Source of the DNA: Macrostomum lignano
Lineage: Eukaryota
NCBI GenBank assembly: GCA_002269645.1
Contig: NIVC01000670.1
Location: 186,001 to 250,000, forward strand
Reading direction: 5' to 3'
DNA length: 64,000 bases
This document shows, in pieces, positions 1 to 64,000 of the stretch. Within the stretch, counting starts at the first letter, position 1, and each line of letters begins with the position of its first letter. The notes under the pieces were generated by a model that saw only the letters and a program-made list of their open reading frames with translations, searched no databases and was not told where the DNA came from. Both the position numbers and the translations under genes were made by a program.

Positions 1-1484
1 GCCTACACTGACCAGGTGGACTCGCTGTCCTATCGCAGCCAGCAGAGCTTCCTGCACATGCTTTGCCGCGTCTGCGATCATTCGCGCAGGCTGGTGCCGC
101 CACCCAGGTGAGCTTATTTGGCTGATCAATGCGACTTTTGCACTGTTGTAAGTAACAAGTCAGCTTCTGTAGGTTCCCTGTTAAATGGCAATCAAACATG
201 ATTTCATATTCAACCCGATTTGATGCAATGCGTAGTGTTCTTCTAAGATGAACTTCCATTAAAAAATCATAACTGGTTTATTTTGCGGACGCTGTTCTAC
301 TATTAGTAGTATTCGGCTAGGGGTCTTAGTCGTTAGAGCATCGGAATTATGACTTAAAAGTCGGGGGTTCGATTCTCGACCCACTCGGAACAATTAGTGT
401 CCCTTAACTCTGCATTGCTTTGGTTCATCCAGCTATAAAATGGGTGCCTGGGGGGGGGGGGTAATTGAGGGTGTGTGGCGACCCCACAGTCCTTGAACTG
501 AACAGCCGTACGCAGCCTTCAGATGCGCCGCGCAATAGCTGCAGCTGAGCTGTCAGTTGCACATCTGGCCATAATTATTAGCATTAGAAAGACACCGAGT
601 CAAAATTGAATAAAAACCTACAGTATCCCTTTGTTCTCAAATGCAGATCGGAGCAATGGCGTGCTCGCATAGTCCTTGATCAGAGCTTTCTGCTGCAGTC
701 GCTGCAGGCGCTCTACAGGATTCTGTTCGCTAGTCAGGGCGTGCCGCTGCCCCGCCGGGTTCGCGGCATGGACCGCATGGAACAGCTGGCCCTGGAGGCG
801 CTGCTAGTAGCTCGCAGCCGAGCCTCCTACGATCTGTTCACAGACGCACTGCTAGTGGCTAATTCTGTGCTCAACTCGCTCAGCACTCATCCGGCTAGCA
901 ACGCGACTGACTCAACTAGCGTTGCTGCCGGCGGCGCCGCTGCCAGCCTGGTGGTGACGCCGCAGCGGCCGCTGGACCCGTCGGTGACTAAAAATGTGGT
1001 AACAAACGCGTCGTTTCGAACTCGCCGCCTGCCTGAGGACATTCCCATTGCCTATTCAACTCGCATCGCCGAGGAGGACGGCGCGTCTGACGAAGACTCG
1101 TTAACGGCGGCGTCAACGGCAACTCCGCCGAAATCTGGCGGTCGGTCCCGCAGCCGGTCCAAGTCGGAACGGCCAACTTCATTCACTGGCGGCCTGGAGC
1201 AGGACATCAAAGATGCCACCCAGTCGATTAAAAAGAATCTAAGCAGCATAACAAAATCGCTGCACATGGCTAAGCACGGCGGCAAAGCCTCCGGTAGCGG
1301 CGGAGGCGGCGGCGGTTCAGCCTCTTCATCGTCGCCTGCCGCCGGCAGAGCCAACGGCGCAGCAGCCGCTGATGCAGCTTCCGGCTCGCCTACAGCAAGC
1401 GGCCATCAGCAGGTGCCGCACGTGGCCATAGTTCACCCGTCGGACAGCATGAATGACGGGATCAGCTATTCCACAGAGCTGTGA
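1..1484 (+). CDS. HYCC1: Hyccin/FAM126 (PI4KIIIalpha complex subunit), last two exons: <1-107 and 647-1484
   Basis: GT-AG intron 108-646 joins both exons in phase 2. Translation YTDQVDSLSYRSQQSFLHMLCRV...RIVLDQSFLLQSLQALY...LALEALLVARSRASYDLFTDALLVANSVLNSL follows the hyccin pattern (RI.VSS.F..Q.L..Y...AL.DI.YRA..EL....LLVANAI), followed by a low-complexity tail. Recognised from memory. Confidence 0.72.
315..450 (+). mobile_element. tRNA-derived SINE with CORE-like body, in the hyccin intron
   Basis: tRNA-like head with B box GGTTCGATTC, then gtgtcc...cattgctt...ca.ccagct.taaaatggg; homologous to the copy at 53375-53545. Confidence 0.7.
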
Positions 1485-2789
1485 ACAACTGGGCCCAGAG
1501 ATTTGACAGAATCAATCTAAAATTAGTTGTCTGCGCTTTTTTGTACACCACCATCAAATTGTATTGGCAAAGCCTGCTTCTCTCTAGCTCACTTGAATAG
1601 TGTGTGATGAGATTATGAATTACATTAAACAAGTTAATTAAGGAGTTAAAGGCTATATTTTTATTTTTCTATAATTATTGATGAGATGTTGGCTGTCCTC
1701 TTGGCTTCCAATAAAAAAATCGTTTAACAAAGTTTAGGAGTTGTTATCGCATCAGCTTACTATCAGTAGTCAGTTGGTTTCTATTCATTGGCAATAATTC
1801 TACATACGACACAAATACTTGCAATAGTGATTTCGTATTAGTCATTTATTCAATCTTTCCTTATAATTTTGTGTGTAGCATATTTAGAATTCTGTTTGTC
1901 CTTTCCTCAAAACGCAAGCCAAAGACAAAATTTGTATCCTGGATTTCAGTGTTCGCTTATCCTCTCCTGGCTATTGATGAGGGGATTTATTTTTATCTGC
2001 AATCTGTATTTATTGAGGTCAAGCCTACTCAAGATTTATGTTATTATTCGAATTTCCTATGTACAATGGAATTATTGTGCAACAGTGCACTACACTATAT
2101 TAATTATGCTCACCATTCATTTCTTTTTTGCCACCCGGCTGCTTCCAGGTGACCTGCGGCACATGTCAGATTCTGTTTTATCATCTAGAAACATTGTGTC
2201 ACTTTATCATTAATCATTTTCTAATGTGGCTACTCAGTTCACATCAGTAGCTTGTAGGTATATTTATATCCTCTGTCTACAGTATCGCTAGCTCTATATT
2301 TCAACAACTCAATTCTGGAATGCAAGTATGCTATCTATTTTTTTCTAGAGCTAACATCATTCCCATTGTATGTAATTCACTTATTATTGGCATAGACGGC
2401 TGCAAGTGACTTTGCTAACCCTAGGATCAGTAGAAATAGTCTTCAATTCATCTGAATTTATTTTTCTTGAACTGAACAATTGTGATGTTTACCTGATTAA
2501 CTTTGCAAGGCGTGTGCAATATGATTAGCATAATTTCTCTGCATGTAAATCTGTCTGAACAGTTATTGAACTGCTTAATATATAAACATATATAAACATA
2601 TTTTTACTATATAGTTCGATGCATACGTTTACTCTATTCAAGCGACTCTAACTTAAATCTGTTTTAGTCGCAAAAAACAGTGTAAAGACCCTCAGTTCTG
2701 TTATATTACATCTCATTGGTTCTATATCTAAGTACTGTAGTTACTGTTTACAGGGAAATGAAACAGCATTTGACCTATCCTTGATCCTT

Positions 2790-3660
2790 CTCAGACCCGA
2801 GCAATGTGTCTTTGACCCACCCGAGATCCATAGAATGTGTCTGACCCACCCGAGGTCCGTAGAATGTGCCTGACCCACCCGAGGTCCGTAGAATGTGCCT
2901 GACCCACCCGAGGTCCGTAGGATGTGCTTGACCCACCCGAGGTCCGTAGGATGTGCTTGACCCACCCGACGTCCGTAGGATGTGCTTGACCCACCCCCAA
3001 GTTCGTAAGATGTGCCTGACCCACCCCAAGTTCGTAGGATTTGCCTGACCCACCCGAGGTCCGTAGGATGTGCTTGACCCACCCGAGGTCCGTAGGATGT
3101 GCTTGACCCACCCGACGTCCGTAGGATGTGCCTGACCCACCCGAGGTCCGTAGGATGTGCTTGACCCACCCGAGGTCTGTAGAATGTGCCTGACCCATCC
3201 GAGGTCTGTAGAATGTGCCTGACCCACTCGAGGTCTGTAGAATGTGCTTGACCCAACCCGAGGTCCGTAGGATGTGCTTGACCCACCCGAGGTCTGTAGA
3301 ATGTGCCTGACCCAACCCGAGGTCCGTAGGATGTGCCTGACCCACCCGAGGTCCGTAGGATGTGCTTGACCCACCCGAGGTCCGTAGAATGTGCTTGACC
3401 CACCCGAGGTCCGTAGGATGTGCTTGACCCACCCGAGGTCCGTAGGATGTGCTTGACCCACCCGAGGTCCGTAGGATGTGCTTGACCCACCCGAGGTCCG
3501 TAGGATGTGCTTGACCCACCCGAGGTCCGTAGGATGTGCTTGACCCACCCGAGGTCCGTAGGATGTGCTTGACCCACCCGAGGTCCGTAGGATGTACCTG
3601 ACCCACCCGAGGTCATAGAATGTGCCTGACCCACCCCCAAGTTCGTAGGATGTGCCTGAG
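2790..3660. repeat. 29-bp minisatellite (GACCCACCCGAGGTCCGTAGGATGTGCTT)n, about 30 copies
   Basis: Period read directly; the overlapping ORFs repeat every 29 aa. Confidence 0.95.
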
Positions 3661-4399
3661 TGCTTAAACGTATTGAGATTTTCTGTTTCAAACAGAATAA
3701 AGGCCCTGTGAATAGTGAAATACTCTTCTCTGACGTGTAATAGCTGCCCAAAAAATGCCTTACTTGCCGGTCGCATAGCGCTCGTACTGTACATGTAAAG
3801 TAAGTAAAGTAAAGTAAATGCCAGCGTGTTTTCTGTGTGCTTACTTCCAACTGTGACAAAAACCGGTAAGTTTCAAAGCCCGTCTACATGCATGTTAAAC
3901 AGCGCAGTGTTCGACTAGGGGTGTGTTTCATAGAGCACTTGTCAGAGTTACAAGTGTGACAAAGGACAAGTTCTAGTCACAAGCGGTTTGTTTCATAGTC
4001 CTTGCTTCTTGAAGAAATTTTGATTTGGTGCAGTTCACGAAAACGACATTTGCTACTGTTATGTGACATTTTCGAGTTATTTGCAACGTGAGTGATGTTG
4101 ACGGCGTCGGTTTTAAATTACGAGTACATAGTCTTGGCCTTGCTGTAGTGGAAGCTGTCTTGAGTGACTTGCCATTGGCTCCCGCAACCGACTACAACGA
4201 AGATAATCAGAAACTCAACGAAATGATTGCGTTGGTTGTACCAGAAGCTATAACGATGGTTTAAGTGGATGGTCGAGATATTTCGATCGTGGCAGAAGTA
4301 GAAGACTCAAAATGGGTTAAGGCTTCATGGACCGAAATTGGTGTTCGCCGATCGAGACGAGCAAGCACGATCTCAACTATACTCGTACGTTCTCAAAGG

Positions 4400-5219
4400 T
4401 TATCGATCTTAAATAAATGAAATAAGCACGGTGCCCGCTATATGGCGCTTCTACGTTAAAGGATTTTTTCATCATGCTGCAACAGCTCGTACTACTCTGT
4501 CAACGAATGCGAAAAGCTATAGAGCCTCCTGGAACGACGTGGAATTCAATGAGAGCCGATGTGCGCTCGACGCTTCAATGAAGCTCTGCAGAGTCCCAGT
4601 GACGTAAAGGGTAGTGGATTGCGTCGTGCAGGACCTGTTCCATCTGACATCGAAGATAAGCTCTGGTCTGAAGGTGTGCTATGGTAGTGCATGATATTCC
4701 GGCCATGACAACTGGAGAGTTCCGTGATTTGGGATGTCGATGCGGAGTTGTGCGGAATTGCTGGAAGACCAATCGCGTGATTGTCTATTGAGCTGATCTG
4801 TTACGATCCATTGACTCACTTTGAACTGTCATGCTGAAAAGGCCGTTCAACAACTGTCCGCTATTCTACAAGCTACAACATTATAATCGATGCGATCATT
4901 CGGACGTCAGAAAGGATCGATCGGACGTCATTCTCAAGCGAATACAGTCAAGGAACTCCTGGGGCACGTAGCACCAGATGACACGTCGCGCTACATGTAC
5001 ACTAACCAGACCTTGCGAAAGACGTGCGCGGCCCGTCTGTATGAGGCAGGGTTTGAGCGCGCCGACATTTGTCGAGTTACTGGCCACAGCAGCTCAGCCG
5101 TAGATCGTTTCATCGGCCTTTCTGTGGAGCAGGAAAGGTTTACTACAGACGTCATCAGTTCAGCCAGACCAGCTGTGCCCGCCAAGTCTGACCCGAGGCA
5201 CGCAAGCAACTCTGACTGA
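4400..5219 (+). pseudogene. Degenerate Crypton-type (DUF3504-like) tyrosine recombinase
   Basis: Broken frames give RNKHGARY, ALDASMK, KGSGLRRAGPVPSDIEDKLWSEGVL and YTNQTLRKTCAARLYEAGFERADICRVTGHSSSAVDRF, matching the DUF3504 pattern YTNHSLRAT.ATRL......I...TGH.S..V..Y; stops and frameshifts present. Confidence 0.8.
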
Positions 5220-5289
5220 CCCTCCGTGTGTTGAACAGCCATCTGGAAAAAATGCGCATCGAAATTTTCGCATTGACATTTTTTCGGAA

Positions 5290-5655
5290 GCACGAGAATT
5301 TCCCGCAGGAATTTTTCCTGCCGAGGCTTGCCCGCGCGGGCTTTTCCCGCGGCGAGGTTTTCCCGCGAGAGTTTTTTTTCGCCGAGGTTTTCCCGCAGGG
5401 GTTTTTAGTCGGAATTTCAATTCAAATCCAGTCTATAGACAGTGCTGGACTAGATTAGAACTAGCCTAGACTAGACTAGACTAGATTTCAAATCCGATTG
5501 AATTTGACTTGAAATTCCGACTGTAAAAACTCTGCAGGAAAACCTCGCCGTGGAAAAATCTCGGCGGGGAAATCTCGGCGGGAAAACCTCCAGCGGGAAA
5601 ACCTCCAGCGGGAAAACCTCCAGCGGGAAAACCTCCAGCGGGAAATTCTCATAGA
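5290..5655. repeat. Foldback/inverted-repeat element with GGGAAA-type subrepeats and a (CTAGA)n core
   Basis: ccgaggttttcccgcaggggtttttagtcggaatttcaa (about 5382-5420) is the near reverse complement of ttgaaattccgactgtaaaaactctgcaggaaaacctcg (about 5510-5548). Confidence 0.75.
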
Positions 5656-6277
5656 CCCGATTTTCGTCTACACATTAAACTAAACCAATCGATGCTGACG
5701 TGCATCCTTCTGCTATTGGTTGGACTTTTACCGTACACTGCAGTTTTCTTTTGCTTAAATAAAACGTTCTACCGTTCCGTTGCCACTTTTGGCCATTTAT
5801 TTGGCCCGGCCAGATAAATTAACCATAAGACTACAAGACCGGGACCTAAAGGGGGATAAATGTCGCGACAGGTCAAACTTTGTCGTCAGACACCCATTGC
5901 GTGCTATCTGTTGTGACGTTGTCAGTTTAAGTAGCCCCGCCAAGGGCCGTTTTAGCATACGGTACCAATCTATAATATTGTTGGTTTCGTACTCTCACGT
6001 CTGCTTAAAGTAGTGCCTAAAGAATTTTTTAATCAGCTTGCGTACATTTGTAAAGCCTGCGTACAGTGCGCGATCGATAATTTCTGTTTTCTGTTTTTTC
6101 CAGCCGGCCAATAGAAAAGCCGCGCGTTAATTATGTTAAGTTCTCCGCGCGCACCCACCCCCAGCCCGCTCTTTATCAGTCCTGTCTGGCTGGGGCGCTC
6201 GGGGGTTTCCTTTTCCTGTTTCAGTTTTTCTGCCTCGTTAGCCAGCCTTAGGCTCCTTAGACTCTTGCCACCCCGGC

Positions 6278-6616
6278 TTGACTTACTTTGACTTAGCTGC
6301 AGGGTGGTCCGTAGACACAGCGGGGAGGCGAGGGTCGCCCATTCCGCTAGCCCCTGAAGGCCCGCAGACAGGCAGAGGCGTGGGGCCGGTCAGGGTGGTC
6401 CGCCGGTCCGTCCTGCAGCGGGATCTTCCGTTGGGAAGAAACTGGCTCGTCTAGTCGCCCGAAGGAACTGGATGAGCCGTGAGATGCTGTCGGGCTGGCA
6501 GACCTCGTCAATGGACGGGTTCGGCCCGAGGTAGCGTAGCCGGTCTCTGTTAAAGAAAGGGCAGTGACAGACAAAGTGCTGAGCATCTTCATTGTCGCAC
6601 TCGCAAAAGGGGCAAA
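6278..6616 (-). mobile_element. 5'-truncated LINE 3' end (CCHC zinc knuckle, stop, 3' UTR, AAGTC/AAGT tail)
   Basis: Minus strand reads CPFCECDNEDAQHFVCHCPFFNRDRLRYLG...SRLIQFLRATRR...PP* (stop 6390-6392), ending aagtcaaagtaagtcaa; absent from the second LTR copy. Confidence 0.8.
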
Positions 6617-6698
6617 GGCACTCCGTGTTTGCTTGCCTTCTCTCCGCCTCACCCCGCCACGGTTCTTAACTAGGCCTCTGCCAAGCCTGAGTCACGCC

Positions 6699-6872
6699 CA
6701 TGCTTGGGCGCAACCTTGGGATTTACTCGGCCGTTTCTATTGGCAACACACACATGTAAGTCGCTATTGGACGGAATAGTATAGTCACGTGACTGCTCTC
6801 AGCCAATAGCGACTTACATGTGTGTGTTGCCAATAGAAACGGCAGGGTGATTCCCAAAGTTGCGCATGTATG
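6699..6872. mobile_element. Palindromic hAT-type MITE (174 bp)
   Basis: 8-bp TSD GTCACGCC (6691-6698, 6873-6880); empty site present in LTR copy 41485-42339; second copy at 35230-35401. Confidence 0.92.
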
Positions 6873-7407
6873 GTCACGCCACTTCTACTGTCTGTTCGAG
6901 CTCTCACTACGAGCACCGCCACCGCACGTTCACCGCCATCACTTCGTCACCATTGCCTCAAACTCATCGACCACTCTGCCTTCTACCATCTAACTTATTG
7001 TTGTGTAGCCGTCAGTGCATCGTTTACGAATCCAACTAGTACTTTAACCTATCTCTGTTGGCCGCCCAGACGGAATTAATAATAGCAAGCCTAACTGTCC
7101 TCTCATACGCTACAATCGCCATTATTGCCAAGTGCTACCCCTACAAAAATTGCCTCGGCCGTATTTTTCTTCGTTGATTATTTTCTGGGCCGCCACTTTA
7201 TCGTCACACTGTACTTGTACCCGCTGCTTTCTTATTCACTTTGTAATGGAAGTACAAGGAGAGTATTTTATTGATGCTCATTTTCCGCATTAAAAATCTC
7301 ATTAAATCTGTTCTGTTGTTGAATTAACGAACGCAGAAACAAGATAGATAAGTATCCGGGCGCTCAGTGGCACCAAAAGAAGGCTTGTCCAATAGGAGGG
7401 CGGCTCG

Positions 7408-7504
7408 TATATTTATGCACGCGGGGAAGGAAAGTTCTAGAAAGACCGGGGAAGGAAACTTCTGGAACTATGCGTAAACAAGTCCGCGGTGGAAGTTTCT
7501 AGAA
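7408..7504 (-). promoter_or_regulatory. Three perfect heat-shock elements plus a TATA-like box
   Basis: GAAagTTCtaGAA 7430-7442, GAAacTTCtgGAA 7455-7467, GAAgtTTCtaGAA 7492-7504; minus-strand CATAAATATA at 7408-7417. Confidence 0.8.
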
Positions 7505-8277
7505 ACGCTGTCCCCGAACTACCCCTACGCATCGCATGCCTTTGCAATACACAACAAAATCTACCTAAAACAGCCAGCATTTCAGGTGGTATAATGACCA
7601 TGGCAATGTGTTTTATTTGAAAGCTTCAGGCCGGTCACAGAAGACCTATTTTTATCTGCAAACTGAATTTTATCATATGCTCACGCTGTACTTGTGTGAG
7701 CAAATTGACTTGATTAAAAATAACATCCTATCAGTTACACAAGAAGGTGAATGACGCCGTTTACAAAAGCAGCCAAGCGCACCTGCATGACTGTTACGAG
7801 CGCTGATAAGGGACTGTATGAACCCACCATATTTAGATATGCAGCGCATAAACACTTAATAGCGACTCTTTATACTGAATCAGAGCTACGTTTACTTTTC
7901 TCGAATTTTCTGGACAGAAATGGAAGCCGATTTCATGCGCTACTGCTATATAAGGCAAAGGACTTGCGCTACATTGTTTGGTTGCGATATGTAAACGCGT
8001 GCAGAATTTAAACCACTATCAGCAAGCCCCCATAATATAGTGTAATTCTGCAGCTCTGGAGACTTAATTTAAACGATTTCGCTACGCAAGCAGCCCCACC
8101 CCCGGCCACACAGAGCGGAGCTAAATAAATACGAGCTACATATGAAAAAATCTTGAACTGGAAAGCCGCGTCACTCCGTGTATCTATCAACTTATATAAA
8201 ATAGCTAGCTTTCGTTTTCTGTTGGCAACTGGCCAGGGTTTCACTTTAGCGAGGTTAATTTCACAGATAGCTACCAA

Positions 8278-8879
8278 ATGTTCGGTCACGGTCCCGGTCG
8301 AGGTCACGGTCACGGTCACGGTGCAAGCGGCGGCAATCCTCAGGTGACTCTGAGCTGGATCCCGGCCAGAGGAGGCCAGATTCCGAACGGCGCCATCCAG
8401 GTTGGCCATGGAGTTTTTGTGGCGAGGGCGCAGCATGCAGGAGAGCTCATTCCTGGTGGGTCTTTCATTTTTCTGGCTGCACATGTATGTATACATGCAC
8501 TTATTTTAGGTATGAAATTGCAGCTCAATTGGGGTAAATCCATTTTGCAGGCAAGGCATCCATGGGTCACCAAGCCGCATACGTCTCCTACGGTGGTCAG
8601 GAGCACGCTGTCTCCGACTACGAGATCCTGTGCGACACCCACATGCAGTGCTTTGGCTGCAACTACACCTGGGAGCGGTGCCACGGTCGCTCCGTGCCTC
8701 GTGGCGCCCTGATCGGCGGCTACTCGGCCGACAGGCAGCCCTACTACATCGGCCGCAGCCAAATCAATGGCGAAATGGTCGCCGGCAAGGTGTTCGAGCC
8801 TCACGGCTGCGCCTATTTCCCGTGGGGAGGTCAGGAGCATCGCAGCAACGAATTTGAGATCCTTGTTCTGAAGCAGTGA
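8278..8879 (+). CDS. DM9-repeat (DUF3421) lectin-like protein, copy a; exons 8278-8455 and 8551-8879, 168 aa
   Basis: Two DM9 repeats (WIPARGGQIPNGAIQVG...IPGK...YVSYGGQEH..YEIL; VPRGALIGG...YIGR...GKV...FPWGGQEH...FEILV); phase-1 GT-AG intron restores IPGK; TATA-like TATATAAAA near 8194. Confidence 0.92.
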
Positions 8880-10187
8880 AATATAAATAGTAAACTCTGA
8901 TACATTAATCATAGTTAATAGTTAACGTTAATTATTAATACTTTTATAGTGCCTTACATTGGGAAATATATACATACTCGGAGCGTACGTCTTTATTAAG
9001 TGACCACACTTCTACGTTTGATTTCCAGTACACGCGCATACAGTATATAATAGCTGCTCTAATTTTTTTTGTTTTTGCTAAATACTGTTCTTCATCGGCG
9101 AGTGTTTCTAGCCGTGAGCAAAAAACAAACGGAATTTTGAGAGACATTGTCCAAATTCTAAAGTCAACTTTTAAGCTTTTCATTCGAAGCATCCACGATA
9201 TAAAGCCGTGCATACAGAAACCGATTTAAAAAAAACTGTATGCCTCAGCAGAGGTCAGCTTTTTGCTTAATGCATTTGCTTAAGATAAACCAAAAGCGAT
9301 TGGCAGTAGTTAGAGTGTTTCATTTTTCATATTTCCTAATAACAATTCTGTTTGCTATGCAAACATTGTAGAAGTTTAGTAAAGTAGAGCTAACGATAAA
9401 CGCAGTATACTCGTATGCATCAAATAGTTAAAACACTGCCGGGTGATTCTTTAACCATTTTAACAACAATTTTTTGCGATCTAACACCTGCAGTAAGAGT
9501 AAATTTAACTGAAAAATCTGCGGAACAGAAACTATTAAATCAGGTAAAGTGGCTCGCTTGATGAAGAGTAGATAAATAAAGGTAAATATCAACATGAAGT
9601 TAGTTGATATTTTCATTAAATTCATTAAATTATATAACTAGTTAGTTATATTTTAGTTGATATTTACTCAAATAAATAAATACTAACTTCATGTTGATAT
9701 TTACCTTTATTTAGAAACTATTAAAATTTGCTATAGAGATTCAAAACGAAACAAAATGTTTTTTTATTTAATAATTCACTGATGCTAAGATGCAAAAATT
9801 GACCTAATTCAATTGCATAATTAGATAATAACTACTGAAAATATGCTTGAATCATACCAATTTTGTTAAAAGTTAGGAACAATTGTTTCGAATATCTGTC
9901 AGGAAACCAAAAAAATTAGAGCAGATATACAACACAAACTGTATACGACGTATGTGCACGGTACTGCAAATCAAACAGAAGTGCTGTCTCAGACGATTAT
10001 AAAAAAACGTACGCTCGTATATGTATAATTCTTAATGTAAAGCACTATAAAAGGATTAATAATTAACGTTAATTTTGTAACTATAGCGCTCACTGGAACG
10101 GAAATATCTATTTTGGATTTAACAAGTTTGCTAATGATTATATGGTATCAGAGTTTACTCAGTCTCGTGCAGCAATCAAAGAATATT

Positions 10188-10812
10188 TCACTGCTTCAGA
10201 ACGAGGATCTCAAATTCGTTGCTGCGATGCTCCTGACCTCCCCACGGGAAATAGGCGCAGCCGTGAGGCTCGAACACCTTACCGGCGACCATTTCGCCAT
10301 TGATTTGGCTGCGGCCGATGTAGTAGGGCTGCCTGTCGGCCGAGTAGCCGCCGATCAGGGCGCCACGAGGCACGGGGCGACCGTGGCACCGCTCCCAGGT
10401 GTAGTTGCAGCCAAAACACTGCATGTGGGTGTCGCACAGGATCTCGTAGTCGGAGACAGCGTGCTCCTGACCACCGTAGGAGACGTATGCGGCTTGGTGA
10501 CCCATGGATGCCTTGCCTGCAAAATGGATTTAGCCCAATTGAGCTGCAATTTCATACCTAAAATAAGTAAGTACATGTATGCATACATGTGCAGCCATAC
10601 AAATAAAATATCTCACCAGGAATGAGCTCTCCTGCGTGCTGCGCTCTCGCCACAAAAACTCCATGGCCAACCTGGATGGCGCCGTTCGGAATCTGGCCTC
10701 CTCTGGCCGGGATCCAGCTCAGAGTCACCTGAGGATTGCCGCCGCTTGCACCGTGACCGTGACCGTGACCGCGACCGGGACCGTGACCGGGACCGAGACC
10801 GAGACTGAACAT
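10188..10812 (-). CDS. DM9-repeat lectin-like protein, copy b; exons 10812-10617 and 10516-10188, 174 aa
   Basis: Near-identical to copy a, same intron position, longer Gly-His N-terminus. Confidence 0.92.
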
Positions 10813-11529
10813 TGGTAGCTATCTATGATATCAACCTAAGTAGACCTAAAGTAAAGCACTGGCCAGTTGCCAACAGAAAACGAAAGCTATAGCTTTTTTA
10901 TAAGTTGATACACGGAGTGACGCGGCTTTCCCGTTCGAGACAACAAGCAGTTTTTATAGTGTCGAATTCTCAGCACCAGAGCCGTCTTTTGCGGTGCCTA
11001 TGGTGTCATTTTAAAGCTGATATATGCGTAGACGTGACTCACATTTCACGAGATTCTGATCTAAAACAGCAGGGGCACAGCATCTCAACAACATTGATAA
11101 TAAAATTTGAAAAATTCGGGAATGCGGGTTTGAGCAAAGCAATATTAATATCGAATATCTCAGCACTAGAGCCGTCTTTTACGGTGCCTGGGTGTCATTG
11201 TTATAAAGCTGAGAAATGTGTAAAAAGTAAACGGAAGCACTTTTTCAAACAAGCGTGTGTTATAAGACAGCTGCAATCGAAGCAGTTTCTCAAGGACTAC
11301 TCAAATAAAAGGACGGGAAACTACGTGTACGTTTCTTGGAAAATTTTAGGAGGCCGGTTTGCCGACGAAAAAAAACATTACAGAGATGAGTTTTTCATTT
11401 TTTAACATCACAAATATTGTTATTGCCCTTAAATGGAAGTGAGACCCAGTGTCCATATTTTATTATGTCTCACCTTATAGAACTCCTTGCTTATAGCCCT
11501 ATTGATATTCATGGCGATTTTCGTTTCTA

Positions 11530-11900
11530 TGTTCTATGGTAATTCTGAAAGCTTCCCGATTGACCAGTTCGTAGAGCTGCGCTAGGGCTGCTTGGATCGT
11601 GCCGTCTGACTTTGAAGCCTCCTGAATTGTTGCAAAGCTCAGACCATTCGGAGTAGAGCCGATGGCGATTGCGTTGATGAAGCTAGCGCCTGTCCAGGAG
11701 TTCCCTGGGATTGTCCTTTGTCTGCATATCAGGCTGCTTACTGAGGAAATAAACGCGCTGGATTCTGTGGCCCAGGCTGATACTCGTAAGTGGAGCTTGA
11801 ATTTGAGGTGCTGTACTCTAAAATCCGTGGTGGAGGTTGAAAGAAGCTGGAACCGAATTTTGCCGCTTTTTGCACTTCGCGTTCAATTTTGGCGAATCGC
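11530..11900 (-). pseudogene. Ty3/Gypsy pol fragment (end of RNase H and linker to integrase)
   Basis: Minus strand gives PPPRI...YEYQPGPQNPA and FINAIAIGSTPNGLSFATIQEASKSDGTIQAALAAALRTG, resembling Gypsy Y.PG..N.AD and 'I..AT..D..LQ' motifs; frameshifted. Confidence 0.65.
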
Positions 11901-12245
11901 TGCTCAACTGGTGTGAGTGACCTGCTGGCGAAGGCGACTGGTTAGCGAATGCCTTTTCCATCCACCCTGGCTGAGAAGGGCGCCCAGGCCGACTGATGAG
12001 CAGGCGCGGCGGAGCCGGGGAGCATGGTTGTTGGGGGGGGGGGCATTTCCTTCCCAATATTTCAATAACATCAATATGATGTAGGCGCGTCCTGGGCCCC
12101 CGCTAATTTTTGCGCACCCATGCTCAAAGCTCATGACTCATACAATTATCACCCGCGTCACTGCCCCGCGCACCAGCCCCACCTCCTTTCTATTGTTTGA
12201 AATCATGCATGCGTGTAACAGCTAGCTTTATTACGAAGCCTATCT

Positions 12246-13432
12246 AGCCCTCCTCCGCATCATCGAGGAGGCGCGCATCCATCAGTCAAGTCTTCATTGA
12301 CTTCCCCCAAGGCTTTCGACTCGTTGGTTCGCGGCGCGCTGCCTCTCGTGCTTCGCGCGTACAAATGTGCGGGAGCAATTGATTTCCGCCATTTTGGTGA
12401 TGTACCAGGACGCAACCGCTTCGGTGATGACGCCAGATGGTCGGACCAATTCAGCACGTCCATTAGGCGTGTTGCAGGGTGACATTCTGGCGCCTTTCCT
12501 GTTTGTGCTGGCATTGAATTGGGTGCTTAGGACTGACCTGCCCAACACGGATGACGCCTTCCTGCTGAGAAGACACACGAGTCGGCGGCACCCGGAGAAG
12601 CGGCTCTCCGTTCTCGGCTACGCTGATGACCTCGTGCTGCTGTCATCGTCGGCTGGAGGCGCTCAGCGTCTGCTGGATGGCCTGACGGCAGCAGCATCGC
12701 AAGTCCGCTTCATGATGAACGCGCGAAATAGGGTAGTAATCTTCACAGCGCCCGATCTGACCTGCCTGCCGAGATCAACTACCGAGACGCTGCCAAAGGC
12801 AATGATGCTTGCCAACTGCCAGCGGTTCCTGTACCTCGGCGGCCTCGTGCCGGACGTTTCCGACGACCTGCATGGTGAGACGACGAGGATTGGCCTGGGC
12901 CGCGTTATGTTCTGTGCTCTCCGTGCTCTCCATTCTGAGGCCCTTGCCTGGATGACGGGTTCAGGGATGTCTGTTTCAGGCAGTCATTGACACTGTCTTG
13001 TAATACGATGCCGAGACCTAGACCCTGACGGACGCCTTGGAGAAGCAGCTGGACGCTGCGCATGCGGTGGTCCAGGCAGCGAGCTGAGGACCAAAGCCGC
13101 GATCTACATGTACACGAAAGCACGCCTGAATTCGGCCTTCTGGACCTGCTGGACGGGCGGCGACTTCGACTGGCTGGCGACGTCATCCGGTCGGGGGCCC
13201 ACCGCCCTGAGGCCGCTGCACGAAGCTGCAGGGACCGCGCAGGTGAGTCCAAGGGCGAAACGGTGAGATATCCTGACAGACTTTTGACCGATGCCATGGC
13301 GCCCCGGACCAAGCTGGGGGTGTGACTTCAATTTCTGAGGGCTACATGTATATGGCCCAGAGACGCGCTCTCTGACTTCCCCCCTTTCTGGCCACTGCGT
13401 GGCTGGCGGGTGAATTACTTTTGTTGTTGTTG
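12246..13432 (+). mobile_element. 5'-truncated RTE-like LINE (RT domain, decayed)
   Basis: KAFDS, GVLQGDILAPFLF and GYADD motifs; (TTG)n tail; 9-bp TSD with one mismatch (AGCCTATCT/ACCCTATCT). Confidence 0.88.
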
Positions 13433-14130
13433 ACCCCTATCTCCCCAAGCTTTTCGCCGCCTGTTACATATACCCCATCTTCAATTATTATCTCCGCTGC
13501 GCCTTACTGTCCAATCAAAGCGCGGCTGGCGGATGGCGTCATCAGGGTTGACAGGCTACGGCCTTCAAAGTCATGCATGTACATCACGCTCACGATGATC
13601 GCGTATATAAAATAGGCAAATAGGCAAAACGAGTTTGCGCTCGTGTTTATTGCCCCCCCCCGAGTTTGCGCTCGTGTTTTTTTGCCGCGCCTGCTGGCGA
13701 GGCGTCCATATGAACTTCCATGGGAGATTCTCGTCGATTAAAGAGTTGGCCAGTACGCTCTCCTTGCAGATCGCTGCTTTCCAGATTCTTTGATTCAGGC
13801 CCTCATTGGAATTACCGCCGTAGCGAAGCGAAACGATCATTTAATCATAGAACTTAATTTTCTAAACAAAAAGCTTTATGATTTTCAATGAAAGTATAAA
13901 AAAGGCAACCGACTTATCAAAAGATGAGCCATATCAAAAGAAGGTCTCCCTTCTATCAAAAGCAATGACGATCGATTTTTGTGCTGAATAAGTGAAAATC
14001 TTGTAGTTCTCCGTAATGTATTTTCCGGTAAAAACCAACCTGGGTTAATCCATTTTTCCAAGAAACATAGTTTTCCGTCCTTTTCGACCATGTGAGTTGC
14101 GTAACGACTCGGCAAAATCATTTTGTTGAA

Positions 14131-14647
14131 TGGAAGTGCTTATCCCCACGGTCCCGTATCAATAATTCCAAATTTATTCACACAATCCGTGTCGATAATT
14201 TTCAGCTTATCCCCACGGCAGCTTATTGGAATAGAGAACTTTAAAATGAATCTGTTCAAAAACCGTCTATTTGTTTTCACTGTTTTACAAATCTTCCAAA
14301 TAAATTACTGAATACTGAATAGTATCGAGTACTTTGTTAAAACTTTTTCATCTTATAAAGGGTTAAATTTTAAATATTCCCTTAGCTGCCGGCTTTGCTT
14401 AGATCGAACGACCGAACGATCCCAAGATGGAGGCCTCAAATGGGACTTGCAAAATTTAAAATTCAAAATGTAATAATAATGATAATAATACTAATAATAA
14501 TGACAATATCGATTTAAAGTACAGTACACAAAACTAAACACAAACAACTGCACAATCTTAGCCGTAGGGATAAGCTGAAAATTATCGTGTGGATAAAATT
14601 GGAATTATCGGCACGGGATCGTGGGCCATAGGCCCTAAGCACTTCCA
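14131..14647. mobile_element. Non-autonomous TIR element, superfamily unassigned
   Basis: Termini TGGAAGTGCTTA...TAAGCACTTCCA with about 85-bp imperfect inverted arms; no clear TSD. Confidence 0.65.
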
Positions 14648-14791
14648 AAATTGTGTTCATTATTTGTTGCACCGTTGCTTCGGGTTAGTTCTTTCTACCT
14701 TTGTCATTCTTCACTAGGCCTAGCCTGGACTTTTCAGTGGGGGTTGTCGAATGTCGTCCTGTGACTCACCAATATGGCATTTACACATAGG

Positions 14792-15381
14792 CCATGGTCA
14801 CGATCGTGTACCGCTGTACGCCGGAACGAAAATTGCTTCCGTAGCTCATGCACGCCAATGTACGCCAACGAACTTTTTATCGCATACAAAAATACGCCAA
14901 AATAGAAATTACAAACTACAACTAATATTAAAAGCTTGCAAAATTTTAATATTTGATCAACCTATGTGTTAAAACTAAAAATCTTTTTACTAAACTGTAG
15001 AGAACTAGTTCATTTTAACTAATTTTGTTTTACTTTTACTTTCTTGGAAAGGTTAAGCCCGGTTTTTTAAATTTAGTTTTCTGTTTTTTTCGTAAAGGGC
15101 CAGCCATTCTTTCTGATCAAAATTTAGCTACTGTAACTATGTACATGGAAACTATGCCAAATGCAAACTTAATCATTTTTGTATGCTAATTATGTAGATT
15201 GATTGTTGGGACTCGGAACTTTTGGTCCCACCTGCTGGTCTCGGCAATCTCTATACGCCAAGCTGTACGCCAAGAGGGCACGCCAGGCGCCTTTGTACGC
15301 CAAGTTGTACGCCGATGTGTAATCTAGGTCCCTCTGTACGCCGGAATTTTCCAGCGTACATGTATACCATCCGGAGTCTGG
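14792..15381. mobile_element. hAT-type non-autonomous element with TGTACGCC subterminal repeats
   Basis: 8-bp TSD CACATAGG on both sides; imperfect TIRs. Confidence 0.75.
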
Positions 15382-15763
15382 CACATAGGCTACATTCTAC
15401 ATAGCCTTTTGGAAGGCAAATGTCAGTTAAAAGTAGGCCTAGGTTTTTTTACAAATGCATAACTTCGCAATACAATTATATGAAATAAAAAGCAACAGGC
15501 CTATATAAACCAGAAAAAAACAAAAATTTGTCATATCCATATTCCTAATATAGAAAAAAACTTTTTAAAAATTTTAATTTGGCTTTCAATCTCTTTCATT
15601 AGGGTAATATTAATAACAAACTAGGCATAAATCATATTTGTCATAGAAATGTTTTTTGAATAAGGTGACATAACAAAAAAGTGCTTTATTTTTACAATTA
15701 AAAATAATTAGTAGGCCTAAGTTTGCCAAAAAAACCTAGCATAAAAATTCATTAGGAATCTAG

Positions 15764-16441
15764 TAGAGCTGTCACGAGATCTTGACGAGACAAGATTCGA
15801 GACAAGATCTCGACATTTTTTCTCGTCTCGAGAAATCTCGAATTTTGTCAAGAAATTCGAGACAAGATTCAAGAATTTTTCTGATACCTTTTTTAAAAGC
15901 TTTTAAGTGATAAGATATAAAAAGGGGAGCAAATTTTCATATAAATACAACTGTTTGTTGTAACACGCTTGATAGGGCAATTTTCAAATGGTAAAATCTA
16001 GCCAATGTTGAGCAGTTATTTAACAAACGTTATTATATACGAGTTTGCATTGCATATGCACTCTTTTAGTTATCATTTCAGTTCTACAGCAAGGTGTATC
16101 ATAGTAGACTTGAAGACAATCTACACAGGTCTTTTGACAAATTAGTAATAGACATAGTAGGGCCAAGGGCTTATATGCTATAAGCATAAATTCTTATAAA
16201 TAAATAGCAAAGAATTTAAACTAGAATTAAGAAAGTATTCTGGAAAATCTATAAAATGTATTTTAGAATTATATCTTATCAAGAAATTTAAGACAAGATA
16301 AGGCAAGATAAGACCAAGACAAGATGCAATTCTGAAATATATTTTTTAGATTTACTTTGTCTTGTCTCGAAATTCTCGACTTATAAGCCTTTCTCGTCTC
16401 AAATCCCGTCTCAAATAAAATCTCTAATTTTGACAGCTCTA
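15764..16441. mobile_element. hAT-type non-autonomous element
   Basis: TIR TAGAGCTGTCA/TGACAGCTCTA; 8-bp TSD GAATCTAG; GAGACAAGA subterminal repeats. Confidence 0.92.
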
Positions 16442-17200
16442 GAATCTAGCATAAAAAATTGAAAATTCATGAAATTTTAAAATTGATTTAAGTTAAATTA
16501 TAAAAAATAGGCCTTAATTATTTTAAGGTGCAAGTTTTTTGACTTTTTTATCATTATCAATTTTCAAAGTAAAATGTCAATTAGACTTAGGCCCTCTTTA
16601 GGCCTATTAATTTTTAAAATCGTTTTTATATCGAATTTAATTAGGCCTAGCTAGGCCTAGTTTATTTTTCATAATCATTTTTGGTCAGTAGGCTAGTAAT
16701 GGACTAATGGTCACTTTTTGGTTCTGATAAGGCCTATTTTGAAATATTTATCAAATTAAATATAGGTCATATGCCATATACAGTGTATATAGATATATTA
16801 TAGCCTAAGTTATATTTAATTAAATTAGCTTTTCCTCTAATATAGGCCCTATTGTTTCACTTTATAGTCTAATAGGTATAGCCAATGCCAAAATTGATTA
16901 GGGAGACATTAAATAAAGAGAATATTAATATATTAGAAGATATTAGAAGATTTTAAATAAATTCTAGCTAGGCTATTTATTTATTTGAGGTAGGGCCAGG
17001 GGGTTGTATGTACCCTGGTACACTTTAAGTACATAGGCGCACAACTGGCAAGAGGCATTACTGCCCATTTCGCCAACTCCCCTGAGCAAAGCGTGCAGAT
17101 ATGTACGCAAGCACACACTTACACAGGATAGGAATAGGCCTATACAGCAGCCCTAACTTTATTTTATCATTAGGCATGTACACTTCACTGCGCCTTGGGG

Positions 17201-17565
17201 CAGGGTTTTTTTGTGCGCAGAGTGTCCGTATGCACCCTAAATTTTAAAATCGCACCCTGAAATTAAAAAAGTAGGTGCGGTTTAGGTGCAGTCTTATAAC
17301 CATTTTTCTTTAAAGGCTTAACCATGCTTAAGCTATTTTTTATGCACTGCCTTAAAATATGAAACAAAATAACTCTTTAAATCCTATTAAGTCATATAGG
17401 CGATATAGCCTATGGCTATAGCCTTATGTAAGATATTAAAATATACATTCCCAGTTGTCTGAAACAAGACTCAAAAGAAATTGCACTCTGAGCCTTAAAA
17501 TCGCATCTTGAAATTTAGCACAAGGTGCGATTTCGCACTTTGTCTCTGGCGAAAAAAAAACCCAG
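17201..17565. mobile_element. hAT-type MITE
   Basis: TIR CAGGGTTTTTTT / AAAAAAACCCAG (one mismatch); 8-bp TSD CCTTGGGG. Confidence 0.88.
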
Positions 17566-18439
17566 CCTTGGGGGGTTGGCTCTCAAGGCCGTTAATTGCA
17601 CAAGCAGAGCCAAGCCAAGATTCCAATTCAGCCCCAAATTAATGTGACTGCACTTGGAATCAAGCCTGGGCCACTGGCACACCAGAGCCTATGCTAGACT
17701 GCTGGGCTACAGCCCCCTCTAGCTAGGCTAGGTCTAATTTAGATCTTTGTTAAACTTAATTTAGTTTGGTATTGAATAAAATTTCATTTATATAAATCTA
17801 AGCCTAAGCCTTAGTCTTATCCTAAGCCTATATGATTATTAATTCCAATAATTATTTTTTTTCATTTTTCAATTTTTGTCTCTATAGCCAATATAGGAGT
17901 GAATATAAACAGCTGCTAAAAACATTTGTAGGCCTTAGTCAATATTAGCAAATAGTTTTTAAACAAAAAAGCTATTATATTTGTCATTAAGAACAAAAGC
18001 CTATTCTGGTTATGGTTGCAATCTATATTAGAATCAAGATCATATAGCAATGGTTGCAACATTATTTAATAGAGCAATAATTTATGCTAGCCAGATGAGG
18101 CAAGTTAGCTAGTAGTTGCACATGCAAAAATGTCTATTTTGATTAAATAAACTAATTAGTAAATTAAATGAACTATAAAAACTTTTTAAGTTCACGCACT
18201 TTGGGATTAAGTTTTATTTTCTTAGATTTTTTATATATTTTTAAGAGTCTTTAGTAGTCAAATCCTTTGTGCTAAAAACCTCTAACAGTTAAAGCAGTTA
18301 ACTCAAACTTAAGGCAAGTCTGTAGGAATTGATAATAATGTGCCCTATCATGGCCTAGTTATCAAAGTCAAAAATACAATATAGTGCTCCAACAATACAA
18401 TCTATAGTCGAATTTACCTATCTGACCCACTTAGAATAG

Positions 18440-19314
18440 CAGTGTTGGGCACCGTTAATGAAAATCTTAACTTCCGTTAATAGCAAAAGCGTTAGCGTTA
18501 AAACAAAAAAATCTTAACTTTTTAACTCCTAATTTCGTTAAGTTAACTGAAAGTTAACTGATAATCGTTAATAAGCGTTAATCCGTTAAAGTTAACACAG
18601 AAAATATGGAAATCTTGCACGTTTCTTCCCAAAACAGACTTCGTATTGCACGTCTTTGCTATTCCATCTTTTTAGCGAAACACAGAGGTCATCTAAGCGA
18701 TTTGAAAGCTAAAAAAGTAATAAATAATCATTTTAAAAACTTGCATGCATAATAATACTACTAAAAGTAAAGCATATAGTAAAAAAGTAACTTATTTTAT
18801 TTGAAACTTAAAAGCTAATAGCGAGAAATTCATAATTAAATACGCATAGGAAGGTTGTTTCAGTACCATTAGTAGGCGCAGCAGAAAGTTGCGAAAGATT
18901 GGGACAGAAGTGAATCAAAGCGATCGATGCTCACGCGCAAGAAATAAAGTTTGACACTATTTTAATTCATTATTTTAAAGTTTATTTGTAAGAAGTTGTT
19001 AATTACATGTACGTCTGTATGATCATCGTCATAAATAAAGAGATTATATTTAGGCATATAGGTAAGCTCAAATACGTTCGTAATGTTTAAACTTCTTGTA
19101 AGACTTCTATTTTTCGTTCCTTCTTTGCGTCTTTGGTCATTGACATAGACACAACCGTTAACGATGAATTTATCGTTAATTCACAAAATTTTTAATGCAA
19201 ATTCGTTAATCTGTTAGTTCAAGAAAATCTTCACGACAGTCCGTTAACGTTAATGAAAAATCTTAACACTTATTAACGGATTAAAGGTTATTAACGGACT
19301 GGTGCCCAACACTG
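18440..19314. mobile_element. hAT-type non-autonomous element
   Basis: TIR CAGTGTTGGGCACC/GGTGCCCAACACTG; TSD TAGAATAG/TAGAACAG; CCGTTAA subterminal repeats. Confidence 0.88.
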
Positions 19315-19622
19315 TAGAACAGATACATATAGTATAAGTATAAAGTATAAAGCTCAACAGAAATTAAGTATACTTTTTGTGACACTATTGTATATGCAGT
19401 CATATATATACTTCAGTTTTACTGAAAGTAGATACCCAAACAGTTATTAGAAAGTCAACAGTAGGGTAAGTAGTTTCTGTTTCTAATAAAACTTTATCAG
19501 GTCAAACTTATGTGATGGCTGATTTATCTGAGAACACATAAATCATGTAGTTAGTTATAGTAAATTTGAAACAGTGGATTCTAAAGCTTGAATTAGTACG
19601 CATATTGCAGCAGTCGTCAGTC

Positions 19623-22600
19623 ATGACTAGCCTAGACAACATGCTTAGCCGCGGCTCAGTGCGGGCACTCAACAATGGCGAGGACTATCAGAACCCGGTG
19701 CTGAAGGTGCTCGGCCACCGCAAGGTTCCTGGCGGCGGGCAGGACCGCTACCGCCTACTCGTGACAGATGGCATCGATCAGCACTCTTACGTGATGCTGG
19801 GCACCCAGCTCAACTACCTGATCGAGGGCGACCAGCTGCCGCCTGGCACAGTTCTGCAGGTGACAAAGTACGTGCTCAACAATATGAAATCTGACAAGCC
19901 AATCCTGATTGTCATATCGCTAGACATCCTGGGCTCGGGCTCTGTGCCTGATCCTGCCAATAGCGACGCCAATGGCACCGGAGCCCCCTCCGCGCAGCAG
20001 CAGCAGCAGCCGGTGAAGCCTCTCGCCGACAACAACCGGCCGGCCGCGTTCGCCGCTGTCCAGGAGACACCGCCGCGTCCGACAGCCAGCAGCTACAGCA
20101 GCGGTGCGGGCGGCCGCGGGGGAGGCGGCGGTCAGCAGCCAGGCTTCGTGCCGCAGACGCCGCCGCACTCTGGAAGGTCCTTCGGCGGAGGCAGCAGCGA
20201 CCAATCGGCTGGCAGCGGCATTGACACCAGTCGGGTTCGTCCGATCTCATCGCTGAACCCGTATCAGAACAAGTGGACCATCTGCGGTCGGGTGACCCAG
20301 AAGAGTCAGGTGAGGCTGATTACATGGGTCATTGGGTCAGTCTGATCAATCAGCACCATTTAGTTCCTAACTGATAGTGCTACTTACATCAGTAGTGTCA
20401 TTGACATTGCAGCATATCAGCCTACTTTCATCAGTAGTGTCATTGACATAGCAGCATATCAGCCTACTTACATCAGTAGTGTCATTGACATAGCAGCATA
20501 TCAGCCTACTTACATCAGTAGTGTCATTGACATTGCAGCATATAAGCCTACTTAAATCAGTAGCCAGTCACGAGCCCATCTGCAATATCCGCAGGTTCGC
20601 ACCTGGTCAAACAGCCGAGGCGAGGGCAAGCTGTTCAGCTTCGTCCTGACCGACGACAGCAGCGAGATCCGCGTGACGGCCTTCAGAGACGAGGTGGACA
20701 AGTACTTCGACTTGGTGGAGCTGGGCCGCGCCATGTACATCAGCAGGGGCCAGTTGAAGGCGGCGAACAAGCAGTTCAACAACACGCAGAACGAATACGA
20801 GATGGTGCTGAGCAGCGAGTCGCAGCTGCAGCAGTGCGACGATGCCGACGCTGCCGCGGTGCCCGAGATGAAGTTCAACTTCGTGCCGATCGCTCAGCTG
20901 GACACGGTGGAGCCGAACAAGTGGGTAGTTGTGGTAGCTGAGTGGCGCTTTGTCTTTGGCAAGTTCTTGGTGTTGCCGTGCATATATAAGCTCTGTGAGC
21001 TTGTGGGACTCCGTTTGGGGGGCTCCCAAACGAAGGGTCTGTTGCAGTGTTTGGTGGCACTCAGTGTCTGTTGCAGTGTTTGGGCACTCCTTTGTTGCAG
21101 TGTTTAGGCACTCCTTTGTTGCAGTGTTTGGGCACTCCGTGTATGTTGCAGTGTTTGGGCACTCCATGTCTGTTGCAGTGTTTGGGCACTCCTTTGTTGC
21201 AGTGTTTGGGCATTCCGTGTATGTTGCAGTGTTTGGGCACTCCTTTGTTGCAGTGTTTGGGCACTCCGTGTATGTTGCAGTGTTTGGGCACTCCATGTCT
21301 GTTGCAGTGTTTGGGGCACTCAGTGTATGTTGCAGTGTTTGGGCACTCTGTGTCTGTTGCAGTGTTTGGGCACTCAGTGTATGTTGCAGTGTTTGGGCAC
21401 TCAGTGTATGTTGCAGTGTTTGGGCACTCCGTGTCTGTTGCAGTGTTTGGGCACTCTGTGTCTGTTGCAGTGTTTGGGCACTCCGTGTCTGTTGCAGTGT
21501 TTAAGGCACTCCGTGTCTGTTGCAGTGTTTGGGCGCACTCCGTGTCTGTTGCAGTGTTTGGTGGCACTCAGTGTCTGTTGCAGTGTTTGGGCACTCAGTG
21601 TCTGTTGCAGTGTTTGGGCATTCCGTGTCTGTTGCAGTGTTTGGTGGCACTCAGTGTCTGTTGCAGTGTTTGGTGGCACTCAGTGTCTGTTGCAGTGTTT
21701 GGGCACTCCGTGTCTGTTGCAGTGTTTGGGCACTCCGTGTCTGTTGTAGTGTTTGGGCACTCCGTGTCTGTTGCAGTGTTTGGGCACTCCGTGTCTGTTG
21801 CAGTGTTTGGGCATTCCGTGTCTGTTGCAGTGTTTGGGGCACTCTGTGTCTGTTGCAGTGTTTGGGCACTCCGTGTCTGTTGCAGTGTTTGGGCACTCCG
21901 TGTCTGTTGCAGTATTTGGTGGCACTCAGTGTCTGTTGCAGTATTTGGAGCACTCCGTGTCTGTTGCAGTATTTGGAGCACTCCGTGTCTGTTGCAGTGT
22001 TTGGGCACTCTGTGTCTGTTGCAGTGTTTGGGGCACTCTGTGTCTGTTGCAGTGTTTGGGGCACTCCGTGTCTGTTGCGTGTCTGTTGCAGTGTTTGGGG
22101 CACTCCGTGTCTGTTGCAGTGTCTGTTGCAGTATTTGGAGCACTCTGTGTCTGTTGCGTGTCTGTTGCAGTGTTTGGGCACTCCGTGTCTGTTGCAGTGT
22201 TTGGGCACTCCATATCTGTTGCAGTGTTTGGGCACTCCGTGTCTGTTGCAGTGTTTGGTGGCACTCCATATCTGTTGCAGTGTTTGGGCACTCCGTGTCT
22301 GTTGCAGTGTTTGGGGCACTCTGTGTCTGTTGCAGTGTTTGGGCACTCCGTGTCTGTTGCAGTGTTTGGGGCACTCTGTGTCTGTTGCAGTGTTTGGGCA
22401 CTCCGTGTCTGTTGCAGTGTTTGGTGGCACTCAGTGTCTGTTGCAGTGTTTGGGCACTCCGTGTCTGTTGCAGTATTTGGAGCACTCAGTGTCTGTTGCA
22501 GTGTTTGGGCATTCCGTGTCTGTTGCAGTGTTTGGGCATTCCGTGTCTGTTGCAGTGTTTGGGGCACTCCGTGTCTGTTGCAGTGTTTGGGGCACTCAGT

Positions 22601-23989
22601 GTCTGTTGCAGTGTTTGGTGGCACTCAGTGTCTGTTGCAGTGTTTGGGGCACTCAGTGTCTGTTGCAGTGTTTGGGGCACTCAGTGTCTGTTGCAGTGTT
22701 TGGGGCACTCCATGTCTGTTGCAGTGTTTGGGGCACTCCGTGTCTGTTGCAGTGTTTGGTGGCACTCCATGTCTGTTGCAGTGTTTGGGGCACTCCATGT
22801 CTGTTGCAGTGTTTGGGGCACTCCGTGTCTGTTGCAGTGTCTGTTGCAGTGCTGCAGTGACGCAACCAGGCAGAGCCCATGAGGATGCCTACACACGCAC
22901 AACCCCTCCGCAGGTTCGTGGACGTCTGCGGCGTGGTGCACGAGACGCACGACGTGCAGACCATCGTGGGCAAGACCAGCAACCGGGAGATCGCAAAGCG
23001 GGACCTCACGCTGGTGGACAGTAGCGGCTGCTCCGTCCGCTGCACCCTATGGGGCGACGAGGCGGTGAAGTTCAACGGCGAGAAGAAGCCGGTGGTGGCC
23101 GTCAAGGGCGCCAAGGTGTCGGACTTTGGCGGCAGGTCGCTGAGCTCCACCACCAACAGCTGCTTCCTGATCAACCCGTCGATGCCCGAGGCAGACAGGC
23201 TTCGCGGCTGGTACCACATGGAGGGCCAGCAGATGCAGTTCGACACGTTCAGAGGCGACGGCGGAGCTGGCGGCGGTCCGGGCGGCGGAAGCGCCGTCTA
23301 TCGCAACCTGAAGGACTGCAAGGCCGGCGGCTTCGGCACCGGGGACAAGTTCGAGTACTTCAGCTGCCTTGCCTGCATCATTCACATGAAGCGGGAGACG
23401 TGCCTGTACCAGGTGAGTGATAGGCTCTAATTGATTGCCTCTTGGTGCTCTGGCAGCCCCCCGCTGAGCCCCCGGCAACCGCCGCCTTGCAGGCCTGCCC
23501 GAAGCCCGACTGCAACAAGAAGGTGATCGAATTCAATGGCGAATACCGCTGCGAGAAATGCCAGTCCAGCTACCCGAATTTCACCTGGCGATTCCTGCTG
23601 CAGGCGAATCTGGCTGATCACACCGACAACCAGTGGGTGACCTGCTTCCAGGTGAGCTGCTGTCGCCAGTTCTGTGAGCACTGAGTAGTTTATCTGAGTC
23701 AGCATTTCTTATCGCTGCCTCTGCTCATCATCAACAGGACACGGCCGAGAAGCTCCTGGGAGTGACCGCCCAGCAGCTCGGCCAGATGCGCTCGGACGGA
23801 GACGACAAGGGCCAGACAGGCGTGTTTGAGAAGGCCCTGTTCCAGCATCACCTGTTCACCATGCGGGCCAAGATGGAGAACTTCCAGGACGAGATGCGGC
23901 TGCGTGTTGTTGTGCAGGACGTGAAGCAGATGAACTTTGCTGAGGCCGGCCGCCTGTTGGTGAGCCAGATCGAGGCCATGGCCGTGTGA
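19623..23989 (+). CDS. RPA1: Replication protein A 70-kDa subunit, copy a; exons 19623-20309, 20595-20920, 22914-23412, 23493-23651, 23738-23989 (640 aa)
   Basis: RPA70N domain, [28 protein letters not shown] (DBD-A), DBD-B, zinc finger [11 protein letters not shown]...YRCEKC (DBD-C); all GT-AG junctions in frame. Confidence 0.96.
20357..20552. repeat. 42-bp minisatellite in RPA1a intron 1
   Basis: About 4 copies of CCTACTTACATCAGTAGTGTCATTGACATAGCAGCATATCAG, preceded by one unit of the RPA1b-type repeat. Confidence 0.9.
21035..22850. repeat. 27-29-bp minisatellite (GCACTCCGTGTCTGTTGCAGTGTTTGG) in RPA1a intron 2
   Basis: Read directly. Confidence 0.95.
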
Positions 23990-24499
23990 CTGATGCAGTC
24001 ATAAGTTATCATTAAACTATCCCAGTAGCTCTGCTCTTCGTTTTAATGCCCTTCTCAAGTTGAACATGAAACGATTTTTACAAAACCAGTTTTCATAAGG
24101 CAAGCACTTGCCTATTTTTGTAACTAACTTATTAACTTATTTGCAATTTTATTCAGTCGAATATAAAGTGTATTGGGTTTGCATTTAAACGAATGGATTT
24201 CTTATTAATACTTAAGTTAATATTTTCTAAGAATAGGAATCCGCATTTGAAATAGGCGAGCAGTCTTGACTACAAATGTCAATCTCAATAGTCAATAATA
24301 ACTAGGTACTAAGGTACCAGTCAAATAAAATTGTATTTTCGCTAAAACAGCTGATTAAAATAATCGGGTTAACATGTCTGATCGAAATTATTTTTCTTAA
24401 ATTTGTAATTGTCAGAACTTTTTGGTCTTGATTTATTTAGCATAGATTAGCCTGGCAGGTCCGCCTCTATTACACGTACAGTCTCTTACCAGACTTGTT

Positions 24500-24955
24500 T
24501 TTAGCCGATGGGAAACACCGATGGGAAAACGCCGGAGGGAAACGCTGGAGGAGAAATCCCGCCGAGGGGAAACTCCGATGGGGGACGTCGGAAAGGAAAC
24601 GCTGGAGGGGAAATCCCGCCGATGGGAAACGCTGGAGGGGAACACCAGAAGGGAAAGGCTGTAGGGGAAATCCCGCCGATGGGAAACGCTGGAGGGGAAC
24701 ACCAGAAGGGAAAGGCTGTAGGGGAAATCCCGCCGATGGGAAACGCTGGAGGGGAACACTGGAGAGGAACGCTGGAAGGTAAACGCCGGAGGGGAAACGC
24801 ACGCTAGAGGGAAACGCTGGAAGGGAAACGCCGGAAGGGAAACGCAGTAGGGGAAATCTCGTCGAGGGGAAACGCCGGAGGGAAACGCTGGAAGGGAAAC
24901 GCTAGAGGGGAAACGCTGGAGGGAAACACTGGAAGGGAAACGCCGGAGGGGAACA
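24500..24955. repeat. Degenerate G/A-rich tandem repeat (GGGAAACGCTGGAG-like)
   Basis: Read directly. Confidence 0.85.
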
Positions 24956-25308
24956 TTAACACAATGCAAACTTAATGGCGCACACGTGCATTAGGAAGTA
25001 AGGAACTCTATCGTCAGATCACTCACCGCAGCTAAAGTGGCGGAGGGCCCACTCGGACCAGTTGGTCTTCCCCGCCACATCCGACAGTCGGACTCTGGCC
25101 GGCACAGCTCTTTCTAGGCCGCGAGTTGCGGACTCACAAAGACCTCATGCGCCTCTCGGTACGTGAGCAAGTTCTCCATTCTCAGACGAGCCAGAAGAAG
25201 CAAGTGCGTGACCGCAGGGCGAGGCATCCAGAGCAGCTTCTAAGGGTATACATCTGGACAGGACTCAACTTGCGTGCCCAGAACCTCTGCTTGCTGTTCA
25301 AACTTTAA

Positions 25309-25858
25309 TGTCTGTAGATGTACATTTAAACGCAAATCACGCGCTTCTGGACCCTTGCCCTAGGGCAAAGGGCAAAACCCTAGCGTCAGTTGCTAATAAT
25401 AGCAATAGCGCCATACAATCTGACGAAATCGGTCTCGCGCGTAATGGTGCAATGTTTCCTGCCTATAAATGCGGACCCTTACATGCCTCGTTCTGTCAAG
25501 GATTCTTTAAGCTCTGTTCTCTCCAGTAAACGCAGTTCTGCAATCGCCCTATTTCTACCATTGTCCTGACTCAGTTCTCATCCTAGCTAAACCCAGACCT
25601 CTGAGGCTAACACCGTCCTCCCAGCCGACTCACTGAGCCCGGCAGGATCTGCTGACTATTAGTGTCTGAAATCGCAAATCTGCCTGAAGTGCTGTGTTCG
25701 CTCGTCTTTGTTATTGTATTTCGTTCCGACCTCCTGTTGATCCTCACCTCAGTCCCTGAGACCCGAAGGGACTGGTGGCAGCAACTACCAACACTACTAC
25801 TGATAAGTAGGCTCAACCTGAGAACCACAGGTACAACATTGGTGGCAGCGGTGGGATT
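25309..25858 (+). mobile_element. LTR (about 25309-25838) followed by a single tRNA-Leu PBS (25840-25858); internal region missing
   Basis: ...GGTACAACA-T-TGGTGGCAGCGGTGGGATT, complementary to the conserved tRNA-Leu 3' end; TATA-like CTATAAA near 25466; 5' boundary approximate. Confidence 0.7.
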
Positions 25859-27252
25859 TGAAGACCTGCCTGGCCACCTCAAGACAACCCCATGCGAGAA
25901 GCTCAAATACTTCAAGAAGAAAGAATTCGATGAGTAATGCAAGCACCATGGTTTTTTCCAAGTGATTGAATCAGCGGATTAAATAATTGGACTCTGTCTT
26001 TCTTTTATCTTGTAAACTGTACTGTACCATGCAGACACCACTTTGGGGATTATTTATTATTCATAATCTGCAAAATTCACAAACTAGGTTATTAATCTTC
26101 GGCTAAAGTGCCAGGCGCCGCATGATGCATATTCCAGACTTCCTGTTACAAACAGTGCCTTTTCTGCCTACTCATATTAGCTTAGCTTATTGCTCAGAGC
26201 TCGTATAACGCTAATTGGATGAAAGCTTGACTGAATCATGGCCATTCATTATTAACTTGACGCAAGAAGCAAGACTTGACGCTATTTATCTCGCGCTTGC
26301 AATCCTCGAGGCAGCCACCAATCTACATGTACCTGTTGAATCGGTCCGACACAACTACCACTTAGCGAGGCCGACTTGATCCGCACGTTGAGCCTTGCTT
26401 GAAAAACTGCTCGGCTGGGGCAAGGCAGTTGCATTGTTCTCATCAACTCGTGTTTGAACGTTCTTTAGATATCTGAGCTGGCACCCCGAACTAGAAAAGT
26501 AACTTCTAACTCATTGGAACTTACCTTGACGAATTGAGTTTACTCAATTAATCGCTACTTGAATTAAGCAACGAGTTCTTTGTAAATAAATGAATTGCAT
26601 GAATTTTTGCTGCGAAAGATTGTTGCAGAAAAACTTCATTTATCGCTTATTTTACGCTCGTATTTGAAAAGCTGATTTCAAGCTGAAAATTCCTTTAGTC
26701 TTGAAGTCGACTTTGCGTCAAATCAAGCGGAAATGTTCAGATAGAGAGCAGCCGGAGATGCCGACCCCTGCCTTGATGCATTACAATGGGCAGCAAAATT
26801 ATCAGTTAAAGAAAAAAACCATTGCGCTTGTCAAGTTAAGAAACTGATTTACTGCCAGCTATATTGCAAACTGGGCCAAATACATGGATAATATAGTTGA
26901 AACAAACAACCAAAACTACTGCCTTGCATGCAAGAAGATCCACATGGGAAAACTTAGAAATCATGGAATGCTACGCAGGATACTCAAGTAAAATTTGCGT
27001 AGCAAACACATAAAAGGTACGTAAAATATGCATATCGAATCGTCAACAAACTAATTAGGAGGAAGCAATAAAAATGCAGAAAACTACACAGTACGAGTTT
27101 GAAACTCGTAGTACGCTAACCTGCTTTTCTCCAGATTTCGTTATAATACAAAAAATATTTAACACCAAGCCGTCAAATTATTTGTTTTTGAAATGCTACA
27201 AGTTGCAGTTCTGATTCAGCTACTCATCCAGTCCTCATCGCGCTGGCGGGCC

Positions 27253-30200
27253 TCACACGACCATGGCCTCGATCTGGCTCACCAACAGGCGGCCGGCCTC
27301 AGCAAAGTTCATCTGCTTCACGTCCTGCACAACAACACGCAGCCGCATCTCGTCCTGGAAGTTCTCCATCTTGGCCCGCATGGTGAACAGGTGATGCTGG
27401 AACAGGGCCTTCTCAAACACGCCTGTCTGGCCCTTGTCGTCTCCGTCCGAGCGCATCTGGCCGAGCTGCTGGGCGGTCACTCCCAGGAGCTTCTCGGCCG
27501 TGTCCTGTTGATGATGAGCAGAGGCAGAGATAAAAAATTCTGACTCAGATAAACTACTCAGTGCTCACAGAACTGGCGACAGCAGCTCACCTGGAAGCAG
27601 GTCACCCACTGGTTGTCGGTGTGATCAGCCAGATTCGCCTGCAGCAGGAATCGCCAGGTGAAATTCGGGTAGCTGGACTGGCATTTCTCGCAGCGGTATT
27701 CGCCATTGAATTCGATCACCTTCTTGTTGCAGTCGGGCTTCGGGCAGGCCTGCAAGGCGGCGGTTGCCGGGGGCTCAGCGGGGGGCTGCCAGAGCACCAA
27801 GAGGCAATCAATTATAGCCTATCACTCACCTGGTACAGGCACGTCTCCCGCTTCATGTGAATGATGCAGGCAAGGCAGCTGAAGTACTCGAACTTGTCCC
27901 CGGTGCCGAAGCCGCCGGCCTTGCAGTCCTTCAGGTTGCGATAGACGGCGCTTCCGCCGCCCGGACCGCCGCCAGCTCCGCCGTCGCCTCTGAACGTGTC
28001 GAACTGCATCTGCTGGCCCTCCATGTGGTACCAGCCGCGAAGCCTGTCTGCCTCGGGCATCGACGGGTTGATCAGGAAGCAGCTGTTGGTGGTGGAGCTC
28101 AGCGACCTGCCGCCAAAGTCCGACACCTTGGCGCCCTTGACGGCCACCACCGGCTTCTTCTCGCCGTTGAACTTCACCGCCTCGTCACCCCACAGGGTGC
28201 AGCGGACGGAGCAGCCGCTGCTGTCCACCAGCGTGAGGTCCCGCTTTGCGATCTCCCGGTTGCTGGTCTTGCCCACGATGGTCTGCACGTCGTGCGTCTC
28301 GTGCACCACGCCGCAGACGTCCACGAACCTGCGGAAGGGTTGTGCGTGTGTGGGCATCCTCATGGGCTCTGCCTAGTTGCGTCACTGCAGCACTGCAACA
28401 GACACTGCAACAGACACTGAGTGCTCCAAATACTGCAACAGACACTGAGTGCCACCAAACACTGCAACAGACATGGAGTGCCCAAACACTGCAACAGACA
28501 CTGAGTGCCCAAACACTGCAACAGACACTGAGTGCCACCAAACACTGCAACAGACACTGAGTGCCCAAACACTGCAACAGACACTGAGTGCCCAAACACT
28601 GCAACAGACACTGAGTGCCACCAAACACTGCAACAGACACTGAGTGCCCAAACACTGCAACAGACACTGAGTGCCACCAAACACTGCAACAGACATGGAG
28701 TGCCCCAAACACTGCAACAGACATGGAGTGCCCAAACACTGCAACAGACACTGAGTGCCCAAACACTGCAACAGACATGGAATGCCCAAACACTGCAACA
28801 GACACTGAGTGCCACCAAACACTGCAACAGACACGGAGTGCCCAAACACTGCAACAGACACGGAGTGCCCCAAACACTGCAACAGACACGGAATGCCCAA
28901 ACACTGCAACAGACACTGAGTGCCACCAAACACTGCAACAGACACGGAGTGCCCAAACACTGCAACAGACACTGAGTGCCACCAAACACTGCAACAGACA
29001 CGGAGTGCCCCAAACACTGCAACAGACACGGAGTGCCAGAAACACTGCAACAGACACGGAGTGCCTAAACACTGCAACGTACACTGACTGCCCAAACACT
29101 GCAACAGAAATGGAGTGCCCAAACACTGCAACAGACACTGAGTGCCACCAAACACTGCAACAGACACTGAGTGCCACCAAACACTGCAACAGACACTGAG
29201 TGCCACCAAACACTGCAACAGACATGGAGTGCCCCAAACACTGCAACAGACACTGAGTGCCACCAAACACTGCAACAGACACTGAGTGCCACCAAACACT
29301 GCAACAGACATGGAGTGCCCCAAACACTGCAACAGACACTGAGTGCCACCAAACACTGCAACAGACACTGAGTGCCACCAAACACTGCAACAGACATGGA
29401 GTGCCCCAAACACTGCAACAGACACTGAGTGCCACCAAACACTGCAACAGACACTGAGTGCCACCAAACACTGCAACAGACACTGAGTGCCACCAAACAC
29501 TGCAACAGACATGGAGTGCCCCAAACACTGCAACAGACACTGAGTGCCACCAAACACTGCAACAGACACTGAGTGCCACCAAACACTGCAACAGACACTG
29601 AGTGCCACCAAACACTGCAACAGACATGGAGTGCCCCAAACACTGCAACAGACACTGAGTGCCACCAAACACTGCAACAGACACTGAGTGCCACCAAACA
29701 CTGCAACAGACATGGAGTGCCCCAAACACTGCAACAGACATGGAGTGCCCCAAACACTGCAACAGACATGGAGTGCCCCAAACACTGCAACAGACATGGA
29801 GTGCCCCAAACACTGCAACAGACATGGAGTGCCCCAAACACTGCAACAGACACGGAGTGCCACCAACACTGCAACAAGGGAGTGCCCAGACACTGCAACA
29901 GACCCTTCGTTTGGGAGTCCCCCAAACGGAGTCCCACAAGCTCACAGAGCTTATATACGCACGGCAACACCAAGAACTTGCCAAAGACAAAGCGCCACAC
30001 AGCTACCACAACCACCCACTTGTTCGGCTCCACCGTGTCCAGCTGAGCGATCGGCACAAAGTTGAACTTCATCTCGGGCACCGCGGCAGCGTCGGCATCG
30101 TCGCACTGCTGCAGCTGCGACTCGCTGCTCAGCACCATCTCGTATTCGTTCTGCGTGTTGTTGAACTGCTTGTTCGCCGCCTTCAACTGGCCCCTGCTGA

Positions 30201-32056
30201 TGTACATGGCGCGGCCCAGCTCCACCAAGTCGAAGTACTTGTCCACCTCGTCTCTGAAGGCCGTCACGCGGATCTCGCTGCTGTCGTCGGTCAGGACGAA
30301 GCTGAACAGCTTGCCCTCGCCTCGGCTGTTTGACCAGGTGCGAACCTGCGGATATTGTAGATGGTAAGTAGGTGGTAAATTGGGAACTGAATGACACTAC
30401 TGATGTAAGTAGCACTATCAGTTAGGAACTGAATGACACTGTTGTTGTTAAACGGGGGTGGGAGGAGAAGCGCTGCCCGCGGATCAGCCCTAAGGGGGCT
30501 CTGACGCATGGATCTTGCTGTGGGCCATACTACCAGGGGCTTTAAGCCCGAGAGGACACTATTGGAACCAGAGCTCAGGACTCTGGGGAGAGCATGGAGC
30601 ATTGGAGCTACCAACCCAAGCCTATGGACTAAGACACCGGCAAACCAAAAGTGGAATCTGGGACGGTGCTAGGACCGAGTCCATCCAGGCCACCACCCAG
30701 CAGACAAGTCCCGGGAGTGCGCGAAAAAAGAATTGGAATGAAAAATGTTTGGGTTACTACTGAAAGCAGTCCTAGAGCAGGGAATATCCTGAAGTCTACG
30801 GAAATGCTTGATAATTGGAGTGAGTCTAGAAGGCTGAATGACACTACTGATGTAAGTAGCACTATCAGTTAGGAACTGAATGACACTACTGATGTAAGTA
30901 GCACTATCAGTTAGGAACTGAATGACACTACTGATGTAAGTAGCACTATCAGTTAGGAACTGAATGACACTACTGATGTAAGTAGCACTATCAGTTAGGA
31001 ACTGAATGACACTACTGATGTAAGTAGCACTATCAGTTAGGAACTGAATGACACTACTGATGTAAGTAGCACTATCAGTTAGGAACTGAATGACACTACT
31101 GATGTAAGTAGCACTATCAGTTAGGAACTGAATGACACTACTGATGTAAGTAGCACTATCAGTTAGGAACTGAATGACACTACTGATGTAAGTAGCACTA
31201 TCAGTTAGGAACTGAATGACACTACTGATGTAAGTAGCACTATCAGTTAGGAACTGAATGACACTACTGATGTAAGTAGCACTATCAGTTAGGAACTGAA
31301 TGACACTACTGATGTAAGTAGCACTATCAGTTAGGAACTGAATGACACTACTGATGTAAGTAGCACTATCAGTTAGGAACTGAATGGTGCTGATTGATCA
31401 GACGGATCCAATGAACCATGCAATCAGCCTACCTGACTCTTCTGGGTCACCCGGCCGCAGACGGTCCACTTGTTCTGATACGGGTTCAGCGAGGAGATCG
31501 GACGAACCCGACTGGTGTCAATGCCGCTGCCAGCCGACTGGTCGCTGCTGCCTCCACCGAAGGACCTTCCAGAGTGCGGCGGCGTCTGCGATATGAAGTT
31601 AGCGCCACTGCTGAAGCCACTGTGTGTCGGGCGCGGCGGAGTCTCCTGGAGGGTGGTGAACCCGGGCGGTCGGTTGCTGTCGGCGAGAGGCTTCTGCGTT
31701 GAGGCCTCTGGCTCTATCAGAGACTGGTCAGGCTCGGACCCCATGCCCAGGATTTCAAGCGATATGCCAATCAGGATCTGCTTGTCCGCCTTGGTCTTAT
31801 TAATAACGTACTTAGTCAGCCTCAGAACTGTGCCAGGCAATAACTCGCCATTTTCAATCAGGTAGTTGAGCTGGGTGCCCAGCAACATGTAAGAGTGCTG
31901 CTCAACTCCGTCAGTTACAAACAGACGGTAGCGGTCCTGCCCGCCGCCAGGAACCTTGCGGTGGCCGAGGACCTTCAGTACTGGGTTCTGGTAGTCCTCG
32001 CCATTACTGAGAGCCCGCACGGAGCCGCGGCTGAGCATGCTGTCTAGGTCAGACAT
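27253..32056 (-). CDS. RPA1: Replication protein A 70-kDa subunit, copy b; exons 32056-31433, 30345-30020, 28328-27830, 27749-27591, 27504-27253 (619 aa)
   Basis: Same domains; exons 2-5 have the same lengths as in copy a (326, 499, 159, 252 nt). Confidence 0.96.
28385..29900. repeat. 27-29-bp minisatellite in RPA1b intron 2 (reverse complement of the RPA1a array)
   Basis: Read directly. Confidence 0.95.
30385..31385. repeat. 42-bp minisatellite in RPA1b intron 1 (about 14 copies, interrupted)
   Basis: Unit TGAATGACACTACTGATGTAAGTAGCACTATCAGTTAGGAAC. Confidence 0.95.
30441..30833 (-). mobile_element. Short non-LTR retroposon (SINE or LINE 3' end) inserted in the minisatellite
   Basis: 12-bp TSD CTGAATGACACT; (AAC)n tail on the minus strand. 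Confidence 0.7.
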
Positions 32057-32498
32057 CAGTGCTTTGTTGACTGTAAGTGTTGGGTCAGCTTTAGCTGGTT
32101 ATATCACTTGTTGTTCCGCCATAGCCTCAGATATGGCTATAAGAAGTTACAGATATGGAGACTTTAGGCAAAACATATGGATATGGTTAGGCCTATGCTA
32201 TGGGAATACATTTTCTATACCTAGTTCTTGTATTGAGCGATTATTAGTCGCTAAATAACTGAGACTTAAATTAAGACTTAAAAGACAATTGGCACCCTCG
32301 ATTGCATGGGTGGGCATACAGCAGTAGGCCTAGTTTAAATGAATGAATATTGAAAATTTCAAAGCTTTTGTGAGGGGGGGGGGGCTTTTAAGTCCCTTGG
32401 GTTGGAGACTTAAACAATAGGGATTTTTGCTATTATATACACATCGTGTGATTGGAATGGTAGGGGGCTAGGGGCTAAAGTTAAGATGAATACTTATT

Positions 32499-35209
32499 CC
32501 CGGGTAGCATTTTGACGTCAATTTGCGGTTGCGTTGACGTCGCAAAAATTACCTTCGCAAATCTATTCACCCCAGCCCGTCTTCGTTGATATTGTAGTTT
32601 ATTTTTGCATAATTAGATGCCAGAGTCAATATGCATTTATAGTCATCATTTTGCTAGCTCAATATACCTGTAAAATAGCAAAGAAGTAACGTAAAATATT
32701 CGTTGAAAGTAGGTTGAAAAATCAACGTCAAACTTTAGTCATTATGGAACCCAAAATTTGACGTTTCTATGCTGCATTACTATATAATAACGTAGATTGA
32801 ATGATTTTTATAACACTGAAAAAAGTAAGGGAAAAAGTAAGGCTCGTTTTTTTACCGTTTTATTTTGTTAATACATATTTTTAAACTCGTACATATTTGA
32901 ATATTTTGCTGCATGATAAAATCGCTTTATAGATCATAAGTGGCGTTGCTTTTTTATTTAGTTAGTGTTACCTGCTATATGAAACTTCACTTTCACGATG
33001 ATATCAAACGTCATCTTTCTCCTGGTTGAATATTATTCGAAATATTTTCAGCTGCCATAAAACATACCAATAGATTTTTTGGTATAGAATGACTTATTAA
33101 AGCAATACCAAATCATGGCTGATTTAGCTACTAATACAAACTGCTAAATTGGCTGGCTAATAAGATAGTTGCTCATTTTAATTCTACTACTTTCTCTCTC
33201 CCCATTTCCTATCTGTACTGCTGTTTATATTGGAAATATACAGTAATAATAGCCTTGCCTACCACAAGTATTGCATTAATTATAACTACTAGAGTTAAAC
33301 ATAATTCCTATCAAAATAATAATTGTCTGGAAATCAAATTCCTACATACATGCAGTTTGCAAAGAACTGCTTGATTTTCGAATCAGTCTTACTCTCAGCC
33401 TAATCATATATAATCATCGGACCTTAGATATCATATCCAAGATCCAATTTCAAATTTTTATTTGGAAGGTGCAGTTGTTCTAGCATTTTTATCATACAAA
33501 AAATCTTGGCATATTTGATTTGAAATTAATATTTCTTGTTTCTTAGTTTTACTAATCAGCCATTTAATGACATTATATTTATTATGCATGTTAAGTTCAT
33601 GTTAGGCCTAGCATTTAAAATATACTTTAGTTTCCTAGTTAGCTTATTAAAATCTTTAGTAGGCCCTAATTTCTCATTGTAGCACTCTTAGAGTTACAAT
33701 TTCCTTAACAAACTTATGCTTAGCTATATTCTATATTAAAACATATATTTATTAATGTTTTGCCCCATTAAGTAGCCTATAGTTTGTTAATCATATTTAG
33801 ACATTTATACATTATTGTAGCATTGCTAGGGCACTATTGTTTAATTTGTGGTTGAGCAGATTTTTTAGTTGAATAGAAAGTCTGAACAAAAGTAAAAAGA
33901 TTTATAGGATTATGTATAGAAATCCTAAGACTAAGAGTAAGGCTAAAGACTTCTGTATAATATAGTTTTGTATATTGCAATTTATGGATGTATAAAATAT
34001 AACTTTACCAATGCATAAGTCAAAATCTTTTTATAACCAAATATACTTTTTTTGCCTATTTCAGATGGCCACCTGGGTGAAGAGGACAGGAGAGATTGCT
34101 ACTATATGCCATCAATGATACTAATTCCAACTCCTAGATGAGGAGGAGAAAATTCATTCCTATGATGACATCATCCCTGCTTATTGGAACAGGTTGTCAT
34201 GAAGGGATGTCAGCTAGTCAATTTGAGGAAGGAGTTAAGGAAGAGGATAACAATTCACCATTTGATTCAGTCTCCTCCAATTCAGAGACTGAGGACTATC
34301 AAGAATTTGATGTTGATCTTCTGAGTGAAAGACTGGGCAATATGCAACTACTCTCTATTTATTTATTCTACAGTTCTGTTGTTTGCTGCTTTCATCCTTA
34401 TATTTGTTTCAATGACACTGTTTTCAACATTCTATTCTGTTTTGTCAGTACTGTCGTTTTTGGCACTATTGTAAATTTTTCAACTTTAAAAATTTAATTT
34501 ATTACCATCTTTTTCATAAATTTTCATATGCAAGCATCAACTTAATTTGTGTTAAAATAACAATTTACGAAGAAAAGTAACATCCTATATATAACTTCTA
34601 AATCCAATGTCTACAATATGTATGTATACAAGAGAAGATGAATATAAGGCTTTGTCCGCATGTATTTTTGTTTAATATTTTCTGGTAAAAATGTAACTAT
34701 TAGCCAGGGGCGTAGCCAAGTGGGGTCATTGGGGTCATGAACCCCCCCCCCAGCCGGCTGATCCAGGCCAAATACAGGCAGCAACCCCCCTCCCCCGTCG
34801 CAGAGGCCTAGCACCCCGCCCCTGGTTGCCGCTGTGACTGTGACCCCCGGAAGGAAATTCCTAGCTACGCCACTGCAATTAGCTTCTAGAAATAAGATGG
34901 GTACATGTACTGCCTACACACATTCAAAGAAAGTTGACTTCAGAATGCAAAGATAACCATCAATCATAAAGCCAGTAACATTTGTTTTCTTAAAAGACAT
35001 CTTACCAGTCATTTCGTGCATTTAAAAGCCATTAAATCTATTAAATAAAGACGGTAAAATTTCGGTACATTTTGACGTCAAAACAACGTCACAGATCCAG
35101 GTCAAAATGACGTAAAAAACATCGACAGAATTGACGTCATTTCGACGTTACACTTTGACCTATTTTCAACGTCATTTTGATGTCGCGCAACGTCACTTTG
35201 CTACCCGGG
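32499..35209. mobile_element. CCC-ended TIR element (CACTA/EnSpm-like), non-autonomous
   Basis: TIR CCCGGGTAGCA/TGCTACCCGGG; 3-bp TSD ATT; many subterminal GACGTC/AACGTC motifs. Confidence 0.78.
34705..34875. mobile_element. hAT-type MITE nested in the CACTA-like element
   Basis: CAGGGGCGTAGC...GCTACGCCACTG; TSD CTATTAGC/CAATTAGC. Confidence 0.8.
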
Positions 35210-35229
35210 ATTAATGAGTGATTGGTAAA

Positions 35230-35401
35230 CATACATGCGCAACTTTGGGAATCACCCAGCTGTTTCTATTGGCAACACACACATGTAAGTCGCTATTGGC
35301 TGAGAGCAGTCACATGACTACTATTCTGTCCAATAGCGACTTACATGTGTGTGTTGCCAATAGAAACGGACGAGTAAATCCCAAGGTTGCGCCCAAGCAT
35401 G
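35230..35401. mobile_element. Palindromic hAT-type MITE, second copy (inverted relative to 6699-6872)
   Basis: 8-bp TSD TTGGTAAA. Confidence 0.92.
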
Positions 35402-35746
35402 TTGGTAAAACTTGACATCATTGATCATTCTATACTTTACAGTGGCAGATTTAGGGGGGAGGCACACAGAGTGCATGTCTACCTATTGAGTATTTGAAAT
35501 TTTTTAAATGGAAAAGACATATTATTGTATATATACATATATATGATATTATATACACATGTACCTTAGTAATCTGCACCCCTCTATTTAAAATTTTCTG
35601 GATCTATACCTAATACTTTATTACTAGGCCTATATTGCATTGAATATTAGAAAAAATTCATATATAGATATATGAAATTCTTGTCTATTTTTTATAAAAA
35701 TTTTGAAATTTTTGAAATTCTGTGAAATTCTTTGAAATATCTTCAG

Positions 35747-36716
35747 AATAGGTGGCAATGCCTCCTTGTTATATCCAAATAGGCCTACTTGGAACCACTT
35801 GTAGAGAAATTAAATTTATGGGAAATTATAGAAAATTATAAATAATTCTTGTAGAGAACTAAATAATAAAATTATAGGGAATTAAAACTTGTGGGAAATT
35901 AAAAATAAAATAAAATAAAACTGTTGGGATATATCATTATTTTATTTTCTTACAAGTGGTTTCAAATATCCCTTGTAGTCCCAAGGGATATATATATATA
36001 TCATTATTTTCCCTATTGGAATAAGTTTCAAAAACCCGCGGATGTGCAACACGGGTGCCAAAATTGTGCCCTCAAAAGCGCGACGGGACACCAAATTTTG
36101 TGGACTGGGGGGGGTGGCAATGCGCAACGCAACACCAATCTCTGTTGACCGAATGACTGGGGGGGAGGACGCCACAGCAGCCACGTTGCAATTGACAATT
36201 CCCATTCTGCCATTCACTCCCGACACCGAGACCATGGGGCGAGGGATGAGAGTATTCCTTTCAATTTTGCAGAAAAAGAAAAGAAATTTAAAAGCAAGAA
36301 ACAGTAAAACAACAAAGGTACAACACTTAGAAAAACAGCGCACACATTGTAACTAACAAGTAACACATTTCTAAAAATTATATTTGAAGTATTAGTTACT
36401 TTACCATCAAAATAAAAAAGAACAATTCAAGAACTAGTTATTATCAAACATGTTTGAAACATTTAAATACTGAGAAACAACCGTGAACATATTACAATGA
36501 AACACAGTTTGCAAGGTTTTGGCTACAGGTCCAGGCTGCGACGCAATGCATGACGACACCAGGTTTCCAGTGTCGCGCGACGTGACACCAGGAGAATCCA
36601 AAAAAGCGACGGATGGTTGTCCGCGTTTTGTCAACTTATTCCAATAGGGATTATTTTATTTCCCTACAAATGGTTCCAAGTATTTATATGTATCAAGGAG
36701 GCATTGCCACCTATTT
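35747..36716. mobile_element. Nested inverted-repeat elements (outer arms about 55 bp; inner CCCTATTGGAATAAG...CTTATTCCAATAGGG at 36011-36649)
   Basis: Two pairs of inverted repeats read directly; TSDs not resolved; the inner terminus recurs near 39604. Confidence 0.6.
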
Positions 36717-37028
36717 TATTAACCCTTGGCAAATTATATATATTTAGTTTTTTCAGATGATAAGAAACAATATTATTTTTTATAAGAAAATGCTTATTAA
36801 AGTTATGATATGCGTAAAGTTAGGGGTTTTATTTTTAAAATTAAACAAAAACTAGAAGGGTATGTTCTAGTATTAGGCCCTATATTATTAATTAGGAAGT
36901 AGAATTCAATACTCTTAGCCAAATAGCTTTTCATCAATTTATCAATAGATTTTTTATCAATTACTTTTATCTCATGCAATAAATACTTAGTTAGCTATCA
37001 AAATTTATCATTACTTACAAATAAAAAT

Positions 37029-39269
37029 CAAGGACTACTTAAGAACACAGGACGTTACACTTGCAAATATTGGCAGAATTCTAAAAGGCCACTTTGAATG
37101 CATGTGTCTATGGTTTTAGTGGCCTTTTTGCTTAGTAATTCGCATTGCAGCGTAGCATGATACTCATAACCCATAAGTCTACATTAGAGCACCAAGCAGA
37201 CAAGATCGCAAACAGCTCACTTTATTGTGTTCTCTGGATCTTTTATTTCTTTCTTCAAATTAAATTATCAATTGAGTTATACAAGATGCCAATGAAGTGT
37301 TGCGTTCCAGGCTACACAAGCAACTACAAAAGTGGTAAAAGGTGCACCATATATACTTTTCTGAAACAAGAGGCTGAAATTGACTCCTGGATGAAGGCTT
37401 TGTGGTTATGTCTCGTACAAGGAAAATTTGTCCGGGAAAAGCACCGAGGCATATGCTACAGACAACAGCTGTGAGTTCACAAAGTTGGTGTCTCGCGGAA
37501 AATTGAGTCATCTGCCAGAATGGCTTGTTGTGTATGCTAGTTTCTGCTACGTCTTCTTTCTTGGCTCCGGACAGCGTTGCGTTAACAGTTCAGTTAATGT
37601 GTTTCTGAGAATTTTCGACTCTTTTTGGATATTGCACTTGTGTTGTAGGGCTCCGTCTCTCTATACAATTTCAACCGCTGACACCAAAGTTGTCGTAGGG
37701 GTAACTTCTGTCCTTACAAATGATTTCACCGCTGTCAATAAGTTGTACTAGAGGTTTTGCTTCCTTCTTAATAAATCCCACCGCTGCCACCAAGTTGTTA
37801 CAGGCCTTTTGGCTCTCTATAAGAATTTCACCGTTATGCCACCAAAGTTGTACTAGGTGTGTTTCCTGTGCACTGAGAATCCTACTAAATGCCACCAAAG
37901 TTGTAACAGGGGTGATTCTTTCTTCTTAATAATAATTTCATACTATCACCAAAAAGCTATCACAGGGCTAATTTACTAATCTCTTAAGTGTTCTTCTTAG
38001 GTTGGTAGCTGCCACCAGGATTATCCTATTAATAAATTATGAGTTTATCAATCTTAGAATAATCCAAGAAATGTTTCTTAGAATAGGTCTGAGTATTTAG
38101 TCTGAGTATTTAGTCTGAGTATTTAGTCTGAGTATTATTCTTAGAAAAAATGTTAGCCCTGAAAGATTTTACTCTTCTGATTATTCTGGTAGCGTTCTAT
38201 TTAATAATGGCCTGAGTGGTATTTTGTCTTACTGGTATATGTATTTCATGTACTTTGCAAGTCCTTGGGCGTTACCGAGATCAGAGGGTCACAGCCTCCG
38301 TTATTCTTACACGTATTACTTCAGATCTACTTCGCAACTTCTTACTACTCAACACTTTCCTTCTCAGTAGTATATACGGTACACACTTCTGTCTACTTCA
38401 CTCTTACTTCTTAAAAGGAATTAACACAGAAAACACTTCTTCAATTCTTATTTTCTTGGAACTCTTACTATTAGCTATCAACTGTTTTATTATTGAACCG
38501 CGATGCGCAAGGTTGGTCTCTCCTCTACCAAAAACGCTTCTATTTATACTAAAATTTGCTACAGTTTTAAACAAAAATTCGTTAGTGCAAAATATTATAG
38601 AAAATACGAGTATTAAAACAAAAATATGTTTCTTAGTTTTGGCGTGAATTCAAATTGACTAAATGGTGACTATTTTATAAAGAAATCGGGAGGGGCCCTG
38701 CACACTTGGCAACGAGCTACTTATAAGAATATCTTGCCAGTTTGCAAATTCCTTTTACAAGGGTTTAGTAAGAAAGGAATCTGAAACTGAGAGACATCAA
38801 AGTGGTGTTGGTGCAAGACAGTTACGAAAATTAAACTCTGATTAACTTTGTGACGAATTTATTACTATTTTCACTGTCATCTTTGCTACCATCGTGTTGC
38901 TACTACATTTTAAACAAGTCCTAGAATCGAGAAATGAGCGAATAAGTATTATTATTGTTGACCAAGTGTAGTTCCTATCATTCAATATTGTCATTCTTGT
39001 TATTTTTGGGTATTTCTTCATTTTTTGTTAAACTTCTACACCCTGTTCATGATCACCTTTTGGAGAAAATATAAATATTTTGTCAGTATATATGCATATA
39101 AAAAGCTTTATTCACTAGGCTTTAATTTCTATTCATGTATTATACACATTGCTTCAAATAGCAAAAAGGCCACTAAAACCATAGTCATAGACACATGCAT
39201 TCAAAGCGGTCTTTTAGAATTCTGCCAATATTTGCAAGTGTAACGTCCTGTGTTCTTAAGTAGTCCTTG
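37029..39269 (+). mobile_element. P-superfamily element, internally deleted, with THAP and transposase C-terminal remnants
   Basis: TIRs of about 110 bp starting CAAGG; 8-bp TSD ATAAAAAT; MPMKCCVPGYTSNY...W (THAP-like) near 37286; LVSRGKL near 37480. Confidence 0.85.
37641..38704 (-). mobile_element. Solo LTR whose 3' third is an array of six LTR-end/PBS units
   Basis: Minus-strand termini TGTGCAGGG...CCCTACAACA; 4-bp TSD CTTG; removing it joins a continuous P-element frame LDIALG|NELLIRISCQFANSFYKGL; TATA-like GTATAAATAG and an AATAAA on the minus strand. Confidence 0.82.
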
Positions 39270-41484
39270 ATAAAAATATACTACAATTATTGCTTACAAT
39301 AAAATTTGTTCAATTGTCAATGATTTCAAAAAATCATGTATGCGCAACTGCTGCAGTGCTGGCAAACTTAACCAATCTGGCCACCATAAATTGTAGTAGA
39401 CCTAAGACCAGAGATTAGTTGCAAACAAAAATTCTCATCTAAAAAGAATATATAAGTATGTGCAGTACTAATTAGATGACGAGGCATTTAGCCTTAATAA
39501 AACAGTTATAATTAGGCCTATTCCCATCATTTACCTAGTTATATATACACATAAGTAACTTAGGCCTAATTCTTTAGTCTTTTGCACATGAGTATCCAAG
39601 CCACTTATTCCAATAGGGCTATGCAGGAATAGCCTTTTGAAATATCCTTGTAGGGCCTATGGCATATGCAGATTTTGGTAATTCTATTCCAATAAGACTA
39701 TAGAATGTAAATTTTGTTGCAAAGGCTTTGCCTTTGCTTTGGCTATGCTACTATTCTAGTTATATTAAATTTAATCTTTTAAAGTGAATTTCAAAGAGTA
39801 GAACCTACAATTGACATAAGATTGCCCTAGAGAACTCCTTTAGTTATTGCTAGATTTAAGAATATGTGCTAGTTTCATCAATTTTCAAGAGAAAGCAGCT
39901 ATCTTGCTCTTTGCCTTGCAGAATTGTTCATTAAATTCATTGTAGGCCTACGAATATTTTTTTAGCTAGGCCTGTTGTGTTAGCCTAGGCCTATTGATGA
40001 AACTTTCTAAAAATGAATATTTTCATTAGGCCAACATTTTAGAAGTTTAAAATTAGCAATAACTTTTATTGCAACTTCTGGGTTTTTTGGATTTTTCTGA
40101 AATTTAATGACTAGGCCTATTAACAATTATGCAATTTTGAATTTATGTGCTGATGTCACTGGCAAAAAATGTTTCTATGGCCAAAATTAGTTACAAACTC
40201 TGGGGCTTTAAGGAGATAGGCGCTACTAAGCTGCAAATACTGTGAATCAGTGAATAAAGTGCTTTCCAGTTAAAAATGGCTAGTGGACAACCTTTTGTGG
40301 CTTCTGCCCCAATGGCCCAACATAGATTGTGTCACTTCAAGAGGTTTGTCCAGCCTTTGAACTAACAAATATGGACACTTCTAAAATGTTGGCATAATGA
40401 AAATACTCATTTTTGGAAAGTTTCATGTCAATAGCTAAAAAAATGTGCATACAGTAAATTTAATGAATGTTTCATCATGATAGCGAAGAAAGCATACATG
40501 CGATGCATGTAATACATGTTTTCTATTAATTTCATTGTCTTTCCATTGAATTTTTGAATAGCCATTATATTATGCCGCATTGTTGGCTCCCAACTGAAAT
40601 TCAAAAGCCTTTTTAATAGTCAACAAATCCTATGTGTATAGGTTCTTTGTTACTAGAAGGAAGGAAGCCATATAATTTATAATGAGTTGTAAAGTTAAAA
40701 CATTGATCGATAGTGCTATGATTAGGTTAGAGCCATACTGGTATTTTGAGATAAGGTTGTTTCCATATGCGAACTTAACTTTTCGATTATGAATCGCCAT
40801 TGCCTATTGCCTATTTAGTATTTGTTGCGTGCTCGATAAATTCAAATAATTATATTAAACTTTACTATAAATTAAATTTTCGCCAAAGAGAGGCACTGCT
40901 AAACAACTATTAAGTGCAATAAAATACCTTTGTCTAAACAAAGTCAAAAAAGAATTTGCGTCTAAACTCTGCATTTTCATGGTGTTTATTTTGCTAAGAC
41001 GGTATTACATGCGTATTGGTCATTTCTTCTGAACATTTACATTTCGTCCGGGTGTGAAGTAAAAGTGAAAGCCGAGACTTAATTTGTCCGGTGCTTTTTC
41101 TACTTGCTACTTAAAGTAGCGTTAAGACAATCTACCGAAGATAAAGTTCAGCTATTAGCGTGCAAAATGTGCACATGATGACGTACATTTGGGGCCTATA
41201 AATTTGTCGTGATTTCAAAGCGAGAAAAAGTGCAACACTAATCGAAACGACTTTACATGTACATGTATAATAATTTTATGAATATTCGTATGTCGGATTT
41301 CGTTTACCTCCGGGAGGTATATAGTACATTTACGCCGGCAACACTTTCACATCACATACTGTATAACCAAGGACTACTGGACTAGAAGGGACGCAATAAA
41401 ACTTGCAAATTAATGGTGCAAAATAGTTGAAGGCCGATTATTTAAATTCTAGCTGTATCTCCAAATCGATTTGCATGTAGAAGG

Positions 41485-42339
41485 TGTGACATTGTCAATT
41501 TTAGCAGCCCCGTCAAGGGCCGTTTTAACATACGGTACCAATCTGTAATATTGTTAATTTAATGGTCCCGTACTCTCACGTCTGCTTAAAGTAGTGGCTA
41601 AAGAATTTTAAATAACTTGCGTACGTTTGTAAGCCTCAGTACAGTAGGCAATCGATAATTCCTGTTTTTCTCGCCGGCCAATAGAAAAGCCGCGCATAAA
41701 TTATGTTAGCCTAGCCTGAAATTAAGTTCTCCGCGCGCACCCACCCCAGCCCGCTTTTTATCAGTCCTGTCTGGCTGGGGCGCTCGGGGTCTCCTGCCTT
41801 CTCGCTTCCCCCTTTCTCTACTGGCCTCTTGCTCCTTGCTTGTTTACTCGTTAGCCAGCCTTAGGCTCCTTGGACTCTTGCCACTCCGGCACTCCATGTT
41901 TGCTTGCCTTCTCTCCGCCTCACTCCGCCACGGTTCTAAACCACGCCTCTGCCAAGCCTCAGTCACGCCACTCTACTGTCTGTTCGAGCTCTCGCTGCGA
42001 GCACCGCCGCCACACGTTCACTGTCACCACGCTGTTTACCATTGCCTCAGGCTCCTCGACTCGTTCTTTCGCCTACCAGAATTTATCTATCTTATTGTTG
42101 AGCAACCGCCAGTGCACTCCTTCCGGATTCAGCAATTACTCTGCCCTATCGCTTGGCCGCCCAGGCAGAACTGATAATAGCAAGCTTAACTATCCTCTTA
42201 TATTGTTACAATAAACAAGACTGCGGCCATTGCCCGCATCAGTTGTACCATCTCATCAAGTGCTACCGCTACAAATTGTGCCTCGATCTGCCGTGTTGTC
42301 TCGTTAATCATTTTCGAGTCTGCCAAATAAATCGTCACA
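41485..42339. mobile_element. Solo LTR (uninterrupted relative of 5912-7208)
   Basis: TGTGAC...GTCACA; 5-bp TSD GAAGG. Confidence 0.9.
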
Positions 42340-42403
42340 GAAGGTTACTTTTTTCGTTAGATTGTTCAGAAATTTGTCCCCTATCGAGTAAGTCATTTAG
42401 TTT

Positions 42404-45400
42404 CCCGGTGGGAAAACTCGTAGCGGCCCTCTGGCGGCCCGTGCGAGATTTGACGCTATCGTGGCGACAAGAGGAGAAACATAAATCCGTGTAAAATTCG
42501 GAATAGAAAGGATTGCCTGAGTCTCGTTAACTATTTATTTATGATGTTAGACGCGCAGAGTGTGAATTGGGATCAAATTTTTTTGAGCGGCATGCTAGCT
42601 ACTCATCGCTTGGAGAATGGCGTACTGGCTACAGTCGTAGTAGTGCCGCTGCGGTAAAATAAAACAAAATATGAATGAATAAATATGTTAATGAATCTCT
42701 ACCTTTCATGATTACCCCTTCCCACCATCTCTCTCACATTATCAGTCGTGCAAGTCTTTGGAGAAGTGATACACTTGATTTTTTCTTGCTTTTTAAATTA
42801 TTGTCGGATATATTGGTCTGAGCAGTCACATATTCATTCATTTTCAAACTCATTTTTCCTCTCTGCCAAAGCTCACCTACTTTTTGCGGCTCTATGCTTT
42901 CTATGTTTTTAGACAGTTTAAAGATAAGAAGAGTGAAATGGATAAGCATGGTTTCTACTACTATTGTGATTGCCTCATTCCCAAAATTGCTATCTTATCG
43001 GTTGTTTGTAACATAAGTTAAGAAAGAAGTGTGTTGTCCTGGTTAGTGGTTAGTGGTTCAGCTGTGTCTATGACTATGTGGTATATGGCCTGCTGTGAAG
43101 AATGAAGTTAGGCATAGAATAACCTATCCTAAAGCTAGACTAGAGTACATTAGCAAGCTAGGCCTATATACTACATAGGCTTGAAGATTGTCCTTTTATC
43201 TCTGAATGAGCAGTTAAAAATTTAGCTGTTTGACTTTGATAAATGAATTTGCCATTCACTAATATGTAATGAGTAGACTATGATTGCCTTACACATCTCA
43301 ATTGCTTGGACCTGTTTTTTGCTTAGTTGAGGGCCAGCCTAGTTAAGATCTGTCTAAACTAGCAATATTTGTGCCATTTGCTATCTTGGCCTATTTAAAT
43401 GATATATATTTTTTGATGTGCTAAAATAGATTTTGTGGCTCAAATGGCTACTGGCTTTGTGGCTGTATTTTTTGTTGCTAAGCTATGTCAAAAACTTCTG
43501 TCCAAACCTAGCTGCAGTGTTGCCACTATTGACATTCTTTATTATAAGCTTTGTCTAAGCGTAGTAAGCCAAGTAAGTTATACTTTTCTATATTAGGCTT
43601 AGCCACTAGTTATATATATAATGCTAGGCCCTAACCTGCTATTTTTCACTTTTTGTAAATGACAGCAAGGGGTTGTAGTACAATATAGGGTAATTTATCA
43701 TCAACCAAATGAGGAATCTTCAAACCAAATGGATAGATAGCATATTTCTTTTATTTACCATTGAATAGCTTGACCAAATTCTTTAAATTTGTATATTAAG
43801 ACATTTTTGTATATGCTCATTGTAATTAATTTGAAATTGTGCAGAGATAAGCTATGGTGTGCTCATATTCTCTATTAATTAATGTACTGGTCAAAGATGG
43901 TATATTTTTCTTTTCATTAAAATTTTATATTTTTCAATGAAGGTTTTACTTTTTATATGATATAAGTAAGATATCAAAAAAAAGCTATAAAAAATTCCAT
44001 AGGGTATATGCATCATTTATGCTATTGTAGTGCCATTTAACTGTTTATAGAAATCCTACTGCTTAGCCACCAAGTTGTACTAGGGGTGTTTGAATTATCT
44101 TAACTTATCTCACTATTGCCACCAAGTTGTTACAGGTTCTATTTACTGTTCTTGAGTTATTTTACTATATCCCACCACTGATACCAAGTTGTTGTAGGGT
44201 TTCTTAGAAATCTTAAAACAAATTTTATAATTTTTGAAGTTTATTTATAAGCTGGCCATTTAAACCAGTTAAATTTACTAGAAGTTAAGTTATAAGGTTA
44301 GAACTATGGGCTTTCACATAAGTACAGATTGCCCTGGTAGCGCACAGTGCCCAAGCAGCAAGACACTGTTTAGCTAAGGGGGATAAAGTCCTAAAAGTAG
44401 CATTTCCAATGGACCAAGGGTGCCCAGTGAATTCTAATTTCCTGTTTACGGATTTTCTTGTGTCACTCATGACCTGTCATTGGTTGTTCAGTTCGAACGA
44501 GCATCTGGGATATTCCCCTTTTTTGTATTGGCCAATTACGAAGTTTTCATAATATATTTTTCCTATTTAAATGGCTAAGTCCTATGATCTAGATAGATTG
44601 AATATTTCGATTTTTCACATAAATGGCTATAACTTTGTCTACTTACATTTGACCATCCAAAATAAGTGAAAGGAACATCATAAAACCTATTTCTAATAGA
44701 TCCTATTATCAAAATTAAAATTAAAATAAAAAATTTGAAACATTGCTACTGATTGTCTAGTATAAACACTTGTTTTAAAGTATTTTTCCTCTTCCTATAG
44801 CCATTTAATTTTCTTTAACAGTCTGCTTTGTCACTTATCGTTTACTATGCCTTTTTAGCACAGTAAACAGTTTATTGATAATGTCCAGTCTTTATTTCTA
44901 TATATTTTTAGAGCTCACTGTTGTAAACTAACCAAATACTCGTATTAATATGTCTTAAATGGAAACCTGTCAGCATTGTTTTAAGTAATATGTGTTACAA
45001 TTATTTTAACCATACTATATGTCAGTGTTGGCAATGAATAAAAATATCTACATTTTGTATCAATTGATGCTTTCACTATGGCGTGAACCGCCATAAGCGA
45101 CGTCTGCTAGAAAGCATGGCTAATGAAGAAGTTGCAGCAAGTAGTGCACAGCTACATGATGCTACTGAATCTGCTGAACAAGTTGAAGTTCAATTTAGTC
45201 ATGTCTGCAGTTGACAATCGATTGCGCTTCATCGGCCAGTTGGAGGACGTAACAAAACAGGCCGCACTGCAATCTTTCCCAAAGAGCAACGAGCGGGAGA
45301 TTGAGCAAGCTATAGCGGCAGCTTTGAAGAACGCGGCTGACAGGATGGGTGGCAGACAGCGCCGGATGAAAAGCAAGAACAATGAGCCGGAGTGAGCGCT

Positions 45401-46176
45401 GCTTTTGTGACTTGTGAGTTGCAAGCAATTAACTAACAATGAGCAATCAGCCCACGTCCTCCTTCAGACGGGGGGCTTCTTATCTCCTTATCTTCCTTCT
45501 CACCCACTTAGTCCTCTTCATCTTCATGATTCGATCCATTTATTCTCAATCCTCTGCTCCCACTGATACTCCTCTATCCCACCTCTTCATCTCTCTCCCC
45601 TCTTCCCCGCTTTCTCCTTATCCTCTTCTTTTTTCTCTTCTCTCGTCCTCTTTCTTTTTTGTCCTCAGTCTTCGTATTTGCTTTAATTTTGTCCTGCTCT
45701 GTATTTGTCTTTGCTTTTTGTCTTGCTTTTAATATTGAACCAAATATATACTGTATATATATTGACTGTTGACTGTCACTGGTCAACAATCACAAACTTT
45801 TTATGTAGAAAATGCGACAAAATATACTTATACCTTATTCTATCATCCTATTAACAAGCAAAGAACTTAATGAGCATGAAATAATAGCACACTCTTCTTA
45901 AAATCATTTTACTCCGATGCTGCCGTCTGATAAATGTTGCCGTTCCTGCGTATTTTGCTGGTGGCAACCAGCAAGTGGCAACTATGCCTCTAGAAAATCA
46001 GCAGTACTGCTGGAAAAGTAGCGGGCATCTCACTGTAAATCAAGTAGTAGTACTGTACTGCAGTAGTAGTAGCGCCAGCGCTGCCGGTAAAGCGGCGGCA
46101 AAGTGGCGGCATGCCGCTAGCATATCAGCACTTCTGGCGGCAGCGCTGGCGGACCGCCAGCTTTTTTCCCACCGGG
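42404..46176 (+). mobile_element. CCC-ended TIR element (CACTA/EnSpm-like) with a DUF4806-like ORF remnant (45123-45395)
   Basis: TIR CCCGGTGGGAAAA/TTTTCCCACCGGG; 2-bp TSD TT; IEQAIAAALKNAADRMGGRQRR resembles the DUF4806 C-terminal 'L..A.DR.GGR' motif. Confidence 0.72.
44026..44647 (-). mobile_element. LTR-like sequence with a three-unit LTR-end/PBS array (44026-44200)
   Basis: Minus strand: CCCTACAACA-ACT-TGGTATCAGTGGTGGGAT, CCTGTAACAACT-TGGTGGCAATAGTGAGAT, CCCTAGTACAACT-TGGTGGCTAAGCAGTAGGATT, final CACTACA; outer boundary uncertain. Confidence 0.6.
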
Positions 46177-46707
46177 TTAGCTCCCACTATAGATTTAGAT
46201 GCAAGAAAATCCTATACAATGTAGAATACCCGGCCTATATTTTGGGGCGTTTGAATCTTCAAGCAACAATTAATTAGTAGCTAACCAAAAGTCTGGTGCA
46301 ATTTTTTTGTGAATTTACGCTCGTTGTAAAAGCTAATAACTGTAATAACCTAACAATACGACTAAACCACAACATAGCTGAGTGTTTATGGTTACATATA
46401 CCGCAATTGTTTGGAAGAAATAAGAAACAAATGACTGCAAATATCAAACAATCATGTTAAAAATCATCGAATAATTTTTCTTGGTAGCTAAATGTATACG
46501 ACAACAAGAATCGGCCTTACACTTTTTTTACATAAATCGAGAGTGTAACGTCCTTATAACGAAGTGTTCATACATGTAGTGGTCCTTGCACATAACCTGT
46601 AGGATGTAAACAGCTAACGGCCCTTAATTTGACATGAGGCCCTGAGGCAAACATGTACACACCTCAACTGAGAAGTGCATAGACTTCAGGTATCCATATG
46701 CTTAAGT

Positions 46708-49303
46708 CGGCAGACGACCGCGGCCGGGGCGGTGTCGGCGTACTGATCCGACCGCGCCTTCGGCAGAGCGTGCACTGCGCTTCGTTGTCGACGCGACTGA
46801 TGCGGGTCGACCTGTGCCTGCACGCCCGCTGCATCCGGCTTTTCTGCGCGTATGCACCCACAGCTGCTCACCCCGAGGAGGCGATCGTGCCTTCTTCGAC
46901 TTCCTGGCTGGGCAGCTGGAAGAGGTGCCAAACCGCGACACGCTGGCGGTGCTCGGAGACCTGAACGCAGTTCCACGGGGGTCCGAGCGCTCGCCCTTTG
47001 TCGCGGGACGCGAGAACGCCAACACCGATGCACTGGAGGACCTGCTTGACAGGCTGGACCTGGTGTCCGCAAACACCCAGTTCCCTGCCCGCCTGGTTAC
47101 CTTTGCGTGCTGCTAGAGAAGGCGACAAAACGCACGCGGGCGGAACGCCACGAGGAGACTGGCGCAATTCGATCATGCGCTGGTTCGCACTCGCGAGCGC
47201 CGCCGCGTCACCAACTGCGACACCATGGCTTCGCTGGCTCTCCGGTCAGACCATCAACTTCTGCTCTGCGACTTGCGGCTCCAAGACCAGCTCTATCGAC
47301 AGATAAAGCACTGGCTCTGTCGAACACCCGCGTGAAGCGTCAATCGCGGGCGCCTTCGTCGGCGCGCTTGGAGAGCAGCGCGAGGCGGAGTATTCCGACA
47401 TCAGCACCGCAGTTAGAGTTAGAGCCTCTGCGGAGCAGACGGTCCCGCAGATGCGGCCAGCAAAAAAATCGCGGCCTGTCTGGCAGAGCGACCCGACCAT
47501 CAGGCAGGCGCGGCTCAACATCGAGCAACTCCGCAGAAACCGTCCCACGGGCGACGCTGCAGACGCGTTTGAGCACCTTCTAGACGAGCGGCAGCAGGCC
47601 GCTGTCGACGACGCCATTAGGTCCATTACTGCAGCCGGCCCCGACGTGAAGAGCCGCGCAGTGTGGACGGCCGTCCGGACTCTGACGGGGCGCAGAAAGC
47701 GCGTGGCGCTGAACCTGGCCGGCGACACCCCAGAGGAGCGCAGGAATGAATTGCGCGACTTCTTCGCCGGCATCGTGAACGCGCCTGCGTCGCCGCTGCC
47801 CGCCAGCTTTGCGCTCCTACTGGACACGCTGCTCCCAGCTGAGGAGGACTTCTGCACCAGACCATTCACCACGGAGGACGTTGTGCTGTTCGCTCGGAAA
47901 ACATCAGGCGGCAAGGCGCTCGGCCCTGACGGCTCCGCTGTGTGGCCTCTCAGGTCACAGGCGTCATAAACCGCGTGCTGGCCGGCGCTCCTGTGCCCTC
48001 CGAGTGGACCGTCGCGCACATTGTGCCGATCCTGAAGAAGGCAGGGACAACGTGGAAAGAAGACCACCACGGGATCTCGATGATGTCCTGCACAGCGTAG
48101 CTCTTTAACCGGCTGCTGCTCGATCGTCTGCAGCCGGTGCTGAACCCGTACCTGCAGAACGAATTCCGGCCGCAACGCGGTACAGTGACACAGATCTTCG
48201 CACTCCGCCGTGTCATCGAGGTCATCGCCGTGTCCCCTTCGTCCTTCGAGCCTACCGGGTCCCGCAGCAGCTAATCGACGCGATACTCGAGCTGCTGTGG
48301 TGACGGCGGACGGCCTGTCTAACCTGTTCGACACTTCGTCAGGAGTTCTGCAGGGCGACACACTAGCGCTCCTCTTCGTGCTGCTGCTTGACTGGGTGCT
48401 TCGGACCGCACTTCCCTCGGCTGACGACGGCTTCCTGCTGCGCAGACACATCGGTCGCAGTCACGGCGAAAAGCGCCTGAGTGTGCTTGGATACGCCGAC
48501 AACCTCGCCCTCCTGTCCTCGTCCGTTGAAGGCGCCCAGCGCCAGATCGACAGGCTGGTCGAGATGGCATCGAGAGTCGGTCTGGTTGTCAACACGCTGA
48601 AGACCCAGGTGCTGACTGTGCCGGCCGACATCACAGCGGACATGACATGCCACGGTGCAGACGGGCAGACGACCAAGCTCGCACGCTGCCAGCGGTTCAC
48701 CTACCTCGGCGGTCTGGTGTCCCACGTGGAGGAAGACCTCCGGCGGCGCAGAGGACTTGCCTGGGCTTCCTTCCGTTCGATCCGGGCCGTCATCCAGTCT
48801 AAAGCGCTGCCCGACCGCCAGAGGGCTCGGCTGTGGCAGGCGGTGGTCGAAACCGTCCTGCTATATAATGCTAAGACATGGACGCTGACGACTACGCTGG
48901 AGCGGCAGTTGGACTCGGTGTACTCAGGGCTGCTCCGTGCAGCCTTTCGAGCTGACGAGGGCGTCGGGACCGAGGCCCTGTACGATCGGGCCTAGCTGCA
49001 ACGCCCGTCCACCATCCTGCGTCGGCGGCGACTTCAACTGGCGGGCTACGTGATCCTGGCCGAGGGCTACTGCGCCCAACCCGTTCAAGATGTCCTGCTG
49101 CTCACCTTGCAGGGCCCGTTCAGGCGGGGTCAGGCCCAAACCCGTCGATACGTGGACTGCCTGCTGTGCGACGCTGGGGCGCCCGACACTGCCAACGGGG
49201 CGGACTTCGTCCGCTCTCAGGCTCAGCGGCGTGCCCTCTGACGCAGCCTGCTCTAACTGCGGCCTTGCATGCGGGGCTGCGTAATTTGTTGTTGTTGTTG
49301 TTG
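46708..49303 (+). mobile_element. 5'-truncated RTE-like LINE (partial APE endonuclease and RT), decayed
   Basis: GGVG, AYAPT, GDLNA and LDH endonuclease motifs; GVLQGD and GYADN RT motifs; (TTG)n tail; 11-bp TSD TATGCTTAAGT. Confidence 0.92.
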
Positions 49304-49833
49304 TATGCTTAAGTGCTTGTATTTGGCCTTTATGGGCCGTACAATGAATCACACTAAGCCATCAGTAGGCCAATGTGGCAGGAACCCATATGTAACACGC
49401 GGGATTGAACTCAGGGACATTGGTACTCGAGAGAATTACACTTGTGGAAGCGCCTCATCCCTAGCGCTATAGTCTGCAACTTATTCCATTTATATGTAGT
49501 ACATCAACTGATATTTCGGCGCATATATGCATTGGTACAGACACAATAGAAGTGACGTTTTTCAAGGTTATCAACTCCTTAATGTCATTGTACCTCGTAT
49601 ATCTATTTCTGCATTGGTTTAGATGATGTTCATATACGAGCGTATACTCACATGGAGCAGTAGCAGTTGGATTCCAGATCAAGAAAGGCACATTTTTACT
49701 TGGTCTTCAACTGGTTAACAGTGTGTTATCTCGTACATTTACTATGTCCCGCACTACAATAAGGTTAATATCGGTGGATTTATTATATTAGATTAGTCTT
49801 TGGTAATTTCAGTTCGGACGTCACGTCAAAAAA

Positions 49834-51296
49834 TTAGCCTACTTTAGTCTGCTCGAATCGCACGTTGAGATACTTTGTGATCTCCTCACGCAGGTAGTAC
49901 TGACGTCTATCTTGCTTGTCGGCCTTGTCAGGATGGTAGTGCGATAGGGCCACCATCAGGCGCTTTCTAAGCGGAAGATCCGCATCTGGCAGCTTGTTGT
50001 CTCCAATGGAGTACACCTTATAGATGTGCTCAAGAAAGTGTTCAATGCCGCGATCGTAATTGGTCTTGATGTCGGCCAGAGTACCGTCTGACTCCAGAAC
50101 TTTGCGCAGCTCAGCGTCGTGACGCTTGGCCCCGCGCTCCTGAAGGATGCGCAGTCCCCGCTCCGCTGCGGCGAACCAGTTCTCAGAGCGACAGCCGATT
50201 TCGTGTTCACCTGTCAGGTGGCAAAGTATCAGCTGAATGCAGCGCTTGAAAAACTTTTCGGCTGAATTTTCAGCGTTGAAAACATTCAAGTAGAGACTGC
50301 CGATGTCGGAACAGATCTCCGCCTCTAGAACAATGTCTATGTCATCTTCCGAGATTAGGTTGAGGGCAGCCTGTGTTTCCAGAGAAAAATGTTTTTGGTT
50401 ATGCTTTAGAACAATGAATTAGCTATGAGCGTATAAGACCTCAAATTCGATGTTAACCCTACCCTCAGGTGGTCCATGCCAAGCAGAGCTTCGTCCGTCA
50501 TTTGCGTCGCGCTGTTCTCGCCCAGATTCTGACAGAATGCCTTGCCTCGCTACAGTTCAACCCTGCTGTGGAACACGGCCTCCTGGATGCGCTGATCTTC
50601 GCGCAGAGTCTCGAGCTCGCTGTGCAAACAATCAAAGGCATCGTCGGTTGCATTCCGACTAAGAACTCGTTCGGCCTCCTGTATGGGAAAAGGCATCTTA
50701 GCAATGTAGCTGTACGCAAGGCCGTAGTTGAGCTTCTTGTCCAGAGCAACCGACAGGTGCAATAGCCGATTGGCGTAGTCAATAAAGACACCGGCGACCA
50801 CTTCAAGGTACTCAGTGTTGCTAAAGCTGTAGCGACCAATCACGTCGCACACGCGGGCAAGATTGTCCACCAGAGCCTGGTCAGTCTCAAGATTCAGTGT
50901 CAGACTGTACATGTCCAGCAGGTCTTCCGGGAACTGCTGGACGAATCGTTGGCGCCAGCGCTCGCCCTCGCTGCCAGCCGACTTCGTCCACAGAGTGGCC
51001 TGGCGCCACGCCTCCGAGAAGCAGGCCAGGCTGGAGTGCAGGTGGTCCCAGGCTCGACTCCGCTGCTGATTGGTCCACTCAGCCAGACAGAGCTCCTTGT
51101 GCGCCACGCCGGAGTTCTTTCTGCACAGGCCCCGATCCCTGGCTGACGTGGCCGTCTCCAGGCCGAGTTTGTAGCAGTCCAGAGCCGACCACAGGTGGCG
51201 CCGCTTGTCGGCAACGCGGCTAGAAGCTTTCGCGCTCTTGAAATGAGCGTTGCCACTCTGTCGGTGCTGCTCGCTGATGCTGCTTGCTTTGGACAT
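49834..51296 (-). pseudogene. TPR-like + C-terminal HPD (J-like) protein, copy A; exons 51296-50463 and 50370-49834; in-frame TAG at 50550-50552
   Basis: SEQHRQSGNAHFK TPR-like start and ALSHYHPDK...EEITKYLN end; colinear with copy B; frame continues past the stop. Confidence 0.75.
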
Positions 51297-53041
51297 GTCT
51301 CTGGGTATCCTAGGCTAGAGATTATAGGGCGCAGAAGTGTGTATTTTTAACATACGCTTGAATTCGCGTCTTTTTAAGCTTGTCAAGAATCCAGGAGATA
51401 AATTCCAGTTTGTATTTCCTGCACCATTTAATATCCAACTAAAAATGTACAGATGCCTTCCAGGGTTGAGCAGTGGCACAGGAAATTTTGATACCTTGTT
51501 TAGGCATTCTAATCGTTCTAACCATACTTAACTTTATCGACCAATTCTTATACTGTACTTTTTTAAATACATGACTGTACTGCTGAGTTCGCTTCGTTTT
51601 TTGTCAGGTATGCTCAAATGAGTTTGCTGTACTGCTTTTTGCGTACTGCAACTCGATGCCAATTATCAGCACACAAAGCGCGTCTCTCTAATAAGGCTTC
51701 TATTTTTAGACATGAATCTATCGGGGCATTAAGACTTTTTCTATTTCTCCATTGCCAAGAGAAGTGTCTGGATGGCGTGAATGGGTCTCACCAATTCACA
51801 CTGGCTGTAAATTGAGTTTGGAAGAGTTCCCATAAGGTAATTGAAAACTATTTCGGCGAATAGGATATATTTTAGATTTTGTATATGGATTGGCAAATGT
51901 CATTTCGACAAAACAATTTGTTTTTTTACGGCAATTAAGCCCTGTCCTGATTACAAATGGTTTTATACATACTGTATATTGCTAAAAGAAAGTTAGCGGC
52001 ACCAAGGCTTTTTTATTGGAAATGGAAAAGCTGAAATTTTTTCATCCTTCTTGACTTCGCGGATAGAACTGGAACCAGCAGTTGCTATGGCAAACTTAGC
52101 GTGACACGTTTATTTGCCATATCCTCTTTTTCTTTAGTCTTACTTCTCTTAATAACTAAAAAATAGAATGCCAAATAAATTCTAAGCCACCTGTGCATAG
52201 TAAAATAAATTTACACGTGCTGCTGTGTGCACTGCAGTAATTCTTTAGGCCACTATAAAAAGTTTTTCCAAACATCAAGCATTTCTCCGAAAGTGGTCAG
52301 CTTGCTTGAAGTCAACCCTCTCCAAATTTTAAAATGAAAGTCTTCTTAACTGATGCCCCCCCCTCTGCTATCTTCCAAAAGATGTGAAACGCAAAAGGCC
52401 TCAGAGCACAGACAGCAATTGTTGCCATTGACAGTTGGTATAATTCACTAGAAATAAATAATAGAAACGTAACGCAATTTAGACTTCAGGCTGAGAAAAC
52501 CGCTCAAAAACTGAATTTCTACTATATTAAAAAGTGTCTAACTTGATAGCGATTTGATTTACTGCGCAAAATGGCATGCTAAAACAATAGTAAAGGGGTG
52601 CAGTCAGCTCAAGCTCCGAAGAGCAGTCCAGCCCCTTGGACCAAAAGGCCAAAGGATATCTTAAGGAGAGGTCTCAGAAAAGTGAAGCTGAGTGTAGATT
52701 ACATGTATGTAGATTTTACAGGTTAAAGCCTTAAAAGCGATTTGCAATATAGTCGAGTGTTACATCCCGATCCAACGGTAACTTCTAGTTTGTCCTTGGG
52801 GTATATGTAATTACCTTCTGTCTTGTCAGCAAACACAGTATAAGTAATGGTTAATAGCTATTAAGGTTTCATAAACAGTCGTAGTGATATTGATTATAAT
52901 TACTAGATCTAAAATTTATGGTATTCTAGATCTGAATAAATAAGTAAGTAATACATGAAATGTATATTGCATACATGTGCCTACTGAGTTAGTAGTAGAA
53001 GTACGAGTAGTCTTGATCATTTTATCCCGCAGTTCAGCTGC

Positions 53042-53319
53042 CTACTCTCGTTCAACCGCTGAGCCGGCCGGAGCCATGGCCTTGACCTCCTGGGCGTCCT
53101 GCATCAGGGCGCAGAGCGGACAGCACAGGTGCGCCAGCAGGTCGCTGACGAAGCGGCCGGGGATGCCCTGCTTCTCGCGGATCTTGCCGCGCACAATGGC
53201 GCCGAGGCAGGGCGACACGAACAGGTAGCCGATGCCGCAGAGCAGGCAGCTCTCCTGCACGGCCTCCGCGTTCTTGCCGAAGGTGTAGCAGGGAACCAGA
53301 TAGGTGACGATGCACAGGC
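53042..53319 (-). CDS. PLAC8/cornifelin-family Cys-rich protein, terminal exon (upstream exon not located)
   Basis: GLCIVTYLVPCYTFGKNAEAV...RGKIREKQGIPG....DLLAHLCCPLCALMQDAQEV is the PLAC8 signature; cgcag acceptor at 53320. Confidence 0.85.
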
Positions 53320-53374
53320 CTGCGACAGGGGAGGGTCAATAATTTCATTTGTTATAATAGCTGCATTCATTTTG

Positions 53375-53545
53375 ACTTGGGCATCTTCCATAGTGGTTAT
53401 AGAGCGTCGGACTCACGACTGAAAAGTCGGAGGTTCGATTCTTGATCCACTCGGAATTCAATTTGTGTCCTTGAGCAAGACACTTAGCTCTCCATTGCTT
53501 CAGTTCACCCAGTTGTAAACTTGGTAGCGGCATTAGCAGGGGTAA
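53375..53545 (+). mobile_element. tRNA-derived SINE with CORE-like body
   Basis: B box GGTTCGATTC; TGTGTCCTTGAGCAAGACACTT CORE-like motif; related to 315-450. Confidence 0.78.
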
Positions 53546-55282
53546 TGCAATTAGTTAGAAATTGTTTCGTTGACATTACATGTACAAGTTTTGTACAGTA
53601 AGACAATACAAATTAAGAGAGCTAGCTTGGCATAAAATATTTATGAAATCCTTGATTTCACGAACAAAACTCTGCAAACGTCGATAACACAGGCAAGTCA
53701 TTAGTAGAAACGGGACATTTTATTTGCTTCCGATTAAAACCTGCGATTTTTTTGTATTTGAAAAATATATCGTGTACTTATTTCGCTTTTATAATTTTTT
53801 GCGTAAAGCGAACCTAAATTTTTTTACCGAGAAACACAATTTTATTTAATTGGATGCTTAAAAAGATTTATGAAGTCGTTTTAGAGCTTTTTTATTTAAA
53901 ACGTTAAACAGCAGCTTCTCCCGACGTATTTGTCAGTTCACTGCTTTTCAACCAGTTTCAACCAGCCATTTAAACAAAGTACAAGACTTGGATCTGAAGT
54001 GTTATTTGGTTTAGATTGATTTCTTCATTTTTTTAATTTTGAAAAAATCCCTTCCCTAGCTGGCTTTTTGCTTCAAAAGTCCAACAATTTTTCATTGTAA
54101 ATGTTGTGTAGCCAAGGCTTAAAGTTTTCCAGTTGAGTTGAAAAGTAAAGTGCTAGGTGCGCACAGTTGCTTTATTTATATTTTTTTATTGAAGAAAAAC
54201 TACATAATCGATATTTTAACTACTCTAGAAAAACTGCACGATCGATAAATTCAAGAGCTAGCGATATCACGTGATTAATAATACATTATACGGATAATTT
54301 ATCAACTACTCTACTTAAAGTGGCAGTATAAGTAATAGACAATAATAATAATATAAGTAGCATTTACGTTATAGTAGAAATATTCGTAAAATATTCTCTA
54401 TCATTAAGTTGGTCTGTCAGGTTACACGACACAACAGTAAATATAGACCATCCATATCGCTGCAATTGCCAAACCAACTAACAAACAGCTTGTTGATAAC
54501 GTAGCTTATTTAAAATTAACCGGAAGCCGGAAATGAAGTATATTAGTCGGATCGCAGGTGCATAATTTATACCTTTTTGCGACCTAGTTTGCCAAAAAAT
54601 TCAATCAATTTTGCCCAAGAAGAATGCTCATATATTCATAAGTTCAGGAGTGCATGTGTACGCACAGAGACATTTAGCCACTGAAATGAAGAAAGAGGTC
54701 AGTTGGTTGTCATGCAGTCATAGATGTCTACCAATTGGTAGACATACCACTACCAGCTCTAGACACGTTTGAATATTGGTTCACCCACGGAATGCACTTC
54801 TGCTGGGTGATGACATGCATTCATCAAGGCCTCTACCTCTCGTTTGAGCACTGGCATGCGATGCTGTTCCATCGTATAGCGTTCGCTGCTTGAGCCAAGC
54901 TTCAGTTGGATTGGACTTCACGTTGAATGGCTGTATCCTTCGTAAAAACCCACCACCACCACCCAGTTGTAAGGTCCACACTGGGCCATTTTTGCTCTTT
55001 TCATGTCTATTGTCTCTGGTGCTTAGTTTTTCTATGGGCAAACTATAGGTCGCAGTTTTGGCAAAATTCAATGTAGTTTTCGGACATATTATAGTCTATA
55101 TGGCTCAAGCTGGGGTCGTAATGGACATCGGATATGGCCCTTGGGTACGAGTTTCCGCGGGCCGAATGATCGGTATAGCATGCTCTCCAGAAGTCGGAAT
55201 TTTCTCGTATTGCGTTCTTGAGAGCATGCTAAATGCACTTGCGATACGGCAAATATACGAGCGTAAGTTCCTTACTGGCAAT

Positions 55283-55662
55283 CAGGGGCGTCGCCACCGG
55301 GGGGGGACAGGAGGGACATGCCAATGCTTTGTCCCCCCACTCCACTTTTGTTGACCTGTGATGGAATCAATAACTTTGCTTCAGGGCGACAAAAAAGGTG
55401 CCTGCGGCGCTAAAATGAGTGCATGCGGCGCTAAAATGAGTGCCTGCGGCGCTAAAATGAGTGCCTGCGGCGCGAAAATGGTGCATGCGGCGCTAAAATG
55501 AGGGCCTACTACAGCGCTAAAATGAGTGCCTGCGGCGCTAAAATGAGTGCCTGTGGCGCTAAATTAATCGCTGACAAATACGATTCTGAAAATAATGTAC
55601 ATGTAGTCATGTACATGTAGAAGTCTTGTCCCCCCACCATAAAATCCATGGTGGCGCCCCTG
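55283..55662. mobile_element. hAT-type MITE with internal 21-bp tandem repeat
   Basis: TIR CAGGGGCG(T)CGCCAC/GTGGCGCCCCTG; imperfect TSD (CTGGCAAT vs CTATGGCAAT). Confidence 0.7.
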
Positions 55663-56664
55663 CTATGGCAATACACGCATCGAGCAAGATGTACGAAATC
55701 TCCCAATACTGCTGGGTTGCTTCAGCAAGATTACACTCTGAAACGTTTAAAAAGAACATGCCAGCCTTACCGAAATCGTCAAGCAGCCGCACAATCCATG
55801 CTTGAACTGGTTGGACATTTCCTCAGGTATAAACCGCAGTTGAAGTGCCAAATACCTTCAAAAGATGCTCACTGTAGGATGTGCCTGGATCGCATTAAGA
55901 AACGCCCGTGAGCGCCAGTCTGCAGACTATAAATATTCAGCAAAGTGTGGAGGAGAAATAGGGGGAAGCTGATGAAAGCTGCAGGGCACAGGGTTAGACC
56001 AAGGCCGGTGGGTTGGTCGAAAGCTGGCGTTAAAAGTTATTATTGATCGGCAACCAGCAACTCTCTCCCAACACGACCAAGCACCGATCATCCCTACCGT
56101 GCGTAGTTAAGGATCGGACCATGCATCCGAACGGCGAAGCTTCAACTTCTTCAAGGTCGTTGCGTTCTGCCATCGCTGCGCATGCGCAGTTAATACATGA
56201 ATATTACCATACACCAGCATTATCGCTGTACGCGAAGGTGGGAAAGAAATCATTGCCAGGTGTTAACCCCCAGCTGCACAGGCGCCTCTCTGCTGTCTAT
56301 CATATCATTTGCCTGCAGTTATTTTTCTTCTTTCGCACCATGTTAGCTTTTGCTGCCCTAGCTTGCTCTGCAGATTTTTATGCTGCGAGTAAAAGATTGT
56401 GTTTAACCATCTTGAAGTCAGATACTTCCAAATATTTTTAATCTCTCCGATGCAATTCACAATGTGTTTGCAGCGTTGAGTAAAATTAGGATTAGTTTAT
56501 CAGTAGAAATCAGCAGTCAGGCCAGAAATGTCTGACTCTGGCGTCAGTGTATGAATACCTGCGTTCGGTTCCGAGCGCGGCAACATTAATTCAGAGGGAT
56601 CGAATGCGCAAAAATTGGTCTGGAGCTTGTCGTATAATTTGGGGTCAAGCCCTATCTAACTGAC

Positions 56665-56864
56665 TGACCGACTAAAACTGTCTAGCTAACTAACTAACAA
56701 TTCAACTAACTAACTATCTAACTAACTATCTAACTGACTAACTGACTAACTATCTAGCTAACTAACTAACTAAGTACCTAGTTACAAGTACCTAAGTAAG
56801 TAAGTAAGTAAGTAAGTAACTAACTAACTAACTAACTAACTAAGTAAGTAACTAACTAACTAAG

Positions 56865-56905
<41 letters not shown>

Positions 56906-56906
56906 G

Positions 56907-56939
<33 letters not shown>

Positions 56940-56996
56940 CTAACTAAATAACTGACTAACTGACTAGCTAACCAACTAACTAACTAACTAACTAAG

Positions 56997-57033
<37 letters not shown>

Positions 57034-57095
57034 GACTAACTGACTAAACTATCTAACTAACTAGCTAACCAACTATCTAACTTCCTACCTAACTA
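56665..57095. repeat. (ACTA)n/(AAGT)n microsatellite
   Basis: Read directly. Confidence 0.95.
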
Positions 57096-57929
57096 AATGG
57101 GTAAACTCGATCAGCCATTAAAGCAATGTAGCTCTTAGCTGAACGCCGCATTGCCAAAAATGTATTGCATAATTTTGTTATATAGTTATCATTACTATAC
57201 TAAAAGTAGTATGTTGACAACTTCCAAATAAAGCAGCACTGTTTGGAGTGCATTGATTGCATGAATTGAGAAGAATAAACTAACTAAACAAAACAGATAG
57301 TTTTAAACAATAACTGCTGAAAAACATAACAAGAAAAATGCCAGCAGACAGCGGCAGGAGATCAAAGGGCAACAGGTCTTATATTGTTTCAACTTGTAAT
57401 ATTCTTGGTGCTTGAAGTTTTTCCATAAATGCTAAAAGAAGTTCAGATTACTTGACATTTTTCGTCATACTGTAGGAAAAATAAAATACTAACGCTGACA
57501 GCAAAAGTAAATAAAAAATAAAAAAGTTATTTATTAAAAAGTTTGCACTAATGTAGCGGAATAGCAAGGGAATAAGAGTAATAATAACTACTTTTTTTAA
57601 AATACCCTTCCAATATCTTTAACGTTTCAGAAATTTTTGATAATATTTTCTGTGACAATTCACCGACATTCTGTATGACACATTCCCCTGTCATGTCTAC
57701 AAACAAGTGTTTACCAATTTTATAACAACTTTGACTATTCCCCAACTAGTGAAATACCTCCTCCTAAGTAATTTCTGCAAAAAAGTATTGTTTTCTGAAT
57801 TACGTCTCTAGACCTTGGAGAACTCCTTTAACGACTATTTGACTTCGTATAATTGACTACTAAACACACATAAATGAACGATAAACTTTAAAGAAAGTCG
57901 GAATAATTCCACTCAGTCAGCCCGGTCAA

Positions 57930-61974
<4,045 letters not shown>

Positions 61975-62239
61975 TTTTCTTTAACTGCTGATTGATTGCT
62001 TCAATTGGCTTTTTTTCTGGTAAAATTCAGCCAAACTAAAAACCAATGCAGCAATACGAAATGCATGGTGCACCAGTCTGATGATAATAATCCTAATGAT
62101 ACATTGTTATGAGCTTACTGTGTATTATGTGCATGCCGGTGAATATTGATCACTACTGAGTTCAGAGAATTTACATGCTCTGAATAACTTTTGTGTAAAA
62201 ATCCATTACTATGCTGAATCAAGAATGGAGGTACTGGTG

Positions 62240-64000
62240 ACAGTGGCCTGAAATATTGGTGGTGGCCTGAAATAATAGTGGTGGCCTGAAATAATAGTGG
62301 TGGCCTGAAATATTGGTGGTGGCCTGAAATATTGGTGGTGGCCTGAAATAATAGTGGTGGCCTGAAATAAAAGTGGTGGCCTGAAATAATGGTGGTGACC
62401 TGAAATAATGTGGTGGCCTGAAATAATGGTGGTGGCCTGAAATAATAGCGGTGGCCTGAAATAATGGTGCTGGCCTGAAATATTGGTGGTGGCCTGAAAT
62501 ATTGGTGGCAGTGGCCTAAAAGATTGACGGCAGTGGCCTGAAAGATTGGTGGTGGCCTGAAATATGGTGGCAGTGGCCTGAACTACTGGGGGTGGCTTGA
62601 ACTATTGGTGGCGGTGGCCTGAACGATTGATGGCAGTGGCCTAAAGGATTGGTGCCAGTGGCCTAAAGGATTGGTGGCGGTGGCCTGAAAGATTGGTGGC
62701 GGTGGCCTGAAAGATTGGTGGCGGTGGCCTAAAGGATTGGTGGCGGTGGCCTAAAGGATTGGTGGCAGTGGCCAAAGGATTGGTGGCAGTGGCCTAAAGG
62801 ATTGGTGGCAGTGGTCAAAGGATTGGTGGCAGTGGCCTAAAGAATTGGTGGCAGTGGCCAAAGGATTGGTGGCAGTGGCCTAAAGGATTGGTGGCAGTGG
62901 CCAAAGGATTGGTGGCAGTGGCCTAAAGGATTGGTGGCAGTGGCCAAAGGATTGGTGGCAGTGGCCTAAAGGATTGGTGGCAGTGGCCAAAGGATTGGTG
63001 GCAGTGGCCTAAAGGATTGGTGGCAGTGGCCAAAGGATTGGTGGCAGTGGCCTAAAGGATTGGTGGCAGTGGCCAAAGGATTGGTGGCAGTGGCCAAAGG
63101 ATTGGTGGCAGTGGCCTAAAGGATTGGTGGCAGTGGCCTAAAGGATTGGTGGCAGTGGCCAAAGGATTGGTGGCAGTGGCCTAAAGGATTGGTGGCAGTG
63201 GCCAAAGGATTGGTGGCAGTGGCCTAAAGGATTGGTGGCAGTGGCCAAAGGATTGGTGGCAGTGGCCTGAAAGATTGGTGGCGGTGGCCTAAAGGATTGG
63301 TGGCGGTGGCCTAAAGGATTGGTGGCAGTGGCCAAAGGATTGATGGCAGTGACCTAAAGGATTGGTGGCAGTGGTCAAAGGATTGGTGGCAGTGGCCTAA
63401 AGAATTGGTGGCAGTGGCCAAAGGATTGGTGGCAGTGGCCTAAAGGATTGGTGGCAGTGGTCAAAGGATTGGTGGCAGTGGCCTAAAGAATTGGTGGCAG
63501 TGGCCAAAGGATTGGTGGCAGTGGCCTAAAGGATTGGTGGCAGTGGCCAAAGGATTGGTGGCAGTGGCCTAAAGGATTGGTGGCAGTGGCCAAAGGATTG
63601 GTGGCAGTGGCCTAAAGGATTGGTGGCAGTGGCCTAAAGGATTGGTGGCAGTGGCCAAAGGATTGGTGGCAGTGGCCTAAAGGATTGGTGGCAGTGGCCT
63701 AAAGGATTGGTGGCAGTGGCCTAAAGGATTGGTGGCAGTGGCCAAAGGATTGGTGGCAGTGGCCTAAAGGATTGGTGGCAGTGGCCTAAAGGATTGGTGG
63801 CAGTGGCCTAAAGGATTGGTGGCAGTGGCCTAAAGGATTGGTGGCAGTGGCCAAAGGATTGGTGGCAGTGGCCTAAAGGATTGGTGGCAGTGGCCTAAAG
63901 GATTGGTGGCAGTGGCCAAAGGATTGGTGGCAGTGGCCTAAAGGATTGGTGGCAGTGGCCTAAAGGATTGGTGGCAGTGGCCTAAAGGATTGGTGGCAGT
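62240..64000. repeat. Satellite grading from a 19-20-bp unit into a 21/22-bp unit (GGATTGGTGGCAGTGGCC[T]AAA)n; runs off the window
   Basis: Read directly. Confidence 0.95.

What the first reader, a model, noticed from the sequence alone, without database searches (positions are those of the whole stretch)
19623..32056. RPA1 palindrome: homogenised ssDNA-binding core, diverged protein-interaction domain
Seen: from [12 protein letters not shown] to the stop codon the two inverted genes are almost identical, including introns 3 and 4 (1 and 3 differences) and silent sites; homology ends at the stop. In contrast, RPA70N has many substitutions and the linker differs by 21 aa (poly-Q/Gly-rich in a). 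Known: RPA70N is the checkpoint and repair docking domain; palindrome arms can undergo gene conversion. Inference: arm-to-arm conversion preserves the DNA-binding core while two N-terminal adaptors specialise, giving alternative RPA complexes.
Basis: partly seen in the sequence, partly recalled or inferred. Interest (0 to 1): 0.72.

Follow-up and report, generated by a model that had tools for sequence, protein, structure and literature searches.

The report
Inverted RPA1 gene pair, partly homogenised
The flatworm Macrostomum lignano carries two tail-to-tail copies of the DNA-replication gene RPA1 whose DNA-binding parts are kept almost identical by copying between the copies while their old, diverged N-terminal docking domains persist; this is a clear new example of a well-known process, and distinct roles for the two copies are not shown.

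Summary
The window is Macrostomum lignano contig NIVC01000670.1. It holds two intact, convergent 5-exon RPA1/RPA70 genes, A (+, 640 aa) and B (-, 619 aa), 3,263 nt apart.

Codons 1-177 (RPA70N plus linker) have dS 0.61, 104 substitutions and 63 nt of indels. Exons 2-5 have dS 0.015. Introns 3 and 4 differ at 1 and 3 sites. Homology runs only from the ATG to the stop codon.

The same pair lies on two further contigs, which I take to be the three published subgenome copies. Across the six genes, the N-part has 99 fixed A-versus-B sites. The roughly 1,830 alignable nt downstream have one, plus 26 variants shared across gene types, 5 of them private to one locus. This shows repeated arm-to-arm gene conversion and rules out an assembly artefact.

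The 5' limit of conversion sits at the indel-rich linker, so loss of homology explains it without invoking selection.

Both N-domains are under purifying selection (dN/dS 0.21). Published data place both transcripts in the same "stringent neoblast" class. B differs at two conserved groove residues (human M57 and L87 equivalents).

Conversion is strongly supported. Specialised adaptors remain plausible but unproven. This is a new member of a known kind, of moderate interest.

The parts
19623..23989 (+). RPA1 copy A (640 aa), NCBI BOX15_Mlig015525g2. Exons 19623-20309, 20595-20920, 22914-23412, 23493-23651, 23738-23989.
   Evidence: Gene model built and 100% identical to P0001. Pfam finds Rep-A_N, OB, REPA_OB_2 and Rep_fac-A_C. 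Best solved structure is human RPA70, E 6e-159.
27253..32056 (-). RPA1 copy B (619 aa). Exons 32056-31433, 30345-30020, 28328-27830, 27749-27591, 27504-27253.
   Evidence: Gene model, identical to P0004 (UniRef A0A1I8HTM7). It has the same four Pfam domains as copy A.
19623..20153 (+). Unconverted part of A: RPA70N (codons 1-110) plus the Gln/Gly-rich linker (codons 111-177).
   Evidence: dS 0.61 and dN/dS 0.21 (domain) or 0.55 (linker). 99-100 fixed A-versus-B sites across the three loci.
31589..32056 (-). Unconverted part of B: RPA70N plus a linker 21 aa shorter than in A.
20154..20594 (+). Transition zone in A: exon-1 tail (codons 178-229, dS 0.115) and intron 1, which holds 4.4 copies of the beta-type 42-bp repeat.
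   Evidence: The 5' end points of the exchanges differ between the three loci.
30346..31588 (-). Transition zone in B: exon-1 tail and intron 1, which holds 13.2 perfect copies of the alpha-type 42-bp repeat and a B-specific insert of about 400 bp.
   Evidence: The insert is present in B and absent from A at all three loci.
20576..23989 (+). Homogenised tract of arm A: from the last 19 nt of intron 1 to the stop codon.
   Evidence: Inverted repeats I2 and I1 are 99% complementary. There are no fixed A-versus-B sites in this tract.
27253..30364 (-). Homogenised tract of arm B.
21037..22840 (+). 27/28-bp minisatellite in intron 2 of A (about 1.8 kb).
   Evidence: Intron 2 length differs in all six gene copies, from 1,091 to 1,993 nt.
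28402..29903 (-). The same minisatellite in intron 2 of B (about 1.5 kb).
23990..27252 (.). Unique 3,263-nt spacer holding the two unrelated 3' UTRs and a degenerate tandem repeat at 24504-24955.
   Evidence: The two halves share no similarity. The spacer is conserved in the same orientation in L001 and L002.
19609..19622 (+). Inferred trans-splice acceptor (AG at 19609-19610) and 12-nt 5' UTR of A.
   Evidence: The annotated protein P0001 begins QSSV-M immediately after TTGCAG. The transcript is flagged TRANSSPLICED. This is an inference.
32057..32072 (-). Inferred trans-splice acceptor (AG at 32072-32071) and 14-nt 5' UTR of B.
   Evidence: P0003 begins NKAL-M just after TTACAG. The transcript is flagged TRANSSPLICED. 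This is an inference.

Best explanation
An old inverted (tail-to-tail) duplication of the RPA1/RPA70 gene predates the recent genome multiplication of Macrostomum lignano by roughly 20-fold or more in synonymous divergence. The region from codon 178 to the stop codon, introns included, is repeatedly homogenised by non-reciprocal repair copying between the two arms (non-allelic gene conversion). Conversion tracts end on the 3' side where homology ends, at the stop codon, because the 3' UTRs are unrelated. On the 5' side they end inside the exon-1 tail or intron 1. They never enter the first 177 codons, which are 17-19% diverged and interrupted by 63 nt of indels, too dissimilar for strand exchange. 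Once that part escaped conversion, the escape reinforced itself. Both genes are intact, trans-spliced and co-expressed in proliferating neoblasts. The animal therefore makes two RPA70 isoforms with the same ssDNA-binding and trimerisation core but different N-terminal OB domains (78% identical) and linkers. Shown here: the gene structures, the divergence gradient, repeated conversion, constraint on both N-domains, and expression of both copies. Inferred: the repair mechanism, the homology barrier as the cause of the boundary, and any functional difference between the isoforms.
For: Gene models and the dS step from 0.61 to 0.015. Introns 3 and 4 and the flanks of intron 2 are homogenised too, so selection on codons cannot explain the identity. 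The same B/A pair occurs on contigs NIVC01000240.1 and NIVC01002391.1. Mlig_3_7 is known to hold about 85% of the genome in three paralogous copies with 1.1% CDS divergence (PMC10733133). In the 1,322-nt core, within-locus A-B distances (8, 3, 10) are no larger than between-locus distances (6-15). Site patterns: 99 fixed A-versus-B sites in the N-part against 1 downstream, and downstream also 5 variants private to one locus but shared by its A and B, plus 21 other cross-type shared variants. Intron 1 is a mosaic: A of L001 carries B-type alpha repeats and a B-like exon-1 tail, and B of L002 carries A-type beta repeats and an A-like 3' intron end. The boundary abuts a 33-nt indel. RPA70N has dN/dS 0.21, and within-type changes since the subgenome split are 6 synonymous to 1 non-synonymous. 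Both transcript clusters are TRANSSPLICED and 'Neoblast, stringent' (PMC5816591 Suppl. Table 2), and the identifiers are mapped to gene types.
Against: There is no population or long-read data. Some cross-type shared sites could reflect exchange between homeologous loci or sorting of old polymorphism rather than separate within-locus events. One fixed difference (codon 220, I/V) persists inside the converted zone, and a B-specific 400-bp insert persists in intron 1, so homogenisation there is patchy. The homology-barrier explanation of the boundary cannot be separated from selection against converted N-domains with these data. GC3 is higher in the core (0.88) than in the N-part (0.72-0.77), which fits biased conversion but equally fits codon bias.
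Confidence: 0.85

Rival explanations
1. The two RPA70N domains and linkers have specialised for different partner sets, giving two functionally distinct RPA complexes. Selection against converted N-domains, not just loss of homology, keeps the boundary where it is, while conversion serves to preserve the shared core.
For: The pair has been retained for a long time (dS 0.61), and all six copies are intact. Both N-domains are under purifying selection. Copy B has replaced the otherwise invariant Met at the human-M57 position with Leu and has Thr at the human-L87 position. Both are groove contacts for HelB, BLM, RMI1, WRN and ETAA1 peptides. The linker differs by 21 aa. Animals usually have a single RPA1 gene (PMC4731521 abstract).
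Against: 13 of 15 named groove residues, including the R31, R41 and R43 equivalents, are identical in A and B, so differences are not enriched in the groove (2 of 15 against 24 of 110 overall). Divergence from outgroups is symmetric, 9 sites against 8. There is no sign of positive selection (dN/dS 0.21). Both transcripts fall in the same expression class at similar levels. Retention for dosage would give the same sequence signature.
Confidence: 0.3
2. One single long conversion or partial re-duplication replaced the core of one copy shortly before the genome multiplication. Nothing has happened between the arms since. The shared variants among the six copies come from exchange between homeologous loci or from sorting of ancestral polymorphism.
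For: All three loci share the same outer limit at codon 177/178. Core divergence between A and B (0.2-0.8%) is close to the divergence between loci (0.5-1.1%).
Against: Five sites carry a variant found only in the A and B copies of one locus. Locus L001 has an A-B distance of 3, against 8-15 to all other copies. The three loci have different inner end points and different directions of transfer in exon-1 tail and intron 1. These patterns need several separate A-B transfers.
Confidence: 0.08
3. Assembly artefact: a fold-back chimera, or two haplotypes joined head to head.
For: Mlig_3_7 is a draft assembly of a neopolyploid, repeat-rich genome with known copy-number errors.
Against: The same arrangement occurs on three contigs with different intron lengths and private substitutions. 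The arms are separated by a unique 3.3-kb spacer and flanked by unrelated sequence. The N-parts are 17-19% diverged. A-type and B-type proteins were also predicted from the independent ML2 assembly. Two distinct transcripts exist.
Confidence: 0.02
4. The whole gene duplicated recently, and the N-terminus then evolved very fast under relaxed or positive selection, without any gene conversion.
For: The N-domain and linker are the least conserved parts of RPA70 in general.
Against: The excess divergence is at synonymous sites (dS 0.61 against 0.015), with dN/dS of only 0.2-0.55. The flanks and UTRs share no homology, as expected for an old duplication. The mosaic patterns require transfers between copies.
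Confidence: 0.02

Closest known systems
Region-restricted gene conversion between adjacent paralogues, such as mammalian TLR1/TLR6 (PMC2077338) and ruminant CEACAM1 paralogues (PMC7042247). From my own knowledge, also the human gamma-globin pair, where the conversion tract is bounded by a simple repeat in IVS2.
   Same: Neighbouring paralogues in which one block, introns included, is kept near-identical by conversion while another block stays old and diverged. Tract end points lie at repeats or at the edge of homology.
   Different: The genes here are inverted and convergent rather than tandem. The family is RPA1. The process can be followed in three recently separated subgenome copies within one genome.
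Chromosome palindromes with arm-to-arm gene conversion, as on primate Y and X chromosomes (review PMC3403216).
   Same: Inverted arms around a unique spacer, with arm-to-arm identity far higher than the age of the duplication predicts, maintained by intrachromosomal conversion.
   Different: The scale is different: arms of 4.4-4.8 kb holding a single gene, against tens of kb to Mb. Only the inner about 3.4 kb of each arm is homogenised. The setting is a hermaphrodite's ordinary chromosome, not a non-recombining sex chromosome. No inversion of the spacer was seen among the three loci.
Plant RPA1 paralogue families, RPA1A-E (PMC4731521).
   Same: More than one RPA70-type large subunit in one organism, which allows alternative RPA complexes.
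   Different: As far as I know, plant paralogues have diverged along their whole length and are functionally separated by genetics, and no concerted evolution of their core has been described. Here the cores are identical, only the N-domain and linker differ, and no functional separation is shown.
Human alternative RPA containing RPA4 (from my own knowledge).
   Same: The concept of a second RPA complex formed by swapping one subunit for a paralogue.
   Different: A different subunit is involved (the RPA2 paralogue), and the origin was by retroposition. There is no palindrome and no gene conversion.

Membership tests
RPA70 / RPA1 large subunit of replication protein A | Four-domain architecture: N-terminal OB (Rep-A_N), DBD-A, DBD-B and DBD-C. 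| tested here: met
   Both copies match PF04057 (63.7 and 58.8 bits, cut-off 26.7), PF01336, PF16900 and PF08646 (157.8 and 157.9 bits). Copy A aligns end to end with human RPA70 (8rk2), E 5.7e-159.
RPA70 / RPA1 large subunit of replication protein A | Aromatic ssDNA-stacking residues of DBD-A and DBD-B (human F238, F269, W361, F386) and the C4 zinc motif of DBD-C. | tested here: met
   In the alignment the four aromatic residues are conserved (VTAF, NKQF, TLWG, SDFGG). CPKPDC-x12-CEKC aligns with human CPTQDC-x13-CEKC. This region is identical in A and B. The residue numbers come from my own knowledge.
RPA70 / RPA1 large subunit of replication protein A | Basic and hydrophobic partner-binding groove in RPA70N (human R31, I33, R41, R43, M57, T60, Q61, R81, I83, L87, K88, R91, V93, I95, M97; PMC10479964). 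| tested here: met
   The equivalents of R31, R41 and R43 are Arg in both copies. R81 and R91 are Lys in both. The hydrophobic positions are kept, except in copy B, where M57 becomes L and L87 becomes T (L87 is M in copy A).
RPA70 / RPA1 large subunit of replication protein A | Forms a heterotrimer with RPA32 and RPA14 and binds ssDNA. | not testable with these tools
   This needs biochemistry. It is inferred only from the conservation of DBD-C.
Palindrome or inverted duplicate under arm-to-arm gene conversion | Inverted arms on one molecule, separated by a unique spacer. | tested here: met
   The arrangement is reproduced on three contigs.
Palindrome or inverted duplicate under arm-to-arm gene conversion | Arm identity, non-coding sites included, far above that expected from the age of the duplication. 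| tested here: met
   dS is 0.015 in the core against 0.61 in the unconverted part. Introns 3 and 4 are 96.5-98.8% identical.
Palindrome or inverted duplicate under arm-to-arm gene conversion | Independent copies or lineages show paralogues grouping by locus or as mosaics rather than by gene type. | tested here: met
   Downstream of codon 177 there is 1 fixed A-versus-B site, 5 locus-private shared sites and 21 other cross-type shared sites. The A-B distance in L001 is 3, against 8-15 to the other copies.
Functionally specialised (sub- or neo-functionalised) paralogue pair | Different expression domains or conditions. | tested here: not met
   Published tables put both transcript clusters in identical categories (Irradiation, S/G2/M, Neoblast stringent; not Germline) at similar logCPM values. 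One caveat: reads from the identical 3' two-thirds of the transcripts cannot be assigned to a copy.
Functionally specialised (sub- or neo-functionalised) paralogue pair | A sequence signature of changed function in the diverged domain. | tested here: inconclusive
   dN/dS is 0.21, so there is no positive selection, and divergence is symmetric. Copy B is nonetheless altered at two conserved groove residues and at two other conserved positions, L46F and V97G.
Functionally specialised (sub- or neo-functionalised) paralogue pair | Different binding partners or different loss-of-function phenotypes. | not testable with these tools
   This needs pull-downs or ITC and copy-specific RNAi.

The most novel reading that the evidence does not exclude
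M. lignano neoblasts use two RPA complexes that share one conversion-maintained ssDNA-binding core but carry distinct RPA70N and linker modules with different partner preferences. For example, copy B, altered at the human M57 and L87 groove positions, might favour a different subset of checkpoint or helicase clients. Selection, not only the homology barrier, would then keep conversion out of the N-terminal 177 codons. This would be a modular 'constant core, variable adaptor' design for an essential replication factor in an animal.
Probability: 0.25. Interest if true: 0.6.

Novelty: new member of a known kind. Interest (0 to 1): 0.36.

Why it matters
Animals generally have one RPA1 gene, so a long-retained pair with identical DNA-binding cores and different docking domains is unusual. 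It sits in a transgenic, RNAi-amenable stem-cell and regeneration model, where the contribution of RPA70N to checkpoint and repair signalling could be tested. The three subgenome copies give an unusually clean view of gene conversion in progress: its direction, its tract end points in minisatellites, and its stop at a homology barrier. On the practical side, RNA-seq, RNAi and CRISPR designs for Mlig RPA1 must target the first 530 nt or the UTRs to tell the two copies apart. The process itself, partial concerted evolution of adjacent paralogues, is textbook.

Tried and rejected
1. Assembly artefact. Rejected because the pair occurs on three contigs with private differences and both protein types appear in a second assembly.

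2. Fast protein evolution of the N-terminus without conversion. Rejected because of the dS gradient and the homogenised introns.

3. A third RPA1 locus that donated one N-terminus. Only A and B types were found among M. lignano proteins.

4. Spacer inversion by crossover between the arms. Not seen, because the spacer is colinear in all three loci.

5. A search for A and B orthologues in other Macrostomum species. The full-length search showed only M. lignano above 50% identity. Two searches with the N-terminal 218 aa and 111 aa returned nothing, not even the query's own protein, so they are uninformative.

6. A literature search for a prior description of the pair. None was found: RPA1 appears only in a gene list, and the identifier is not in any main text. 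The Nature Communications genome paper's held supplements have no entry.

7. Enrichment of A/B differences in the RPA70N groove. Not found: 2 of 15 groove residues differ, against 24 of 110 overall.

8. Structure prediction was not run. The tool returns no coordinates, so it could not map substitutions better than the alignment to human RPA70N.
Full report
WHAT IS THERE

The window is 100% identical to Macrostomum lignano assembly GCA_002269645.1 (Mlig_3_7), contig NIVC01000670.1. Locus L003 equals window 9611-33989.

The finding covers two convergent genes. I built both models from ORFs and splice sites.

- Copy A lies on the + strand, with exons 19623-20309, 20595-20920, 22914-23412, 23493-23651 and 23738-23989. 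It encodes 640 aa.
- Copy B lies on the - strand, with exons 32056-31433, 30345-30020, 28328-27830, 27749-27591 and 27504-27253. It encodes 619 aa.
- All eight introns are GT-AG and sit at identical positions in the two genes.
- Both proteins have the full RPA70 architecture: Rep-A_N, DBD-A, DBD-B and DBD-C.
- Copy A aligns over its whole length with human RPA70 (8rk2, E 6e-159). The DNA-stacking aromatic residues and the zinc motif are conserved.
- Copy A is identical to NCBI BOX15_Mlig015525g2. Copy B is identical to UniRef A0A1I8HTM7.

CHECK OF THE OBSERVATION

| Segment | Result |
|---|---|
| Exon 1 | 104 mismatches and 63 gap columns, a 21-aa difference entirely in the Gln/Gly-rich linker of A |
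| Exons 2-5 | 5 differences in 1,236 nt |
| Intron 3 | 1 difference |
| Intron 4 | 3 differences |
| Codons 1-177 | dS 0.61 |
| Codons 178-229 | dS 0.115 |
| Exons 2-5 | dS 0.015 |

The step falls exactly at QTPPHSG (codon 178 of A), directly after a 33-nt indel. Neither the 5' flanks nor the 3' flanks show any similarity, so homology runs only from the ATG to the stop codon. At the exon-1 divergence rate, the probability of so few differences downstream is about 1e-99.

- Intron 1 is only partly homogenised. It contains two related 42-bp minisatellite types, and in B an insert of about 400 bp.
- Intron 2 holds a 27/28-bp minisatellite of 1.5-1.8 kb.

IS IT REAL?

Two more contigs of the same assembly carry the same convergent B/A pair: NIVC01000240.1 (L001) and NIVC01002391.1 (L002). 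The exons have identical lengths, but the intron lengths and some substitutions are private to each contig.

- Published analysis found about 85% of the Mlig_3_7 assembly present in three paralogous copies, with 1.1% divergence in CDS (PMC10733133).
- The between-locus divergence measured here matches this: 4-8 differences in 531 nt and 6-15 in 1,322 nt.
- I therefore take the three contigs to be the three subgenome copies.
- A-type and B-type proteins were also predicted from the independent ML2 assembly.

A fold-back or haplotype misjoin is therefore excluded for practical purposes.

GENE CONVERSION

Six gene copies (A and B at each of three loci) allow a direct test.

In codons 1-177:

- There are 99-100 fixed A-versus-B sites.
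- No variant is shared by the A and B copies of a single locus.

In the roughly 1,830 alignable nt downstream (exon-1 tail, intron ends, exons 2-5, introns 3 and 4):

- Only one site is fixed between types (codon 220, I/V).
- Five variants are found only in the A and B copies of one locus.
- A further 21 variants are shared across types in other combinations.
- 23 sites are singletons.

In the 1,322-nt core, the A-B distance within a locus is 8, 3 and 10. Distances between loci are 6-15. L001 stands out as freshly homogenised.

The direction and the 5' end point of transfer differ by locus:

- In L001, copy A has a B-like exon-1 tail and B-type alpha repeats, while copy B has an A-like start of intron 1.
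- In L002, copy B has A-type beta repeats and an A-like end of intron 1.
- In the window, the latest tract begins 19 nt before exon 2.

Several independent, non-reciprocal transfers are therefore needed, some of them after the subgenomes separated. The spacer has the same orientation in all three loci, so no crossover-type inversion is visible.

Because the introns are homogenised, codon-level selection cannot be the cause. GC3 is higher in the core (0.88) than in the N-part (0.72-0.77). This fits GC-biased conversion but equally fits codon bias.

WHY THE BOUNDARY SITS WHERE IT DOES

- On the 3' side, tracts stop where homology stops. The two 3' UTRs are unrelated, as expected for a duplication with dS 0.6.
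- On the 5' side, no tract in any locus crosses codon 177. Upstream of it the sequences are 17-19% diverged and broken by three indels (18, 12 and 33 nt).

My preferred explanation is a mechanical homology barrier. Once the less constrained N-domain and linker had diverged, strand exchange could no longer extend into them. The highly conserved core stayed similar enough to keep converting.

This is an inference. Selection against converted N-domains would leave the same pattern.

THE FUNCTIONAL CLAIM

Both N-domains are under purifying selection.

- dN/dS is 0.21 between A and B.
- Changes within each type since the subgenome split are 6 synonymous to 1 non-synonymous in codons 1-110.
- Against 19 outgroup RPA70 proteins, the 24 amino-acid differences in codons 1-110 are polarised symmetrically. 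A is closer to the outgroups at 9 sites and B at 8.

I compared the groove residues defined in the human RPA70N-peptide structures (PMC10479964).

- 13 of 15 are identical in A and B, including the equivalents of R31, R41 and R43.
- Copy B has Leu at the otherwise invariant human-M57 position.
- Copy B has Thr at the human-L87 position, where copy A has Met.
- Copy B also carries L46F and V97G at conserved positions.

This is a hint, not an enrichment of differences in the groove.

Expression data come from Grudniewska et al. 2018, Supplementary Table 2 (PMC5816591).

- The table lists two separate transcript clusters.
- MligTCv3c-18885.1 contains Mlig015525.g1, which is A-type.
- MligTCv3c-18885.2 contains Mlig021815.g1, Mlig007287.g1 and Mlig032294.g2. 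The first two are the B genes of L002 and L001. The third is presumably the window's copy B.
- Both are flagged TRANSSPLICED.
- Both are depleted after irradiation, enriched in S/G2/M cells and classed 'Neoblast, stringent'. Neither is classed 'Germline'.
- Levels are similar: logCPM at 0 h is 4.1 for A and 5.0 for B.

Specialised adaptors remain possible, at about 0.25-0.3, and are unproven. Retention for dosage fits the data equally well.

COMPARISON WITH WHAT IS KNOWN, AND NOVELTY

Partial concerted evolution of neighbouring paralogues is well documented, for example in TLR1/TLR6 (PMC2077338) and the CEACAM genes (PMC7042247). From my own knowledge it also occurs in the gamma-globin pair. 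Arm-to-arm conversion in palindromes is also well known (PMC3403216).

Multiple RPA1 paralogues are known from plants, whereas animals usually have one (PMC4731521). I found no paper describing this pair. The genes themselves are already in public annotation.

I rate this a new member of a known kind. It is a neat and unusually well-resolved case, of practical relevance for anyone working on RPA in this model, and it does not change any concept.

LIMITS

- There were no reads, no population data and no sequences from other Macrostomum species.
- The two short-query protein searches failed for technical reasons.
- The trans-splice sites are inferred from the annotation starts.
- RNA-seq assignment between the two copies is ambiguous over the identical 3' two-thirds of the transcripts.

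Noticed in passing
window 21037-22840 and 28402-29903; also L001 and L002: A 27/28-bp minisatellite (GTCTGTTGCAGTGTTTGGGCACTCCGT) fills intron 2 of all six RPA1 copies. Intron 2 length differs in every copy, from 1,091 to 1,993 nt. Each repeat unit contains a TTGCAG acceptor-like motif. The array produces long spurious ORFs in several frames.
   Followed up: partly
window 20380-20563 and 30834-31386; L001 and L002 intron 1: Intron 1 carries two related 42-bp repeat types, alpha and beta. The 13.2 alpha copies in the window's copy B are 100% identical, which suggests a very recent expansion. In L001 copy A and in L002 copy B, alpha and beta arrays lie side by side. This marks exchange breakpoints inside the arrays.
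   Followed up: yes
window about 30420-30833 (intron 1 of copy B): A non-repetitive insert of about 400 bp is present in intron 1 of B and absent from A at all three loci. It has no other copy in the window. Its origin (transposable element or not) was not determined.
   Followed up: partly
window 20280-20282 and 31460-31462 (codon 220 of A): This is the only fixed A-versus-B difference downstream of codon 177 (Ile in A, Val in B). It persists in all three loci even though flanking sites have been converted in L001. This could be chance, patchy repair or selection.
   Followed up: no
L002 10001-15845 (protein P0005, BOX15_Mlig021815g1): The deposited protein lacks the seven residues DTVEPNK at the exon 2/3 junction, although the exon-2 DNA is full length (326 nt). 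This looks like an annotation or mapping quirk rather than a real difference.
   Followed up: no
window 24504-24955 (spacer): A degenerate tandem repeat with a period of about 27-57 bp and 68-77% matches lies in the spacer between the two genes. It creates proline/serine-rich pseudo-ORFs on both strands.
   Followed up: no
window 606-1484 (+); about 10188-10812 (-); 12367-12990 (+); 48210-48995 (+): Neighbouring features: an ORF matching the C-terminal part of Hyccin (PF09790, E 2e-16); an annotated DM9-domain gene (from the gene table); and two weak reverse-transcriptase fragments, below Pfam's cut-off, that suggest decayed retroelements.
   Followed up: partly
window 2812-3659 and 56682-64000: There are many further minisatellite arrays, with units of 29, 20, 19, 37 and 22/43 bp and (CTAA)n and (GACA)n runs. 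The array running off the window end at 62489-64000 has strong GC skew. This is typical of this repeat-rich genome.
   Followed up: no
tool behaviour: Protein searches with 218-aa and 111-aa N-terminal queries returned no hit at all, not even the 100% identical M. lignano protein found with the full-length query. Absence of hits from short queries in that tool should therefore not be read as absence of homologues.
   Followed up: no
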